NCBI GenBank assembly: GCA_001464935.1
Contig: LNEL01000046.1
Coordinates: 3,590 to 67,589, forward strand
Reading direction: 5' to 3'
DNA length: 64,000 bases
From: Gammaproteobacteria bacterium Ga0077536
Lineage (GTDB): Bacteria > Pseudomonadota > Gammaproteobacteria > Ga0077536
In this document: positions 1 to 64,000 of the stretch, piece after piece
Numbering within the stretch: position 1 is the stretch's first letter
How the letters are laid out: each line of letters opens with the position of its first letter
Position numbers and translations under genes: made by a program
Notes under the pieces: model-generated
Databases searched by the model: none
The model's input: only the letters and a program-made list of their open reading frames with translations
What the model was told of the DNA's origin: nothing

Positions 1-895
1 AGCGCGCCGCTTCGCCGTTGGCCTGGCCCACGGCGACCGCGACCTCATGCGGGCCCGGCGGCAGGATCTGGCGCATGGCGAAGCGCCCGTTGCGATCGAC
101 CGGCACCGACAGGTCAAAGGCCGTCACCGGCGCACCCGGGGCGACCTGCTCACCGCTGACCGTCACCGTGCCGCCGCGCACTGAAATGTTGGAGATCTTC
201 AGCGAGTTCTCGCCCCAGCCGACGAGGCGCTCGCGCGCCGGATCTTCACGGTCGGGCGTGGGCTTCGCGCGGTCGACGACATCGAGCGCCTTGACCGTCG
301 TTTCGTCGAAGCGGCCTCTGGCGTCATAGACGCGCAGCACGTAATGCACCGAGTCCGGCGCGTTCGCCGGCACCGTCCACGTCAGCGCGCCGTCACGCAT
401 GTCGATCGGGAGCACTGCCAGCGGCGCCTGCGCGCTGGTGTCGTCGCGCTCGAACAGCCGGATCTCGGCGCGCTCGATCCAGTACGCATAATTGCTGTAG
501 CCGAGGAATTCGACCGGCTGGCCGCGCACGGCCGCGTTCGGCCACGCCCACGCGTTCAGCATCGGCTTGACCTGCAGCGGATCGAACTTGATCTGGATGT
601 TCGCCTGTTCGAGCGCGACGTCGGTGCGCCGCTGCGCGTCCGGCAGGCTGTCGAAACTCGCGCCCGTCACCGGGCCGTCGACGGGCACCCCGTCGATGCT
701 GATCCGGAACGGCACCGCCGGACTGCCGGCAGCGGGTTTGTCCTCGGTGTTCGGGGCCTGGCCGTGCAGGTAGCTCGAATTGTTCTCGACATACTTGCCG
801 CGGATGTGATCACGTTCCGCGGTGTCAGCTGCGAACGCAGCAGTGCTCACCAACGCGCCGAGGGCGATGAAGAGGGACTTGCGCAGGTGGCTCAT
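1..895 (-). CDS. Large exported/outer-membrane protein (partner of the DUF11 adhesin, OmpA/MotB-associated type), partial, runs off the left edge
   Basis: Not in the ORF track because it is truncated. ATG at 895 overlaps the stop of the 2515-aa gene (ATGA). Reads MSHLRKSLFIALGALVSTAAFAAD (signal peptide) ... YSNYAYWIERAEIRLF ... YVLRVYDARGRFDET and stays open to position 1. Confidence 0.75.
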   Translation of the reverse strand, partial: MSHLRKSLFIALGALVSTAAFAADTAERDHIRGKYVENNSSYLHGQAPNTEDKPAAGSPAVPFRISIDGVPVDGPVTGASFDSLPDAQRRTDVALEQANIQIKFDPLQVKPMLNAWAWPNAAVRGQPVEFLGYSNYAYWIERAEIRLFERDDTSAQAPLAVLPIDMRDGALTWTVPANAPDSVHYVLRVYDARGRFDETTVKALDVVDRAKPTPDREDPARERLVGWGENSLKISNISVRGGTVTVSGEQVAPGAPVTAFDLSVPVDRNGRFAMRQILPPGPHEVAVAVGQANGEAAR

Positions 896-3800
896 GGCAG
901 CGCCCCCCACACTTCGAGCTCGACCGTCAGCGGATAGCAGCAGTCCTGCGCCTCCCACCGCTGCCGGATGTCGGCGGCGAGCGCCGCGGCCTGCACAGTG
1001 TTCTCCGCGCGGTGCGCGATCCGGATCAGGCTCGGCTTCTCTTTCAGCTGTTCGAGCAGCGCCGTGACCTGCGCGCCCCATTCGGGCTTCAGGCTCGTGC
1101 CATCGTCATTGAACGCGTCGGACGTGACCTCGATGCGCACCACCCGATGCAGCGCCGCGCCGAAGTTGATCTTCGTCATCTTGCCGCGCGTGACGCGCAC
1201 ATCGCGCGGGTTCTCGGTGGTCAGCCGATAGCCCGTCGGCAAGGTGCGTTCGTCGACCTTCATCACGAAGTTCGAGCCGCGGTCCATCTGCGGGATCGCC
1301 GCGCAGGCCACGTGGAAGCGGCCTTCGTCGTCGGAGGTGATCAGCAGACCGTTGACGGTCGCGAGGCGCACGTTCGGAATGCCCGGCTCGCCCTGGTCCT
1401 GGTAGCCGTTGAGATTCTGATCGTCGAACACCTTGCCGATCAGATCCGAGCAGTCGAAGGTCGGATCGGGCACCACGCGCACCGTTGCCGTCGCGAGATT
1501 CGACACCTGCGAGTTCGCGAGCGTGTTGATGCCAAAGGCCTGGTTCACGTACTCGCCTTCGCCGACACCGACACCGACGATCAGGATCAGCTTGTAGGTC
1601 TTCGTCTCACCGGCGGCGAAGGTCTGGGCCTGCCAGTTCAGCAGGCGACCATCGACCAGGGGTTCGATTGGCGCGCCGTTGATGGATCCCGAGCCGAGGC
1701 GGTACTTGAAGCCCGGCGGGAGCTGATCGCGCACGTCGATGTTCGTCAGCGGCGAGGACAGCGTGTTGCGCGCCGTGATCGTGTAGGGCACGAGGTCGCC
1801 GCGCGTCACGTTGACCAGCGGCGAGGTCTTCGAGATCACGAGCGCGCCCGAGAGGATCGGATCGAGCGGGATGTGATTGTTCAGCACATCCGCCGAACCA
1901 CCGCTCAGCACGAACGAAAAGAAGTACACGGCCGGCGAGCCCACCGGTGGCGGCGCGCCCGACGGCGACACGAGGAACGGATTCGGCAGTGGGCCGACGG
2001 TCAACGCCCCGGGCTGTGGTGGCAGATTGCCCGACGGCGTCGGCAGGTAGCCGCCCGGCGGCGTGACCTGGATGCCGTAGGTGCCGGCCGGCGCGCCCGG
2101 CAGCAGGATGTACTGGTAGAAGCCGGTGGCGTCGGTGACCTGCGTGACATTGCCGGTGCCGCCGAGCAGATGCACGGCCGGATTGAAGCCGGCCGGGCCG
2201 GTGAAGGTCACGGTCGCACCGCTGACCGGCAGCCGCGTGACCGAGTCGTACACGACGCCGCTCGGGTCGAGCGGCAGATTCTGCTCGATGATGTTCTGGC
2301 CCGGGTTCAGCGTCAGGTTCGCGATCGTGCGCCCGGTCAGATCGACGCCCGGCTCGTTCGACACGGGGTTGCCGTACTGCGCACGGCTCACCGGATGGCG
2401 GAACACGAGTTCGTAGACTTCGCCTGCATTCGTCGTCGGCGGCAGGCCCGTCAGCGTGTAGCGGCCGTTCGCGTCGGTCGTCGCCGTCGCCACCACCACG
2501 CCACCGCGCACCGCTTCGACGATCCAGCCTTCGAGGCCGGGCTCACCGGTCTGCTGCGTGGTGTCGCGCGTGATCGTGTTGTGCCACACGCTGCCCGAGA
2601 TCGTCGCGCCCGGCTGCAGCTGGACGGGATTGTTCGCGGTGTTGTTGCCGTCGAGGCCGGCCGCTTCGCCGCCGCCGGCTACCGTCGCGACATTGATCAG
2701 CGACTGACCCTCGAGCCCGGCCGCGATCGCGACCCTGAGATTGATCGCCGGCAGCGCGCCGCCATTGGCGGCAGCCACTGCGCTCGTCGTGCAGGTGACC
2801 GTGCGGCGGTCACCGCTGACGCCGCAGGTCCATGGTGCATCCGTCGGCGCTGCCACCGCGGTGATGCCGACCGGCAGCGTGTCCGTCACGGTGATCACGC
2901 CCGAGCTCGCCAGCGACCCGATGTTGCTGACGACCAGCGCGTAGTTGCCCAGCGAGCTGTTCGCGGCGAACTGCGTCGGCGCGTTGCTCTTGGCGATCGT
3001 GAGGTCGGTGGCGTTGCCGAGGGTCTCGGCAAAGTCGTTGTCGGCCGAGATCGTGTTGGTCCCGGTCAGATCGATCGCGCTGATCGCGCTCGGCACCACG
3101 CCGACCGCGGTGCCTGTGCCGCCGGTCGAGCCCGGGATCGTCTGGCCGTTGTTGGTGCCCGCCGGCTGCGCCGGCTGCGTCACGGTGTAGGTGCCGGGCG
3201 GCAGGCCGGTGAACGCGTAGCTGCCATCGGCGCCGGTCGTCGTCGTCGCCGTCACGGGATTGCCGTTGATGTCGGTGCCCGTCAGCGTGAGCGTCTGGCC
3301 GGTGATGCCGTGATCGGGGCCGTTGACCGCGCCGCTGTCGTCGAAGTCGAGGAACACGCGGCCGGAGATCACCCGCCCGTTCGGGATCTCCGCGAAGTTG
3401 TTGTTGACGGACGCCGTGTTCGGCGGCAGCACGATGTTGCTGATGCGGCTCGGCGTGACGGCGACGGCCGTCGGCGTGCCCGGCGTGCCGCCGTTCGGCA
3501 CGGCACCGGCGATGGTCTGTCCGTTCGAGGTCTGCGGCGGCTGCGCCGGCTCGCGCACGGAGTAGGTGCCAGGTGCGAGAGTCGTGAAGCTGTAGTTGCC
3601 GCTCGCATCCGTGACAGTCGTCGCGATGACCGTGCCGCCTGCGTCGAGCAGTTCAATCGTCACGCCCGGAATCACGCTGTCGGCGCCGTTGCGCACGCCG
3701 TTGTTGTTCTGATCGAGGAACACCGTGCCGGCGATACTTGAAGTCGCGACTTCGGCGAAATCGTTGTCGGGCGAGTTGCTGACGAGGCCACCGCCGTCGC

Positions 3801-6800
3801 GGTTCAGCACGATGTTGCTGATCGCGCTCGGCGCGGTGCCGATGGCCGACGCCGTGCCGGCGGTGCCGCCGGCCGCACCCACGATCGGGCCGGCGGTCGT
3901 GATGCCGTTCTGCGTGCCCGGCGGCTGCGTCGGCTCGGTGACGGTGTAGCTGCCGGCGTTCAGCCCCGTGAACGCGTAGTTGCCGAGCGCGTCGGTGACG
4001 ACAGAGCGCGACACGGCGACGTCGTCGCCGCCGCCCGCCACACCGTCGGGACCGAAGTCGGTGCCGGTCAGTGTGATGGTCTGGTTCGCGATCGGATCGT
4101 CGGTCCCGCTCTGGAAGGTGCCGTCCGGCGTGAGGTTGTTGTCCTTGAACACGCGCCCGGCGATGAAGCCGAGCGGGCTCACGACGAGGTCCGCCGTCGC
4201 CGGCGCCGGGTTGCTGCCGCCGTTGGTCTGCAGCGCGTTCGCGGCGATGAAATTGCTGTGCGTGCCGTTCGTGGCACCCGTCACGTTGACGCTGATCGTG
4301 CAGCCACCCGCCGGAATCGTCGCGCCGTTCGCGTAGCGCACGAAACCGGACCCGGCAGTGGCCGTGACAGACCCGAGCGTACAGGTGCCCGCGAGACCAT
4401 TCGGCGTGGCGACGACCAGATTGCCCGGCGCGGTCGGCAGCGTGTCGATCAGATCGGCGGTCAGCGTGAGGGCCGTGGCGTTCTCATTGCCGAGTTCGAT
4501 CGTCAAGGTCGAGGTGCCACCGGCATTGATCGACGGCGGATTGAACGCTTTCGCGATCGTCGGCGGTGACGACACCGTCACGTCGTCCGTGGCCGGCTCG
4601 TCGTTGGTCACCCCTTCTGCCGAGCTCAATGCAGAGGCCGGAATGGTGTTGACGTAGTTGCCGGGCGTGTTGCTGACGGTGTCGACGCGGAACTGGCAGG
4701 CACCACCGGCCGGGATCGTCGCGCCGGCCAGCGACACGCTGGTCGCGGACGCCGGGGCGGTGACGGCGACGGTCGCGCCGCCGCAGGTCGTCGACGCGTT
4801 CGGCACCAGCGCGACCGCGAGGCCCGCCGGCAGGGTGTCCGTCAGGCTCGCCGCCGTGAGATTCACGGTGTTCGGGTTGCTGATCGTGATGGTCAGCGTC
4901 GACGGCGAGCCCGGCGCGACGACCGCCGGCACGAGGGTCTTCGCAATGCCAGCGGCCGCGCGCACTTCGAGCGTCGCGGTGACATCGGGCGGTTCGTTCG
5001 CGATCGGCACGCCACCGGCGAGCGCGGTGACCGCGCCGGCCGGGATCACGTTCTCGAAGGTGCCGGCGGCGGCGGCGAAGACATCGATCTCCGCGTCGCA
5101 GCTCGTGGTGCCGCCGGTCGGCGCCGCGGGCAGGGTGCCGCCGCTGACGCGCACGGAAGTCGTCGTCGGCGCCGTGACGCTGCCGCCGACGCAGGTCGTC
5201 GTCGGGTTCGCGCCCGGCGGCACGACGAGGCCGGCCGGCAGTGTGTCGGTGACGTCGATCGCCGTCAGCGGCACCGCGAGCGGATTGATGAAGCGCAGGC
5301 GCAGGCGCGAGCGCTGGCCGGGCGCTATCGTCGGCGGCGTGAAGCTCTTCTGCGTGCCGAGGCGCGCGAGCGTCGCGAGACTGCTGACCGTCGACAGCGT
5401 GTTGGTGACGCCCTCGGCGGTCGTCACCGCGTTCGCCGGAATGGTGTTCTGAATCGTGCCGACGACGGTCGTCGTGACGTCGACGCTGACCGTGCAGGAG
5501 TCGCCCGCGTTGCCGCTCGCCGCGAGCTGGGCACCGGCGAGCGAGAACTGCGTGCCGTTCGTGGTCGCCGTCACGACGCCGCCGGGGCAGGTCGTCGTTG
5601 CCGCCGGCGTCGCCGCGACGCGCATGCCGTTCAGCGTGCCGGACGACAGCCCGTTGGTGGTGAAGAAGTCCGTGACCGCGAGATTCGTCAGCGCGAGACC
5701 GCCGGTGTTCAGCAGGGTCAGCGTGGCCGTGGCGGCCTGGCCGGGCGCGGTGATCGAGTTCGGGTTGATGCTCTTGTTGACGACGACACCACCGGCCGAC
5801 TTCGCCAGCGTCGCGGTGACGGGCGTGGTGTTCTGCACGCCGCCGGCGGCGGTGACGTTGCCGGGCGGAATCGTGTTCACCGAATTCGCGCCGCTCGAGG
5901 CCGTCACGTCGACGAGCGCCTCGCACTGCCCGCCCGGCGGAATCTCGGCGCCGGTCAGCGTGAAGCTCGCCGCGCCGGCCGTCGCACCGAGCACCGGCGC
6001 GCCCGCGCAGGTCGTCGCGGCATTCGGCGGACTGGCGATCGTCATGTCCGCCGGCAGCGGATCGGTGAACGACACATTGCTCAGCGTGCCGGTGCCGATG
6101 TTGCCGAGGCGCACCGCGAGGCGCGACACGCCGCCGGCCTGCACGGTGGCCGGTGCGAACGCCTTGCTCGCCGTCAGCGCGGGCGTCAGCGTCAACGGCG
6201 CGCTCGTGTCATTCGGGAAGGTGACGGCGCGCGTGCTCGCGTCCGGCAGCGTCTCGGTCGCCACCAGCGAGTTCGCGGGAATGATGTTCGTGTACGAACC
6301 GGCCGGTCCGCTGACGTTCACGCGCAGCACGCAGCTGCCCGGCGCGCCGAGACCGCCGCCGGTGCGCGCGGGGATGGTCGCGTTCTGGATGCGCACGGAC
6401 GATGCGCCCGGCGTCGCGGTGATGGTCGGGCCGCCGGCACAGGTCGTCGAGGCGTTCGCGGGACTGGCGATCACCACCTGGGTCAGCGGCGGACCGGCGA
6501 GGCTGGGCAGGGTGTCGGTGAGGTCCACGCCCGTCAGCGTGTTCGCCGAGTTGTTGCTGAGCGTGATCGTCAGCTGCGACACGCCGCCTTCGGACAGCGT
6601 GCCCGGGCTGAAGGCCTTGGCGAGCGGCGCGGTGTTGACGATGGTCGTCCGCGCGGTGTCGGACGGGCCGCTGTTGCAGATCGCGCCGGCGCCGCAGGTG
6701 CCGGCAGTCTTCACGGTGTTCGCCGGCAGCACGTTGTCGAAGTTCGTGCCGGCGGTCGCCGCGAGCGGCGTCTGCGCGGAAAACGTGATCGTGCACAGGC

Positions 6801-8439
6801 CGGGGCTGCCGGCCGTGCCGGCCGGCATGTCGAAGCTGAACAGCGGTGCAGTCGCGGTCGAGAAATCGCTCGTGAACGATCCGCAGCCGGCGCTGATCGT
6901 CGGCACCGGCGTGGCGACGGCGGCGACGCCGCCGGGCAGGTTGTCGGTGAAACTCACGCCGGCGAGCGTGCCGCCGGTGAAGTTGCGCACGGTGACGGTG
7001 TAGGTCACGAGATTGCCGGGCGCGACGGTCGTCGGGCTGACGGCCTTGCTGACCGTCAGCTGGTCGTTGACCGTCACCGTGTCCGACGCGGCGGGGCTGA
7101 TGAAGCCGTCCGTGTTGCCGACGGCGCCGGCGGCGATGCTGTTGCTGAAGGTCTGCGGCGCACCGGCGACGGGCAGGGTCGCGGTGTAGGGCACGGTGAT
7201 CGTGCAGCTGCCGTTCGCGGGAATGGCGCCACCGGTGAGTTCGATGCCGGTGTTGCCGGCGGTGGCGGCGGACACACCGCCGCAGGTGTTGGTCACTGCG
7301 CCGGTGACGGCGAGGCCGGCCGGAGATCCGATCGGATCGTCGGTGAAATTGGTCAGGGTGATCGCAGTCGCCGGCCGATCGTTGCTGAGCGTGATCGTCA
7401 GATTCGTCTGCTGGCCGGCGCGCACCGGGTTCGGCGAAAAGGACTTCGCAACGCGCAGCGGTGAGTTGACCGTCAGCGTGTCGCTCGCGTTCGCGGTCGG
7501 CACGAGGCCGCGCGTGTTGCCGACGTCGGCCGCGTTCAGAGTGTTCAGCAGCGCCTGGCTGCCGGTGGCGCCGGCGGTGGTGCCGATGACGTCCACTTCG
7601 ATCAGACAGGTGCCGGAGCGGCCGATGGCGCCGCCGGTCAGCGTCAGCGTGGTGTCGCCCGCGTTCGGTGCGAACGTGCCGTTCGAACTGCCGGTGCCCG
7701 TGCAGTTCACGCTCGCGTTCGGCACCGGCGCCACTTCCATGCCGGCCGGCAGGTTGTCGGTGACGGTCGTCAACGGCAGGTTCGCCGTCGAGTTCGGATT
7801 CGTGATCGTCAGCAGCAGCGTCGACGGCTCGTCGTCCTGCACGACGCTGTCGGGCGTGAAGACCTTGGCCAGCGCGGGAGGCTGCAGCGTCAGCACCGTG
7901 AAGCTCTGCGCGGCAGCCGAGCCGTTGGTCTGCGCTGCGCCGTCGTCACCGGTGACGGCGCCGATCGGAATGGTGTTCGTCGGTGCGGTGCCGCCGGCGG
8001 TGGAGGTCACTTCGACCACGATGTCGCAGCTGCCGAGCGCGCCGCCGCCGGGCGCGGCCGGGATCGTGCCGCCGACCAGATCGAAGGTATTCGCGCCGAC
8101 GACCGCCGTGACGGTGCCGCCGCAGGTGTTCGCGATGAGACCGCCACCGGCGACCGTGATCGCCGCTGCGGCCATGTTGTCGGTGAACGCGACGTTGGTG
8201 ACGGCGGCGCCGGGGTTGTCGTTCGTCAGCGTGATGCGGAAGGCCGTGATGTCGCCGGGCACGATGGTGCTCGGGTAGGCCTGCTGCGTGTTGTCGATAC
8301 TCTTGGAGACGGCGATCGCGGCCCCGGCGTCGACGGCGACGACGGTCAGGAACAGGCCGGACAATGCCGCGACGAGCGCGCGTGCGCGACGGACAGGCGC
8401 GTTGGCGCGTGCCTCTGAAGACAAGTTGGTATGGGCCAA
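892..8439 (-). CDS. Giant surface adhesin-like protein with ~10 Cys-paired DUF11-like repeats, SdrD B-like repeats and DUF11 domains
   Basis: 2515 aa with signal peptide. Ten repeats of pattern xxK(S/A)FxPxxVxxGxxSxLTITxxN...TDxLPxG...TTCxG...C...NxIP, then IxGxVFxDxxxxG SdrD-B-like repeats and a C-terminal FDCSDLIGKVFDDQNLNGYQD region. Confidence 0.9.
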   Translation of the reverse strand: MAHTNLSSEARANAPVRRARALVAALSGLFLTVVAVDAGAAIAVSKSIDNTQQAYPSTIVPGDITAFRITLTNDNPGAAVTNVAFTDNMAAAAITVAGGGLIANTCGGTVTAVVGANTFDLVGGTIPAAPGGGALGSCDIVVEVTSTAGGTAPTNTIPIGAVTGDDGAAQTNGSAAAQSFTVLTLQPPALAKVFTPDSVVQDDEPSTLLLTITNPNSTANLPLTTVTDNLPAGMEVAPVPNASVNCTGTGSSNGTFAPNAGDTTLTLTGGAIGRSGTCLIEVDVIGTTAGATGSQALLNTLNAADVGNTRGLVPTANASDTLTVNSPLRVAKSFSPNPVRAGQQTNLTITLSNDRPATAITLTNFTDDPIGSPAGLAVTGAVTNTCGGVSAATAGNTGIELTGGAIPANGSCTITVPYTATLPVAGAPQTFSNSIAAGAVGNTDGFISPAASDTVTVNDQLTVSKAVSPTTVAPGNLVTYTVTVRNFTGGTLAGVSFTDNLPGGVAAVATPVPTISAGCGSFTSDFSTATAPLFSFDMPAGTAGSPGLCTITFSAQTPLAATAGTNFDNVLPANTVKTAGTCGAGAICNSGPSDTARTTIVNTAPLAKAFSPGTLSEGGVSQLTITLSNNSANTLTGVDLTDTLPSLAGPPLTQVVIASPANASTTCAGGPTITATPGASSVRIQNATIPARTGGGLGAPGSCVLRVNVSGPAGSYTNIIPANSLVATETLPDASTRAVTFPNDTSAPLTLTPALTASKAFAPATVQAGGVSRLAVRLGNIGTGTLSNVSFTDPLPADMTIASPPNAATTCAGAPVLGATAGAASFTLTGAEIPPGGQCEALVDVTASSGANSVNTIPPGNVTAAGGVQNTTPVTATLAKSAGGVVVNKSINPNSITAPGQAATATLTLLNTGGLALTNLAVTDFFTTNGLSSGTLNGMRVAATPAATTTCPGGVVTATTNGTQFSLAGAQLAASGNAGDSCTVSVDVTTTVVGTIQNTIPANAVTTAEGVTNTLSTVSSLATLARLGTQKSFTPPTIAPGQRSRLRLRFINPLAVPLTAIDVTDTLPAGLVVPPGANPTTTCVGGSVTAPTTTSVRVSGGTLPAAPTGGTTSCDAEIDVFAAAAGTFENVIPAGAVTALAGGVPIANEPPDVTATLEVRAAAGIAKTLVPAVVAPGSPSTLTITISNPNTVNLTAASLTDTLPAGLAVALVPNASTTCGGATVAVTAPASATSVSLAGATIPAGGACQFRVDTVSNTPGNYVNTIPASALSSAEGVTNDEPATDDVTVSSPPTIAKAFNPPSINAGGTSTLTIELGNENATALTLTADLIDTLPTAPGNLVVATPNGLAGTCTLGSVTATAGSGFVRYANGATIPAGGCTISVNVTGATNGTHSNFIAANALQTNGGSNPAPATADLVVSPLGFIAGRVFKDNNLTPDGTFQSGTDDPIANQTITLTGTDFGPDGVAGGGDDVAVSRSVVTDALGNYAFTGLNAGSYTVTEPTQPPGTQNGITTAGPIVGAAGGTAGTASAIGTAPSAISNIVLNRDGGGLVSNSPDNDFAEVATSSIAGTVFLDQNNNGVRNGADSVIPGVTIELLDAGGTVIATTVTDASGNYSFTTLAPGTYSVREPAQPPQTSNGQTIAGAVPNGGTPGTPTAVAVTPSRISNIVLPPNTASVNNNFAEIPNGRVISGRVFLDFDDSGAVNGPDHGITGQTLTLTGTDINGNPVTATTTTGADGSYAFTGLPPGTYTVTQPAQPAGTNNGQTIPGSTGGTGTAVGVVPSAISAIDLTGTNTISADNDFAETLGNATDLTIAKSNAPTQFAANSSLGNYALVVSNIGSLASSGVITVTDTLPVGITAVAAPTDAPWTCGVSGDRRTVTCTTSAVAAANGGALPAINLRVAIAAGLEGQSLINVATVAGGGEAAGLDGNNTANNPVQLQPGATISGSVWHNTITRDTTQQTGEPGLEGWIVEAVRGGVVVATATTDANGRYTLTGLPPTTNAGEVYELVFRHPVSRAQYGNPVSNEPGVDLTGRTIANLTLNPGQNIIEQNLPLDPSGVVYDSVTRLPVSGATVTFTGPAGFNPAVHLLGGTGNVTQVTDATGFYQYILLPGAPAGTYGIQVTPPGGYLPTPSGNLPPQPGALTVGPLPNPFLVSPSGAPPPVGSPAVYFFSFVLSGGSADVLNNHIPLDPILSGALVISKTSPLVNVTRGDLVPYTITARNTLSSPLTNIDVRDQLPPGFKYRLGSGSINGAPIEPLVDGRLLNWQAQTFAAGETKTYKLILIVGVGVGEGEYVNQAFGINTLANSQVSNLATATVRVVPDPTFDCSDLIGKVFDDQNLNGYQDQGEPGIPNVRLATVNGLLITSDDEGRFHVACAAIPQMDRGSNFVMKVDERTLPTGYRLTTENPRDVRVTRGKMTKINFGAALHRVVRIEVTSDAFNDDGTSLKPEWGAQVTALLEQLKEKPSLIRIAHRAENTVQAAALAADIRQRWEAQDCCYPLTVELEVWGALP

Positions 8440-8779
8440 GCCCGCGATCCCCTGCTGGCGACGCCGGCCGTGGCCGTCATCGCCCCCTATCCTTTATCGA
8501 TACGCCGGGGAGTGTGGCGGGCTGGTGAATGTGCGTGCGACCAGCCCTGGTCTCCGTCGGCGCGACCCCTGCGCCCGCTGTTCGTCGATGTTTCGATCTG
8601 TTTGATGCGTCGCGGTCGGCAGTCTAGCAACTGCGGAATCGGCAGCGCGAGGGCGTTATTTGGCCAATTTGGGCCTGAATTCAGCTGATTTCGCTTGAAT
8701 GGCTCGTGCCAGTTCGATTCAGCGCAAAACAATGTCACGACGGCCGTGGCGCCTGCTCACCCGGCATAAGTCGAATGCA

Positions 8780-9325
8780 TTAAGCGTCTCGCGCTGGCCG
8801 CCCGCTGCCGAGCACCTCCGCTACGACGGCCCAGGCCGCCCGCTTGCGCGCTTCGGGAATCGACGCGTTCGCCGGACTCGTCGAGGGCAGGCTCAGGTAG
8901 TCGAGCGTGTGGGCCGCGACCGATGGCGCCACGTGGCGCCGGAAACTCGCGGCGGCGGTCGCGCCGTTGAAGCACACGGTGGTCAGCCGGCGATGGCGCG
9001 CGAAGAAGCCGGCGAAGTCGTTGACCACGATGCTGCGCGCGTCGATGCGGGCATCGAGGCTGCCGGGCCGGCGACAGGCGCCAATCACGTCCCACAGCGC
9101 GACGCCTGCGGCCTTGAGGGCCCGCACGCGCGCGGCGTACGGCAGCGCCGGATCGAAGTCGAGCAGCTCGGCCAGCAACGGCCAGAAGAGATTGCGCGGA
9201 TGCGCATAGTACTGACCGGCGGCAAGTGACGCCGCGCCCGGCATGCTGCCGAGGATCAGCACGCGCGCCGCCGGGTTGGCGATCGGAGGCAGACCTTGCA
9301 GCAGTGGGCCGGTCACGCACAGCAC
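8780..9325 (-). CDS. DNA-deoxyinosine glycosylase (uracil-DNA glycosylase superfamily)
   Basis: LILGSMPGAASL..QYYAHPRNLFW, LWDV, GSLD, FNG and LPSTSPANA motifs. Confidence 0.9.
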   Translation of the reverse strand: MLCVTGPLLQGLPPIANPAARVLILGSMPGAASLAAGQYYAHPRNLFWPLLAELLDFDPALPYAARVRALKAAGVALWDVIGACRRPGSLDARIDARSIVVNDFAGFFARHRRLTTVCFNGATAAASFRRHVAPSVAAHTLDYLSLPSTSPANASIPEARKRAAWAVVAEVLGSGRPARDA

Positions 9326-9398
9326 CTCGCGTCGGCGGTGGAGGATGAAGGCGGCAGTCTAAATGGCCGATCGCCAATCCGCGCCACTCACGGAATCC

Positions 9399-9523
9399 GC
9401 TGACGCAGGAAACCCGACGCGCACGCCCTGACGGCGCTGCCGGCCCGTGCTCGAGGTCGCCGCCGGCCGGGAGCGATGGGGTGCTGCCGGAAACGCCGAC
9501 GCTGGGCTTCCTGCGTCAGCCCA
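9399..9523. repeat. REP family B inverted doublet (degenerate)
   Basis: GCTGACGCAGGAAACCCGAC ... CTGGGCTTCCTGCGTCAGCCCA; matches the copy at 51628-51766. Confidence 0.7.
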
Positions 9524-9568
9524 CCGGTGATGAGTCCGCTGCCTCGCCCGGCGCTGATGAGAGCTCAG

Positions 9569-9658
9569 GTAGCCCGGGTGCAACGCAGTGGAACACGGGA
9601 TCTGCGCGAGCTGACCGGCCGCTCCCGGGATCCGCGCTGCGCGCTACTCCCAGGCTGC
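9569..9658. repeat. REP family A inverted doublet (degenerate)
   Basis: GTAGCCCGGGTGCAACGCAGTGGAACACGGGA ... TCCCGGGATCCGCGCTGCGCGCTACTCCCAGGCTGC; GTAG head. Confidence 0.65.
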
Positions 9659-9819
9659 TTCTTGCCAGGCGCATGCACTTTCACGGCAACCTCCGCGATG
9701 AACCCAGGTTTTCAGATCGTTCGCGCCTGCGTCGACGCGCGCCGCAGGCCCGCGCGAATGCGTCGGCGACGCGGCGTTCAGGATTCCGCGCGCTGTGGCC
9801 ATGTGATACCGTCGGACGG

Positions 9820-10494
9820 ATGAAGTCGCAGTCCGTGGTTGCGCCACGACGCAACAAGTCCCGCTCATTACAGAGGCCGTCAGAGATGCCGGGCACACGC
9901 GCTTCGAAACCGTCCAGAGACGGTGGAGAAGTGCCGATCAGGATCGGAACGCGCCTGAAGCATGCGCGCCTGGTCAAAGGCTACCTGATCCGCGATGTCG
10001 CGAAACAGTCGGGCTGCTCCGTCAGCCTGATCTCGAAGATCGAAAACGATCACGTCACGCCGTCACTGACCCTGCTGCATCGCCTTGTCGGCGTGCTCGA
10101 GATCAATATCGGCGCGCTGTTCGAACAGCCGGACGATTCGCTCGGCATCGTGTTTCGCAGCGGCGCGCGGCCCGTCATCGCTGTCAACGACGGCACCGCC
10201 GACGGCGCAAGCGTCAAGCTCGAGCGCATCGTGCCCTATGGCGACGGCCATCTGCTGCAGGGAAATGTGCACATCATCGAGCCCGGTGCCGGCAGCGCCG
10301 GCGGCATGCGCCATGTCGGTGAGGAAGTGGGCTATGTGCTCGAAGGCAGCCTGGCGCTGACCGTCGATGGCCAGACCTTCCAGCTCGAGTCCGGTGACGC
10401 CTTCGTGTTCAATTCGAACCGCGAACACAGCTACCGCAATCCCGGCAGCACGGTGACACGCGTGCTCTGGATCAACACGCCGCCGACATTCTGA
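9820..10494 (+). CDS. XRE-family HTH transcriptional regulator with C-terminal cupin
   Basis: IGTRLKHARL..VAKQSGCSVSLISKIEND..PSL HTH; HVGEEVGYVLEG and HSYRNPG cupin motifs. Start uncertain (9820 or 9886). Confidence 0.88.
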   Translation: MKSQSVVAPRRNKSRSLQRPSEMPGTRASKPSRDGGEVPIRIGTRLKHARLVKGYLIRDVAKQSGCSVSLISKIENDHVTPSLTLLHRLVGVLEINIGALFEQPDDSLGIVFRSGARPVIAVNDGTADGASVKLERIVPYGDGHLLQGNVHIIEPGAGSAGGMRHVGEEVGYVLEGSLALTVDGQTFQLESGDAFVFNSNREHSYRNPGSTVTRVLWINTPPTF

Positions 10495-10516
10495 TCCGGC
10501 GTCGGCCGTCGACGCC

Positions 10517-11620
10517 TCAACCCTTGAGCCAGGCAGGCGCGCCGGGGCGTTTGATCGGCCGGCCGCCAATCATGGCGCCGGCACCGACCGCCTTCGAACG
10601 CACGGGGCGCGTGCGGCCGGGATCGGCGAGATGCATGAACGCGTCGAGCGAGCGCCGGATGCGGGCTTCCGGGAGACCGTCGACGATGAACACGAGGCGC
10701 GACAGTCGCGCATCTTCGCGCCAGCGGGCGAGATGCAACGGCGGATGCACGACGTGCTGCACGCCGTGGACAGCGACCGGCCCGGCCGCGCCGGCGACGT
10801 GCAGCAGACCCTTCACGCGCAGGATGCGCGTGCCGTGCGCGTGCAACAGCATCGTCAGCCAGATCCCGAACACCGTCCAGTCGAGCGCCTCGAAACGCAG
10901 CCATGAAAACGACTGCAAGCCGCCTGCGTCCGGCGCCGCGCCGTGCCGCAGCGGTTCGCGCAGCCAGCGCAGCGCCTGCGGCAACGTCGCTCCCGGATCG
11001 TGTTCGACGTCCGCGAGGAGTGCTGCCGGTGCGAGCCCCGCAGCGCCCGAATGGATCGCCGCGACGCCCGGATTGAGTCGGGCCACGAGGGCGTCCGTCG
11101 CCGCAATCTCGGCGGGGGTCGCGAGGTCGACTTTCGTGATCACCACGCGATCGGCGAGCGCGAGCTGCCGTTGCGCTTCGGGATGACGGGCAAGCGTCGG
11201 GCCCGCATGCTGGGCATCGACGGTGACGAGCGTGCCGTGGAACGTGAGCGCCGTGGTCACGCGCGGATCGGACTTCAACGTGTGCACGATCGGCACCGGA
11301 TCGGCCAGGCCACTGGTTTCGATGATCAGACGCCGGAACGCCGGCAAGGTGCCGGCCGCGCGACGTTCGATCAGCCGCCCGATGGTCACCGCGAGATCCT
11401 CACGCACCGTGCAGCACACGCAGCCACCCTGCAGCACGACGGTTTCCTCGTCCGCGCTCTCCAGCAGATGATGGTCGAGCCCCGCCTGCCCGAACTCGTT
11501 GACGATCACCGCTGTGTCGACGAAGTCCGGGTGACGCAACAGCGTGCGCAACAGCGAGGTCTTGCCGCTGCCGAGAAAGCCCGTGAGCACGTACAGCGGC
11601 AGGCGCTCGCCCGCGCTCAT
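10517..11620 (-). CDS. CobW/COG0523 GTPase metallochaperone
   Basis: LTGFLGSGKT, VNEFG, GGCVCC, ETSGLADP, ITKVD and a CobW_C region with LRVKG..HGVQH. Confidence 0.92.
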   Translation of the reverse strand: MSAGERLPLYVLTGFLGSGKTSLLRTLLRHPDFVDTAVIVNEFGQAGLDHHLLESADEETVVLQGGCVCCTVREDLAVTIGRLIERRAAGTLPAFRRLIIETSGLADPVPIVHTLKSDPRVTTALTFHGTLVTVDAQHAGPTLARHPEAQRQLALADRVVITKVDLATPAEIAATDALVARLNPGVAAIHSGAAGLAPAALLADVEHDPGATLPQALRWLREPLRHGAAPDAGGLQSFSWLRFEALDWTVFGIWLTMLLHAHGTRILRVKGLLHVAGAAGPVAVHGVQHVVHPPLHLARWREDARLSRLVFIVDGLPEARIRRSLDAFMHLADPGRTRPVRSKAVGAGAMIGGRPIKRPGAPAWLKG

Positions 11621-11943
11621 CGCGGCGCGGCCTCGAGCCGCGCGAGGAGGCCGTCGTCGAGCGGGTCGCAGACGGCACCGGACAGTCGCTCGGCGGCCGC
11701 CCAGATTCCGTTCAGGTGATACACGCTCTCGGATTTGCCGGCCGCATTCTCGAGCACGTACGACGACGCGCCCCAGTCCTTCAGGGTCAGGCCGAAGGTC
11801 TCGAGCACGCCGTTCGCGAGCTGCGCACGGCGCGCATGCTCGTGACGCTGCGACACTTTCGTGCCGTCCGCTTCGAACTCGGGCCGGCCGGCGGCGTCGG
11901 TCCAGTAACGGCTGCTGCCGAGCACGGCACACAGGGCACACAT
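11617..11943 (-). CDS. Small conserved protein with N-terminal CxxC (MCALCAVLG...CDPLD)
   Basis: Stop overlaps the CobW start; GGGAGAG RBS upstream; Cys motif. Confidence 0.7.
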   Translation of the reverse strand: MCALCAVLGSSRYWTDAAGRPEFEADGTKVSQRHEHARRAQLANGVLETFGLTLKDWGASSYVLENAAGKSESVYHLNGIWAAAERLSGAVCDPLDDGLLARLEAAPR

Positions 11944-11959
11944 CGCTGCTCTCCCGCGC

Positions 11960-12871
11960 TCAGGCCGGCATGTAGTCGGCCGGAAACTCCGGCCGCCGGC
12001 CTTCGTAGTAGGGCAGCACGTCGACACGCGGCGTATGCAGGCCGTCGGCGATCACCTGGCGCGTGTGCGCCGCGACCTGCTCACCGGTCGCGAACCACAC
12101 GTCGCCCTTCGCCTTCATCTCCCTGATCATGTCGCGCACCATCATCAGGCGCGCGACCTGTCCGCTGCAGAACGGATGGAAGCAGTTGACCCAGAATCCG
12201 TTGTACTCCCACATGGCCTCGAACTCGGCCATGTAGACCTCTTTCGCGCGCTGCGGCGACTGGATCGGCATCATGTAGTCGAGATCGGCGTTGTGCACGA
12301 ACTGCGGCCAGTCATCGAGCTGGATGTTGCCCGGCAGTTCGATCAGATCACCCTTGTCGCATTTGATCAGGTGCGGTACATCAGCGCCCATCAGCGAGCA
12401 GTCCCAGGTGAAGCCCTCTTCAATCAGGATCTCGAGCGAATACTTCGAGAACTTGTACCACGGCGCGCGGTAGCCGACGGGCCGCTTGCCCGTGATGCTC
12501 GCGAGGGCGTCCACACCGCGCTTCGTCCAGTAGCGCTCCTTGTCGCGCGTCATCTCGTTCGGATACTCGTGCAGGTACCCGTGATGCGCGACTTCGTGGC
12601 CTTCGGCGATCATCATCTTCACCGCTTCCGGATACTGCTCGGCGCACCAGCCGGGCACGAAGAAGCTGTGCTTCACGCCGAGCTCGTCGAGCACGCCGAG
12701 AATGCGCTCGACGGCGATCAGCGGGCCGTAGCGCAGCATCGAAGCGGTCGAGATCCGGGTGTCCGCATCGTTCGGATGCGCGAGATGCAGGATGCTGTCC
12801 GCATCCATGTCCCAGGTGAAGGTCACCGCGCAGCGCGCGCCGTTGGGCCAGGGGACGGGATTCTTGATCAT
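11960..12871 (-). CDS. Polysaccharide deacetylase family (PuuE/PgdA-like amidohydrolase)
   Basis: WPNGARCAVTFTWDMD, FFVPGW, HHGYLHE, GYRAP, DDWPQF and HPF motifs. Confidence 0.9.
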   Translation of the reverse strand: MIKNPVPWPNGARCAVTFTWDMDADSILHLAHPNDADTRISTASMLRYGPLIAVERILGVLDELGVKHSFFVPGWCAEQYPEAVKMMIAEGHEVAHHGYLHEYPNEMTRDKERYWTKRGVDALASITGKRPVGYRAPWYKFSKYSLEILIEEGFTWDCSLMGADVPHLIKCDKGDLIELPGNIQLDDWPQFVHNADLDYMMPIQSPQRAKEVYMAEFEAMWEYNGFWVNCFHPFCSGQVARLMMVRDMIREMKAKGDVWFATGEQVAAHTRQVIADGLHTPRVDVLPYYEGRRPEFPADYMPA

Positions 12872-12944
12872 GACGGAGCTCCTTCGATGGTGACGCGCTG
12901 ATGCGCGCCGGAAAATTCAGGGGTGGCGGAACGCACGACAGCGC

Positions 12945-14099
12945 TCACGCGACGCCCCAGCGCCGCGCGAGGTCGACATAGATGTCGCGCGCGGCGCACA
13001 GGCTGTCGATCGCACACCATTCGTCGGTCTGATGCGCCATGCCGGCTTCACCGGGCCCGAGGATCACGGTGGGCACGCCGCCGAAGGCCGGCGTCAGCAC
13101 TGACGCGTCGGTGAAATACGGCGCGCTGCGCGGCTGCGGGCGCTCGCCGAGATGGCTCGCGAGCAGGTCGAACACGCTGACCACCCACGGCTGTGCGGCA
13201 TCGGTGTAGATGCCGGGCAGGTCCAGCAGCGGCTCGAGCTCGACGTCATCACCGAGACAGTGCCGCAGTTCGTGCAACACGCGCTGGTGGCCCTGCTCGG
13301 GCAGCGTGCGGATATCTATCTCGAGAATCGCCTCGTCCGGCACCATGTTGACGTTCACACCACCGTGCAGGGTGCCGACGTTTAGCGTCGGCAGGCCCAG
13401 CGCTTCACTACGGTGAACCTTGAAGCGGAACGCCGCGAGCTTCTGCACGGCATTCGCCGCCTTGTAGACGGCATTGACGCCGAGGTGGGGCATCGCGCCA
13501 TGGGCCGCCACGCCCGTGGTCCGCGCCCGCAGCCACAGTGCCCCGCGATGACCGAGCAGCGGGTAGTTGCCGGTCGGCTCGCCGACGACTATCGCGCCCG
13601 CCTGGCCCAGCGCATCGCCGCAGCTCGCCAGGTGCTGCGCACCCTGGCAACCTGATTCTTCGGAGGCGGTCAGCACCAACGTAAGGCCGGGCCCGCGGCC
13701 CGCATGCGGGGCCAGTTCGAGCGCCGCGCAGACCATCGCGGCGATCCCGCCTTTCATGTCAGCGCTGCCGCGACCGTACAGGCGGCCGTCCTCGATCTCG
13801 CCGCCGAACGGCGCCTTCGACCATGGCTGCGCGCCGAGCGGCACGGTGTCGAGGTGGCCAGTGAAACACAGCGGCGCGCGATCAGCGCGGCCGGTGAGCG
13901 TCGCGACCAGGTTGGTGCGGCCCGGCGCATGTTCGAAAGCCTGCACGTGCAGGCCGCCACCTTCGAGCAGGCCCGCGAGGTGCAGCGCGCAGGCGCGCTC
14001 CGGGCTCTGTGCGTTCACCGTGTCGTAGCGCACCAGGGCCTGGGTGAGGCCGACGACATCGGGCAACGCCGGCGTCTGCGCCGGCATCGGCACGCTCAT
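12945..14099 (-). CDS. M20 family metallopeptidase/amidohydrolase (ArgE/DapE-like)
   Basis: GHLDTVP, GRGSADMKGG, SEE, GEPT and AHQTDE motifs; start overlaps the RidA stop. Confidence 0.92.
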   Translation of the reverse strand: MSVPMPAQTPALPDVVGLTQALVRYDTVNAQSPERACALHLAGLLEGGGLHVQAFEHAPGRTNLVATLTGRADRAPLCFTGHLDTVPLGAQPWSKAPFGGEIEDGRLYGRGSADMKGGIAAMVCAALELAPHAGRGPGLTLVLTASEESGCQGAQHLASCGDALGQAGAIVVGEPTGNYPLLGHRGALWLRARTTGVAAHGAMPHLGVNAVYKAANAVQKLAAFRFKVHRSEALGLPTLNVGTLHGGVNVNMVPDEAILEIDIRTLPEQGHQRVLHELRHCLGDDVELEPLLDLPGIYTDAAQPWVVSVFDLLASHLGERPQPRSAPYFTDASVLTPAFGGVPTVILGPGEAGMAHQTDEWCAIDSLCAARDIYVDLARRWGVA

Positions 14100-14512
14100 T
14101 CGGGCAGCACGGCGATGGCCTCGGCCTCGATCAGGGCATCCGCGTAGATCAGGCCCGCCACACGCACCGCGGTCGCTGCCGGCCCCGGCGCACGCAGGAA
14201 CTCCATGCGCACGCGCGTCATCTTCTCCCAGAATTCCTTGACCGCCGCCGGCGTGCCGTCGAACACGTAGTAGGTGTTCAGCTTCACGACGTGTCGCCAA
14301 TCGGCGCCAGCCTCGGCCAGCACCTTCGAGATGTTGCCGAAGACGTTGCGCGTCTGCGTTTCGATGTCGCCGACACCGATGATGTTGCCCTCGCCGTCCG
14401 CTGACATCTGACCGCCGACGAGAATGACGCGACCGAGCTGCCAGCCCTGTGACATGGCCACCGGCATCGACCAGTACCAGTGATCCTGCGGTTCGAGACG
14501 TTTGACGATCAT
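14096..14512 (-). CDS. RidA/YjgF family protein
   Basis: GGQMS..GDIETQTRNVF..VVKLNTY..PAATAVRV..LIEAEAIA; ATGA-coupled to the beta-subunit gene. Confidence 0.88.
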   Translation of the reverse strand: MIVKRLEPQDHWYWSMPVAMSQGWQLGRVILVGGQMSADGEGNIIGVGDIETQTRNVFGNISKVLAEAGADWRHVVKLNTYYVFDGTPAAVKEFWEKMTRVRMEFLRAPGPAATAVRVAGLIYADALIEAEAIAVLPE

Positions 14513-15495
14513 GCCGGCTGCACCCCGCAGGCCTGCTGCAGTTCACGCAGACCACGCTTCACCGCGGCGGCCGCCTCTGGCACGCCCGGCAGTGCCGCGC
14601 ACCAGGCGTCGATCGCCGTGTCCGCCAGCGGCTGCCAGCGCGCGAGGATCGTCGCGATCGCCGCGTCGTTCGGCGCGTGCTGCAAGGTGAGCGCGACGAG
14701 GGCCTGGGTCCAGCGCTGCGAACGCTCGCTGTCGCGCCACTCGGCTTCGAGCAGCATCGCCGTCAGCGTGTCACCGGCATCGCGCGCGGCGCGTGCGAGC
14801 TGGCGGCAGCGGCACAGATCGAAGGCCGGCTTGGCGACGACGTTCAGGGCGATCACGTGTTCGCCCCAGTCGTAGGTCGCGAGCAGCTTCTCAAGCAGTT
14901 CGCGAAAGCCCTGCCATGCCGGGTCGTCCTCCCACAGCGCGCGCTCGGCGCCGAAGCCGAGATCGGGGCAGGCCACCTGCAGTTCGCGCGTGCGATAGGC
15001 CAGCCGGCTGATCCATCGATACTGATCGGCGCCCTGGAAGGCCGCGCAGTTCGTGATCGTGCTGGCGGGTGCCATCTGTACGACATAGGCCGCCGCCATC
15101 TGCAACGCATGCAGTGGATAGCGGGCGGCGGTATACAGCCGCGGCAAGCCCTTCAGCCATGCCGGGTCGAGTGCCAGATCGTGCTCGTTGCGCGCGTGTT
15201 CCTCGAGCAGACCGTCGACATATTCCTCGTGTCCGTCCTGCAGCACGTTGTACTGGCGGTAGATCAGTTCGTCCGGATCGCGGAAGGCGTCCCAGTCCGG
15301 ATGCTGCAGCACGCTGCCGCCGACGTGTTCGCGGTAGAAGCGGTTCATGAAGAGCTCGGGCGAGAGTTCGTAGGCATAGCCCGGATGTCGCGTGCGCGTG
15401 TGCAGGTTGTAGCTGACGACTTCGTATTCGGTCGGCCGGCGCCGGCCGCCGGCGAGCGTCGTCCAGGTCTTCAGGCCGTTGGTCGCTGTGTTCAT
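14509..15495 (-). CDS. Aromatic/alkene soluble diiron monooxygenase hydroxylase beta subunit (TmoE-like)
   Basis: LKTW..RRRPTEYEVVSYNLH, DWDAFRDPDEL.YRQY, RYPLHALQM..QMAPASTITNCAAFQ, WEDDPAWQGFRELLEK. Confidence 0.92.
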   Translation of the reverse strand: MNTATNGLKTWTTLAGGRRRPTEYEVVSYNLHTRTRHPGYAYELSPELFMNRFYREHVGGSVLQHPDWDAFRDPDELIYRQYNVLQDGHEEYVDGLLEEHARNEHDLALDPAWLKGLPRLYTAARYPLHALQMAAAYVVQMAPASTITNCAAFQGADQYRWISRLAYRTRELQVACPDLGFGAERALWEDDPAWQGFRELLEKLLATYDWGEHVIALNVVAKPAFDLCRCRQLARAARDAGDTLTAMLLEAEWRDSERSQRWTQALVALTLQHAPNDAAIATILARWQPLADTAIDAWCAALPGVPEAAAAVKRGLRELQQACGVQPA

Positions 15496-15526
15496 CGGTG
15501 ACTCCGCATGGCGTGGGTGGGCGCGC

Positions 15527-15832
15527 TCAGGCCGCGGCGGGCGCGCTGTTCAGCACGAAGCGGACCGAGTCAGTGCTCGTGCGGATGAAACCGGCAAAGC
15601 CCGGCATGTTCACTTCGAGCTCCCGCATCTGGAACGGGCGGCCCAGCATTCGTTCGATAGTCGCGCGATGAATCACGCATTCCTGTTCGACGCGCACGCG
15701 CAGATAGGAGGTGTGCTCGACGATCAGGATCTCCTTGCCCGGATTGTCCTCGCGGATGGCGTCGATCACGGCGTCTGCTATCTCGCCCTGGCGCAACACC
15801 GGGCCGGCGTATTTCTTCGTGGCTGCATTCAT
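15527..15832 (-). CDS. Monooxygenase effector/coupling protein (MmoB/DmpM, TmoD-like)
   Basis: GPVLRQGEIADAVIDAIREDNPGKEI..YLRV..LGRPFQMRELEVNMPGFAG. Confidence 0.92.
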   Translation of the reverse strand: MNAATKKYAGPVLRQGEIADAVIDAIREDNPGKEILIVEHTSYLRVRVEQECVIHRATIERMLGRPFQMRELEVNMPGFAGFIRTSTDSVRFVLNSAPAAA

Positions 15833-15843
15833 CTCGGGTTCCT

Positions 15844-16185
15844 TCAGGTCAGACTGGCCACCGCGCCGGGCGCAACGGCCGACAGGTCGACATAGACGTC
15901 GTCACCATCGACTTCGACGGGATAGGCGATCAGGGCGCAGCGCTTGGGATTGACGCCGGCGCCGGTCGCCGCATCGAAGCGCCAGCGGTGCGCGCTGCAG
16001 GTGATCACGCCATCGTCGAAGCTGCCGTCGATCAGGGCCACCGCCTGGTGCGGGCAGCGCGGGTGATAGGCGCGCACGCCGGCGGCGGTGTTCACCACCA
16101 GCACTTCGACGTCGCCAGCGGTGAGCACGCGCATTTCGCCTTCCCACACGTCGTCGAGGGTGCAGACTTTCAGGCGCGCGCTCAT
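15844..16185 (-). CDS. Rieske [2Fe-2S] ferredoxin (TmoC-like)
   Basis: KVCTLDDVWEGEM, CPHQ and CSAHRWRFD...TG.GVNP motifs. Confidence 0.93.
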   Translation of the reverse strand: MSARLKVCTLDDVWEGEMRVLTAGDVEVLVVNTAAGVRAYHPRCPHQAVALIDGSFDDGVITCSAHRWRFDAATGAGVNPKRCALIAYPVEVDGDDVYVDLSAVAPGAVASLT

Positions 16186-16472
16186 GCGTCGTTCCGTACC
16201 GCCGCGAGCACGCGCGGTTCGCGATAGATTTCGATCGTCTCGAGTTCGATGAAGCCGGCTTCGGCGACGGTCAGGGTCGGCGGCAGCGGCTCGGTCGCGT
16301 CCGGCAGGCGCACGCGCAGCCGCTCCGTCGGCGCCACCGGGCGCACGACGACGCCGGCGAGCAGGTCGGCGGCCACGGCACACACGTCGTCCATCGTCGA
16401 ACTGCGGTCGACCATCAGCACCTTGAAGCCGTAGTCGCCCTCGAATCCACATACCACTGGAAAGTTGCTCAT
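16182..16472 (-). CDS. Monooxygenase hydroxylase gamma subunit (TmoB-like)
   Basis: FPVVCGFEGDY..VDRSSTMDDV..LRVR..LP..LTVAEAG pattern; position between alpha subunit and ferredoxin. Confidence 0.85.
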   Translation of the reverse strand: MSNFPVVCGFEGDYGFKVLMVDRSSTMDDVCAVAADLLAGVVVRPVAPTERLRVRLPDATEPLPPTLTVAEAGFIELETIEIYREPRVLAAVRNDA

Positions 16473-16491
16473 GCCGGGTTCCTCTTCCGGG

Positions 16492-17994
16492 TCAGGTGCC
16501 CGTTGCGCGGCGGGTCGTCAGCGCGTCGTCATAGGCTTCGACCCACGCGTAGTTCGTGCCCTCGATGCCATACTCCTCCGGCGCCATGTTCATGTGTTCC
16601 ATCACGCCGTCGGGCGCGACGATGCCCTGCGCGACGCGATCGATCAGGCTCAGGTGACCGGCATAGCGCTCCGGCTCCTGCTCGAAGATCCATTTGTCGA
16701 CGACCGACTGGAAGTGATAGCGACGCCCCTGGTAGTCGAGCGTGTGATCCTTGAGGTTCCACTTCCTGCCGGGCACGCCGGTCAGCTCGAGGCCGTGCAT
16801 GTTGCACAGCATGGGCAGGGTCTTCGGGATCGTGCTGTCGAGGCGGCCGGCGCGGATGTTCTCGATGATCACGTCCCAGACCTGGCCGAAGGTGTCGTTC
16901 CAGCCCGGGTATTTCTCCTCGAGCCAGGCGCGCTCAGCGGGATTGGTGCCGGCAATCGGGTGCCACCATTCGGTCGGGCGGTACAGGTAGATGCCGAGCT
17001 GCTGGGCGTGATGGAAGACTTCGATGTCTTCGAGCAGCAGATCCCAGTACCAGGGCTTCTCCATGCCCATGTCTTCGAGCTTGGCGACGAACTGGTCGAG
17101 GATCCACTCGTTCATGAATTCCTTGAACGAGCCTTCGCGCTTGTCGAGCGGGGTGTAGTAATCCATGCAGGTGCCTGACAGTGCCGAGAACTGCTTCCAG
17201 CAACGCCAGAACGAGATGTCGATGAGCTTCTGGGCCTCGGCCTTGCGACCGCTGTCGATCATCATCTTCAGCAAGGGTTCGCCGATCTGCGCGTGGCGCG
17301 CCTCGTCGGACTGGATTGACTGCAGCATCGTGGAGAAGCTGAAGTCGCCGCAGTTCGCGGCATCCGCCGACAGCGCGATGAACTGCAGGTTGGTGAACGC
17401 GGTCTCGAACGCGAAATTCGTCATGATCGCAGCGCTGATCGCGTCGCGCGTGTGCTCGAGGTCGTCGAAGGTGTGACGTTCGCTGATGATCACCCAGTTG
17501 TCGGTACGCGGCGCCTTCTGCGCCCAGTCGAAGGTGCGACTCTTCGCGAGATATTCATAGGCGAAATACAGATGCACCTGCGCGTGGCGCATTTCATCGA
17601 GACTGCCGAAGGTCGCCATGTTGCGCATGCCCGGCGCACGACCGAAGCGCGTCATGCGCGCGAAGGCTGACACCGAGTGGTATTCGAGAAAGCTCACGGC
17701 GCCGAAATGCATCTGCAACAGCGCCTTCCAGCCCGGTGACGCATTCTCGTACATCTGCGAGCGGGCCAGCGCCGCCTTCACCGAATAGGCGCCGACGTCC
17801 TTCTCACGCTGCGTCTTCACGTAGTCGCGGTACGTGACCTTGTACGGTTCATCGAAGGTCTCGAGCAGTTCGAGCGGCATCTCGAGCACGTCACTCAGCT
17901 CTTTCGGGAACAGGGCCTGCTCGGAGACGTAACGCGGCGTCCAGTTGGTGTCGCGCGCGATGTCGTACCAGTCTTCGCTGTTCAACAGGGCCAT
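16492..17994 (-). CDS. Soluble diiron monooxygenase hydroxylase alpha subunit (TmoA/TouA/IsoA group)
   Basis: 500 aa from MALLNSEDWYDIARDTNWTP; diiron motifs LEY, DEMRH, FETAFTN, DEARH; WLEEKYPGWNDTFG; C-terminal YHS-like region. Confidence 0.95.
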   Translation of the reverse strand: MALLNSEDWYDIARDTNWTPRYVSEQALFPKELSDVLEMPLELLETFDEPYKVTYRDYVKTQREKDVGAYSVKAALARSQMYENASPGWKALLQMHFGAVSFLEYHSVSAFARMTRFGRAPGMRNMATFGSLDEMRHAQVHLYFAYEYLAKSRTFDWAQKAPRTDNWVIISERHTFDDLEHTRDAISAAIMTNFAFETAFTNLQFIALSADAANCGDFSFSTMLQSIQSDEARHAQIGEPLLKMMIDSGRKAEAQKLIDISFWRCWKQFSALSGTCMDYYTPLDKREGSFKEFMNEWILDQFVAKLEDMGMEKPWYWDLLLEDIEVFHHAQQLGIYLYRPTEWWHPIAGTNPAERAWLEEKYPGWNDTFGQVWDVIIENIRAGRLDSTIPKTLPMLCNMHGLELTGVPGRKWNLKDHTLDYQGRRYHFQSVVDKWIFEQEPERYAGHLSLIDRVAQGIVAPDGVMEHMNMAPEEYGIEGTNYAWVEAYDDALTTRRATGT

Positions 17995-18103
17995 CGTGCC
18001 TTCTCCTCTCGCGGGTTGGTCGGGCAGGCGGGTGGACACTCGTCGACCGGCCTGGTCGCCCGGGGTGCACGCGGCGACAGTGTATTCAACTCGGTTTCTG
18101 TAT

Positions 18104-18119
18104 AGCGAAAGCTGTGCCA
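18104..18119 (-). promoter_or_regulatory. Sigma54 (-24/-12) promoter of the monooxygenase operon
   Basis: Minus strand TGGCACAGCTTTCGCT = GG-N10-GC with TGGCAC head, about 110 bp upstream of the alpha-subunit start. Confidence 0.7.
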
Positions 18120-18895
18120 TGCCGCGGACAAAAGCGCCAAAGCCTATAAAAACCGTGCCTTGGCGCGATTTCCCCGGCGGACGCGGCGCGGCGGCCCGCT
18201 GCCGGACGCACCGCTCGCGTGCGACAGGGCAGCGCGGGAGTTTATTTTCGTGCAACTCGCTTTCCGGCCGTGCCGGCCGCAACCGGCGCGCTCGCCCCTG
18301 GCTGGCGGCCTGAGGTGGACGAGACCGCCCGCGTCACCGGGCCTGATTCCCGCACAGGCAGTTCCGCGCGGCGGGGCACCCGCGGTCTTGCGTCTGCGTC
18401 GCCCGCACACATCGCACAGCGGCGCGCGCCACCGGGCTGACGTCCCGTCGTTGACGGCGTGTCGCGGCCTGAGCGGTCAGCGCGCCGCTGAACACGAGGC
18501 GCCATCTCCATGGCGAAGCGACGTGCACCGTCAGCGTGGTGCACGTGACTTCGACTGGTGCAATTTCGCCGCGATGTCGCCGATGAGGTGCGAGGCACGT
18601 CGCATGCACCCGAGCGCGATGCACGCATCATTGCATCCAGACGCGCGCCGACATGTCGCAATCGGCAGTGCATTGCACATTTCTTGATCGAGCCTTCAGC
18701 TGTCCTGCGCCGGGCGTTTTTTACAAACGCATGAATTGATTCGTGTTGCACGAGTGGATCGATTCATGCACCTGTCCTCGCCGATCGCTGATTACCGGCG
18801 AGTGTTCAAAAAGTAGTGCGGCAGGGAATGCGAGCAGTGACGCGGCGTCATTTTGGCGCATCTCGCGAAGGGGCTCGCATCAATCGGAGGGTTTG

Positions 18896-20668
18896 ATGAA
18901 CAAGAATGAAAGAACGGCAGTCCGGCAATCGCCAACGACATACGCGCGTCGCGCGCCAGGCAGTACGCTGCGCGCACTGGCGCTCGGCATCGCCATCGCG
19001 TGTACGCCCGTCGCGCAGGCGCTCGACATCGTCGACATCACGATTCAGGAAATCGAGGCAGGGCTCGCCTCCGGCGCGTTCACTGCGGTCGATCTCTACA
19101 ACGCACACATGGAGCGCATCAACAAGTTCGAAGGCACGTACAACGCTTTCACCTTCTTCAATCCGACCGCGCTCGCCGAAGCAGAAGCACTCGACGCCGA
19201 GTACAAGCTGACCGGCGCGCGTTCGCCGCTGCACGGCGTGCCGATCGTGATCAAGGAAGCGATGGACGTGAAAGGGCTGCCCTCGACGGCCGGTTACGAC
19301 CGCTTTTACAGCGGCACGGGCGGCATCGACCTGATCCCGGAAACGGATGCGCCGGTTGTCGCGCGGCTGCGTGAAGCGGGCGCGATCATCATTGGCAAGA
19401 CGAACATCCCGGAGTTCAGCCGCAGCGGCAACAACGCGAGCACGAGCTGGGACGGCGACACCTTCAACGCCTATGACATCACGCTGCAGCCGGGCGGCAG
19501 CAGCTCGGGCACCGCGATGGCGGTGGCGGGCAGCTTTGCGGTGGTGGGCACGGCCGAAGAAACCGGCGGTTCGATTCAGAACCCCGCCTCGGCGCACAGC
19601 CTCGCGAGCGTGAAGACCACCAACGGGCTGATTCCGAACAGCGGCGTCGCGCCGTTGTCCGGCGCCACCCGCGATGTCGTCGGCCCGCACGCGCGCACCG
19701 TCTACGATGCCGCCGTGATGCTCGACGTGATGGCCGGTTATTCGCTGGCGGACGAGAAGACGATGGCGTCGGTGGGCAATATCCCGAAGGACGGCTACGT
19801 CAGCATGCTGTCGACGACCGCACTCGAAGGCAAACGCTTCGGCATGATTGGGGACGGCTGGCGCGCCCGCATCATGGATCCGACCAACGCCAACAGCATC
19901 GCGCCGGAAACCCTGGCGATGTACAACCAGGCGATGGCCGAGATGGAAGCGGAAGGTGCCACGTTCGTCGAAGACCCGTTCGCCGGTACTGACTTCAGCG
20001 CCCTGCGCGCGGCCATTCCGAACGCGGCGGCGTCGAACCCGTTCTACTTCGAGAAGTGGCTCGAACGCATGGGTCCGAGCATGATCGCGAACAAGACAGC
20101 GGCTGAGAACGGCATCAGTTCGATTGCGGCACTCGGCATGCTCGGCATTTCGCCGTTCGATCCGGGTGAGTCCTTCGCGACGACGCCGACGAACTTCCCG
20201 CTCGAATTCGCGAACCCGGACGTGCCGCCGAACATCGAGGCCTTCTTCGAAGCGCGCGCGGAACTGATCTCGCTGTTCAACAGCGTGCTGGACGCGCATG
20301 ACCTCGACGGTCTGTTCTTCCCGCAGGCCGTGCGCCCGGTGCCCGATCTCGGTGGCGCTGGCATAGGTGCGACGACGGTCTCGGAGATCAACATCGTCGG
20401 CCTGCCCGGCGTCACGGTCTCGGGTGGCTATTACGATGACGGCTCGCCGTTCAGCGTGATCTTCGTCGGCAAGCAGTGGTCGGAAGGCTCTCTGCTGTCC
20501 TTCGCCTACGACTACGAGCAGGCGACGATGCATCGGATAGCGCCTACCCTGGTGGCGCCGGTGCCGGTGCCGGCCGCGCTGCCGCTGTTTGCCGCGGCCC
20601 TGATCCCGCTGGCGCGCTACCGCCGTCGCGTGGTCGGCGCCCGGCTGAATCAGCGGTTCGCCGTCTGA
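18896..20668 (+). CDS. Secreted amidase-signature enzyme with VPLPA/PEP-CTERM-like sorting tail
   Basis: SPLHGVPIVIKE, GKTN, GGSSSG, ETGGSIQNPA; signal peptide; ends PVPVPAALPLFAAALIPLARYRRR; GGAGG RBS before ATG 18896. Confidence 0.88.
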   Translation: MNKNERTAVRQSPTTYARRAPGSTLRALALGIAIACTPVAQALDIVDITIQEIEAGLASGAFTAVDLYNAHMERINKFEGTYNAFTFFNPTALAEAEALDAEYKLTGARSPLHGVPIVIKEAMDVKGLPSTAGYDRFYSGTGGIDLIPETDAPVVARLREAGAIIIGKTNIPEFSRSGNNASTSWDGDTFNAYDITLQPGGSSSGTAMAVAGSFAVVGTAEETGGSIQNPASAHSLASVKTTNGLIPNSGVAPLSGATRDVVGPHARTVYDAAVMLDVMAGYSLADEKTMASVGNIPKDGYVSMLSTTALEGKRFGMIGDGWRARIMDPTNANSIAPETLAMYNQAMAEMEAEGATFVEDPFAGTDFSALRAAIPNAAASNPFYFEKWLERMGPSMIANKTAAENGISSIAALGMLGISPFDPGESFATTPTNFPLEFANPDVPPNIEAFFEARAELISLFNSVLDAHDLDGLFFPQAVRPVPDLGGAGIGATTVSEINIVGLPGVTVSGGYYDDGSPFSVIFVGKQWSEGSLLSFAYDYEQATMHRIAPTLVAPVPVPAALPLFAAALIPLARYRRRVVGARLNQRFAV

Positions 20669-20730
20669 GGCCCAGGCGTTTCATGATCCTGTTCCCCGGT
20701 GTCCACGGAGGGACGCCGCGGAATGCGCCG

Positions 20731-21162
20731 ATGACACGACCTCCGCTCCTCCTGCCACCCTCACGCCCGTCGTGCGTGGCTGCTCTGTGCGCGATCTGGT
20801 TGATCGCGCTGACACCGGTGACCGCCATGGCCATTGAATGCAAGGAAGACGGCACCCAGTTCGAGCGCAACTTCTGTGCGACGCTGGCGGCCGAACGCGC
20901 CGAGCGCGAACTCGATGCGGCGCTGGCCGCAGCACGGCAACGCACGGCGATCGATCCCAACGCACAGACTGCACTCACCGCCGCGCACCTCGCGTGGCAG
21001 GCCTTCCGCGACGCCGCGCTGGCGGCGGCCTTTCCCTGTTACCACGACGACATCACGGTCTGCTTCGGCGAAGACACGCCGCGTCAGCATGCGCTGTTCC
21101 GCGCGCAGCTCGCGCGGGAACGCATCGGTCATCTGAACACGGAGTGGCAACAACAGAAGTAG
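20731..21162 (+). CDS. DUF1311/LprI-family exported protein
   Basis: Signal peptide; C..GTQFERNFCA...ELD...AWQAFRDA pattern. Confidence 0.7.
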   Translation: MTRPPLLLPPSRPSCVAALCAIWLIALTPVTAMAIECKEDGTQFERNFCATLAAERAERELDAALAAARQRTAIDPNAQTALTAAHLAWQAFRDAALAAAFPCYHDDITVCFGEDTPRQHALFRAQLARERIGHLNTEWQQQK

Positions 21163-21418
21163 CAGCCCGTCGTGGGGCCGCGCTTCCGAACCCTGCCTGA
21201 TCCGACACACGGACGATCCTGATCACGGATCCCGGGTGCCCGAGCGCCGGGTGAGGCCACTGCAGTCACCGCCTTCGTCGCAGGCACAGCGGGCGGCCAT
21301 CGGTGCGGACCGGGCTCGACGCCGCCGGGCGGGACCCCGGCTGGGAGCGGCAGACCGGGTTGTGCGATCGCCGGCGTATCCGCGATCATGCCGCCTTCCC
21401 TCCGCGACAGGTCCTGTC

Positions 21419-22075
21419 ATGAGCAAAGTCGATCATCTCTGCACCGCCGACCATCTCGCGCAGACCGCGCGTTATGCCGAGTGGGCGCCACAGGCGCTGA
21501 AAGGTTTCCAGGCGCTCGCCGGCGGCGCCTTTGCACCGGGTGCGCTGACGGTACGTGAGAAGGAGATCATCGCCTTCGGGTGCGCGCATGCGCTGCGCTG
21601 CCCGTACTGCATCGACTATCACCACAAACTCGGCACCGAGGCGGGCGCCACGCGTGACGAACTGACCGAAGCGCTGTGGGTGGCGATTGCCGTGGCCGCG
21701 CACGCGCCGCTGGCACACGCCTCGCTGGCGCTGCGGCTGCTCGACGGCGAACGGCCGGCCGAGTTCTACACCCCTGGCTGGCAGGCGCCGCTCGCAGATC
21801 TCGCCGCGACGTCGCCGGCCGCGATGCGGGGCTACGACGCACTGCAGGACGCGGCGTTCGCCGCCGGTGTGCTGTCGGCGCCGGTGAAGACCCTGATCGC
21901 CGTGGCCTGCGCGCACAACGTACGGTGCCCGATGTCGATCGAGCGTTACGTCACGCAGGCCCTGGCCAATGGCAGCTCTAAGCCCGCCATCGCCGAAGCG
22001 GTGTTCGTCGCGATCGAGATGGCGGCCGGGGCCTGTCTCGGCCACTCGGGTCTCGCCGCCGCGCTGATGGCCTGA
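21419..22075 (+). CDS. Tandem carboxymuconolactone decarboxylase/AhpD-like protein
   Basis: Two CMD repeats: GALTVREKEIIA..CPYCIDYH and GVLSAPVKTLIA..CPMSIERY. Confidence 0.85.
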   Translation: MSKVDHLCTADHLAQTARYAEWAPQALKGFQALAGGAFAPGALTVREKEIIAFGCAHALRCPYCIDYHHKLGTEAGATRDELTEALWVAIAVAAHAPLAHASLALRLLDGERPAEFYTPGWQAPLADLAATSPAAMRGYDALQDAAFAAGVLSAPVKTLIAVACAHNVRCPMSIERYVTQALANGSSKPAIAEAVFVAIEMAAGACLGHSGLAAALMA

Positions 22076-22166
22076 GGGACCGCCTGAGAAACCCGCGGGC
22101 GGCGTTCGGCCCGATCGATTCGTCTATACTCAGGTCCGCGCTGCCCCACGGACGATCGGACGCGAG

Positions 22167-23243
22167 ATGGACATCTTCATCAGTTACGCGAGTGTCGATC
22201 GCGAGCGCGCCATGGCGCTGGCCGACGCGCTGACCCGTGCATCGGCAAGCGTGTGGTGGGACCGCACGATCCCGCCGGGCCGGGTGTTCGACGAAGTCAT
22301 CCAGGAAGCCATTGCCGCTGCGCGCTGCATGATCGTGCTGTGGTCCGGCGAGTCCGTGCGCTCGAACTGGGTGAAGACCGAAGCGGCCGAAGGGGCGGCG
22401 CGCGGCATGCTGGTGCCGGCACTGCTCGAAGACGTCGCGCCGCCGATCGAATTCAGACGCATCCAGGCCGCAAACCTCGTCGATTGGCACGGTGACGACG
22501 ACGATCCCGCCTTCCAGCAGTTGCTCGCATCCGTGACGCGGCTGTTGCAACCGGCGCTGAACGTTGAGGCAGCACCCCTGCGCGCCCACGTGCCGACCGG
22601 CGGCGGGCGCGGCGCGACTTTGAAAGCGTTCGGGCTCGGCGCACTCAGCGCCGCGCTGTTGGTGCTCGGCGGCTGGCAGTGGCTGCACGAGGATCCGGGG
22701 ACCGCCGGCAACGGCCGTCGCGCGCCAACGCCGCGTCTGGCGGAGCAACCGGCGCAGGCCGATGACGCCGTGCCTGCCGCCGCACGGCCGGCGCCGCGCG
22801 CGACCCGCGTGAACCTGCTGGCCGATGCGAACGGCGGCCAGATGCTCATTGCCTCCGCCGAGAGCTGGAGCAGGATCGTCGACGGCAACGAGGACAGCTA
22901 TGGGTGGACCGATCAGGGCTATGCCGTGTTCGGCTTCGGCGACGGACGCACGGCGCGCTTCGATACCTTCACGGTGCTGGTACGTGCGCAGGACAACGCG
23001 AACCTGCGTGACTTCGAACTGTTCGCCGGCAATGACGGACCCGACGGCCCGTTCCAGTCGCTGGGCCGCTTCAAGACCCGCAATCTGCGCCTGATGCAGA
23101 ACCCCTACCAGTCGTTCAGCTTTGCGCCGACCGAGGCGAAGTACTTCAAGTTCCAGTCCCTGCGCAGTCACACCGACAACACCGCCGCCTTCGTCCACGA
23201 AGTTCAGCTCTTCGGCGAGCTGCTGCCCGATGCCGCGCGCTGA
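22167..23243 (+). CDS. TIR-domain protein with TM helix and C-terminal discoidin/F5-8-like domain
   Basis: DIFISYAS.DR..VWWDR.I..VLWS..SV.SNWVKTEA (catalytic Glu); hydrophobic segment; C-terminal IVDGN..DFEL..AKYFKF..EVQLFG. Confidence 0.85.
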   Translation: MDIFISYASVDRERAMALADALTRASASVWWDRTIPPGRVFDEVIQEAIAAARCMIVLWSGESVRSNWVKTEAAEGAARGMLVPALLEDVAPPIEFRRIQAANLVDWHGDDDDPAFQQLLASVTRLLQPALNVEAAPLRAHVPTGGGRGATLKAFGLGALSAALLVLGGWQWLHEDPGTAGNGRRAPTPRLAEQPAQADDAVPAAARPAPRATRVNLLADANGGQMLIASAESWSRIVDGNEDSYGWTDQGYAVFGFGDGRTARFDTFTVLVRAQDNANLRDFELFAGNDGPDGPFQSLGRFKTRNLRLMQNPYQSFSFAPTEAKYFKFQSLRSHTDNTAAFVHEVQLFGELLPDAAR

Positions 23244-23279
23244 GTGTGCGCCCGGCCACGGCACGCGGCGTGGCGCGTG

Positions 23280-24479
23280 ATGAACATTTTCCTCAGCTAT
23301 GCGAACGAGGACCGGCCCGTCGCGGCCACGTTGAACCGCGCACTGCTGGAGCAGGGCCACGACGTGTTCTTCGACCGCGAAGATCTGCCGCCGGGTGAGG
23401 AATTCCACATCCGCATCCGGCGTGCGATCGAACGCGCCGACCTGTTCGTGTTCCTGGTCAGCCCGCACTCGATCGATCCCGGCAGCTATACGCTCAGCGA
23501 ACTCGCGATCGTCGAGCGGGCGTGGAAGCGCGTGTCCGGCCGCGTGCTGCCGGTGATGCTGAGCGACCTGCCTTTCTCTCAGCTGCCGACGCTCGTGCGC
23601 GCGGTCACGGTGCTGACCCCGGCCGGGGACGTCGCAGCGGCTGCGGCCGACGCCGTGCACCGCCTGCACCAGGCGCAGCGGCGCACGCGGTGGTGGCGCA
23701 TCGGCGCTGGGGTACTGGCGGTCGCGCTCGTCGCCGGCGCCATCCGGTTCGGGCTGATGGCGCGCCACGACGCGGAACCCGTCGGCGAAGACGGCGTGCC
23801 GTTGATCCTGGTGCCAGCCGGCAAGTTCGTGATGGGTGATGACGAGGTCAGTCCGCGCCGCGAAGCCTACCTCGATGCCTTCTATATCGATCGATACGAA
23901 GTCACGACCGCGCGCTATGCGAAATTCCTGAAGGCGACCGGTGACACGGCGCCACCGCTGGCCTGGGAACAGGTCGATCTCGCGCAACACGGCGAGCATC
24001 CGGTGGTCGGCGTCGACTGGCACGACGCCGAAGGTTATTGCCGCTGGGTCGGCCGCCGCCTGCCGACGTCGGCGGAATGGGAGAAGGCCGCGCGCGGCAC
24101 CGACGAGCGCGTCTATCCGTGGGGCGACAGTTCGCCAACGCTGACGCTGACGAACTTCTCGAATTCGTCGCCGGACTTCTACGACGGACTCTCGCCCGTC
24201 GGCACGCACGGGCCCGGACGCAGCCCGCATGGCGTCGACGACATGGCGGGCAACGCCGCGGAGTGGGTGTCGGACTGGTGGGCGGATGGTCCGTATCGCT
24301 TCAATCCACGCAATCCGCGCGGACCGGACAGCGGCTATCAGCGCATCATTCGCGGCGGCGGCCGCTTCGACGGCGCAGCGAATCTCGTGCTGGCACGCCG
24401 CTTCTACGCACTACCCGACCTGCGCGCCGCCGACATCGGCTTTCGCTGTGCGAAAGATGCGCCGCAGCGTTCGAACTGA
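23280..24479 (+). CDS. TIR-domain protein with TM helix and FGE-sulfatase (SUMF1) domain
   Basis: IFLSYANED..VFFDREDL..VSPHS..SYTLSEL; PAGKFVMG, YEVT, HPVVGVDW, RLPTSAEWEKAARG, DMAGNAAEWV, GFRCA. Confidence 0.88.
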   Translation: MNIFLSYANEDRPVAATLNRALLEQGHDVFFDREDLPPGEEFHIRIRRAIERADLFVFLVSPHSIDPGSYTLSELAIVERAWKRVSGRVLPVMLSDLPFSQLPTLVRAVTVLTPAGDVAAAAADAVHRLHQAQRRTRWWRIGAGVLAVALVAGAIRFGLMARHDAEPVGEDGVPLILVPAGKFVMGDDEVSPRREAYLDAFYIDRYEVTTARYAKFLKATGDTAPPLAWEQVDLAQHGEHPVVGVDWHDAEGYCRWVGRRLPTSAEWEKAARGTDERVYPWGDSSPTLTLTNFSNSSPDFYDGLSPVGTHGPGRSPHGVDDMAGNAAEWVSDWWADGPYRFNPRNPRGPDSGYQRIIRGGGRFDGAANLVLARRFYALPDLRAADIGFRCAKDAPQRSN

Positions 24480-24490
24480 CGCCCACCGCC

Positions 24491-25126
24491 ATGACGCCAG
24501 CCGACCGCCGGTCGACGACGCCCGTCCCCGACCAGGTGATCGTGTTCAGCGGTCATCTCATCGACGAACCCGGACGCCAGCCGGCCCGCTTTCCCGACGA
24601 TCCCGCGCTGGTTGAACGGGCGCGCGCCGCCATCGCGGCGGCGCTCGATGCGCTCGGCGCGGGCGCCGGCACCCTCGCATTGACGCAGGGTGCCTGCGGC
24701 GGCGATCTGCTGTTCTCGGCGGCATGTCTCGACCGCGGCGTCGACCTGCGCTGGCTGCAGCCGTTCGATGAAGCCGACTTCGTCGAGCGTTCGGTCGCAC
24801 GCGGCGGCCCCGTCTGGCGTCGGCGCTACGACTCACAGCGCGCGCGGCTCACGCGGCCGCCGCGCGCACTGCCCGTGGTCCTCGGCGCACCACTGCCGGA
24901 CGACCCGCACACGCCTTACTGGCGCTGCAATCGCTGGCTCGTCGACACCGCGCGCAGCTACGGCGCGGAGAAGCTGCATTTCGTCGGCCTGTGGGATGGC
25001 GCTGCGGCCGACAGCGACGGCGGCACCGCGCAGATGCTCGACGATATCCGGCCTTATGCCCGCGACATCACGCTCATCGACCTGGCCGCGCTCGCGGCGC
25101 CGCGCGGTCCTGCCGATCCCGGGTGA
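24491..25126 (+). CDS. Stand-alone SLOG-like (TPR-associated type) domain protein
   Basis: VIVFSGHLID.PGR..ARFP, GACGGDLLF, PF..DFVERSV, Y.RCNRWL, LWDG...GGT motifs typical of SLOG-type nucleotide-binding domains. Confidence 0.65.
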   Translation: MTPADRRSTTPVPDQVIVFSGHLIDEPGRQPARFPDDPALVERARAAIAAALDALGAGAGTLALTQGACGGDLLFSAACLDRGVDLRWLQPFDEADFVERSVARGGPVWRRRYDSQRARLTRPPRALPVVLGAPLPDDPHTPYWRCNRWLVDTARSYGAEKLHFVGLWDGAAADSDGGTAQMLDDIRPYARDITLIDLAALAAPRGPADPG

Positions 25127-25255
25127 CGCGTTGCGGTGAGGCAGCCGCGCCAGGGTCAGGCGTGAGACCGGCGCGGGTCGACGTCCCGGGTGTCGCAATT
25201 CCCGGGTTCGAATGCGTGGCTGGCGGGCGAGCGCCGCAGGAAGTGGACCGCGCTG

Positions 25256-25945
25256 TCAGGCCGCGACACCGAACAGCGCGCCGACACCCGCCGTCAGCCC
25301 CATCGCCAGGGCACCCCAGCACGACACGCGCAGCACCGAGGCGATGACCGGCGCGCCGCCCGTGCGCGCGGCGACATAACCGAGCAGGGCGAGGAACAGC
25401 AGTGAACTGCCGGCGATACCGGGGATCAGAGTCGGGGCTGGCAGCACGAGCGCCATCACCAGCGGCAGCAGCGCGCCGACCGCGAAGGTGGCCGCCGAGG
25501 CCAGCGCCGCCTGCACGGGCCGCGCCGCCAGCGTATCGGAAATGCCGAGTTCGTCGCGGCCGTGCGCGGCGAGGGCATCGTGCTGCATGAACTGCGTGGC
25601 GACCTGCGCGGCCAGCGCCTGATCGAGGCCGCGCCTGACGTAGATCGCGGTCAACTCCGCGAGTTCCTGCTCGGGATTCGCCGCCAGTTCGGCCTTTTCG
25701 CGCGCGAGATCGGCGCGTTCGGTGTCGGCCTGCGAACTGACCGACACATATTCGCCGGCCGCCATCGACATCGCCCCGGCGACGAGACCGGCGACGCCGG
25801 CCGTCACGATCGCCTGGGTCTGCGCGCCGGCGGCCGCGACGCCGAGCACGAGGCTGGCGGTCGACACGATGCCGTCGTTCGCGCCGAGCACGGCGGCGCG
25901 CAGCCAGCCGGTGCGTTGGGTTCGATGGTGTTCACGGTGGCGCAT
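25256..25945 (-). CDS. VIT1/CCC1 family Fe/Mn transporter
   Basis: WLRAAVLGANDGIVST..AGAMSMAAGEYVSVSSQAD. Confidence 0.93.
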   Translation of the reverse strand: MRHREHHRTQRTGWLRAAVLGANDGIVSTASLVLGVAAAGAQTQAIVTAGVAGLVAGAMSMAAGEYVSVSSQADTERADLAREKAELAANPEQELAELTAIYVRRGLDQALAAQVATQFMQHDALAAHGRDELGISDTLAARPVQAALASAATFAVGALLPLVMALVLPAPTLIPGIAGSSLLFLALLGYVAARTGGAPVIASVLRVSCWGALAMGLTAGVGALFGVAA

Positions 25946-26170
25946 GGGGTGCTCCTCTGCCGCGCGCAGCAGGGCGCGACGCAGGGCCGGTCGGGCGCGG
26001 CCGGCAGTCGCGAGCATGAGTCCTGCGGCGGCGACCAGGGAGGGTCGCCGGGGCGTCATGACTTTGAGGTGGCCACGTTAACAGGATTCAGCCGTGCAGC
26101 AGGTGCGGCCGATCAAGCGAAGTCGATCGTCGCCACCGGTCGGACCGTAGCGCGAGCGACCGCCAGTCCC

Positions 26171-26617
26171 CTACTCGACGATCGTCAGATGGAACCGTCC
26201 GCCGCGCGAAGCAGGACCGTCGACGACGGCGATGCAGTCATCGAGTTCCTCGATCAGGCGTTCCGTCTCGTCCGCGGTGACTTCGCCGAGCCTGCCGCCG
26301 GCCACTGCATCGCGCAGCGCCTGCAATGCAGCGAGTCCTTCGGCGGCATCGAACCAGGTCATGTCGTCGATGCCATAGGCGAGGTCGGTTTCAGGGTCGA
26401 TTTCGGGATCGGCAGCGTCCTCTTCTTCGTCCTCGTCGAATTCGCCATAGCTGTACTCGAGCCCGGTGTAGTCCATGAACTCCGTCAGCTTGCGCACACC
26501 GAGTTCATCGCACAGCGCGTCGAGCGCCTCGATGTGCAGGTTCATCAGGCTGTGATCGTCGCTGTCCTTGGCGTATTCGCGGTTCTCGAGGGTGTGGATC
26601 CAGAGGGTCATGCCCAT
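26171..26617 (-). CDS. Acidic hypothetical protein
   Basis: MGMTLWIHTLE..WFDAAEGL..FHLTIVE; GGGAG RBS; typical codon usage. Confidence 0.7.
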   Translation of the reverse strand: MGMTLWIHTLENREYAKDSDDHSLMNLHIEALDALCDELGVRKLTEFMDYTGLEYSYGEFDEDEEEDAADPEIDPETDLAYGIDDMTWFDAAEGLAALQALRDAVAGGRLGEVTADETERLIEELDDCIAVVDGPASRGGRFHLTIVE

Positions 26618-26708
26618 GTGGCGGCTCCCGTGGGTTGGATGAATATTCGAACGATCGGTGTATCGGCACCAGCCTCGCATCCTCGACAGCGCGCAACCGC
26701 GACCGCCG

Positions 26709-27026
26709 TCACCCTTCTCCGTACTCGGTCTCGTGCACGGACCACGCTGCGGTGGCGGTCGCCCGCACGGCTTCGTGACCGCGCTCGAGGCCTGCCCAGC
26801 GGCCTATCTCCGGGAAACGCTGATACAGACAGCCGAGACACACGAGCATGCCGTCCGCCGGATTTTCAGTGGTCTCGCACAACACCTGCCAGGTGCCCTC
26901 CCTGTCGTGAATGACGGCGAGGATCGGGAAATCCTGCTCCATGATCTGGCGCGTGGTCACACAGCCGGTGGTCTCGTCGCACGGGAAAGGCCAGTGCGCG
27001 AACTGATGTCGATGCTGCGCGATCAC
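26709..27026 (-). CDS. Hypothetical protein, DUF2185/immunity-protein-like
   Basis: WPF..TT..I..PIL.V.HD..G.WQ.L pattern; GTG start overlaps the upstream stop. Confidence 0.55.
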   Translation of the reverse strand: MIAQHRHQFAHWPFPCDETTGCVTTRQIMEQDFPILAVIHDREGTWQVLCETTENPADGMLVCLGCLYQRFPEIGRWAGLERGHEAVRATATAAWSVHETEYGEG

Positions 27027-27379
27027 ACGTGCATCGCCGTGGCGGTGAGCGTGGCCACTTCCACGTCGGTCAGGTTGCACCATCGGGTACTGCCGGTGAG
27101 CGCCAGCACGCAGCCCTGTTCCTGGGCAGCAGCCAGGATCCGGCCGAACCACCACGCGCGAGTGGCGAGCATCGCGCGCGGCGGCGGTGGCGCATACAGA
27201 CACGAGCGTGCCGCATCCCAGCCGATTTCCATCGCCTCCAGGTGAACGTGCGGAAACTGCGCGCTGCCAGGTGCGACGTAGAGCCGGCCGGTGGCATCGA
27301 CGCCGACTTCGATGACGAAGTCGGTGTGCGCGGGCTGGGCACCGGACACCGGCAAATGCGAGGAGAAACGGCGGATCAT
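27023..27379 (-). CDS. Hypothetical protein
   Basis: EVGVDATGRLYV..F..EAMEIGWD..LYAP..I..A..EQG..L..T.W; resembles a small cassette-like hypothetical family. Confidence 0.55.
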   Translation of the reverse strand: MIRRFSSHLPVSGAQPAHTDFVIEVGVDATGRLYVAPGSAQFPHVHLEAMEIGWDAARSCLYAPPPPRAMLATRAWWFGRILAAAQEQGCVLALTGSTRWCNLTDVEVATLTATAMHV

Positions 27380-27502
27380 CGCTGAGGTAGAGGACTGAAG
27401 ACAGACGCCGGGTCGCGTCGCCAAGACTATAGTTCGCGCGCTGCCAGCGGGCAACGCAACCGCCGCTGCGCCCGCCGCCACCACCACAGTCCCATCGAAC
27501 GC

Positions 27503-28950
27503 TTATCCGCGCTTATCCGGGGACACCCACCTCCTTATCCGCACGCTTATCCGGATATCCGGGGACACCCACCGATTGCTGCTTCGCCCCTGTTGTAGGC
27601 GGCAGTAAGGCTGCCTTAGCGTGACGGCACTGCCGGACCAAACGGTCTTCTCAGAAAGGGAAAAGGATGACCCGCCCACGCTCCACACTCGTGTCCGTCG
27701 CGGATACGCCGTACTACCACTGCATCGGACGCTGCGTTCGGCAGGCTTTTCTTTGCGGCAAAGATCCTGTCTCCGGCAAGAATTTCGATCATCGGAAGGA
27801 GCGCATTCTCGACCGGCTGGCGCTGCTCACGGACACTTTCGCTATCGACCTCTGTGCTTATGCGTTGATGTCGAATCACTACCATCTGGTGTTACGGATC
27901 GATCTGACACGCGCAGATGGGTGGACGGACGTTGAGGTTGTCGAGCGTTGGCGTCGCCTCTATGCAGGCCCAGTATGTATCTCCGCATTTCTGAATGGGC
28001 TCCCGCTCCAGGCTGACGAGCAGACGATGCTCAGCGACCTTGTTCCGGTCTGGCGGCGACGTCTCGCAGACCTCAGCTGGTTCATGCGTTGCCTCAATGA
28101 ACATATTGCGCGCTTTGCCAATGCCGAAGATCGCTGCACAGGTCGATTTTGGGAAGGGCGGTTCAAGTCACAGGCCTTGCTGGATGAAGAGGCGCTGTTG
28201 ACCGTCATGGCCTATGTGGATCTGAATCCCGTGCGGGCCGGGCTTGCTTCCTCCATCGAAGAATCGACCTTTACCTCCGGTCATCAACGGTTGCTCAGCA
28301 TGATCAAGCAAGACCCGTGCACCACCGACGCAACCAAACCCGCTCTGCTGCCCTTCACCCAAGCCATCCGCAGCGACGAAGACACCGGCCTCCCATTCAA
28401 CCTGCAGGACTATCTGGACCTGCTCGATACCAGCGGACGCGCCGTGCATCCGGGCAAGCCTGGCGTGATCCCTGCCAGCACACCGAAGCTCTTGTCCGTG
28501 TTCGGCCTGCACACCGGCGAATGGTTGAAGACCGTGTCCGAACTGCATGCCCGCTTTCGCCTGTTCGTCGGCGCGCCGCATCGACTACGCACCGTCGCAG
28601 CGGGCAAAGGCTGCCGATGGGTGCGCGGACATGCGGCGGCGCGGCGTCTCTACGCGCGGGCGAACGAATAACCTCCCCGCACACTCAGCAGTCCAAGATC
28701 AACGATTCGCCGCACGCCTGATGCTGCGACGGGCCGGCGTGGTACCGACAGAATTATCGGGGGCCGTAGCGACTCACTGCGTGCTGTCGGCGGTTCCCAT
28801 TCGCTCGTTATTCCACAGAGATGCCGAGACGACACCCAGCGGGGCCTGCTGAAAGGCTGGCCCGTGCTGAAAGATCAAGTTCAGAAAACTAGATGGGTGT
28901 CCTGGATGAAGCTGGATGAAGCTGAAAATTAGATGGGTGTCCTGAATGGA
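27503..28950. mobile_element. RAYT element bounded by duplicated GGACACCCA / TGGGTGTCC termini
   Basis: Left: TTATCCGGGGACACCCAC and ATATCCGGGGACACCCAC (27513-27572). Right: AGATGGGTGTCCTG twice (28891, 28931). GC lower than the flanks. Confidence 0.7.
27667..28671 (+). CDS. REP-associated tyrosine (HUH/Y1) transposase
   Basis: TPYYHCIGRCVRQAFLCG, AYALMSNHYHLVL (HUH), LSWFMRCLNE.IAR.AN.ED.CTGRFWEGRFKSQALLD, AYVDLNP. Confidence 0.93.
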   Translation: MTRPRSTLVSVADTPYYHCIGRCVRQAFLCGKDPVSGKNFDHRKERILDRLALLTDTFAIDLCAYALMSNHYHLVLRIDLTRADGWTDVEVVERWRRLYAGPVCISAFLNGLPLQADEQTMLSDLVPVWRRRLADLSWFMRCLNEHIARFANAEDRCTGRFWEGRFKSQALLDEEALLTVMAYVDLNPVRAGLASSIEESTFTSGHQRLLSMIKQDPCTTDATKPALLPFTQAIRSDEDTGLPFNLQDYLDLLDTSGRAVHPGKPGVIPASTPKLLSVFGLHTGEWLKTVSELHARFRLFVGAPHRLRTVAAGKGCRWVRGHAAARRLYARANE

Positions 28951-29033
28951 TAGAGCTATATGGAGTGCGACTCAGCCGTCGACGGCGCGAGCGCCGGTAA
29001 CCCGCTCGCGCGTGACACGCTGCGGCCCTGCGC

Positions 29034-29972
29034 TCAGATTTCGACCGTCGCAATGAAGTCCGTGACGTGATCGGCGAGACGCTTCTTCAGCGCCGCGCGC
29101 ACGCTGGCGAGGACGCCGACATCGACGATCGCCTGGCCCGAATTCTGCTGCAATCTGACTTTCTTCTTTCTGAGTTTGAAGAACAGCACCTGCGTCAGCT
29201 TCGAGTTGGCTTCGAGGCTGAAGGCCATCAGGTGCATCATGAGGCCGCCGTTCGGGAGCTGATCGGCGAGACCGATCTGGAAGTGGGTGGATTTCGAGTC
29301 GCGATGCTCGCGGTCGAAAATCGTGATCCACGGACTGTCGCGATCCATGCTCTGCATCGCGTCGAGCGTCGACAGCACCACGGCGAGCGCGGCCGGTGAC
29401 GGCCCCAGCAGCGCGGCTGCGACGTTGCGCACGGCCTGATGGGTCTCGAGACCGTCGAGCTGGCCGGCGTACTCGCGAAACCCGGACTGCTGGACGGACC
29501 AGCCGAGCTGCATCAACGCGCCGAAGTAGGCATCGAACCACGGCATGATGTTCGTGCGGTCCGGCACCTTGCGGTTCGCGGCGAGCTGCGCGAGCAGGGT
29601 CGCATTGCAGAGATCCTCGCGGCGCTGCGCGGGCACGCCGGCGGTGAACGACAGCACGCCGGAGCCGACGACCGCCGCCTGCGGTGTCATCTCGGCGAAC
29701 TCAGGAATCGTGGCGAGGTCGCGGCGTTGCGGACGCCTGGGCGCAGCCGGCAGGCGCGCGGCGATCACGAAAGCGCGCGCGCTGGCACGGGTCACTTTGG
29801 CCGGCGCGGCCGGTTTGCGTCGGGCCGGCGTCGGCTTCTTGATGCTGGCCGGCTTCGCCGCCTTCTTCGCTGCCGGCATGACTTTGCTGGCGACGGGCTT
29901 TTTCGCAATGACTTTCTTCGCCTTGGCCGGCTGGCGGCGCGGAACGAGCTTCTTCTTCGTGGCCATCTTCAT
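29034..29972 (-). CDS. Uncharacterised protein with Lys/Pro/Ala-rich N-terminal leader
   Basis: AAGGAG RBS; MKMATKKK...AAKKAAKPA leader, then a folded domain with SF..GV..REDL.NATLLAQLAA..W...Y...L..LGW. Confidence 0.75.
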   Translation of the reverse strand: MKMATKKKLVPRRQPAKAKKVIAKKPVASKVMPAAKKAAKPASIKKPTPARRKPAAPAKVTRASARAFVIAARLPAAPRRPQRRDLATIPEFAEMTPQAAVVGSGVLSFTAGVPAQRREDLCNATLLAQLAANRKVPDRTNIMPWFDAYFGALMQLGWSVQQSGFREYAGQLDGLETHQAVRNVAAALLGPSPAALAVVLSTLDAMQSMDRDSPWITIFDREHRDSKSTHFQIGLADQLPNGGLMMHLMAFSLEANSKLTQVLFFKLRKKKVRLQQNSGQAIVDVGVLASVRAALKKRLADHVTDFIATVEI

Positions 29973-30010
29973 TTCTCCTTGCGTGCTGCCCCGGCCGCTG
30001 CCGGCGCGAT

Positions 30011-33000
30011 TCAGGATGCCGCGTCGGCGAGCCCTTCCAGCACGGTGGTCAGGCTCGTCACGATAGGGGCGAGTCGCGCAGTCGGCTTGCCGGGGCCGCG
30101 CAGCACGCCGAGGATGAAGTCCAGGTGTTCGCGGATCGACGACACCTGGCGCGGACTCGCGCCACGCGCGATGGCGTCGCGATACGCGCGTAATGTGTCC
30201 TGCGTCAGCGCCGCGAGCGCCTTGCCGTCGGCGGCGAGCCTGGGCGCATGCGCGAGCAGCTTCAGGCAACAGAAATCACCGGGAGTCAGCGCTTCCCAGA
30301 AATCCGGATCTTCGTCCTGTTCCAGACGCGCGGCGGCGAGCAGCTCGGCGCCTCTGGTCGCGAAACCGATCGTGCGTTCGGTCACCGGCTTGCGCTGGCG
30401 AATGCCGAGCAGCAGCGTGGCGGTCGCCCAGTTCGTGTACGGATAGCTCGGCGAGCGGTCGCCGATGGCCGTGGCGCGGTCGAGCGCGGTGCGGTGGTAG
30501 TGCGCCATCTGCGTCAGCGCGTCGATGCAGTCACGGCCGTTGCCGAGCAGCGCGTTGATCAGCGCCAGGCGCTTGTGCGCGGCGCCGAGCAGATGCAGGC
30601 GCTCCAGGGTGTCGCCGAGCAGGCGCAGGTGTTCGAGCTCGGCGATGCTGTCACGAATCTCCTGCAGCAGCGGGCGCGCGCGCGCGGCCGGATCCTTGTG
30701 CCGCGACGTCAGCAATGTCTTGAAGCGTTCGGTCGCGAGCCGCACGCGATAGTTCGCGCGCTGTTCGATGACGGCGATAGACGCGTCGCCCTGTTCGGCG
30801 CGGATCGCGAGATCGAGCGCCTTGACGCCGTCTTCCCAGCACCGCGCTTCGCCGTAGCAGAAGCCGAGCGCCGCCGCGACATCACCGCGCTGGCGCCAGC
30901 CTTCGTTCAGCGGCGACACGCGCGAGAGCAGGGCGTCGATCATCGACACCGGATCACGATCGTCGCCGCCCGCCTTCAGCGAGCTCGCACAATTCTCGAG
31001 CGCGACCACGAGCTCGGCTGGCGTCGAGAACGGCGGTGGCGTCGCACGCTCCATCGGGCGGCCACGCACGAGCACGAAATTCGGATCGCCATAGCACTGA
31101 TACGCGCCCCAGGTGTTCACCGACGGGTGGCGGCGCCAGGTTTCCTCGCGCGCGAGACGCACGGCCTCGCCGAAGAAGTAGCCGGCCAGCATGCGGGCGT
31201 AGAAGATTTCGGCGAAGGTGTGGGCCGCGGCGTCGTCGACCGCCCAACCGGCGACGATCACCGCGCGCGCGCCCATCTGGATGAACTCGACGCCGAGATT
31301 CGCGGCGAGGCCCGGCCGATCGAGCGCCGGCGGCGACAACGTGCGGCCGAGATGGCAGCAGTTCACGAACACGAGTTCCGGCACCCAGCGCAGCTGCTGC
31401 ACGTCGCCCGGCGTCAGGAAGTCGGAGGGCCCGATCACCATGCCCGAGACCGGCGGCCCGCCCGGTGTCACCGCCGGCGCGAGGTGCACGCCGTGGCCGG
31501 CGAGATGCAGGATGCGCCAGGCGCGTCGATGCAGCTTGTGGAGAATGCTGTCCTTCTGCTCGTCGATTGAATCGAGCACCTCGAAGCCGAGCGCACCGAG
31601 CTGAGTGGCGACCTTCTGCGCTTCCTGGCGCGCGCCCGGCAGATCGGCGTACAGCGGGCTGTCGCCGAGGTCCGGATTGCCGACGACCAGCGCGCTCGGC
31701 GCGTCGCCGTGCGCTGGCTGTTCGCGGAACTGCCGGGCCTTCAGCTGGCGCAGCATGCCGGCCTGCACCGCCGGTGGCCGACCATTCTGGCCCCAGCGAT
31801 TGTCGAGCAGCTCCCACGGAAACCGCGCGGAGTAGGCGTCGACCTGCAGCACGATATTCTGCTGCTTCTGCGCCATCTGCCGCAGGCGCAAGGGCAGCAG
31901 CATTTCGAACAGTGTGCGCGCGGCTTCGAGGTTCGTGCCCGGCGTGGCCGAGGCCTGCTCGATGAAGCGCTCGGCGAGGGCGAGCTGTCCGGTCGACATC
32001 GTTTCCTCGGCGCGCGCGCGATCGGAAGCGAAGATGAAACGCAGCGCGTTGGCCGCCGAGTGTTCTTCGATGATCTCGAGCCGCTGCCACCACTCGGGCG
32101 CATCGTCGAAGCGGATACGCCGGCGCGGTGCACGGCCGGCCCGCAGGCCGCCGTCCCAACGCACCGCCGCCGCGAGCGGCCCGTCGGCGAGCGCGTCGCG
32201 CAACGCGTCGCAGGCGGTGATCGCGATGTCCTGGTAGAGCTCGATGAACTCGATGCGATCGATCACCACCTGGTGGTTGATCTCGCTCGCGACCAGCCGC
32301 TCGTTCGCGGCCATCGCCCCGCGCAGCATCGATTCGATCGAGTCGCGGATCGACAGCCCCGCCGCGCCGGAGCCGACGAACAGGCACGACACCGCCGCCG
32401 AGCGCACCGCGCCGGCGGCACCGAAGCGATCGTCCGGCCATTGCGCCACCTGCAGCGCGAACTCGAGCAGCGCCGAGGTCGCGCCCGCCTCGATCAGGCT
32501 CGGCGACAGTTCGCCCACCTGACCGAGCCCGATCACCACCGCGCCTTTCGGCCGCGCGCCGGCGCTGGCGTTGAAGAACGTCGCGCTGGTGCCGAGGCGG
32601 CCGGGATAGATGCCGAGCTCCAGGCGCGTGGCAAGCGAGCCGTTCAGCTGGCGATCGAGCACGCGCTCGGCGCTGACGATCGTGTCGCCGAGATAGTGGC
32701 CGACGACGACCGGATGACGTGCGTAACTCAAATCACCGTGCCGCACGCTGACTTCGATCGTCGGCAACTGCGGCGCGGTGCCGGTATCGGCATCGATGCC
32801 GGCGCCGCCGAAGCCGAGATGATCGGCGTCGCGCGTGCCCGGCACGTAATCGATGACGGCGGTGAGTGGCATCGGGAACAACGCGTCGACGTCTCGCGCG
32901 TCGCGCTTGCGGGCCGGCGGCGTGGCGGGCAGCTTGTTGGTGCTGCCCGTCATCAGCAGGTCGAGATAGCCGACGAACGCGCGCTGCTGCGTGCACAGGT

Positions 33001-35512
33001 TGTCGTGCGCCGTATTCTCGACATACCAGGTCGGCACGTCCGGCAGTTGCCCGGACGCCCAGGTGACCGTGCCGTCGCCCTCGGCGGTGCCGAAGAACTC
33101 GAAGCGCTGCGTCGGTGGCAGCAGCGGCGGGTCGACGGTGACGACCTTGTAGGCCGTCACCGTGGCCGGCTGGCACCCGGCGACGTAGCGCATCAGCGCG
33201 GGATCGGCCGGTTGCGCCTTCAACAGCTTCCAGCTCTCGCGCGCCGCGCGCAGCGTGGCGGCGTCGGCGAGCGGCCAGCGCGCATCCAGGGCCTGCCTGA
33301 GCTTCTTCCACAGCCCGACGTCGGCGTAATCCGGATCCGTGTCGGCGAACGGCAGCAGTTCGAGTACGCCCGGGTACTGCCGCACGATGTCGATGATCCC
33401 GTTCATGTCGTGACGGAAATCGAGCAGGGCGAGCTTGCCCTGCGTCGGATTGAAGCCGACGAGCCAGCGCATCGCCTCGAGCGAGCCGCGGTTCGGCGTG
33501 CCGAGCATCAGGAAGCGGCTGTCCGGCAATTGCGTGATCCGCTGCCACAGCGCCGCGCCGGCGGGCTGCGCCATCATCGCGCGGGCGACGAGCCCGCCCA
33601 TCGAATGCGCGACGAGATGCACGGGCTGCTGCTCGGCCTCGGCGCGCGGCAGCCACTGCGCCAGCTTCGCGGCGAGACGCCGCCCGTTCTCCAGCACCGA
33701 GTAGCGCCAGTCGTAGCTGAACACTTCGACGCGATGCGTGCGGGTCAGGAACTCGAGCAGCGGGCCGTAGAAATCGTCAATCGCGTCCAGCGGCTCGACG
33801 CCGTCGACACCCCAGCCGAGTTTCGCGAGCCCGCCGCGCAGCAGCGAGAAGTAGTTGAGCCATACGTGCTCGCCGTCGATCTGCAGATGGCTGCCCATCA
33901 TGCCGGGGATCATCACCGCGAGCGGGCGCCGATCGGTGCCGGCGCGGCTGCGCGCGACGAGGCTGCGCCACTTCGGCTCTTCTTTCGGCGCGAGCGTCAG
34001 CGAGGTGAAGCCGGCCTGGTCGCCCTCGCGTCGCGTGAGTCCTGCGGCGAGCCAGCGCACCGTGCGCGCGTTGCTGAAGTAGTGGAAGTGATCGACGTCC
34101 GGACCCTGGTCGCGGCCATAGCGGCCGACGCCCGCCTTGCGCGCGAGCCCGCCCGTCATCGACGCCGTGTTGACCACGAGGTCGTGCTCGGCGCCGTAGA
34201 ACCCGTCCGCCATCAGCAGCTTGAAGCGTCGCCACAGCGAATCGCCTTCGATGTCACCGACTATCGCCGTCAGATCGGCGTCGGTGACGAGCGCCGGGTG
34301 ATTCAGCAGACGGGTGACGGCCGAGCCCGGCATCATCGCTTCGAGGCCAGGCAATGTCCGCGGATCCGTGCGTTCCTTGACGACGGCGAACAGGAAATCC
34401 ATCGCATCGCCGAACAGCGGCACCGGCAGCAGACGGCTGCTCAGATCGTTCAGCACCGACAGCCAGCGATCCAGCCGGCCCGACGCGAGCGTGGTGCCGC
34501 GCGCCGGTGCGGCGACGCGCACGTAGCGCTGAATGTCGAGCCGTCGCGCGATCAGCGCTTCGAGGTGGGTCAGGTCCTGCGCATAGGCGGCGAGACGGGC
34601 GGCTTCGTCTTCGGCCGCGAGCGGCGCGAGGCCGAGCTGCGGCGCGATCGTGCGATCGGCGGCGAACAGCGTGCGCAGCGTCTGCGCGTCGAGCAGCGTC
34701 GCGGCGGCGTCGGCGGCACCGAGACACAGGAGTTCGCCGACGAGTCCGCCGCGCGAATGCGTCACGAGATGGACGGGCGTGCCCGACGGCAGGCTGGCGG
34801 CAAGGCCGGCGGCATTGGCGATCGGGCTCGCGGTCAGCGTGCGATGTTCGTAGGCGTAGACGCGCGTGCCGTAGAGCGCCTTCAGCGTGGCGCGCAGCGC
34901 GGCGCCTTCGACATTGCCCGGCGCCCACAGCTCGCCGAAGCCCCCGCGCAGGCTGGAGAAGGTGCCGTGGATGAAGACGAGCACGGGCGCGGTGCCGGCG
35001 GGCACGGTCGCCACGGCTTCGAGCGGCGCGGCGAGATCGTCGAGCGAACAGCGGTAGAGGCCTTCGCCGGGCACGCCGCTGGTGGCGAAAGTGCGTGCCT
35101 CGAGGGTTTCGCACAGCTTCTTTGCGCTGCGTGCGGTGATGTCGTAGCCGAAGAATTCGAGCGTCTTGATCGCCGCGCTGACCACGCCGCGCTCGTCGCG
35201 GACGGTCGCGCCGGCCGGCGCCCGCAGGCGGTCGAGATCCCAGGCCACCCCGCCGTCGCGCGCGGTGCCCGCGTCGCCGTGCTCGCGTAGCAGATCGTCG
35301 GCACGCGTCCACAGCACGAAGCCGTTTTCGAGTTCGACGCGCACGATGTCGTCGTCGCGCACGGGGATGGCCTCGGCCGCGCCGTCGCGCGCCGCGCCCG
35401 GCGCCAGCGTGCGTCGCCGCAGATCCGGATGCGCCGCCTGCACGCGCGCGAGCCACGCGTGGTCCGGCGTGGCCTGCACCACGCCGCGGATTCGATGTTC
35501 GCGCTCACTCAT
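30011..35512 (-). CDS. Multidomain protein: two alpha/beta-hydrolase (lipase/LCAT-like) domains, CHAT protease, TPR-like C-terminus
   Basis: FIHGTFSS..THSRGG; IPGMMGS..YDWR..AHSMGG..LGTPNRGS..GDGTV; FPWELL, LPGARQEA, HLAGHG, FVNCCHLG, GWAVDD, WGAYQCYGDP. Confidence 0.9.
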   Translation of the reverse strand: MSEREHRIRGVVQATPDHAWLARVQAAHPDLRRRTLAPGAARDGAAEAIPVRDDDIVRVELENGFVLWTRADDLLREHGDAGTARDGGVAWDLDRLRAPAGATVRDERGVVSAAIKTLEFFGYDITARSAKKLCETLEARTFATSGVPGEGLYRCSLDDLAAPLEAVATVPAGTAPVLVFIHGTFSSLRGGFGELWAPGNVEGAALRATLKALYGTRVYAYEHRTLTASPIANAAGLAASLPSGTPVHLVTHSRGGLVGELLCLGAADAAATLLDAQTLRTLFAADRTIAPQLGLAPLAAEDEAARLAAYAQDLTHLEALIARRLDIQRYVRVAAPARGTTLASGRLDRWLSVLNDLSSRLLPVPLFGDAMDFLFAVVKERTDPRTLPGLEAMMPGSAVTRLLNHPALVTDADLTAIVGDIEGDSLWRRFKLLMADGFYGAEHDLVVNTASMTGGLARKAGVGRYGRDQGPDVDHFHYFSNARTVRWLAAGLTRREGDQAGFTSLTLAPKEEPKWRSLVARSRAGTDRRPLAVMIPGMMGSHLQIDGEHVWLNYFSLLRGGLAKLGWGVDGVEPLDAIDDFYGPLLEFLTRTHRVEVFSYDWRYSVLENGRRLAAKLAQWLPRAEAEQQPVHLVAHSMGGLVARAMMAQPAGAALWQRITQLPDSRFLMLGTPNRGSLEAMRWLVGFNPTQGKLALLDFRHDMNGIIDIVRQYPGVLELLPFADTDPDYADVGLWKKLRQALDARWPLADAATLRAARESWKLLKAQPADPALMRYVAGCQPATVTAYKVVTVDPPLLPPTQRFEFFGTAEGDGTVTWASGQLPDVPTWYVENTAHDNLCTQQRAFVGYLDLLMTGSTNKLPATPPARKRDARDVDALFPMPLTAVIDYVPGTRDADHLGFGGAGIDADTGTAPQLPTIEVSVRHGDLSYARHPVVVGHYLGDTIVSAERVLDRQLNGSLATRLELGIYPGRLGTSATFFNASAGARPKGAVVIGLGQVGELSPSLIEAGATSALLEFALQVAQWPDDRFGAAGAVRSAAVSCLFVGSGAAGLSIRDSIESMLRGAMAANERLVASEINHQVVIDRIEFIELYQDIAITACDALRDALADGPLAAAVRWDGGLRAGRAPRRRIRFDDAPEWWQRLEIIEEHSAANALRFIFASDRARAEETMSTGQLALAERFIEQASATPGTNLEAARTLFEMLLPLRLRQMAQKQQNIVLQVDAYSARFPWELLDNRWGQNGRPPAVQAGMLRQLKARQFREQPAHGDAPSALVVGNPDLGDSPLYADLPGARQEAQKVATQLGALGFEVLDSIDEQKDSILHKLHRRAWRILHLAGHGVHLAPAVTPGGPPVSGMVIGPSDFLTPGDVQQLRWVPELVFVNCCHLGRTLSPPALDRPGLAANLGVEFIQMGARAVIVAGWAVDDAAAHTFAEIFYARMLAGYFFGEAVRLAREETWRRHPSVNTWGAYQCYGDPNFVLVRGRPMERATPPPFSTPAELVVALENCASSLKAGGDDRDPVSMIDALLSRVSPLNEGWRQRGDVAAALGFCYGEARCWEDGVKALDLAIRAEQGDASIAVIEQRANYRVRLATERFKTLLTSRHKDPAARARPLLQEIRDSIAELEHLRLLGDTLERLHLLGAAHKRLALINALLGNGRDCIDALTQMAHYHRTALDRATAIGDRSPSYPYTNWATATLLLGIRQRKPVTERTIGFATRGAELLAAARLEQDEDPDFWEALTPGDFCCLKLLAHAPRLAADGKALAALTQDTLRAYRDAIARGASPRQVSSIREHLDFILGVLRGPGKPTARLAPIVTSLTTVLEGLADAAS

Positions 35513-35620
35513 CACAGTTTCCTGGCTGGGGGTCAGGGGCAAAGACGGATCTGGCCCCGATCGTTATCGGACGTGCGGGCTGCCGTGATGCGCGGCGCGC
35601 ACGCGGGGACCGGCCCGTGC

Positions 35621-36454
35621 TCATGCCAGCACCTTGTGCTTCTTCATCGCCGCGACGCCGACGAGCTGCGGACTCTGCGGGAAGCTCGCCGACGGCAGGT
35701 GTTCACCGATCCGGCGATGCCAGTCGGCGTAGGTCGCGGCAGGCGGCAGGGTGTGCAGGGTCTTCAACGCGTAATACGTGAACGCCCCGTTCGGGCGCGA
35801 GCGGAAGCTCGCGTCGTAGCTGTAGTTGTTGGGGCCTTCCCGGCAGCCCGACATCAGCAGATCGCCGGGCCGGCTCGCGACCACGCCGCGGAACGCGGAA
35901 CCGGTGGTCGGCGCGACAACGGTCGCCGCCACTCCGCCGCCACGGCGGCGCGGCAGCGCGGCCTGCGGCAGCCAGTTGCCCATCGGCATGAAGCGCGGAC
36001 GCGGGCCGTCGGCGTCGGCATCGGCCGGGGCCGCGCGCGTGACGGTGCCCGAGTGGCAGCTGTCGCTGAGCAGCAGCAGTCGCGCGCCGGGGTCGAGCTT
36101 CAGGAACAGCGCGCGGATTTCGTCGTCTGTCAGGGCCCCCTTTGTTTTCAGATCGTAGGGACACAAGGCCTCGTCGAGGCCATCGGCTTCATCGTCGTTG
36201 GTGTCGGGCTGGTAGGTGCCATGGCCGGAGAACGTGATGACGAGGTGATCGCCCCGCTTCGCCGCCTTGATGATCCGGCGCAAGCCCGCGACCATCGCGG
36301 CTTTCGTCGCCCGGGCGTCGATCAGCGAGCGCACGGTGTAGCCGCGCGCCGTGAGTGCCGCGGCCCAGTCCCGGGCATCGTTGACGCAGCCCTTCAAATC
36401 CATGCCGGTGCCGGGATAGTTGTTGATCCCGATGCACAGTGCGAGTCTGGCCAT
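35621..36454 (-). CDS. Caspase-family peptidase C14 (metacaspase-like)
   Basis: ALCIGINNYP..LKGCVNDA, FSGHG, DEADG.DEALCPYD, DSCHSG, GAFTY, QSPQL. Confidence 0.93.
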   Translation of the reverse strand: MARLALCIGINNYPGTGMDLKGCVNDARDWAAALTARGYTVRSLIDARATKAAMVAGLRRIIKAAKRGDHLVITFSGHGTYQPDTNDDEADGLDEALCPYDLKTKGALTDDEIRALFLKLDPGARLLLLSDSCHSGTVTRAAPADADADGPRPRFMPMGNWLPQAALPRRRGGGVAATVVAPTTGSAFRGVVASRPGDLLMSGCREGPNNYSYDASFRSRPNGAFTYYALKTLHTLPPAATYADWHRRIGEHLPSASFPQSPQLVGVAAMKKHKVLA

Positions 36455-36588
36455 GATCCCCTCCGTGGGCGCGCGTCGTGTCATTGCGCCGGGACGCGGA
36501 TGGCACCGTCGCATGCGTTGTTTATAGCAGTAACGCAGCGCGCTTTGCGACATAATCCGTCGCACTCTTCCGCCGGACGCGATGCGTC

Positions 36589-37512
36589 ATGATCGATCTC
36601 GAGCTGCGTCGCCTGCTGAACCTGCGCGAGCCGGCCGAGCACGGGCGGCCCACCCATCTGAGTGCGGCGAGCGGGCTCGCGCGGATCGACGATCGGCTGT
36701 ATGTCGTCGCTGACGACGAGCTGCATCTCGGCGTCTTCACGCGCGGTGACGACAGGCCGGGCGAACTGCTGCGGATTGTCGACGGCACCCTGCCGGCCGC
36801 GCCGCCGGCGCGCAAGAAACACAAGCCCGACTTCGAAGCCCTGGTGCGGCTGCCGGTGTTCGACGGCTGCCCGTTCGGCGCGCTGCTGGCGCTGGGATCG
36901 GGGTCGAAGAAGCGCCGGCACGCGGGGGTGCTGATGCGCCTCGATGCGGGAAGGCGGCCGGTCGGCCCATGGCGCACGATCGACCTGACGCCACTCCATG
37001 ACGCGCTCGCGATGCGCGTCGACGACCTCAACATCGAAGGCGCGCTCGTGCTCGGGGACCGCTTCGTGCTGCTGCAGCGGGGCAATGACGGCGTGGCGGA
37101 CAACGCGTGCGTGCACTATGCGCTGGCACCGGTGCTGGCGTCGCTGGCGCGCAGTGACGAAATGGACGCGCTGGCACCGCGTGCGATCCTGGCGGTCGAT
37201 CTCGGCAGGCGCGAAGGCGTCACGCTCGGCTTCACCGATGGCGCCGCCCTGGCCGACGGCACGCTGGTCTTCAGCGCGGTCGCCGAACGCACCGACGACA
37301 GCTACCTCGACGGCCTGTGCGTGGGCGCGGTCGTCGGCGTGCTCGACAGCGGCGGCCGCGTGCTGCACCTCGACGACGTGACGCCGGGCTACAAGATCGA
37401 AGGCATCGCCGCGGACCGCACGCCGGCCGGCGTGCAGTTCCTCGCCGTCACCGATGCGGATGACGCCACGGTGCCGGCGCGCCTGGTGGCGGGCCTGCTG
37501 CGGAACGACTGA
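36589..37512 (+). CDS. Hypothetical beta-propeller-like protein (DUF6929/DUF3616-like)
   Basis: HLSAASGL..LYVVADD, KPDFEAL, LGSGS, LNIEGA, LQRGN, FTD, KIEGI, DAD. Confidence 0.7.
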   Translation: MIDLELRRLLNLREPAEHGRPTHLSAASGLARIDDRLYVVADDELHLGVFTRGDDRPGELLRIVDGTLPAAPPARKKHKPDFEALVRLPVFDGCPFGALLALGSGSKKRRHAGVLMRLDAGRRPVGPWRTIDLTPLHDALAMRVDDLNIEGALVLGDRFVLLQRGNDGVADNACVHYALAPVLASLARSDEMDALAPRAILAVDLGRREGVTLGFTDGAALADGTLVFSAVAERTDDSYLDGLCVGAVVGVLDSGGRVLHLDDVTPGYKIEGIAADRTPAGVQFLAVTDADDATVPARLVAGLLRND

Positions 37513-37554
37513 GCCAGCACACGTGTCGCGGCGTGGCGGTGCGCTGCGGACCGT

Positions 37555-37709
37555 CGTAACCCGGCTGCAGCGTAGCGAAATCCGGGATCGAAAACGGCAC
37601 CGTGTCGAACCGCAGCACCGTGCTCATCGTCTTGTAAGCCACAGGAGCCGGGGATGTTCAAAAGTGCCGCCGTGATCCTGGATTCCGCTTGCGCTTCATC
37701 CAGGCTACG
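37555..37709. repeat. REP family A doublet (REPIN)
   Basis: CGTAACCCGGCTGCAGCGTAGCGAAATCCGGGA ... TCCTGGATTCCGCTTGCGCTTCATCCAGGCTACG, between convergent genes. Confidence 0.8.
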
Positions 37710-37732
37710 ACGCGAGGCAGCGTCTGCCCGCC

Positions 37733-38698
37733 TCAAAGTCCTGCCCGATTGTGCGGGGCGCTGAGCCAGTTCTCGTAGAACATCGGGACGCGGGGAATGA
37801 TGCCACCGGGATTGCTGTGCGGAATCGAGTAATAGCCGCGCACGAAATGCGGCAGATTCACGAGGCCGGCGACGCCCGGGTGCTGGTAGAGCTCGCGCAG
37901 ATAGTGCGTGAGGTTCGGGTAGCTCGCGATCGGGCGCTGGTTGCAACGGAACAGCGCGTAGTACACCAGATCGAAACGCAGCAGGCTCGGCAACAGCCGC
38001 CAGTCGGCTTCGGTGATCTGCGCGCCGGCCAGGTAGCGTGCGTGGCCGAGGTGCTCATCGAGCCAGTCGAGGGTGCCGAACAGCAGATCGACCGCCTCCT
38101 CGTACGCCGCCTGGTCACGCGCGAAGCCGACGCGGTACACCCCGTTGTTGATGCCGTCGTAGACGCGCTGGTTGAGCGCGTCGATGGTCGGACGCAGCGC
38201 TGCCGGGTAGTAGTCCTCGTGCCGATCGGTGAACGCCTCGAAGGCGCTGTTCAGCATGCGGATGATCTCGGAGGACTCGTTGTTGACGATGGTCCGCGCC
38301 TGCCGGTCCCACAGCACCGGGACGGACACATTGCCGCTGTAGTCAGGCTGCGCGGCGGCATACACGCGGTGCAGGTGGGTAAAGCCTTCGCTGTCCGGCG
38401 CGCAGCCGCCGGGATAGTCGCCGAACTGCCAGCCATGGCGGCGGTCGTTCGGGATCGCGACGGTCATCGAGATCACGTCCTCGAGGCCCTTGAGCCGGCG
38501 GTACAGCATCGTGCGCCACGCCCACGGGCAGTGGTAGGCCACGTACAAATGATAGCGGCCGCGCGCGGCGGGGAAGCCCGAACTGCCGTCGGCCGTGATG
38601 GTCGCGCGGAACTTGCTCGGCTCGCGCACATAGCGCCCGGCCTCGAGCGGTATCATGGTGGCGTCTGCGTCCCAGACGCCGTTGATCAGCAATCCCAT
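37733..38698 (-). CDS. Glutathionyl-hydroquinone reductase (GST Xi class, YqjG-like)
   Basis: MGLLINGVW, GRYHLYV..CPWA.R, VPVLWD..IVNNESSEIIRM, NNGVY, TEADWRL..LLRFD.VY. Confidence 0.9.
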   Translation of the reverse strand: MGLLINGVWDADATMIPLEAGRYVREPSKFRATITADGSSGFPAARGRYHLYVAYHCPWAWRTMLYRRLKGLEDVISMTVAIPNDRRHGWQFGDYPGGCAPDSEGFTHLHRVYAAAQPDYSGNVSVPVLWDRQARTIVNNESSEIIRMLNSAFEAFTDRHEDYYPAALRPTIDALNQRVYDGINNGVYRVGFARDQAAYEEAVDLLFGTLDWLDEHLGHARYLAGAQITEADWRLLPSLLRFDLVYYALFRCNQRPIASYPNLTHYLRELYQHPGVAGLVNLPHFVRGYYSIPHSNPGGIIPRVPMFYENWLSAPHNRAGL

Positions 38699-38847
38699 CG
38701 TGTCGCGCTCCCGGCAAGGCGCCGCGCCAGCCGCGCGACGGGTTCACTATACCGAACGCCGGCACGGGAGCATCGATTCGACGGGCTGGGCCGTATCGCA
38801 GGCAATGACAACGCGCCATCCACGCGCGCCGGGGCCAGCTGCTCGCC

Positions 38848-39405
38848 ATGAACAAGCGCTTTCTCGATGACGAAGTCCGCTGGGCGGACTGGATGGCGCG
38901 CGCGCAGGCCGGCGATCGGGCGGTGTACGAGACGCTGCTGGCGGAGCTGGGCGTCGCGATCGAAACCTACATCCGCGTCCGCTTCGGGCCGATCGACGCC
39001 CTCGAAGACTGTGTGCAGGAATGCCTGATCGCCGTGCACGCGGCGCGCCAGACCTATGATCCGCGGCGCCTGTTCCGGCCGTGGCTGTTCACGATCGTGC
39101 GCCATCGCACCATCGACCTGCTGCGCCAGCGCCGCACCTGGCTGTCGATGCTCGATGCGTTCGGCGCGGAAGCCCAAGGCGATGAGCAGCCCGACCGCCT
39201 GCTGCGCCAGATCGACGGCGTGCGGATTCTCGAACAGCTCTCGCCCGATCATCGCGAGATGATCGCGCTGTCGAAGTACGGCGGCTACACCACGGCCGAG
39301 GCCGCTGATTATCTCGGGATCACGGAGAGTGCGGCGAAAGCCCGCCTGTTGCGCGCGCTCGCCGCGATTCGCACCCTGCTGGAAGCCGAAGGACTGCCCG
39401 CATGA
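38848..39405 (+). CDS. ECF RNA polymerase sigma factor
   Basis: W..M..AQAGD..Y..LL; ED.VQE.LIAVH...TYDP.R.FRPWL.TI; region 4 HTH. Confidence 0.9.
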   Translation: MNKRFLDDEVRWADWMARAQAGDRAVYETLLAELGVAIETYIRVRFGPIDALEDCVQECLIAVHAARQTYDPRRLFRPWLFTIVRHRTIDLLRQRRTWLSMLDAFGAEAQGDEQPDRLLRQIDGVRILEQLSPDHREMIALSKYGGYTTAEAADYLGITESAAKARLLRALAAIRTLLEAEGLPA

Positions 39406-40046
39406 CAGACACGCGCCGCACATTGATTTCGGCCCTCGCGGCCGATGCGCAGCCGGTGCAGCGCCCGGGCCGCACGGGCCGCATGACGCTGGCCTGGCTG
39501 GCGGCGGCCGGCGCGCTCGCCATCACCGGCCTGCTGCTGCACGCGCCGGCGACGGTCTTCCGCGGCCCGCTGCTGCTGACGTCCGCGCAGTTCCTGCTCG
39601 AATCCGTGCTGGGCACGCTCGCGATCCTGTGCCTCGGTCTCGCCGCGTTTCGCAGCGGCATCCCCGCGCCGCCGTCGCGGCGCGCGATCTGGCTGCCGCT
39701 GCTGCCCTTCGTCGCGTGGCTCGCCCTGCATGTCGTCGAACTGTGGCATCCGACTTTCGAGGCCTCGATGGTCGGCAAGCGCCTGCATTGCTGGCTCGAA
39801 GTGCTCGCGGTCGGACTGCCCGGACTCGTGATCGGCTGTTACGCGATCCGCCGCCGCCTGTGGCCGCTGCGTGGACGTCGCACGGGGGCGCTGCTCGGGC
39901 TCGCGAGCGGCGCGCTACCTGCACTCGCGATGCAGTTCATCTGCATCCACGAGCCGCAGCACATCCTCGCGTTTCATCTCGCGCCGATGGGCGTGCTGGG
40001 CCTCGTCGGTGCCGTGGTCGGGGCCAGGCTGTTGCGACGGTCCTGA
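39402..40046 (+). CDS. NrsF/DUF1109 membrane anti-sigma factor
   Basis: ATGA-coupled to the sigma factor; LI..LAAD..PV, several TM helices, C...H....H motif. Confidence 0.8.
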   Translation: MTDTRRTLISALAADAQPVQRPGRTGRMTLAWLAAAGALAITGLLLHAPATVFRGPLLLTSAQFLLESVLGTLAILCLGLAAFRSGIPAPPSRRAIWLPLLPFVAWLALHVVELWHPTFEASMVGKRLHCWLEVLAVGLPGLVIGCYAIRRRLWPLRGRRTGALLGLASGALPALAMQFICIHEPQHILAFHLAPMGVLGLVGAVVGARLLRRS

Positions 40047-40071
40047 ATCCCTGATCGCCATCCGCGCCGGT

Positions 40072-40200
40072 TGCAGGTTGGGCTGACGGAGGAAGCCTGA
40101 GATGAATTTCTCTGTGGCCAACCGGTGCCGCTCGGCGACGTGCCCGAGCACGGTCCGGTGGCGCGACGATGGCGCACGCATTGGGCCTCATGCGTCAGCC
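40072..40200. repeat. REP family B doublet (degenerate)
   Basis: GCAGGTTGGGCTGACGGAGGAAGCC ... TTGGGCCTCATGCGTCAGCC. Confidence 0.6.
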
Positions 40201-40251
40201 GCCAGGAAGCCCCTGCCTCATCCGGCCTCATGGAAGCCCGGTGTCGCCTGA

Positions 40252-40398
40252 CGTAGCCCGGATGCAGCATCGCGGAATCCGGGATCGGGTGTTTGCTCGG
40301 CGTTGAACCGCGGCAGCCCGACGCCAGGTCGCGAGTGCCGGGGATAAGCGGCGGCGCCGCCGCGGTCCCGGATTGCGCTGCGCTTCATCCGGGCTACG
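40252..40398. repeat. REP family A doublet (REPIN)
   Basis: CGTAGCCCGGATGCAGCATCGCGGAATCCGGGA ... TCCCGGATTGCGCTGCGCTTCATCCGGGCTACG. Confidence 0.8.
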
Positions 40399-40662
40399 AG
40401 AGGCCATGCGCGCGCTGCCGCCGGGCGACACGAGGGCGCCGGACAGGTCAGTTGCACAGCAACCTGTACGATGAGCCGAAATTCTTTCGCCCACACTCGA
40501 GGCGAGTCATCGATCGTTACGCTCAGCCATTGAATCTCAGCTGAAGTGGCCGTGCCCTGCGTCGTTTGCAGCAGGGCGCCCGTATCGGGAGTGGTGGCGT
40601 CAGCCGCGCGGGCAAGCGCGGCAACGCCGGCATCCATTCCCACAGCCGGAGAGAGAAATCCC

Positions 40663-41442
40663 ATGCGTTACATCATTCCCGCGGTCGCCACGGTGGCGGC
40701 CCTGCTGCCCCTGGCGTCCCAGGCCGCCCTCGTCAATCTGACAATCAAAGTCGAAAACCTCGCGCCGACCAACAGCGTCGCTTTCGCGCCGCTGCGCGTG
40801 GGCCTGCACAACGGTTCATTCGATGCGTTCAATCTTGGCGACACCGCGAGTGCGGCGATCATCTCTGTCGCCGAAGGCGGCAGTGGCGCTGATTGGTTTC
40901 CGGCTTTCGCTGCAGCCGATCCGACGGCCGTGCTCGGCAGCGTGCTGCCGAATCCGGCCGGCCCGCTGCTGCCCGGCGCGAGCGGCACCGCCAGCTTCAC
41001 CATCGACACCGATGTGAACCCGTTCTTCACGTTCGCGGCGATGGTGGTGCCGAGCAACGACTTCTTCATCGGCAATGACTCGCCAACCGAGTATCGCCTG
41101 TTCGACATGGACGGCAATCTGCAGATTTCGAGCATCACGCAGCATGCGCGCGATGTGTGGGACGCGGGGTCGGAGGTGTTCGATGCGGCGGCGGCGGCGT
41201 TCGTCGGCAACAACGGTCTGCGCGCCGATCAGAATTCCGTGGTCGCGTTCAACTTCGCCGAATTGGCCGCCTTCAACGGTCTCACGACCGGTGCAGGCTA
41301 CCTGTTCGACAGCCAGTTGGCCGCGGACAGCGCGATTTACCGGATCTCCTTCGAGACTTCGCCGGTGCCCGTGCCGGCGGCGCTGCCGCTGCTGCTCGGG
41401 GGGCTGGGCCTGCTCGGGACCATGGTGAGAAAGCGGGCTTGA
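40663..41442 (+). CDS. Spondin_N-domain protein with VPLPA/PEP-CTERM tail
   Basis: VENLAP..P..H.GSFD.F..AEGG, AAMVVPSNDFFIGN, WDAGSE; ends PVPVPAALPLLLGGLGLLGTMVRKRA. Confidence 0.88.
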   Translation: MRYIIPAVATVAALLPLASQAALVNLTIKVENLAPTNSVAFAPLRVGLHNGSFDAFNLGDTASAAIISVAEGGSGADWFPAFAAADPTAVLGSVLPNPAGPLLPGASGTASFTIDTDVNPFFTFAAMVVPSNDFFIGNDSPTEYRLFDMDGNLQISSITQHARDVWDAGSEVFDAAAAAFVGNNGLRADQNSVVAFNFAELAAFNGLTTGAGYLFDSQLAADSAIYRISFETSPVPVPAALPLLLGGLGLLGTMVRKRA

Positions 41443-41457
41443 GCGTTCGCGAGCGGC

Positions 41458-42258
41458 TCAGTCGATGCTGACGGCGCGGCGTTGCCGCGTATGGCTGACG
41501 GCCTGCGGTGCCTCGGTGCGGCGGCGGTTCGCGGCCTTTGCGTCATAGAGTGCGCGATCGGCGAGGCTCATCGCCTCGTCGATCGCGATCCCGCCCGCCA
41601 CCGGGCAGAGCCCCAGGCTCGCATTGACGACGAGCGCCGGCGTGACCGCGATGTTCGTGCACGCGGCCCGCAGCGCATCTGACACCACCGGCACCTGCGC
41701 CTGCGGGACGTTCAGGCACAGCGCGAATTCGTCGCCGCCGACCCGCCCCACGACACCATAGGTCCCTGCCGCGTGCTGCAACCGGTGCGCAACGCGCACC
41801 AGCGCGAGATCGCCGGCGCCGTGGCCATGCGCATCGTTGATCTGCTTGAAGCGATCGAGATCGACCATGCCGATCAGCGTCTGCTCGCCGTCGGCGGCTG
41901 TTACCAGCAAGCCGGTCGCGAGCTCGAAGTACTGGCGACGGTTCGCGATGCCGGTCAGCGCATCGGTGGACGCCAGCGTATGCAGTTCCTCGAAAGCCGC
42001 GGCCAGCCCGTGCAGCAAGCGCACGACCACGATGCTGACGACAGGCGCCACCAGCAGCGGGATCAGCGTGGCGATGGCGAGCGCGTAGGCCTTGAACGTC
42101 GCGTCGACCGGTGGAGCCCCAAAGCTCAGCGCCGTGACACCCAGCGACAGCGCGACCGACACGCCGGTGATCGCGGCCACCACGATACCGGTGCCGAACG
42201 TCCGCGACAGGTGCAGCAGACGCTGCTGGAGGGGACTGAGTTTGTTTCCGAACGGCAT
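41458..42258 (-). CDS. Membrane diguanylate cyclase (GGDEF)
   Basis: Two TM helices; TDALTGIANRR, DLDRFKQINDAHGHGAGD, RVGGDEF, ADRALYDAK. Confidence 0.92.
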   Translation of the reverse strand: MPFGNKLSPLQQRLLHLSRTFGTGIVVAAITGVSVALSLGVTALSFGAPPVDATFKAYALAIATLIPLLVAPVVSIVVVRLLHGLAAAFEELHTLASTDALTGIANRRQYFELATGLLVTAADGEQTLIGMVDLDRFKQINDAHGHGAGDLALVRVAHRLQHAAGTYGVVGRVGGDEFALCLNVPQAQVPVVSDALRAACTNIAVTPALVVNASLGLCPVAGGIAIDEAMSLADRALYDAKAANRRRTEAPQAVSHTRQRRAVSID

Positions 42259-42287
42259 GCTCCGGTAGCGGCCGCGGGACGAATCGC

Positions 42288-43076
42288 TTGAAGCGCACGC
42301 TGACCATGCCCCGTCTCGGGCAGCCCTTGGCGGCCACACCGTCGCGTGACGGTGCGTTCGTGTCGTCGAGCATGACTGCTGCGGGCGTGTGCGCCGTCGG
42401 GGTCAGCGGCACGCTGCAGTCGTTGCGGGACGGGGATCGCGGCGCGCTGTTCGCGCTCGCATCCTGGGAGACGCCGTTGCGTGACGCCGGGGAAGGGTCT
42501 GGCTTCTTCGGGATGCATCGCCGGATCCCGCGGATGAAACTCGTGCTGGTCGAGGACTTGGACGACCCGGCGAAGTTGTTCGCCCGCTACGTTGCAGCCA
42601 GCGGCGTCTCGGTCAGCCTCATTGCCCGTCATCTGGACCTGCGGAGAACGGGGGGTATCGTCGAGACTCTCCTGGACCCGCGCCTGGTGAGAAATGACGA
42701 TGGCACGGGCGGACTGCGTGTCGCGCCCTTCGAAGTCGAGGTCTCGTCCTTGGTTCCGCTGCAGCCCGGTGAAACCGTGGTCCTGGAGTACTGGATGCTC
42801 GCGCACCTGGCCAGTGTCGGACACGAGACTGCAGACGGCATCGCCGGCGGCCATGTGTTCGTCGGAGACCCCTTCGACCTGACGGCGAGCGCGCAGGGAA
42901 AGATCACCGTGCCAGGGGTAAGCGCGGTGCCGTTGCCTGGCATGTCGGGGAGGCTCGCCGTAGGCGTGTTCACCCTGTGGCTGCGCGCCAGACGCGCCCG
43001 TCATTCCGGCCTTGTCTTACGGCTCGCCAACCAGCCCGGTCGCCACGAAACCGCCACCGTGACGGTTTGGTCATGA
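42288..43076 (+). CDS. Hypothetical protein with PEP-CTERM-like tail, probably an N-terminally truncated remnant
   Basis: ...VGDPFDL..VSAVPLPG..LAVGVFTLWLRARRAR; no clear signal peptide or start. Confidence 0.4.
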   Translation: MKRTLTMPRLGQPLAATPSRDGAFVSSSMTAAGVCAVGVSGTLQSLRDGDRGALFALASWETPLRDAGEGSGFFGMHRRIPRMKLVLVEDLDDPAKLFARYVAASGVSVSLIARHLDLRRTGGIVETLLDPRLVRNDDGTGGLRVAPFEVEVSSLVPLQPGETVVLEYWMLAHLASVGHETADGIAGGHVFVGDPFDLTASAQGKITVPGVSAVPLPGMSGRLAVGVFTLWLRARRARHSGLVLRLANQPGRHETATVTVWS

Positions 43077-44061
43077 CCAGCAGCGCAGACGCGAAGAGCA
43101 CGAATCCGCCGGGGACGGGGATGGGTGATGCAGGGACTATCGCGTGACGAAAATCGGCGCCCGTGCCTGAAAAGGCCGTGAATTCGGTGACCGGGTTGCC
43201 GGCAGCGTCGCGCAGATTGCTGACACCGGCCCAGGTGATCGTATTGCGGAAATCGCTCACGAAGGACGTTGCGGATGGCAATCCTGCATTGTTCGGCCCG
43301 CCAGTCGAACCTGAAGAAGCGAGCGCCTCCGTTTCGAGCACGACGAAGTAGTTGAAGGGCATGCCATAAACAAAGCTCAGCTCGCCACCCATGATTTCAT
43401 TGTCGAGACCCACCGCCGGGATGTCCTGAGCACGCCCTCTGTTCTCAGCACGGAGCGGAAAGTTCTGTGTCACCGTGTTGATCGCAAAAAGACTGACGGC
43501 GATATTCGCCCCGCCGGCAGCCGCGAAATTGCTGCCGGCGGGGGCATCACGGCCGGCCGAAAGAACCCCTTCAACCAGAAAGCCGAGATCCGCGAAACCG
43601 ACCGTTCCGGTCAAAGCGGGGTTGTTGATGACGATGGTGTCGAGTACCTCAGCGCGTAGCCCGAAACGTGCATGACCACTCCAGGCCTCGCGCGCAGGTG
43701 CTCCAAATCTGGCACTGCTGGCCACGGCGCCGATACGCATCCAGCCGTCGCCGACACGGGCAACCACATCGGCGGCATCACCGAAGGGCGTTGCGTAAGC
43801 GAAGCTGTGGGTGACATTGTTCGTCAGCGCCTGGTTGAAGAACACCGTGTCCCCACCCGATTGAATGGGCTCACCATCGGGAAAATAGGCGAATGTCGCC
43901 CCGACATAACCATCGATAGTGGCGCTTAGCGCTGCCGAAGCCTCAGGCGCTACGCATGACAACAACGCACTGAAGCAGAATGCGCGCGTGAATATCGCTG
44001 AACCAGTCATTAGGGTCACGACACTCTCTCCACGAAAAAAATCGGCTTTGATCGAGTTCAT
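42970..44061 (-). CDS. Exported protein with PEP-CTERM-like tail
   Basis: Signal-like RAFCFSALLSCVAPEASA; DFRNTITWAGV..SGTGADF; PIPVPGGFVLFASALLVM..RWRFR. Start uncertain. Confidence 0.7.
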   Translation of the reverse strand: MNSIKADFFRGESVVTLMTGSAIFTRAFCFSALLSCVAPEASAALSATIDGYVGATFAYFPDGEPIQSGGDTVFFNQALTNNVTHSFAYATPFGDAADVVARVGDGWMRIGAVASSARFGAPAREAWSGHARFGLRAEVLDTIVINNPALTGTVGFADLGFLVEGVLSAGRDAPAGSNFAAAGGANIAVSLFAINTVTQNFPLRAENRGRAQDIPAVGLDNEIMGGELSFVYGMPFNYFVVLETEALASSGSTGGPNNAGLPSATSFVSDFRNTITWAGVSNLRDAAGNPVTEFTAFSGTGADFRHAIVPASPIPVPGGFVLFASALLVMTKPSRWRFRGDRAGWRAVRQGRNDGRVWRAATG

Positions 44062-44172
44062 TCAACGCCTGACTGCGTTCGTCGATCACCAGGCGCTGAT
44101 AAACATTGCTGGCCTCCACCGTGCGCCTGTCCGCGGCCGCTTCGTATCCCATGAACTGGGGATATTGCGGGC

Positions 44173-45930
44173 CTAGTCGTCGGTTGGAATGACGATTCGC
44201 ACGCAACTGCCCGGTGCGCGCGCGTCGATGCTCACGCGGGCGCCAATGCGCGCGGCGCGCGCCGCGAGATTGGCGAGGCCGTGGCCTTGGCGATGATCGG
44301 GCGCGAAGCCCTGGCCGTTGTCGGCGACGTAGAGCTCGATGCCGTCGTCCGTGCACACGGCACCGAGCGCGATCTGCGTCGCCTGTGCGTGGCGCAGTGC
44401 ATTGCCGAGCGCTTCTTCCAGCATGCGCAGCACATCGAGAATTTCGTGCGGGCCGAAGTGTGGCAGTGTCGGCAGATCGGCCGGCTGCCAGTGGAGTGTG
44501 ATGCCACTGCCGCGCAGGCGCCCTTCGGCACGGTGGCGAAAGGTCGCAAAGGCCGTGGCGAGATCTCCTTCGCCGATATCCAGGGCATCGACGATCAGCC
44601 GCAGATCGGCCAGCACCTGGCGCACCGTGGATTGGATCGGGCCCGGCACCAGCGGCACGCCGGCAGTGCGCGCCAGCAGCCCGACGAGCTGGCCGCCGAC
44701 GCTGTCGTGGATGTCACGCGCAATGCGTTCCCGTTCGGCGGCCACCGCATGCTGACGTTCGAGTCGCCGGATTTCGTCGTGCTGTTGCGCGAGCTCGGCG
44801 GACTTTGCCGTCACGCGCCGGTCGAGTTCCCGGTTCAGGGCCTCGGCGTCTTCCAGCGTCGCGACGAAGCGCCGCGCCAACAGCACGCTGAAGACGACCA
44901 GTGAATAGGCCGCCGCGTAATGCAGCGTGTAGCCATAGCGCCAGGACGCGAGGCCGCTTGCAATCAACGCATCGTGCGCGCCGTACAGCACCATCACATG
45001 ACCGCTGGACGCCAGCACGTGCAGCGCCGCGCCGCGCTGGCGCCACGCGGCCACTGCAATGTAGAGGTTCAGGTAAGTACCGAGCACCAGCACGGCCGGA
45101 TTCCACAGGTAGATGCCGACCTTGTGCAGCAGCGGTTCGGGCAGCACGAACAGGCCGGCGCCGACGATCCCGACGAAAGCGGCCGCGCTGCGTTCGATAC
45201 GTGGCCGCGTGACGCCGAGATAGCGATGGATGAACCAGGTGGTCGCGACCAGGAACAGGCCCAGCGTGAAGTAGGCGAGTGCGTCCCACAGGCGGGTCGC
45301 GAACGGCGGATCGACGATGACGAAATTCAGGTTGTGCACGCCCCACGCCCGGCGCAGCCACCAGATGAGCCCCATCACACCGCTGATCGCGAACATCGCG
45401 GTCACGACGATCTGCACCAGCGTATGGCGCAGGAAGTTCAGGCGCCGCGCCACCGGTTGCAACGCCGTGTACGGGCCCAGCAACGGTGCGGCGAGATAGC
45501 CCGTGCCGCGCGGCTCGGCGGCGAGGATGATTTCCAGACGATTGTCGCCGGCGACCAGCAGCGCCGCCGGGATCGAGAACAGCAACGCCTGCGTCCACAG
45601 GCGCGACACCGGCGGCTCGAGCCGGCCGCGCGGCGCGAGCGCGACGCCGTTGACGATCACCGCTGCGTTCATCCGCACCGACGGCAACAAGAGGGCCCAG
45701 GCCGACTCCGGTGCAACGGGCAGCGTGTGCTGCAGCACGTAGCGGGTGCGGGTGAGCTCGGGCGCGGTCTGGTGCCAGTCTTCCGGCAGCGTCACCGGAC
45801 GACTCTCACGCAGCGCCGCGACCAGGGCTGTCGCACCGGCCGGCACCGGCGCGTCGATCAGGAACACCAGCGAGGCCACGCCGAGGATCAGCAGGTGCGC
45901 GAGTATCCACGCGATGACCTGGCGCCTCAC
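44173..45930 (-). CDS. Multi-TM sensor histidine kinase (HisKA_3 type)
   Basis: Periplasmic LPEDW domain, several TMs, ERERIARDIHDSVG, EALGNALRHA, DNGQGF..GHGL.N; GTG overlaps the response-regulator stop. Confidence 0.88.
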   Translation of the reverse strand: MRRQVIAWILAHLLILGVASLVFLIDAPVPAGATALVAALRESRPVTLPEDWHQTAPELTRTRYVLQHTLPVAPESAWALLLPSVRMNAAVIVNGVALAPRGRLEPPVSRLWTQALLFSIPAALLVAGDNRLEIILAAEPRGTGYLAAPLLGPYTALQPVARRLNFLRHTLVQIVVTAMFAISGVMGLIWWLRRAWGVHNLNFVIVDPPFATRLWDALAYFTLGLFLVATTWFIHRYLGVTRPRIERSAAAFVGIVGAGLFVLPEPLLHKVGIYLWNPAVLVLGTYLNLYIAVAAWRQRGAALHVLASSGHVMVLYGAHDALIASGLASWRYGYTLHYAAAYSLVVFSVLLARRFVATLEDAEALNRELDRRVTAKSAELAQQHDEIRRLERQHAVAAERERIARDIHDSVGGQLVGLLARTAGVPLVPGPIQSTVRQVLADLRLIVDALDIGEGDLATAFATFRHRAEGRLRGSGITLHWQPADLPTLPHFGPHEILDVLRMLEEALGNALRHAQATQIALGAVCTDDGIELYVADNGQGFAPDHRQGHGLANLAARAARIGARVSIDARAPGSCVRIVIPTDD

Positions 45931-46604
45931 GGGTGTCGCAGCAAGCCCCGCTGGTAGGCTTCGAATACCGCCGCACCCCGCGAACTGACCGCGAGCTTGC
46001 GATAGATGTGCTTCACGTGGGTGGCCACCGTGTGTGCCGATACATGCAGCAGTGCCGCCGTTTCGGCGTAGGTGTGCCCCTTCGCCAGGCGTTCCAGCAC
46101 GTCGGCCTCGCGCTCGGTCAGCAGATCCGGACTCGCTGCCGGCGGGCTCTGCCAGCGCTTCAGGATATGACGTGCAATGCCGGGGCTGATCGGCGAGCCA
46201 CCCTGCGCGAGGGCCACGATCGCCTCGGCGATGTCCGCCGCACTGTCGTCCTTCAGCAGGTAGCCGGTCGCGCCGGCCTCGATCGCGCCGATCACCCGCC
46301 GCTCGGTGCCGAAGACCGAAATCACCATGCACTCGCAGTCGGCGTACAGCTGTTTCACCGTCCGGATGAGATCCGTGCCATCGCCATCCGGCAGTGCGAG
46401 ATCGGTCACCAGCACATCCGGTACCTGCTGCTGCAGAGCGGCGCGCGCCGCGGCGCAATCGGCACAAGCCGCGAGCAGGCACAGCCGTGCATCTGCGCGG
46501 ATCGCCTCGGCGAGATAGGCGCGGGTCGCCGGCTCGTCTTCGACCAGCAGCACGCGACAGGGAGTCGCCAGCGACGCAGCGTCATCGGTGGGATCAACGG
46601 ACAT
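45927..46604 (-). CDS. NarL/LuxR-family response regulator
   Basis: LLVEDE, DVLVTDLALPDGDG, GATGYLLKD, LTERE.DVL..HVKHIYRKLAV. Confidence 0.93.
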   Translation of the reverse strand: MSVDPTDDAASLATPCRVLLVEDEPATRAYLAEAIRADARLCLLAACADCAAARAALQQQVPDVLVTDLALPDGDGTDLIRTVKQLYADCECMVISVFGTERRVIGAIEAGATGYLLKDDSAADIAEAIVALAQGGSPISPGIARHILKRWQSPPAASPDLLTEREADVLERLAKGHTYAETAALLHVSAHTVATHVKHIYRKLAVSSRGAAVFEAYQRGLLRHP

Positions 46605-46925
46605 GGACAGACCTGATGCGGTGCTGATCCATCATGCATGCGCAGCGACGGGCACGACAAGAATGGCGATCCCGTTGTCGTTGCGCACCGCGTCATTGCG
46701 CGCGGCCTGTCGGCGCCGGACGCAAGGCGCGCAAAGCATGAGATGGATCAAGACTCTCGGCGCGGGTTCTGCGAGCGTTTCGCCGTGCCGGGCGCGATTG
46801 CGCTCGCCTAGCGGCCGCGCGCCGCGGCGAGGACCCCGGTCGATCAGCCAACCAACGGGTTCGGGACACGCGCGCACGGCGGGCGGTCATTCGAAGCGAA
46901 CCCGCCAACCAGGGGAGCAACCACC

Positions 46926-48071
46926 ATGCGCGTAGGCGCCACCGTCTTCAATCAGAACTACACCGACTGGGACCGTTACGAAGCCGAAGAGCGCGGCGAG
47001 AAAGTCGCGCCGCGGCCGGCCAAGTCGGATCGCGAGGTCTTCAACGAAGAAATCAACATCGCGCGCGTCGCCGACGAGACCGGCTTCGACTCGCTGTGGA
47101 CCATCGAACATCACTTCACGCCGTACACGATGGTCACCAACCCGCTGCAGTACCTGACCTACATCGCCGGCATCACGAAGCGCGTGGACCTCGGCACGAT
47201 GGTCACCGTGCTGCCGTGGCACAACCCGGTGCGCGTCGCCGAAGACGTGAACATGCTCGACGCCTTCCTCGGCCCGGACCGCGAGATCATCTGCGGCGTC
47301 GGCCGCGGCCTCGGCCGGCGCGAATACGATGGGCTGGGGATCGACCAGGGCTCGGCGCGCGAGCGCTTCGATGAATCCCTGCAGGTGCTGCGGCAGCTGC
47401 TCGCGACCGGTGAGTGCCACTACGAAGGGAAGCACTACCAGATCAGGAATCTGCGCCTGCGGCCGCAACCGGACCGCGATCTCAGCGGCAACCTCTGGTG
47501 CGCAGGTGGCACGGACGAGACGGTCGAGATCATCGCGAAGCACAACGTCCGTCCGCTCGTGATCCCGACGACCAGCCTCGGTCTGTCGCTCGAGACCGCG
47601 CGCAAATACGCGCGCCTGCATCTCGCCGCGGGCTATGCGCCGGCGAAGACCAAGCTCGCGCTGTGGACCTATGTCGCCCACAGCGAAGCGGAGGCACGCC
47701 GAGGTGCCGAGCAGTACATGGTGGAGTACGCCGACTCTGCGCTGCGCCACTACGAGCTGCGCGGCAGCCACCTCGGCGACATCAAGGGCTATGAATCCTA
47801 CGGCGCGATGCAGAAGGCACTGAAGGCCGACCCGACGCCGTTCCTGCGCGGCTTTTATGATTCCCATCCGTGGGGCACGCCGGACATGGTGATCAAACGC
47901 GCGACCGAACTGGCCGAAGCCTTTGGCACCGATGAAATCATGTTCATCTTCAAGTACGGCAGCATGCCGATCGACGTCGCGGAGAAGAGCATGCGGCTGT
48001 TCGCGCAGGACGTGCTGCCGGCCTTGCAGGCGCTGAACCCGCGGCCGATCGAGGTGCGCGCGGCGGCGTGA
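46926..48071 (+). CDS. LLM-class flavin-dependent oxidoreductase
   Basis: GFDSLWTIEHHFTPY, VLPWHNPVRVAE, GVGRG, WGTPD, KSMRLFA.DVLP. Confidence 0.9.
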   Translation: MRVGATVFNQNYTDWDRYEAEERGEKVAPRPAKSDREVFNEEINIARVADETGFDSLWTIEHHFTPYTMVTNPLQYLTYIAGITKRVDLGTMVTVLPWHNPVRVAEDVNMLDAFLGPDREIICGVGRGLGRREYDGLGIDQGSARERFDESLQVLRQLLATGECHYEGKHYQIRNLRLRPQPDRDLSGNLWCAGGTDETVEIIAKHNVRPLVIPTTSLGLSLETARKYARLHLAAGYAPAKTKLALWTYVAHSEAEARRGAEQYMVEYADSALRHYELRGSHLGDIKGYESYGAMQKALKADPTPFLRGFYDSHPWGTPDMVIKRATELAEAFGTDEIMFIFKYGSMPIDVAEKSMRLFAQDVLPALQALNPRPIEVRAAA

Positions 48072-48370
48072 CGAGGGTTTGCTTCGTCCGAGAGGGGCGT
48101 TCCACGCTCCCCTCGGGCGGCTGCGTGCTTCCAGGTGCTCACTGGCAGTCGGGCCTGGCGACTGCGTCCGCCTGATCGTGCGATCGAACGTCAACGGCGG
48201 ATAATCTGCATATGCGGGCTCGCAGCAGGCCTACGCGCCGCTGCCTGCCAGGGTCACGAGGAAGCGGGTGACGACCCGGCGATTCACCGGCGACCACGTC
48301 AAATGATTGAAGCGCGACGTCGCCGCTGTCGCTGCGCAGTCGATGAATTCATTCCGCACGCCGACCCCCG

Positions 48371-49423
48371 CTACGCGGCACTGTCATCGAGCACCCCACT
48401 CGCGCCTGCGCCCTGCCTGCGTGCCACGCCATCGGGCGCGATTCCCTGCCAGCCGCCACCGCCCTCCACGGCCAGCACGTGCTCGCGGTGCGCCTGCACC
48501 AGCGCCAGTGCCACGCGCGTCAGCACGGCCGTTTCACCGACGTGGGCGCCGACGATCAGCGGCAGCCCCTGCGCAACGGCGGCGCGGGCAAGCGCCAGCG
48601 TCCGCAGCAGGCCACCCATCTTCGACACGTGCAGATTCACGATGAAGCGCGCACCGCCCGGCAGGGACGCGAGATCCCCGAGGCGGGAGACGGTTTCGTC
48701 GAGGACTATCGCGCAGCCCAGTGCACGCCCGATCTCGGCCATTTCGTGCACGGCCCCGGCGGCCACCGGTTCTTCGACCGCCGCAAAGCGATAGCCGAGC
48801 ATGCGCAGGTAGAACACCGCTTCGCGCGCGCTCGACCACAACGCCGTCGCATCCGCCCGCACACGGCTGGGCGCAATCCCCGCCGCACGCAGCGCCCGCA
48901 CCTTGGTGCGGTCACGATCAAGTGCGCCACAGAGCTTTATCTTGTAGTCGTCGACTCCCGCGGCGACGCACCGCTTCAGTTGCCACGCGAAACTCGCCTC
49001 GCGTACGTCCGCCACCACCGCGGTGTAACGGGATTGTCCACTGAGGGGGCGCAGATTCAGCATCGTCTCGAGCGACACGCCACGTCGCTGCGCAAACAAA
49101 TCGAGCAGCGCGAGCTCAACCGCGCACCAGGCGGCAGGATGCGCATCGATGTCCGCCGCGTGCAGGTCGACCCATTTGCGCAAACTCTCGATGTCGCTGA
49201 TCTGGTCGCACCAGGCGTCACCGTGCTGACGCACGAAGGCGATCGCAGCGTCCAGGCAGCGGCCGGTCGCGCAGACCCGGGGACTGGCTTCGCCATAACC
49301 GGCATGGCCTTCCGCATCCGATGCCTCGACCCACAGCGGCTGTGTGACCAGACGTGCTGCGGGCCCGTCGCGTTCGCTGAAGGGGATCACGAGTGCCGAG
49401 GCGCCCAGGCTCAAGGAATGCAT
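48371..49423 (-). CDS. Enolase-superfamily (MLE/dipeptide epimerase-like) protein, possibly degenerate
   Basis: GYGEASPR, AAWCAVELALLD, YKIKL, RADA, EEP, VLDE, SKMGG, GAHVGET; C-terminus looks short. Confidence 0.7.
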   Translation of the reverse strand: MHSLSLGASALVIPFSERDGPAARLVTQPLWVEASDAEGHAGYGEASPRVCATGRCLDAAIAFVRQHGDAWCDQISDIESLRKWVDLHAADIDAHPAAWCAVELALLDLFAQRRGVSLETMLNLRPLSGQSRYTAVVADVREASFAWQLKRCVAAGVDDYKIKLCGALDRDRTKVRALRAAGIAPSRVRADATALWSSAREAVFYLRMLGYRFAAVEEPVAAGAVHEMAEIGRALGCAIVLDETVSRLGDLASLPGGARFIVNLHVSKMGGLLRTLALARAAVAQGLPLIVGAHVGETAVLTRVALALVQAHREHVLAVEGGGGWQGIAPDGVARRQGAGASGVLDDSAA

Positions 49424-49641
49424 GGCGCGACCACCGGGCCAGGGAGGACGGACGCACAGCGCGCGTCTGATCGGGTGTCGATGCGGCGTTGCCGGACGGA
49501 ACGGATGGCGGGCATTGGCGTGCTCCTGAGCAGGGGGATGCCAGGAGATGCTAGCGATCCGGCGAAGAAGTTGAACTTTCATAGACAAAGTAAGACCCTG
49601 CTTCCCCTGGAGTCTAGTTTTAGTGAACCGAAGGAGGCCTC

Positions 49642-50394
49642 ATGCCCAAGGCCGTGGAACTCGTGGACGCCCTGAAGCGTGAAATGCGTGCGCGCAAAAT
49701 CACCTACGCCCACCTGGCGACCAAGCTCAAACTGAGCGAGGGGGCGGTGAAGCGGATGTTCGCGCTGAACCGGATGACGCTGGACCGGGTAGACGAGATC
49801 TGCGACATCCTAAAGGTCGACCTCGCCGAACTCGTCGACAACTACCAGCGCGAGGAGCAGCGCGTCGACCAGCTGACCGAAGCCCAGGAACGCCAGCTCA
49901 TCCTCGACCCCAAGCGCCTGCTGGTCGCGGCCTGCGTGCTGAACCGGTGGTCGATGGAAGAGATCCTCGACACCTACGATCTCGGCCGCATCGAGTGCAT
50001 CCGACATCTCGCCGCACTCGACAAGATCCGCTTCATCGAACTGCTGCCGAACAACCGTTACCGCATCAAGGTCTCCGACAGTTTCCGCTGGCGCGCAGGT
50101 GGCCCGATCGAGCAGTTCTTCGAACGCCTGATCGCGAATGAATTCCTGACCTCGAACTTCCGCGTCGAGGGCCGCACGCGACTGTTCCTGCATGGGTTCC
50201 TGAGCGAACGCGCGCGCGAGGAACTGCTCGTCGCGATTGAACGCATTACCGTCACCTTTCGCGAACTGTTGCGCCGCGATCGGAACGTCCCCGCCGCGGC
50301 GCGCCAGCACGTGGGGTTTCTGATCGCGTTCAGGCCATGGAATTTTTCGCTTTACGATACGGTGCGTAAGGGCAAAGGCAGTGAGCCGGGCTGA
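49642..50394 (+). CDS. XRE-family HTH transcriptional regulator
   Basis: LKREMRARKITY..LA..LKLSE..VKRMF; LTEAQE; F.W...GPI..FF; AAGGAGG RBS. Confidence 0.85.
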   Translation: MPKAVELVDALKREMRARKITYAHLATKLKLSEGAVKRMFALNRMTLDRVDEICDILKVDLAELVDNYQREEQRVDQLTEAQERQLILDPKRLLVAACVLNRWSMEEILDTYDLGRIECIRHLAALDKIRFIELLPNNRYRIKVSDSFRWRAGGPIEQFFERLIANEFLTSNFRVEGRTRLFLHGFLSERAREELLVAIERITVTFRELLRRDRNVPAAARQHVGFLIAFRPWNFSLYDTVRKGKGSEPG

Positions 50395-50885
50395 ATCCGG
50401 TTTGCTGGAACGGTTGCCACGAGGCAGCGAGGTCAAACAGCGCGCGCACATGCTCATGTCATGAGTTCCGCAGTCCCATATCGGGGACACCCGGCACCTG
50501 GACGTCTCACCGGGTGTCGGCGGCAGGAAATCAGACGCTGCGAGGGGGCCGTGGTCACCCAGCGTTGCTGTGGGTTCGGCCTGGCCGGACACGTTCGTAC
50601 AAGCCGGCACCCGCTACTGGTGTCGATTCGATGGTGCCGGACCGGCGCAAGACCTCGCCATGTTGAATGCTTCGATGAACACGCGGCCGAGCACTTCGCG
50701 TTACTGCTGCAGATTTTCAGCGCCGTGACTCATCCAGGTGTGGAGGCGGCGAAGATCAATCTACGTTGATTTTGCGCTCGATGAGCGTGGGTCGGGGAAT
50801 CCCCACTTGGCCGCGGACCGGGCTTGCTGCATCATCGGCCCGACTGCGTTGATACCCCGTGACCACTTCATCGAGATGAACCCAG

Positions 50886-51575
50886 ATGCGCCTCGTCCTG
50901 ATCGCCCTGTTCCTGTCGTGTATCGACTTCGCCATGGCCGCCGACCCTGCGGCGCCGACCCAGCTGGCGCGCGTCTATCGCTTCAACATGGAATGGGGAT
51001 GTTACGAAGGCGGCTCGCTGCAGGGCCGGGACCGGGCGAACCTCGAGGCGACCTGCGGGTGTTTCGTCGCGGAGCTCGATCGCACCCTGTCGGTGGACGA
51101 GTGGACGCGCGCGGCACAGGCTTCCGTCAAGCAGGATGAAAAAGGCGAGTCGGAAATCATGGGGCCGCACTTCAAGCAGGCGAGCGAGACCTGTCAGCAG
51201 AACGCCGGGACGCCGGCCGCGACCGCGAAACTGCCTGAACTCACGGGGACGTGGCGCTGGGCACGTCGCGGGAGCCAGTGCGAAGAGGCCTTCGAATACC
51301 GCGCGGACGGCACGGCCCGCGTGGTGAGCGGGAAGGAAGTCACGAAGAGCACCTACAAAGTCGAAGACACGACCGAGACCCGGGCCCGCTACAAGCTGTC
51401 GATGTCGATCACCGACGACAACAACGAAGTCGACTGTGCGGGCTCCGTCGAGGACGCAACCGGGGCGTCGATTGAAAGCTACATCTTCGTCAGCGACACC
51501 GCGGGCGCCATGGTCGCCTGCCGCGGGCCCACGGGCCAGGATTGCATCGGACCGCTGTTCCGAATGTCCGAGTGA
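50886..51575 (+). CDS. Exported hypothetical protein (Cys-containing, two domains)
   Basis: Signal peptide; C..CxC helical domain then LTGTWRW..C.E..EY..DG beta domain. Confidence 0.7.
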   Translation: MRLVLIALFLSCIDFAMAADPAAPTQLARVYRFNMEWGCYEGGSLQGRDRANLEATCGCFVAELDRTLSVDEWTRAAQASVKQDEKGESEIMGPHFKQASETCQQNAGTPAATAKLPELTGTWRWARRGSQCEEAFEYRADGTARVVSGKEVTKSTYKVEDTTETRARYKLSMSITDDNNEVDCAGSVEDATGASIESYIFVSDTAGAMVACRGPTGQDCIGPLFRMSE

Positions 51576-51627
51576 GCGTCGGAGCGCCCTCGCACAGCGA
51601 CAGCATGGCGTGATGCCCGTGCACTGC

Positions 51628-51766
51628 CGTAGGTTGGGCTGACGCAGGAAACCCAACGCGAGCCACTTGCTGGCACAGACGAGCGTGCCGCGTAGCGTGT
51701 CGATTGCGCAGGTGACGGGCCGCTTGCCTGTCGAGTGTTGGGCTTCCTGCGTCAGCCCAACCTACG
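51628..51766. repeat. REP family B doublet (REPIN)
   Basis: CGTAGGTTGGGCTGACGCAGGAAACCCAAC ... GTTGGGCTTCCTGCGTCAGCCCAACCTACG; near-perfect inverted pair. Confidence 0.85.
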
Positions 51767-51799
51767 GTTCATCGACGCGGCACGGTCGGCACTCGCGCC

Positions 51800-52021
51800 T
51801 CACTTCTCGATGATCCACTGGATCACGTACTTCGCAATGAAACCCACCATGCCGAACGACAGCCCGAGGAACAGCACGAAAGTGCCGAACTTGCCGGCTT
51901 TCGATTCCCAGGCCAGATGGCCGATGATGAACAGCATGTAGAGGATGAACGCGCCGAGGCCGAAGGTCAGGCCGAAGCCTGCGATCTCCTCTTCCGTGAA
52001 GCCGAGGATGGTGCCGGGCAT
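51800..52021 (-). CDS. DUF2788 small membrane protein
   Basis: YMLFIIGHLAWESKAGKFGTFVLFLGL. Confidence 0.85.
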   Translation of the reverse strand: MPGTILGFTEEEIAGFGLTFGLGAFILYMLFIIGHLAWESKAGKFGTFVLFLGLSFGMVGFIAKYVIQWIIEK

Positions 52022-52818
52022 CACTGCGCTCTGCGTTCGCGCGGCGGCAGGTCTGAGGCATCGACGAGGTCGCGATACGCATGCCAGCTCGCGTGGCCGA
52101 GCAAGGGCACGATGACGATGAGGCCGAGCAGCAGCGGCGCGAGGCCGAGCACCGTCAGGCCCATGATGAGCGCTGCCCACACGGCAAGCGGCACCGGGTT
52201 CGCGAGCACGGCGCGCCAGCTCGTCAGCACCGCGTCGAGCACGCCGATGCGGCGGTCGAGCAGCAGCGGCAGGGTGATCACGCTCGACGCGAACACCGGG
52301 GCGGCGAGCACGCCGCCGAGCGCGAGCCAGGCTTCGAACAGGAAGCCTTCACGCGCGAGCACCACGTGCCGGAGGAAATCGAGCGGGCTGCTGACGGGGG
52401 CCGGGGCGAACAGCGTGATCAGCGACGCAGACGTCATCACCCAGCCCGTGCCCGCGAGTGCGAGCAAAAGCCCAAAGCGCACCAGGCGCCAGTCGTGATG
52501 CGGCCGGCCGCGCCAGCTGAGCCAGGTGCGCAGTACAAGGCCGAAGCCGACCGGCTCACCGCGTTCGAGCGCGCGGCTCACTGCGTACAGGCCGACCGCG
52601 AGCACCGGCGCGACGAGCAGAAAACCGGAGAACGCGCCGGCGAGCAGCCAGAAGCGGTTGCCGGCGAGCATCAACAGCGCGGCCCCGAACGCAGCGAGCA
52701 CCACGCCGTGCGCGGCGCCGATCGACGCGCTGCGCGTGAAGTCACGCCACGCGGCGCGCAGCCAGTGCAGGGAGTGCAGTGCGTCGAGTTCGCGCAGGGC
52801 GGGCGAAGGCGTTTCCAT
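52021..52818 (-). CDS. DUF2189 membrane protein
   Basis: WLRAAWRDF, GFLLVAPVLAVGLYAVSR.LE.G, P.LLDR, PLLGHASWHAYRDLV. Confidence 0.88.
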   Translation of the reverse strand: METPSPALRELDALHSLHWLRAAWRDFTRSASIGAAHGVVLAAFGAALLMLAGNRFWLLAGAFSGFLLVAPVLAVGLYAVSRALERGEPVGFGLVLRTWLSWRGRPHHDWRLVRFGLLLALAGTGWVMTSASLITLFAPAPVSSPLDFLRHVVLAREGFLFEAWLALGGVLAAPVFASSVITLPLLLDRRIGVLDAVLTSWRAVLANPVPLAVWAALIMGLTVLGLAPLLLGLIVIVPLLGHASWHAYRDLVDASDLPPRERRAQ

Positions 52819-53058
52819 GGGGCGAGTCTAGGCGTGACGGGCAGGCATGAACAGGGAAGCATGACGGGCGATTGCGTCGCGTCAGTTGCGCGCAACAGGT
52901 GGCCCCTGTCCGGCTGACAGGCAGATTGAAAATGTTCTGCCAGCGCAGTGTGCAGCGTTGCGCCACTGCCGGAAGCGCGGGTTCAGCTGCCGCTACCTGT
53001 GCGCCATGTATTCCGCGTCTGCGCCGGCTGATGCCTGCCTGCTAACGGGTGCAGCGCT

Positions 53059-53715
53059 TCATACCCGTTTGCGCCGACGCGTGGCGAGCGCCACCAGCCC
53101 AACGCTCATCAAGGCCACTGCCGGCGGCAGCGGCACGGCGGCAATATTGTCGACGCCGAGCGTGGCAGTGATGAACTCGCCGGGGAAGGCCGCGGTCGTG
53201 GCGTGAAAGAGGCGCAACTCCTGCACGTCTGCCAGGACGCTGCCGTGGTCGCTGGCGCTGAGACCCAGCGCAGCCGCGGACAGGCTGAAATACACCTGCG
53301 TCCAGCCCGAGTTCGCCGGCAGATTGGCCGCGAGCGTCGAGAGCCCGCTGCCACCGGGACTCGACAGCCGCAGCCGCAGCGCGAGATCGGTGTTGCCGAA
53401 GTTGCCGAGGTCGAGCGTGATGCCGGTGATGCCGGCGCTGCGGTAGTCGCCCGCCCATTGGTCGGTGTTGAAGACGACGAGGCGACCGCCTGCCCCGGCC
53501 GTGCCGAAGGACTGCAGCAACATGAATGCGTCGCCCACGCCGTCGGGGCCGCCGTCCTGTTGTATTGCAGGTGCAAGCGGCGACGCCGGGCCGGCCTGCC
53601 AGCCGGCAATCGCCGTGTCGAAAGTATCAGTCTGGCCCAGCGTCAGGGCCTGTGCCGGCAGGGCCAGCGTGACGAGCAACAGGGCGACGAGCAGCGAACG
53701 ATAGGCTGTGATCAT
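53059..53715 (-). CDS. Exported protein with VPLPA/PEP-CTERM tail
   Basis: Signal peptide; GGP.G.GD.F, QWAGDY; ends DNIAAVPLPPAVALMSVGLVALATRRRKRV. Confidence 0.85.
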   Translation of the reverse strand: MITAYRSLLVALLLVTLALPAQALTLGQTDTFDTAIAGWQAGPASPLAPAIQQDGGPDGVGDAFMLLQSFGTAGAGGRLVVFNTDQWAGDYRSAGITGITLDLGNFGNTDLALRLRLSSPGGSGLSTLAANLPANSGWTQVYFSLSAAALGLSASDHGSVLADVQELRLFHATTAAFPGEFITATLGVDNIAAVPLPPAVALMSVGLVALATRRRKRV

Positions 53716-53829
53716 GGGTTCCCCCGGCCTGGCTTCGACGGTGATGCCTCGCTACTGTCGCACGAACCGGGTACCGGAACCACGCGTCGTGCGTAAGCAC
53801 CATGACCGCCTGACTGACCCAAGCCTGCC

Positions 53830-55362
53830 TCAACGCACTTGCTGCTCGAGCAGCTGGCGCTGAATCTTGCCGGACGTGCTGCGCGGGAAGTCGTCGGGCG
53901 AGGTGACGAAGCGGATTTCCTTCGGCTGCTTGTAGCGCGCAAGCCGCTCGCGGCACACCGCGAACAGCGCGTCGGCCGACGGCGCCGGGGCGTGACAGGC
54001 GACGAGTGCCACGGGCACTTCGCCCCATTTGGCATCGGGCTTGCGCACGACCACCGCTTCGATCACGCGCGGATCGCTCATCAGCGCGCGTTCGATCTCC
54101 GCCGGGTAGACGTTCTCGGCGCCGGTCTTGATCAGGTACTTCGCGCGATCGACGTAGTCGTAACGCCCGTCGTCGCGCTCGACGAACACGTCACCCATGT
54201 GAAACCAGCCGCCGCGGAACTCGCGCGCGTTGGTGTCCGCGGCCTGCCAGTAGCCGCTGAACAGCGTCGGGCCGCGCACGGCGACCTCGCCGGGCTGACC
54301 GGGAGCGACGACGCGGTCTTCGTCGTCGACGAGTTTGAACAGGTGGTTGGAGTTCGCAGCCTTCGCGAGGCTCAGCGGCCGCTCGCCGATCGCGAAGCGC
54401 GTGCCGGCAAACGGCAGCATGCCGGTTTCGGTGGAGCCGAAGGTGTTCCAGTACGGCGCCCGGAACACGCGCGAGGTCTCGGCGACGAGATCGGCGCTGA
54501 CGAGATCCGCGAGCGCGCCGACGATCTTCAGCGGCGCCGGTGGCTGGCCGCGGCGGGCCATGGTCTCGACGACGCGATCGATCATCCCCGGCAGCAGCAC
54601 GAGCCACCATTGCGGCACGGCCATCGCGAGATCGACGATGCGATCGATGTCGGCGCCATCGACGATGTGCACGGTGCCGCCGAGCGCGAGCACGTGCAGC
54701 GCATGCTCGAGCGCGACCATGTGGAACAGCGGCGCCCAGGCCACGAAGTGATCGCCCGGCGCAAGCATCGAATCGATGCGGCCGAGCATCAGTCGCGCGA
54801 TCTCCGCGCGATGACTCAGCAGCGCCGCCTTCGACATGCCCGTCGTGCCGCTGGTGTAGAGAATGATGTAGCCGTCCTCGGGCCCCACGGCGACCAGCGG
54901 CGCTGGTGGAGATCCGGCCAGCAGCACTTCATATTCTTCGCCGAAACCGACCACGCGCAGCGCGGGCAGCGCCAGCGTGTCGACGAGTGTTCGATAGCGT
55001 GCGGACGCGAACAGCAGCACCGGTGAGGTCAACGCGATGCAGTGCGCGATTTCGGGCGCGGCGAAGCGCCAGTTCAGCGCGGCGAACACGGCGCCGCAGC
55101 GCGCGGCGGCCACTGCGAGTTCGAGATACTCGATGCGGTTCTCGGCCAGCACGGCGATGCGATCGCCGGGCCGCACACCGAGGGCGATCAGCGCATGCGC
55201 CACCGCCGTCGCGCGGCGGTCGAATTCGGCATGGCTCAGGCTGTGCGTGCCGTCGTCGACCGCGCACTGCGCGCCGTGACGGCGCGCGGCGGCAGCGATC
55301 CACTGTCCGATGTCGGCGAAGCCGGCAGCGGCGGTGAGGGGCGAGAGATCGGCCTGGATCAT
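53830..55362 (-). CDS. AMP-dependent acyl-CoA synthetase
   Basis: YTSGTTG..K, FGSTETG, WFHMGD, DRAKYLIKTGAENVYPAEIE, PRSTSGKI. Confidence 0.92.
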   Translation of the reverse strand: MIQADLSPLTAAAGFADIGQWIAAAARRHGAQCAVDDGTHSLSHAEFDRRATAVAHALIALGVRPGDRIAVLAENRIEYLELAVAAARCGAVFAALNWRFAAPEIAHCIALTSPVLLFASARYRTLVDTLALPALRVVGFGEEYEVLLAGSPPAPLVAVGPEDGYIILYTSGTTGMSKAALLSHRAEIARLMLGRIDSMLAPGDHFVAWAPLFHMVALEHALHVLALGGTVHIVDGADIDRIVDLAMAVPQWWLVLLPGMIDRVVETMARRGQPPAPLKIVGALADLVSADLVAETSRVFRAPYWNTFGSTETGMLPFAGTRFAIGERPLSLAKAANSNHLFKLVDDEDRVVAPGQPGEVAVRGPTLFSGYWQAADTNAREFRGGWFHMGDVFVERDDGRYDYVDRAKYLIKTGAENVYPAEIERALMSDPRVIEAVVVRKPDAKWGEVPVALVACHAPAPSADALFAVCRERLARYKQPKEIRFVTSPDDFPRSTSGKIQRQLLEQQVR

Positions 55363-55371
55363 GACGGATGC

Positions 55372-56601
55372 TCAGTCGATGAACGCTGCGAGATCACCGC
55401 GGACGCGCAGCGCGGGCGCGAGGTGTTGCGCGCCGATGCGGCGGTCGACCTCGGCGTGCCAGTGGTAGAGGCGCCGCTCCTGGTAACTGAGCGGCACGCC
55501 GGTGAAGCCCGGCGATTCGATGCTTTCCTGCAGCGGCTCGGCGAACTGGATGTCCTCGTCGACGATGCGATCGAAGTTCGCGATGCGCCGCTCCCACAGC
55601 GGATTGCGCGGGCCGCCGCCCCAATCGGGCGCGAACCACAGCACTTCGAGCACGGAGGTGCGCACGGTCTTCGGCCACAGCGTGACGCACGGTATGCCGC
55701 TCGGTGACACCGGCAGGATCAGGTTCGGGAACAGGCCGTAGCTCGGATTGTGGTGGCGTTCGATCGCCGTCACACGGGGCATCTCGGGCATGCCGATCGT
55801 GCCGGGATCTACCCAGTCGTCGCGGCGGTTCGGCGACAGCATCATCGAATGCCCGTGGCGCCACAGGTGCACGCTGGTGCCCTGGTTGTCGAAGATCCGA
55901 TCGGAGGTCTTCGGGTGCAGCAGCTTGAAGTGATAGGCCTCGAGGAAGTTGTCGACGAGCACTTTGACGTTGCAGCGCACTTCGATCTCGCGGCGATTGA
56001 CGAGCCGGAGATCGCCGAACGGCAGGTGGCGCAGGTAGCGCGTGACGGGCTCGAGAAAATCCGCGAGCGCTTCGGCGTTGCGATCCTCGTTGACGAAGAT
56101 GAAGTTCGCGTAGGCCTCGCAGCGCACGCCGACGAGGCCGCGGCAGCTTGCATCGAAATCGCGCCAGTCGCGCCGCTCGGTGACGCCGCGGAGCTGGCCC
56201 TGGCGATCGTAGGACCAGCCGTGATAACCGCAGACGAGCGTCGGGCCGGCGCGGCCCGCGATGTCGCGCACGACGGGCGCACCGCGGTGGCGGCAGGTGT
56301 TGTAGAACGCGCGGACTGTGCCATCGTCGCCGCGCATGACGACGATCGGCGCGCTGCCGTGACGCCAGACGAAATAGCTGCCCGGCTCGGGCAGCTGATC
56401 GATGTGTCCCGCGTAGAGCCAGCTGCGCTGCCACAGCAGCCTGCGTTCGAGCGCGAAGCACTCTGCATCCGTGTAGCGCGCGGCCGGGATGTCGGGCAGC
56501 GCCGGAAAATCCGGCGGCGGCGCGGTGCGCGCGCGTTCGGCCGCGACGCGGGCGATCCAGTCGGCAATCGTGGCTTCGTCAAGCCCGGCCGCACCCGTCA
56601 C
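55372..56601 (-). CDS. Rieske non-heme iron oxygenase alpha subunit
   Basis: NTCRHRG..CGYHGW Rieske motif; NFLEAYH...LH and ED mononuclear-iron ligands; GTG coupled to the PhyH stop. Confidence 0.9.
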   Translation of the reverse strand: MTGAAGLDEATIADWIARVAAERARTAPPPDFPALPDIPAARYTDAECFALERRLLWQRSWLYAGHIDQLPEPGSYFVWRHGSAPIVVMRGDDGTVRAFYNTCRHRGAPVVRDIAGRAGPTLVCGYHGWSYDRQGQLRGVTERRDWRDFDASCRGLVGVRCEAYANFIFVNEDRNAEALADFLEPVTRYLRHLPFGDLRLVNRREIEVRCNVKVLVDNFLEAYHFKLLHPKTSDRIFDNQGTSVHLWRHGHSMMLSPNRRDDWVDPGTIGMPEMPRVTAIERHHNPSYGLFPNLILPVSPSGIPCVTLWPKTVRTSVLEVLWFAPDWGGGPRNPLWERRIANFDRIVDEDIQFAEPLQESIESPGFTGVPLSYQERRLYHWHAEVDRRIGAQHLAPALRVRGDLAAFID

Positions 56602-57377
56602 GCACCGGCCCCTAGCAGGGCCGCGCGCGGCGCGGCGCGCAACGGCGTGAAATCCTGCGACGCGAAATGCGTCGGCCGGGTGGGTGTGCGGATCGCATTG
56701 GTGACGGGGTTGTAGCTCAGATAGATGAGATTGCGCGGCTGCGGTGACAGGTTCTGGCCCGACGCATGCGCCATGCAGCAGTCGAAGATCGTGACCGAGC
56801 CGGCCGGGCCTTTCGGCGCATACAGACCGCCCTCGGCGGCGAGCCGTGTGACGGTGGCGTCGGGCAGGCTCGGAATCGGCGTCGTGCCGGGCACCGGGAT
56901 CACTTCGTATTCGAGCAGGCCCTGCGTGTGCGAACCGGGGATGTAGACAATCGGCCCGTTGAACTCGGTGACTTCGTCGAGATAGATGCCGATGCTGATC
57001 GCCAGCGGCTCGGGCATGCCGTCGTGATGACGCCAGGGACCGAAGTCCTGGTGCCACGGCAGACTCAGTGTGCCGAACGGCTGTTTGAGGATGATCTTGT
57101 ACTGGTGGCAGTACAGCGACGGCCCGATCAGCTGTTCGGCCATGGCGAGCAGTCGCTCGTCACGCAGCAGGCGCGCGTACAGCGGGCTCACGCGATCCAT
57201 CGCGGTGGTGCCGAGAAACTCGCCGCTCGCCGCGCGCAGATGACTGTCGAGCGGCAGCGCCAGGATGCGCGCCTGCTCGGCTTTCAGCGCCGCGATTTCG
57301 TCGTCTTCGAACAGGCTGGAAAAGTGGATGAGGCCGTCGCGACGATAGCGTGCGATCTGTTCCGCCGATAGTGACAT
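56598..57377 (-). CDS. Phytanoyl-CoA dioxygenase family Fe(II)/2OG enzyme
   Basis: WHQDF, LDEVTEFNGP..IPGSH, HASGQNLS..R. Confidence 0.9.
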   Translation of the reverse strand: MSLSAEQIARYRRDGLIHFSSLFEDDEIAALKAEQARILALPLDSHLRAASGEFLGTTAMDRVSPLYARLLRDERLLAMAEQLIGPSLYCHQYKIILKQPFGTLSLPWHQDFGPWRHHDGMPEPLAISIGIYLDEVTEFNGPIVYIPGSHTQGLLEYEVIPVPGTTPIPSLPDATVTRLAAEGGLYAPKGPAGSVTIFDCCMAHASGQNLSPQPRNLIYLSYNPVTNAIRTPTRPTHFASQDFTPLRAAPRAALLGAGA

Positions 57378-57625
57378 CGCTGGTCTCTCCGCTGCACCGG
57401 GCTTCATCGTAACGGTTCGGGCAGCGGGCGGACATCATGCGATCACGGGCAGCGCTGTCAGAGAAACATGCTGCATGTGCAACATCAGCGCGGTGTTGGC
57501 GCGCGTTCGGGTAAGCGAGGGATTCGTGTCGCCCATGTCGATGCATACAGTCGCGCAGCGATGACCCGTTGGCTGAAGTCGTGTGTCGCGTGGGGGGCCG
57601 GGGATGATCGTCGTGGCCGTCGCAA

Positions 57626-57658
57626 TCCTGGATTGCGCTGCGCTTCATCCGGGCGACG
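57626..57658. repeat. REP family A single copy
   Basis: TCCTGGATTGCGCTGCGCTTCATCCGGGCGACG. Confidence 0.7.
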
Positions 57659-57742
57659 AGCGGGTGACACGCTGCCATTGCTCGCCGGGCTGTCGTCTCG
57701 ACAGGTGCTGCCCGCAGGGCGGAAGCTGCCTCGAGTGGGCGC

Positions 57743-58801
57743 TCAGTCCGACCCGCGCGCGCGTGCGCCGCTGGCAAGCGTCTGCAGCAGGGTCTCGGTC
57801 TGCGCCCAGCCGATGCACGCGTCCGTGATGCTCATGCCGTAAGTCAGCGCCTGTCCCGGTTTCGCATCCTGGCGGCCGGCTTCGATGAAGCTTTCGATCA
57901 TCACGCCGGAGATGCGGCGATCGCCGGCGGCGATCTGGTTCGCGATGTCCTGGCCGACGTCGAGCTGCTTCGCGTGCTGCTTGCTGCTGTTGCCGTGGCT
58001 GAGGTCGACGATGATCGCGGGCTTGAGGCCGGCTTTCGACATGCGCGACGCGGCGTCCTCGATCGCGGCGGCCTCGTAGTTCGGCTGTTTGCCACCGCGC
58101 AGGATCACATGGCAGTCCGGATTGCCGGCGGTGGCGATCACGGCGACGCCGCCGGCTTTCGTCACGCCGAGGAAATGATGCGGGTGGCTCGCGGCCTGCA
58201 CGGCGTCGACCGCCACCTGCACGCTGCCCTCGGTGCCGTTCTTGAAACCGATCGGACACGACAGGCCGCTGGCGAGTTCGCGATGCACCTGGCTCTCGGT
58301 CGTGCGCGCGCCGATGGCGCCCCACGCCACGAGATCGGCGATGTACTGCGGGCTTATCGGATCGAGGAATTCGGTGCCGACCGGCATGCCGAGTTCATTC
58401 AGGGCGAGCAACAATCGGCGCGCGATGTGCAGGCCGTCGTTGATGCGAAAGCTGTTGTCGAGGCCGGGATCGTTGACGAGCCCCTTCCAGCCGACAGTCG
58501 TGCGCGGCTTCTCGAAATACGTGCGCATCACGATGTAGAGGCCGTCGGCGACCTGTGGCGCGAAGTCGCGCAGGCGTTGTGCGTAGTCGAGCGCGGCGGC
58601 CGGATCATGGACGGAACAGGGGCCGACGACGACCAGCAGGCGCGGATCCTCGCCGGTCAGAATCCGGCGCACCGTCTGGCGCGCGGCCGTGACGGTGTCG
58701 GTGGCACGGTCGCTGATCGGAATGTCGCGCAGCAGGACCGCCGGCGCGATGACCTCGGTGGTGCCGGTGACGCGAATGTCGTCGGTCGATGCGCGATGCA
58801 T
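57743..58801 (-). CDS. aroG: Class I DAHP synthase (AroG/F/H type)
   Basis: GPCSVHD, YFEKPRTTVGWKGL, AIGARTTESQVHRELASGLS.PIGFKNGT, DLSHGNS, SITDACIGW. Confidence 0.93.
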   Translation of the reverse strand: MHRASTDDIRVTGTTEVIAPAVLLRDIPISDRATDTVTAARQTVRRILTGEDPRLLVVVGPCSVHDPAAALDYAQRLRDFAPQVADGLYIVMRTYFEKPRTTVGWKGLVNDPGLDNSFRINDGLHIARRLLLALNELGMPVGTEFLDPISPQYIADLVAWGAIGARTTESQVHRELASGLSCPIGFKNGTEGSVQVAVDAVQAASHPHHFLGVTKAGGVAVIATAGNPDCHVILRGGKQPNYEAAAIEDAASRMSKAGLKPAIIVDLSHGNSSKQHAKQLDVGQDIANQIAAGDRRISGVMIESFIEAGRQDAKPGQALTYGMSITDACIGWAQTETLLQTLASGARARGSD

Positions 58802-58802
58802 G

Positions 58803-59672
58803 TCAGTACGCGAGGCTCCCACCCGGGTTCAGGATGTTGATCACTTCGAACCACTGCGCGTCGACCTGTTCGAGCGCGGCGGGCAGCACGCTGGCGACGA
58901 GCTGGCTCTGCGCCCAAACGGGGTTCGCGATCGCGGGCTCGGGCCGCGGCTCGCGGCGGTCGATCTTGATGCCGGGCTCGACGAGGATCGTGACTTCGCG
59001 CGCGATGTTCAGCAGTGCCGCATCCTGCGGGAAGCCCGTCGCGCTGCCGGGCCGCAGATGGCAGCGCACGGGCTCGACGAGGCTTTCCGGCACGCCCCAG
59101 CTTTCGAGCAGCGCGCCGCTGACGTCGGCATAGGTGAAGCCATAGAGCTTCACTTCGACGTCGGGGCGTCGCTGCGGATCCTGGCGCAGCGTGTCCAGCA
59201 CCTGGCGCGACAGCGCGGGCGCCTTCGCGTACATCACGAGCTGGCCGACCGCGTGCAACAGACCGGCCGCGAACAGGCGCTCCGGTTGAGGCAGGCGCGC
59301 GATGCGGCCGAGCGCGCGGGCCAGCAGCCCGCAGTGGACGCTCGAGTTCCAGAACGCGTCCATGTCGACGAGACTGTGGGGAATGTCCTTGAACGCGGTG
59401 ACCGCGCCGGTGGCGAGCGCGAGCGTGCGCAGCGACTCGGTCCCGCACACGCGCACCGCCATGCCCAGATCGTCGACCGGATTGCGCAACCCGAAGTAGG
59501 CGCTGTTGACGAGTTTGAGCAGCCTGGCTGCGAGCCCCGGATCGTGCGAGATCACCTCGGCCAGATCGGCCGCCGACGCCTTTGGATCGTCCGCCAGCTC
59601 CATCACCCGCAGACACACGCCGGGCAGTGACGCGAGATCGGTGATGTCGGCGACTAGGGATTTGGCATCCAT
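58803..59672 (-). CDS. HDOD domain protein
   Basis: LASLP, DPGLAARLLKLVNSAYFG, FW.SS, F.AGLLH..GQL, LL..W..P. Confidence 0.9.
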   Translation of the reverse strand: MDAKSLVADITDLASLPGVCLRVMELADDPKASAADLAEVISHDPGLAARLLKLVNSAYFGLRNPVDDLGMAVRVCGTESLRTLALATGAVTAFKDIPHSLVDMDAFWNSSVHCGLLARALGRIARLPQPERLFAAGLLHAVGQLVMYAKAPALSRQVLDTLRQDPQRRPDVEVKLYGFTYADVSGALLESWGVPESLVEPVRCHLRPGSATGFPQDAALLNIAREVTILVEPGIKIDRREPRPEPAIANPVWAQSQLVASVLPAALEQVDAQWFEVINILNPGGSLAY

Positions 59673-59822
59673 GGCTGTTCAGTATAGCGGCGGGACGGGA
59701 CAGAAATTTGCCGGTTGAACAGACGCGGGAAGGCGGGCTGCGTGCAGGCCGTCGCTTGCGGTGAAAGGGCCGGTCCGGCGTCCCCCTGGCGAGGACAACG
59801 CTGCGCGAGCATGGCCACTCTC

Positions 59823-60019
59823 AGCCCGGATGAAGCGCAGCGGAATCCGGGATCGGGTGCCTGCACGGCGTGGAACCGCGGCAGCTCGATCCCAGATCAG
59901 GGTGCCGGGGATGAGCGGCCGCGCCTCCGTGATCCCGGATTCCGCTGCGCTTCATCCGGGCTACGGCAGGCTGACCAGCTGCCCCCGGTTTGCGCGCTGC
60001 GCGCTCCACCCGGGCTACA
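59823..60019. repeat. REP family A cluster (doublet plus a third copy)
   Basis: AGCCCGGATGAAGCGCAGCGGAATCCGGGA; TCCCGGATTCCGCTGCGCTTCATCCGGGCTACG; degenerate ...CCACCCGGGCTACA. Confidence 0.82.
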
Positions 60020-60057
60020 CGAGGCGCCGGACAGGCACTTTCACCGCGCGGCGCCCG

Positions 60058-60504
60058 TCACGCCGGCAGGACGCGCTCCCAGATCAATTGCTGCACGAGC
60101 TTCACGCCGTCGCGGCCGCGGATCGGTGGGGTCTTCAGGGTCAACCGGTTACCGTTCAGTTCGAAGTAGCGGACCTGGTCGCCGCCCGGCCAGCTCGGCG
60201 CGTTGGCACCGATGACGCTGTGGGTGACGGTGCCGGCGGCGGCGTCGATGCGGTACCTGCCCCAGTAGCTCGTGTAGCTGAGGAAGGCTTCCTTCACTTC
60301 TTCGGCCGGCACTTCGTCGATGCTGCGCGAGGAGAACAGCGGGCGGTTCGCGGCCATCAGCTGCGCGGACATGTTGCCGGCATCGTCATACATGATTTGC
60401 CCGAGCACCTTGTCGCCGAGTGGTGAGGGCAGGCGCTGCCCGTCGGGGGTCAGCGCGAAGGCGTCGACCAGGTGCCAGGTGCCGGCGAACGAAGGCGTGC
60501 TCAT
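60058..60504 (-). CDS. Lipocalin-like domain protein
   Basis: FAGTWHLV..PLG...GQIMY...GNMSAQLM..SYWGRY..H.V..P.W.G.DQ.R..WER. Confidence 0.85.
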   Translation of the reverse strand: MSTPSFAGTWHLVDAFALTPDGQRLPSPLGDKVLGQIMYDDAGNMSAQLMAANRPLFSSRSIDEVPAEEVKEAFLSYTSYWGRYRIDAAAGTVTHSVIGANAPSWPGGDQVRYFELNGNRLTLKTPPIRGRDGVKLVQQLIWERVLPA

Positions 60505-60513
60505 CAGGATTCC

Positions 60514-61185
60514 TCAGATCTCGAAGCGCAGCGCGCTCGGGCGGCCGGCTTTCACGTTGTCCAGGTGTTCGGCCGCGTTGACCATGTCGCCGAGCGGCAC
60601 GCCGGCGCGCAGGCGCGCGATGAGGTCCGCCTCGCGCGCCGCAATCGTCTCCGCCTGCGGCAATGCGGCGAGCACTTCGGCGGGCGTTGCGACGAGGATG
60701 CCGTCGTCGTCGCCGAACAGAATGTCGCCAGGCGCCACGATCACGCCGCCGCAGGGCACGGGCACCTGCGTCGCGAACCAGCGGCTGATGGTGCCTGCCT
60801 GCGGATTCGTGCCGCGCGCATAGACCGGCAGATCGAGCGTGCGAATGGTGCTGGTGTCGCGAATCAGGCCATCGACGACGATGCCGGCCAGCCCCTTGCG
60901 CGCCGCCTCGAGCGAGAACAGCTCGCCGAGCACGGCGCGCCGGCTGCCCTGGGTGTCGATGACGAGCACATCACCCGGTTCGGCCGCGGCGAGGCCCGCG
61001 ATGACGGTGAGGAAATCCTCGCAGCAGCGGACCGTATGCGCGCGCCCGATCATTTTCAGCCCCGTGCGCACGGGTGTCAGCCCGGCATCGCAGCAACGGA
61101 TGGTCTTGTCGGCGTCGGCCAGGTGGGTGCTGTCGATCGCGGCGAGGCGCCTGGTCAGCGCAGCATAGTCAGGGGAGGTAGTCAT
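60514..61185 (-). CDS. RraA/HMG-aldolase family protein
   Basis: [43 protein letters not shown]. Confidence 0.88.
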
Positions 61186-61290
61186 CGCGGCATGATGCCC
61201 GAATTCGGAGGCGGGCCAAAGATGGATGTCCCGACCCGGCGTGTATCGCGGCTGATGGGCCCTGTTCTGGCCACCGAGAACTCGAGAATC

Positions 61291-61327
61291 GGGGACAGAT
61301 TTATTTCTTTAAAATAGATCTGTCCCC
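61291..61327. repeat. AT-rich inverted repeat (terminator-like or RAYT-type end footprint)
   Basis: GGGGACAGATTTATTT-CTTTA-AAATAGATCTGTCCCC immediately after the hemF stop. Confidence 0.65.
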
Positions 61328-61331
61328 AATA

Positions 61332-62939
<1,608 letters not shown>

Positions 62940-62960
62940 GTCCCAGCGGAGTCCGCCCTG

Positions 62961-63608
62961 ATGCAACGCGTGGCCGTCGTCGATTACGGTGGAAGCAACC
63001 TGCGCTCGGTGGTGAAGGCGATCGAGCACGTCGCCGGGCCGAACGACGACGTGCAGGTCTGCGAGCGACCTGAGCAACTGCGCAACGCCGATCGCGTGGT
63101 GTTTCCCGGCCAGGGCGCGATTGGCGACTGCATGAAACATCTGCAGGAACGCGATCTCGTGCAGGCGCTGCGCGAGTGCGTGCAGGTCAAACCGTTCTTC
63201 GGCATCTGCCTCGGCCTGCAGTCGCTGATGACGACCAGCGACGAAGACGGCGGCATGGCCTGCCTCGACGTGTTCCCCGGCCACGTGCGCCGCTTTCCCG
63301 CCGATGCCGGCCCCGCGCCGGACGGCAGCCCGCGCAAGATTCCGCACATGGGCTGGAACGAAGTGCGCTGGACGCGCGAGCACCCGGTGCTCGCCGGCGT
63401 GCCATCCGGTACGCGCTTCTACTTCGTGCACAGTTATTTCGTGGCGCCGGCCGATGCGTCCATCGTGATTGGCGAGACCGACTACATCGCGCCGTTCTGC
63501 TCGGCGCTTGCCAGCGGCTGTGCCTTCGCGACCCAGTTCCATCCGGAGAAGAGCGCGGACGCAGGCCTGCACCTGCTGCGCAATTTTCTGGCCTGGGACG
63601 CGCGCTAG
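62961..63608 (+). CDS. hisH: Imidazole glycerol phosphate synthase glutaminase subunit
   Basis: DYG.SNLRSV, FPGQGA, GICLG.Q, KIPHMGWN, YFVHSY, QFHPEKS. Confidence 0.96.
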   Translation: MQRVAVVDYGGSNLRSVVKAIEHVAGPNDDVQVCERPEQLRNADRVVFPGQGAIGDCMKHLQERDLVQALRECVQVKPFFGICLGLQSLMTTSDEDGGMACLDVFPGHVRRFPADAGPAPDGSPRKIPHMGWNEVRWTREHPVLAGVPSGTRFYFVHSYFVAPADASIVIGETDYIAPFCSALASGCAFATQFHPEKSADAGLHLLRNFLAWDAR

Positions 63609-63638
63609 GCACGCTCCCCGCGTCCACAGGCGCCCGCG

Positions 63639-64000
63639 TCAGGGTCCTGGCCGCGTCGGCGGTCCTTTCAACTCGACCGTATTGCCTTCCGGATCGCGCA
63701 GGTACACCGATGGCCCGTAGCCGTCGGCGCCGTAGCGGATTTCGACCCGAGGCGCCGACAGACCATGCGCGGCGAGGTGAGCCGTGAGGGCGTCGAGGTC
63801 GAACGGGTCGATGCGCAGGCAGAAATGATCGACGTTGCGGGCTTCGGCGCCGGGCGCGGCGCCACCGGCGCGGCCGAGGGTGCCGTCGACGGTGACGAAG
63901 TCGATCAACGCGCTGCCGGCCCGCAACTGGACGAGACCGAACTCCTCGAGCCGGCGCTCCTCACGGCAGCCGAGGACCGTGCAGTAGAACTCGAGCATGC
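63639..64000 (-). CDS. VOC/glyoxalase family protein (N-terminus beyond the window)
   Basis: FY..VLG..LRAGSALID..NVDHFCL..YGADG.GPSVYLRDPEGNTVELKG. Confidence 0.85.
   Translation of the reverse strand, partial: MLEFYCTVLGCREERRLEEFGLVQLRAGSALIDFVTVDGTLGRAGGAAPGAEARNVDHFCLRIDPFDLDALTAHLAAHGLSAPRVEIRYGADGYGPSVYLRDPEGNTVELKGPPTRPGP

Follow-up and report, generated by a model that had tools for sequence, protein, structure and literature searches.

A conserved gene-cluster family that couples a diiron monooxygenase to amide-cleaving enzymes and probably frees nitrogen from a small ring compound

The 64,000-nucleotide stretch of Gammaproteobacteria bacterium Ga0077536 DNA analysed here (the window) carries an operon that begins like a toluene monooxygenase and continues with genes for a Rid-family protein, amide-cleaving enzymes and metal loading, which raises the question of what such a monooxygenase would oxidise. 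The original prediction held that its substrate is a nitrogen-containing (hetero)aromatic compound rather than toluene. The gene-cluster family to which the operon belongs is real, conserved and uncharacterised (no description of it in print was found), and, since many bacteria from soil, fresh water, the sea and sponges share the combination of monooxygenase, amide-cleaving and metal-loading genes, the operon probably represents an undescribed route by which a small ring compound containing nitrogen is made to release it.

Layout and coupling of the operon

Every gene named in the original prediction was recovered by ORF calls and Pfam searches as part of a run of ten closely spaced genes (Table 1); the orientation had to be corrected, the operon being read on the minus strand from position 17994 down to 10517. 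Direct reading of the junctions revealed ATGA overlaps at three of them, namely the predicted beta/Rid coupling as well as Rid/M20 (after revision of the M20 start to the ATG overlapping the Rid stop) and MCxLC/COG0523; together with the short gaps, these overlaps mark the ten genes as one unit. All ten reading frames are intact. The anticipated sigma54-type motif is also present ahead of alpha, its pattern matching twice in the window against 0.25 matches expected; a comparable motif was seen in one of the 47 clade loci examined, that of the nearest relative (L011), where it precedes alpha by 99 nt. The window's contig has no gene for an enhancer-binding protein, whereas the rest of the genome has at least 16. 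The convergent regulator reaches 95 bits with the PuuR model, under the cut-off of 211, and 5 of the 48 clade loci have an ortholog of it adjoining the cluster.

Table 1. Features of the operon and its borders (window coordinates)
Feature	Position	Strand	Evidence
Sigma54-type promoter motif TGGCAC-N5-TCGCT (GG-N10-GC)	18104-18119	-	TGGCACAGCTTTCGCT, 125 nt upstream of alpha ATG
Diiron hydroxylase alpha subunit, 500 aa	16492-17994	-	Pfam Phenol_Hydrox 3.1e-68 + YHS
Hydroxylase gamma subunit, TmoB family, 96 aa	16182-16472	-	Pfam TmoB 9.1e-17
Rieske [2Fe-2S] ferredoxin, 112 aa	15844-16182	-	Pfam Rieske 8.4e-16
Effector/coupling protein, MmoB/DmpM family, 101 aa	15527-15832	-	Pfam MmoB_DmpM 4.9e-26
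Hydroxylase beta subunit, 328 aa	14509-15495	-	Pfam Phenol_Hydrox 1.9e-64
Rid-family protein, 138 aa	14096-14512	-	Pfam Ribonuc_L-PSP 4.5e-19
M20 ArgE/DapE-type deacylase	12945-14099	-	Pfam Peptidase_M20 1.3e-29 + M20_dimer
Cytosolic CE4/polysaccharide-deacetylase-fold amidohydrolase, 303 aa	11960-12871	-	Pfam Polysacc_deac_1 1.9e-18
Small MCxLC (CxxC) protein, 108 aa	11617-11943	-	Family unmatched in Pfam, NCBIfam
COG0523 (CobW/ZigA-like) metallochaperone GTPase	10517-11620	-	Pfam cobW 2.3e-44 + CobW_C 1.5e-20
XRE-HTH + cupin regulator (PuuR-like), convergent	9820-10494	+	Pfam Cupin_2 5.5e-20, HTH_3; start uncertain

As predicted, no reductase gene was found in the window, nor is there one on its contig, and a genome search for orphan reductases with a Fer2-FAD-NAD query returned three places in the 4.83-Mb genome, all off that contig. 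The absence is not peculiar to this operon: 38 of 48 clade loci likewise have no linked reductase; in the other 10 it lies mostly between beta and Rid, with a few placed elsewhere in the cluster (e.g., L014). One could read the operon as a decaying remnant that lost its function together with its reductase, and the 92% completeness of the assembly even leaves room for a dedicated reductase that was not assembled, but ten intact, coupled frames, the same absence in most of the clade and three unlinked candidate reductases make this reading scarcely credible.

The predicted lack of ring-cleavage genes in the window also held in Dioxygenase_C, Glyoxalase and LigB searches, whose single match in the window is a 169-aa single-domain glyoxalase-family frame at the far edge. 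Elsewhere, the genome contains two phenol-hydroxylase clusters with reductases, one of them followed by an extradiol dioxygenase; an enzyme turning toluene into cresol could feed into them from upstream.

A hydroxylase clade apart from the toluene monooxygenases

In a tree of 87 alpha subunits, the window alpha belongs to a clade of 42 rows (SH-aLRT 99) that stands apart from the toluene-monooxygenase-like clade of 33 rows. Forcing it into the latter group costs 188.5 lnL and is rejected by the AU test (p-AU 6.6e-81). Comparison with PDB sequences agrees with the tree: the window alpha scores 630 bits with TouA (1t0q) and 609 bits with TmoA, vs. 861 and 857 bits, respectively, for a Thauera member of the toluene-monooxygenase-like group (L067). 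Thus, by all three measures, the window alpha does not nest among enzymes of the TmoA/TouA type. Its six iron ligands (E104, E134, H137, E197, E231 and H234) are all conserved, and T201, N202 and Q228 are retained in the clade as well. The 25 clade-fixed substitutions include H106, S107, F111 (an E111F change), H181, S209, Q225 and Q268; several lie next to ligand E104, and A106H and A107S are polar changes close to the diiron site.

With 630 bits to TouA and all catalytic residues intact, oxidation of a hydrocarbon by the window alpha is chemically possible. Named 'toluene monooxygenase system protein A' in databases, the clade could comprise ordinary aromatic or alkene hydrocarbon monooxygenases, the hydrolases being unrelated or accessory (metal supply, removal of toxic side products). 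The identical gene order would agree with this, the genome's phenol hydroxylase and meta-cleavage genes could take the product, and a 2025 SDIMO review suggests aromatic hydrocarbons as plausible substrates for uncharacterised TMO subgroups (PMC11825192). We nevertheless consider a hydrocarbon substrate unlikely, in view of the stop/start overlaps within the operon and of the conserved linkage and hydrolase pairings described below.

Conserved linkage, partner enzymes and neighbours

Loci were collected through alpha (41 of them in the clade) and through CE4 (46 loci), with 48 clade loci entering the overall neighbourhood counts. Homologous clusters retain the Rid/hydrolase tail: a Rid gene, usually as a triple fusion, is present in 37 of the 41 alpha-found clade loci and a CE4 gene in 33. 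Within the clade, this linkage is maintained across Alpha-, Beta- and Gammaproteobacteria, whereas Rid, CE4, M20, MCxLC and COG0523 are all missing from the 39 loci that fall outside it, a pattern that is hard to reconcile with hydrolases accessory to hydrocarbon oxidation. M20, MCxLC and COG0523 are less widespread (9 to 12 of 48 clade loci). The three cultured strains compared for synteny share the order alpha-gamma-ferredoxin-effector-beta-reductase-Rid(multi-domain)-CE4, which continues with MCxLC and COG0523 in Zavarzinia aquatilis HR-AS and Pusillimonas caeni KCTC 42353 and does not in Rhodospirillaceae bacterium N.6G. In the closest relative (L011), the CE4 slot is occupied by an arylformamidase-type cyclase, a second kind of metal amidohydrolase.

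The CE4 protein had been described as PuuE-like, which is correct for the fold family and not for the degree of closeness (TIGR03212, 65 bits vs. a cut-off of 424.6; PuuE, 58 bits); its nearest structure is an uncharacterised entry, PDB 3rxz, at 235 bits. No signal peptide was found in its sequence. The metal and catalytic motif residues are kept, and D21, D23, D25, H97, H101, R135, P137, D186, D187, W188 and H232 are invariant in 62 relatives. The M20 deacylase scores 215.3 bits with TIGR01910 (cut-off 217.6), its best PDB match being a DapE (141 bits). The MCxLC gene is always ahead of the COG0523 gene; its product has invariant residues from M1, C2, L4, C5 and W14 through P94, L95 and D96 (15 sequences), and its structure model (pLDDT 78) found no fold match in the PDB. 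The COG0523 protein carries an invariant G-C68-x-C70-C71 motif.

Assignment of the protein encoded after beta to the Rid family stands, while its identification as RidA fails: it has Ala at the position of the RidA-defining arginine, and this catalytic residue is absent from all 17 aligned Rid domains of the cluster family, being replaced by A, V, M, T, G, L or Y. According to PMC4433059, RidA activity, and with it the only proven Rid chemistry, depends on the arginine, so that the premise of imine/enamine handling by RidA does not directly apply here. The RutC model is matched weakly by both the window Rid (37 bits) and the triple Rid (101 bits; cut-off 169).

The same CE4 is also found beside an HpaB-family flavin monooxygenase in 7 of the 46 CE4-found loci. 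Four of the seven have MCxLC and/or COG0523 and six have the triple-Rid gene (none was found in L106), and the diiron enzyme is absent within the stretch examined in six, L103 having both oxygenases. The type of hydroxylase with which the hydrolase module works is thus not fixed, and the pairing further disfavours hydrocarbons, since HpaB-type enzymes are not known to oxidise unactivated ones. These partners are nearest to chlorophenol, trichlorophenol and nitrophenol 4-monooxygenases (3hwc, 184 bits; 4g5e, 180 bits), enzymes known to displace para substituents. This resemblance, and the fact that activated aromatic rings are attacked by toluene-monooxygenase-type enzymes as well as by those of HpaB type, would suit an aromatic amine, free or N-acylated, of the kind of aminophenol, aniline or acetanilide: either monooxygenase would hydroxylate the ring, CE4 and/or M20 would strip the N-acyl group, and the arginine-less Rid would hydrolyse a carboxylate-free quinone-imine, as fits the loss of a carboxylate-binding residue, with ammonia harvested and the ring passed to pathways elsewhere (the genome does hold phenol hydroxylases and ring-cleavage genes). 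However, none of the annotated loci has linked genes for ring cleavage or for hydroquinone or hydroxyquinol, and the neighbours, with transporters of the types listed below, point instead to urea, guanidine and cyclic-amide metabolism; an aromatic amine is, therefore, a rather unlikely substrate.

Nitrogen-related neighbours are found in marine relatives and not in the window. An NMT1/SsuA-type ABC transporter is present in 31, an AsnC regulator in 30 and two arginase-family genes in 12 of the 48 clade loci, the last accompanied, in the loci with annotation (L039, L108), by HypA and HypB-like genes. Hydantoinase A/B occurs in 14 loci of relatives, and further neighbours include urease genes, a BiuH-like hydrolase and a ureidoglycolate-lyase-like gene, the transporters being of SsuA/NMT1, PotF/PotD, NCS1 and Amt types. 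Pelagic and sponge-associated genomes often contain members of the clade, with nitrogen-scavenging genes next to them, which again sits poorly with a hydrocarbon. The cluster is sporadic in distribution, the CE4 ortholog not having been found in 40 relatives searched (12 of the same genus). This is expected of an accessory trait, and the window operon contains no transporter or downstream central-pathway gene, as might be the case if its role were not catabolic and it tailored or detoxified an antibiotic or other natural product containing nitrogen, first hydroxylating and then deacylating it. We regard this as quite improbable, since no NRPS, PKS or similar biosynthetic core genes adjoin the annotated loci, and uptake ABC transporters, AsnC/PuuR-like regulators and urease/arginase-family neighbours typify nutrient use.

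Proposed route and known systems

The HpaB pairing, the nitrogen-related neighbours and the polar substitutions beside a diiron ligand lend support to the nitrogen-compound part of the original prediction; no result points to a heteroaromatic in particular. On balance, we lean, with somewhat better than even confidence, toward a conserved cluster family whose diiron monooxygenase hydroxylates a small polar nitrogen compound, not a hydrocarbon, followed by the nitrogen-release steps outlined here. Most likely, a polar nitrogen compound is hydroxylated, after which an amide bond is cleaved and nitrogen released, and the most likely substrates are ring compounds, for instance cyclic amides, ureides, guanidines or electron-rich N-heterocycles; both this substrate class and the chemistry of every step are inferred. 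Electrons from NADH would pass via an unlinked reductase to the Rieske ferredoxin and on to an alpha2-beta2-gamma2 hydroxylase tuned by the effector, to give a lactam, a carbinolamine or a tautomeric form of one of them. Supplied with its metal by the COG0523 GTPase and the MCxLC protein, the cytosolic CE4 amidohydrolase, a metal-dependent enzyme, would open or deacylate this product, and an arginine-less Rid trimer may act on the unstable carboxylate-free compound that results. The M20 deacylase would take off a leftover N-acyl or N-carbamoyl group, and nitrogen would leave as ammonia, urea or a guanidine. The Rid step would be unprecedented, because the arginine needed for the only proven Rid chemistry (PMC4433059) is missing.

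ToMO (TouABCDEF) and T4MO (TmoABCDEF) share with the operon the subunit set, the order alpha, gamma, Rieske ferredoxin, effector, beta, and identical iron ligands and T201/N202/Q228. They differ in that the window alpha falls in a separate clade (toluene-monooxygenase-like members score about 860 bits with TouA/TmoA) with 25 fixed substitutions, several beside E104, and in that Rid, M20, CE4, MCxLC and COG0523 follow beta instead of a reductase. A five-gene diiron precedent acting on a polar N-heterocycle is reportedly HpdABCDE, the 2-hydroxypyridine 5-monooxygenase of Burkholderia sp. MAK1, whose cluster is said to continue with 2,5-dihydroxypyridine dioxygenase and maleamate-pathway genes; no genes of these kinds occur among the window frames scanned, and no Burkholderia locus is among the 80 best alpha relatives. 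PuuE, an allantoinase, has the same CE4 fold, is likewise cytosolic without a signal peptide and illustrates that the opening of small cyclic ureides is within reach of CE4 enzymes. It is metal-independent, unlike the window CE4, which keeps the Asp/His/His motif residues and has a metallochaperone gene as its companion.

Rid4 to Rid7, subfamilies to which PMC4433059 assigns no function, share the Rid fold and the missing arginine, but Rid4 and Rid7 have W at that position, which the cluster-family domains do not. Tandem triple fusions (3x-RidA), presumed covalent trimers, are known from the same source, those published there being of the arginine-containing RidA type, in contrast to the fusions seen here. 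Finally, in the Rut pathway (RutA, RutB, RutC), all three proteins come from other families or subfamilies: the diiron enzyme replaces a flavin monooxygenase, CE4 replaces an isochorismatase-type hydrolase, and the window Rid is far under the cut-off for RutC, a 3-aminoacrylate deaminase according to PMC8113886. What the two systems have in common is an oxygenase, an amidohydrolase and a Rid-family protein and, if the proposed route holds, nitrogen freed from a ring.

Gene order and regulation of the operon

ORF calls combined with Pfam annotation yielded ten open frames on the minus strand (see the table below) with the gene content and the alpha-gamma-ferredoxin-effector-beta order of the original prediction, which thus stands as to the operon and has been corrected as to its orientation. 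The beta, gamma, Rieske ferredoxin and MmoB/DmpM effector components are all present in the coding order A-B-C-D-E, as in the four-component type, and, judged by its sequence, the oxygenase fits the toluene-monooxygenase type of soluble diiron monooxygenases in all criteria but a linked reductase. Because ATGA overlaps are found at the beta/Rid, Rid/M20 and MCxLC/COG0523 junctions, the starts of M20 and of the COG0523 GTPase were moved accordingly; the remaining intergenic gaps are 1 to 73 nt.

Features of the window and of related loci, with supporting evidence
Feature	Coordinates	Strand	Evidence
Operon, ten open frames	17994 down to 10517	-	ORF calls and Pfam
Diiron hydroxylase alpha		-	Pfam Phenol_Hydrox 3.1e-68, YHS
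Gamma subunit		-	Pfam TmoB 9.1e-17
Rieske ferredoxin		-	Pfam 8.4e-16
Effector		-	Pfam MmoB_DmpM 4.9e-26
Beta subunit		-	Pfam Phenol_Hydrox 1.9e-64
Rid-family protein		-	Pfam Ribonuc_L-PSP 4.5e-19
M20 peptidase-fold hydrolase with dimerisation domain	start moved to 14099	-	Pfam M20, M20_dimer
CE4-fold (polysaccharide-deacetylase) protein		-	Pfam 1.9e-18; PF01522 67 bits vs. cut-off 23.1
MCxLC protein, 108 residues		-	without family
COG0523 GTPase	start moved to 11620	-	Pfam cobW 2.3e-44, CobW_C 1.5e-20
Repeat-rich protein, 2515 residues	892-8439	-	signal-like N-terminus
Amidase-signature protein	18743-20668	+	Pfam Amidase 4.9e-63
TIR-domain protein	22167-23243	+
TIR-domain protein fused to FGE-sulfatase domain	23244-24479	+
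Oxygenase group	55372-57407	-
Phenol-hydroxylase-type cluster, own genome	C59:45583-49641
Phenol-hydroxylase-type cluster, own genome	C37:40786-46076
CE4-MCxLC-COG0523 trio, own genome (L136)	G000:C57:71000-90900, ~6177-9597
Arginase-family pair with HypA/HypB-like genes	L039:13699-17364
Arginase-family pair with HypA/HypB-like genes	L108:10254-13799

The putative sigma54 motif proposed for this operon is present: a GG-N10-GC sequence (TGGCACAGCTTTCGCT) lies 125 nt upstream of alpha, in a window with two matches to this pattern vs. 0.25 expected, and a similar motif lies 99 nt upstream of alpha in the closest relative, a Steroidobacteraceae MAG (L011), that is, in 1/47 loci of the alpha-subunit clade that holds the window. 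The window's contig holds no enhancer-binding protein gene (at least 16 are found elsewhere in the genome), and the adjacent regulator is, by Pfam, of the XRE-cupin type, convergent with the operon and ending 22 nt from its last gene.

Several flanking genes deserve a brief mention. The long repeat-rich frame adjoins regulator and UDG genes. Membership of the divergent amidase-signature gene in the pathway is unsupported, as its product looks exported (a signal-like N-terminal stretch) and a single 31% match was obtained near related clusters, in an alphaproteobacterial MAG locus (L001); its C-terminal VPVP-hydrophobic-RRR tail resembles a PEP-CTERM sorting signal. The two adjacent TIR-domain genes, the second including a formylglycine-generating-enzyme-like domain, may form a defence or signalling pair.

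Placement of the alpha subunit and candidate reductases

Among solved structures, the alpha subunit scores best against TouA (630 bits) and TmoA (609 bits), with phenol hydroxylase and methane monooxygenase far lower. Its relatives were taken as the best 80 loci from a scan of species-representative genomes, and a tree of 87 alpha sequences was obtained by an IQ-TREE quick search with SH-aLRT supports, including six plasmid-borne references (XamoA of Xanthobacter Py2 and the annotated IsoA of Mycobacterium sp. ELW1 among them; outgroup). The window alpha pairs with that of L011 (75% identity) within a 42-row clade (SH-aLRT 99), with three alphaproteobacterial MAGs as nearest sisters and two actinomycetes next to these; the toluene-monooxygenase-like rows of betaproteobacterial type (n = 33) form a separate clade. 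Forcing the window into this 33-row group, which was chosen after the tree had been viewed, changed the log-likelihood by -188.5 (p-AU 6.6e-81). A Thauera member of the latter group (L067) scores 861 bits to TouA and 857 bits to TmoA vs. 630 and 609 bits for the window; thus TmoA and TouA, placed here by score and not as tree rows, belong with the 33-row clade and not with the window. On these sequence comparisons the window alpha is outside the characterised TmoA/TouA clade, and the nesting among TmoA/TouA-type rows that would have spoken against the original prediction was not observed.

The window alpha shares its numbering with TouA to about residue 460. The iron ligands E104, E134, H137, E197, E231 and H234 (two E...EXXH motifs) are kept in the window and in all 42 clade rows, and T201, N202 and Q228 are invariant alongside them. 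At the same time, 25 positions carry one residue throughout the clade and another throughout the toluene-monooxygenase-like clade; clade-fixed changes are found on the helix bearing ligand E104 (A106H, A107S, E111F) and further along the chain (P145A, M181H, A209S, I224L, S225Q, L268Q). According to mutagenesis studies, residues 100, 103 and 107 line the substrate pocket in T4MO and ToMO, and the changes from small apolar residues to His, Ser or Gln would fit a polar substrate, without proving one.

The original prediction had further emphasized that the window lacks both a reductase and ring-cleavage genes, and both observations are borne out. A Fer2-FAD-NAD reductase query taken from a relative's cluster matched at three sites of the genome (4.83 Mb, 92% complete), all of them outside the window and its contig. 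The two full-length genes of this type lie directly 3' of phenol-hydroxylase-type clusters on other contigs (C59 and C37), and contig C64 has a Pyr_redox_2-type ferredoxin reductase. The absence of a reductase is, however, no special trait of this operon: since one is linked in only 10/48 clade loci, most of the clade lacks it just as the window does.

Searches with Dioxygenase_C, Glyoxalase and LigB found no ring-cleavage gene in the window, save one 169-residue single-domain frame at its last bases; such genes are present elsewhere in the genome. Each of the two phenol-hydroxylase-type diiron clusters has its own reductase, and the one on C37 is followed by a two-domain extradiol dioxygenase, so that meta-cleavage of aromatics is encoded in this organism independently of the window operon. 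The window also contains a clustered Rieske ring-hydroxylating oxygenase alpha subunit, PhyH-family dioxygenase and AMP-binding enzyme, a group that appears unrelated to the operon.

The Rid and hydrolase module across related loci

Mapping of the window proteins on all loci by tblastn revealed Rid in 37/41 and CE4 in 33/41 of the clade loci found through alpha (three of those lacking Rid/CE4 being short contigs), vs. 0/39 loci outside the clade for Rid, CE4 and M20 alike. Homologous clusters thus retain the Rid/hydrolase tail, as the original prediction implied. A second scan, starting from CE4 and hence biased towards it, brought in a further seven clade loci, including two of cultured strains. 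Among the resulting 48 loci, Rid is present in 44 and CE4 in 40, followed by an NMT1/SsuA-type binding protein (31), an AsnC regulator (30), the Rieske ferredoxin (27), M20 at an identity of at least 35% (12), MCxLC and COG0523 (9 each) and the XRE-cupin regulator (5). The family core is the monooxygenase together with Rid and CE4.

The arrangement of this core varies. Zavarzinia aquatilis HR-AS and Pusillimonas caeni KCTC 42353 have the full order alpha-gamma-ferredoxin-effector-beta-reductase-Rid(multi-domain)-CE4-MCxLC-COG0523, followed by an XRE-cupin regulator or M20. A group of alphaproteobacterial MAGs (L001-L019) has triple Rid and CE4 upstream of alpha, and its hydroxylase genes have neither a Rieske ferredoxin nor a reductase nearby. 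In L011, the CE4 slot is occupied by an arylformamidase-type cyclase. Closer to the window's own genome, a CE4 ortholog (E <= 1e-40) was found in 0/40 relatives (0/12 of the same genus and 0/12 others of the same family), and the cluster is therefore sporadic there.

In most relatives, the Rid product is a single chain of about 400 to 450 residues made up of three Rid domains (by Pfam). The Rid sequences do not support the RidA identity and the imine premise on which the proposed nitrogen chemistry was partly based. In the alignment, the window protein has Ala opposite the Arg of the P-A-R motif in YabJ and PH0854, and Arg occurs in 0/17 aligned Rid domains of the cluster family (the window, L011 and five triple fusions), the position being A, V, M, T, G, L or Y; among paralogues elsewhere in the same genome, one has R and another W. 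The window protein also scores 57 bits against TIGR00004 (cut-off 106), and an Atlas search for Rid gave only generic RidA/L-PSP clusters. Passages of Niehaus et al. (2015; PMC4433059) describe this arginine (Arg105 of E. coli TdcF) as binding the substrate carboxylate, with its loss nearly abolishing imine hydrolysis; the same passages list Rid4 to Rid7 as arginine-less groups of unknown activity, and presume triple Rid fusions to be covalent trimers. Thus, with the arginine missing, the protein belongs to the Rid family but fails the RidA test, and its substrate probably has no alpha-carboxylate.

The "PuuE-like deacetylase" was likewise confirmed in part. The protein has the CE4 fold, but PuuE is distant: the best solved relative is an uncharacterised protein (3rxz, 235 bits), compared with 58 bits for PuuE allantoinase (3cl6), and the PuuE model TIGR03212 gives 65.1 bits against a cut-off of 424.6. 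Across 62 sequences there is no variation at D21, D23, D25, H97, H101, R135, P137, D186-D187-W188 and H232, and we take these residues to represent the five metal and catalytic CE4 motifs (Asp, His-x3-His, RxP, DDW, His). A role as peptidoglycan or chitin deacetylase was rejected, as the protein has no signal peptide, is coupled in an operon of cytosolic enzymes and travels with monooxygenases. The M20 protein is probably of the ArgE/DapE type (TIGR01910 215.3, slightly under the cut-off of 217.6), with all ArgE and DapE equivalog models far below their cut-offs.

MCxLC always precedes COG0523 and has an invariant M1-C2-x-L4-C5, W14 and a P-L-D motif. No family was found for it: Atlas yields only "hypothetical protein" clusters, and its AlphaFold model (pLDDT 78.4) has no PDB match by Foldseek at E <= 0.001 (best E 0.28). 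The COG0523 GTPase has an invariant P-loop (G15-x4-G20-K21-T22) and a G67-C68-x-C70-C71 (GCxCC) motif. A paralogous trio on the genome's own contig C57 (CE4 26%, MCxLC 35% and COG0523 51% identity) adjoins a TonB-dependent receptor and a PepSY_TM protein and looks like a metal-limitation locus. This trio suggests that the MCxLC/COG0523 pair may be dedicated to CE4-type enzymes, and we infer that the pair would load metal into CE4; from gene adjacency and the stop/start overlap, the two partners may also bind each other.

A second type of oxygenase accompanies the same module. In 7/46 loci found through CE4 (L095, L100, L102, L103, L106, L107, L109; Pfam annotation for L100, L102 and L107), an HpaB-family two-component flavin monooxygenase adjoins CE4, with a triple-Rid gene in 6/7 (L106 yielded no Rid) and one or both of MCxLC and COG0523 in 4/7. 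The diiron enzyme is absent from the locus stretch in 6/7, L103 carrying both; two such modules lie back to back in L107 and L109. Judging by contig names, three of these genomes also have an unlinked sister-clade diiron enzyme. Among solved structures, the HpaB-type protein is closest to HpaB itself and to the 4-monooxygenases of chlorophenol, trichlorophenol and nitrophenol (175 to 184 bits). Taken together with the cyclase replacement in L011, this exchange indicates that the hydrolase module would need some ring- or enol-hydroxylating oxygenase and then some metal amidohydrolase.

Candidate substrates and comparison with known pathways

Additional clues come from neighbouring genes in relatives, which are absent from the window and variable between loci. 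Two arginase-family genes adjoin the monooxygenase-Rid-CE4 cluster in 12/48 clade loci, with HypA and HypB-like genes beside the pair in both annotated loci (L039 and L108), an arrangement that resembles heteromeric Ni-dependent guanidine or metformin hydrolases. Hydantoinase/oxoprolinase A and B are found in 14 loci (best model caprolactamase, under cut-off), and other neighbours include urease genes, both structural and accessory, glutamine synthetase, an Amt-family transporter immediately preceding alpha (L014), an NCS1 permease together with a phosphoribosyltransferase (L011) and, in the HpaB-type locus L107, a BiuH-like hydrolase (302 bits vs. cut-off 370) with a ureidoglycolate-lyase-like gene. 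Collectively, these genes point to possible nitrogen scavenging from ureide, guanidine or cyclic-amide compounds.

Overall, the proposed N-compound pathway holds insofar as the cluster stands apart as a conserved unit and is, very probably, no toluene pathway; its RidA argument fails as stated, and the substrate class is one that we infer. By a slight preference, we read the cluster as a pathway in which an oxygenase acts first and hydrolysis then releases nitrogen from a polar N-compound. A more specific proposal, which we regard as improbable, is that the clade and its HpaB-type stand-ins start an unrecognised oxygen-dependent mineralisation of cyclic guanidine/ureide compounds, such as creatinine, glycocyamidine, 2-aminoimidazol(on)e or hydantoin-like rings. 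Such a route would involve (i) ring-carbon hydroxylation, (ii) ring opening by CE4, (iii) Rid-assisted carbinolamine breakdown to glyoxylate-type products and guanidine or urea, and (iv) cleavage of these guanidine/urea products by the neighbouring Ni-dependent arginase-family enzymes and urease. If this proposal were true, an entire SDIMO subgroup of ocean and sponge-symbiont genomes would serve nitrogen scavenging and not hydrocarbon oxidation.

Automatic annotation names the clade genes toluene monooxygenase; indeed, the many clade members in public protein collections are all labelled "toluene monooxygenase system protein A" or "YHS domain-containing protein". In a 2025 SDIMO review (PMC11825192), TMO subgroups A and B are uncharacterised, with aromatic hydrocarbons provisionally suggested, and the terms pyridine, hydroxypyridine, RidA, deacetylase and amidohydrolase do not occur in its main text. 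A full-text literature search found no work on a diiron or HpaB monooxygenase linked to Rid and deacetylase genes. If the clade acts on nitrogen compounds, "toluene monooxygenase" counts in metagenomes (seawater, sponges, drinking-water biofilms, soil) give a false picture of the potential for hydrocarbon degradation, dissolved organic nitrogen is turned over by a new oxygenase-initiated route still to be described, and the arginine-less Rid as well as the MCxLC/COG0523 pair gain a concrete, testable context. Cultured carriers, namely Z. aquatilis HR-AS, P. caeni KCTC 42353, Limibacillus sp. MBR-115 and Rhodospirillaceae bacterium N.6G, allow direct testing.

The nearest functional precedent is HpdABCDE, a 2-hydroxypyridine 5-monooxygenase; among the window frames scanned, no 2,5-dihydroxypyridine dioxygenase or maleamate-pathway gene was seen. 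With the Rut pathway the cluster shares a common logic, that is, the combination of an oxygenase, an amidohydrolase and a Rid protein.
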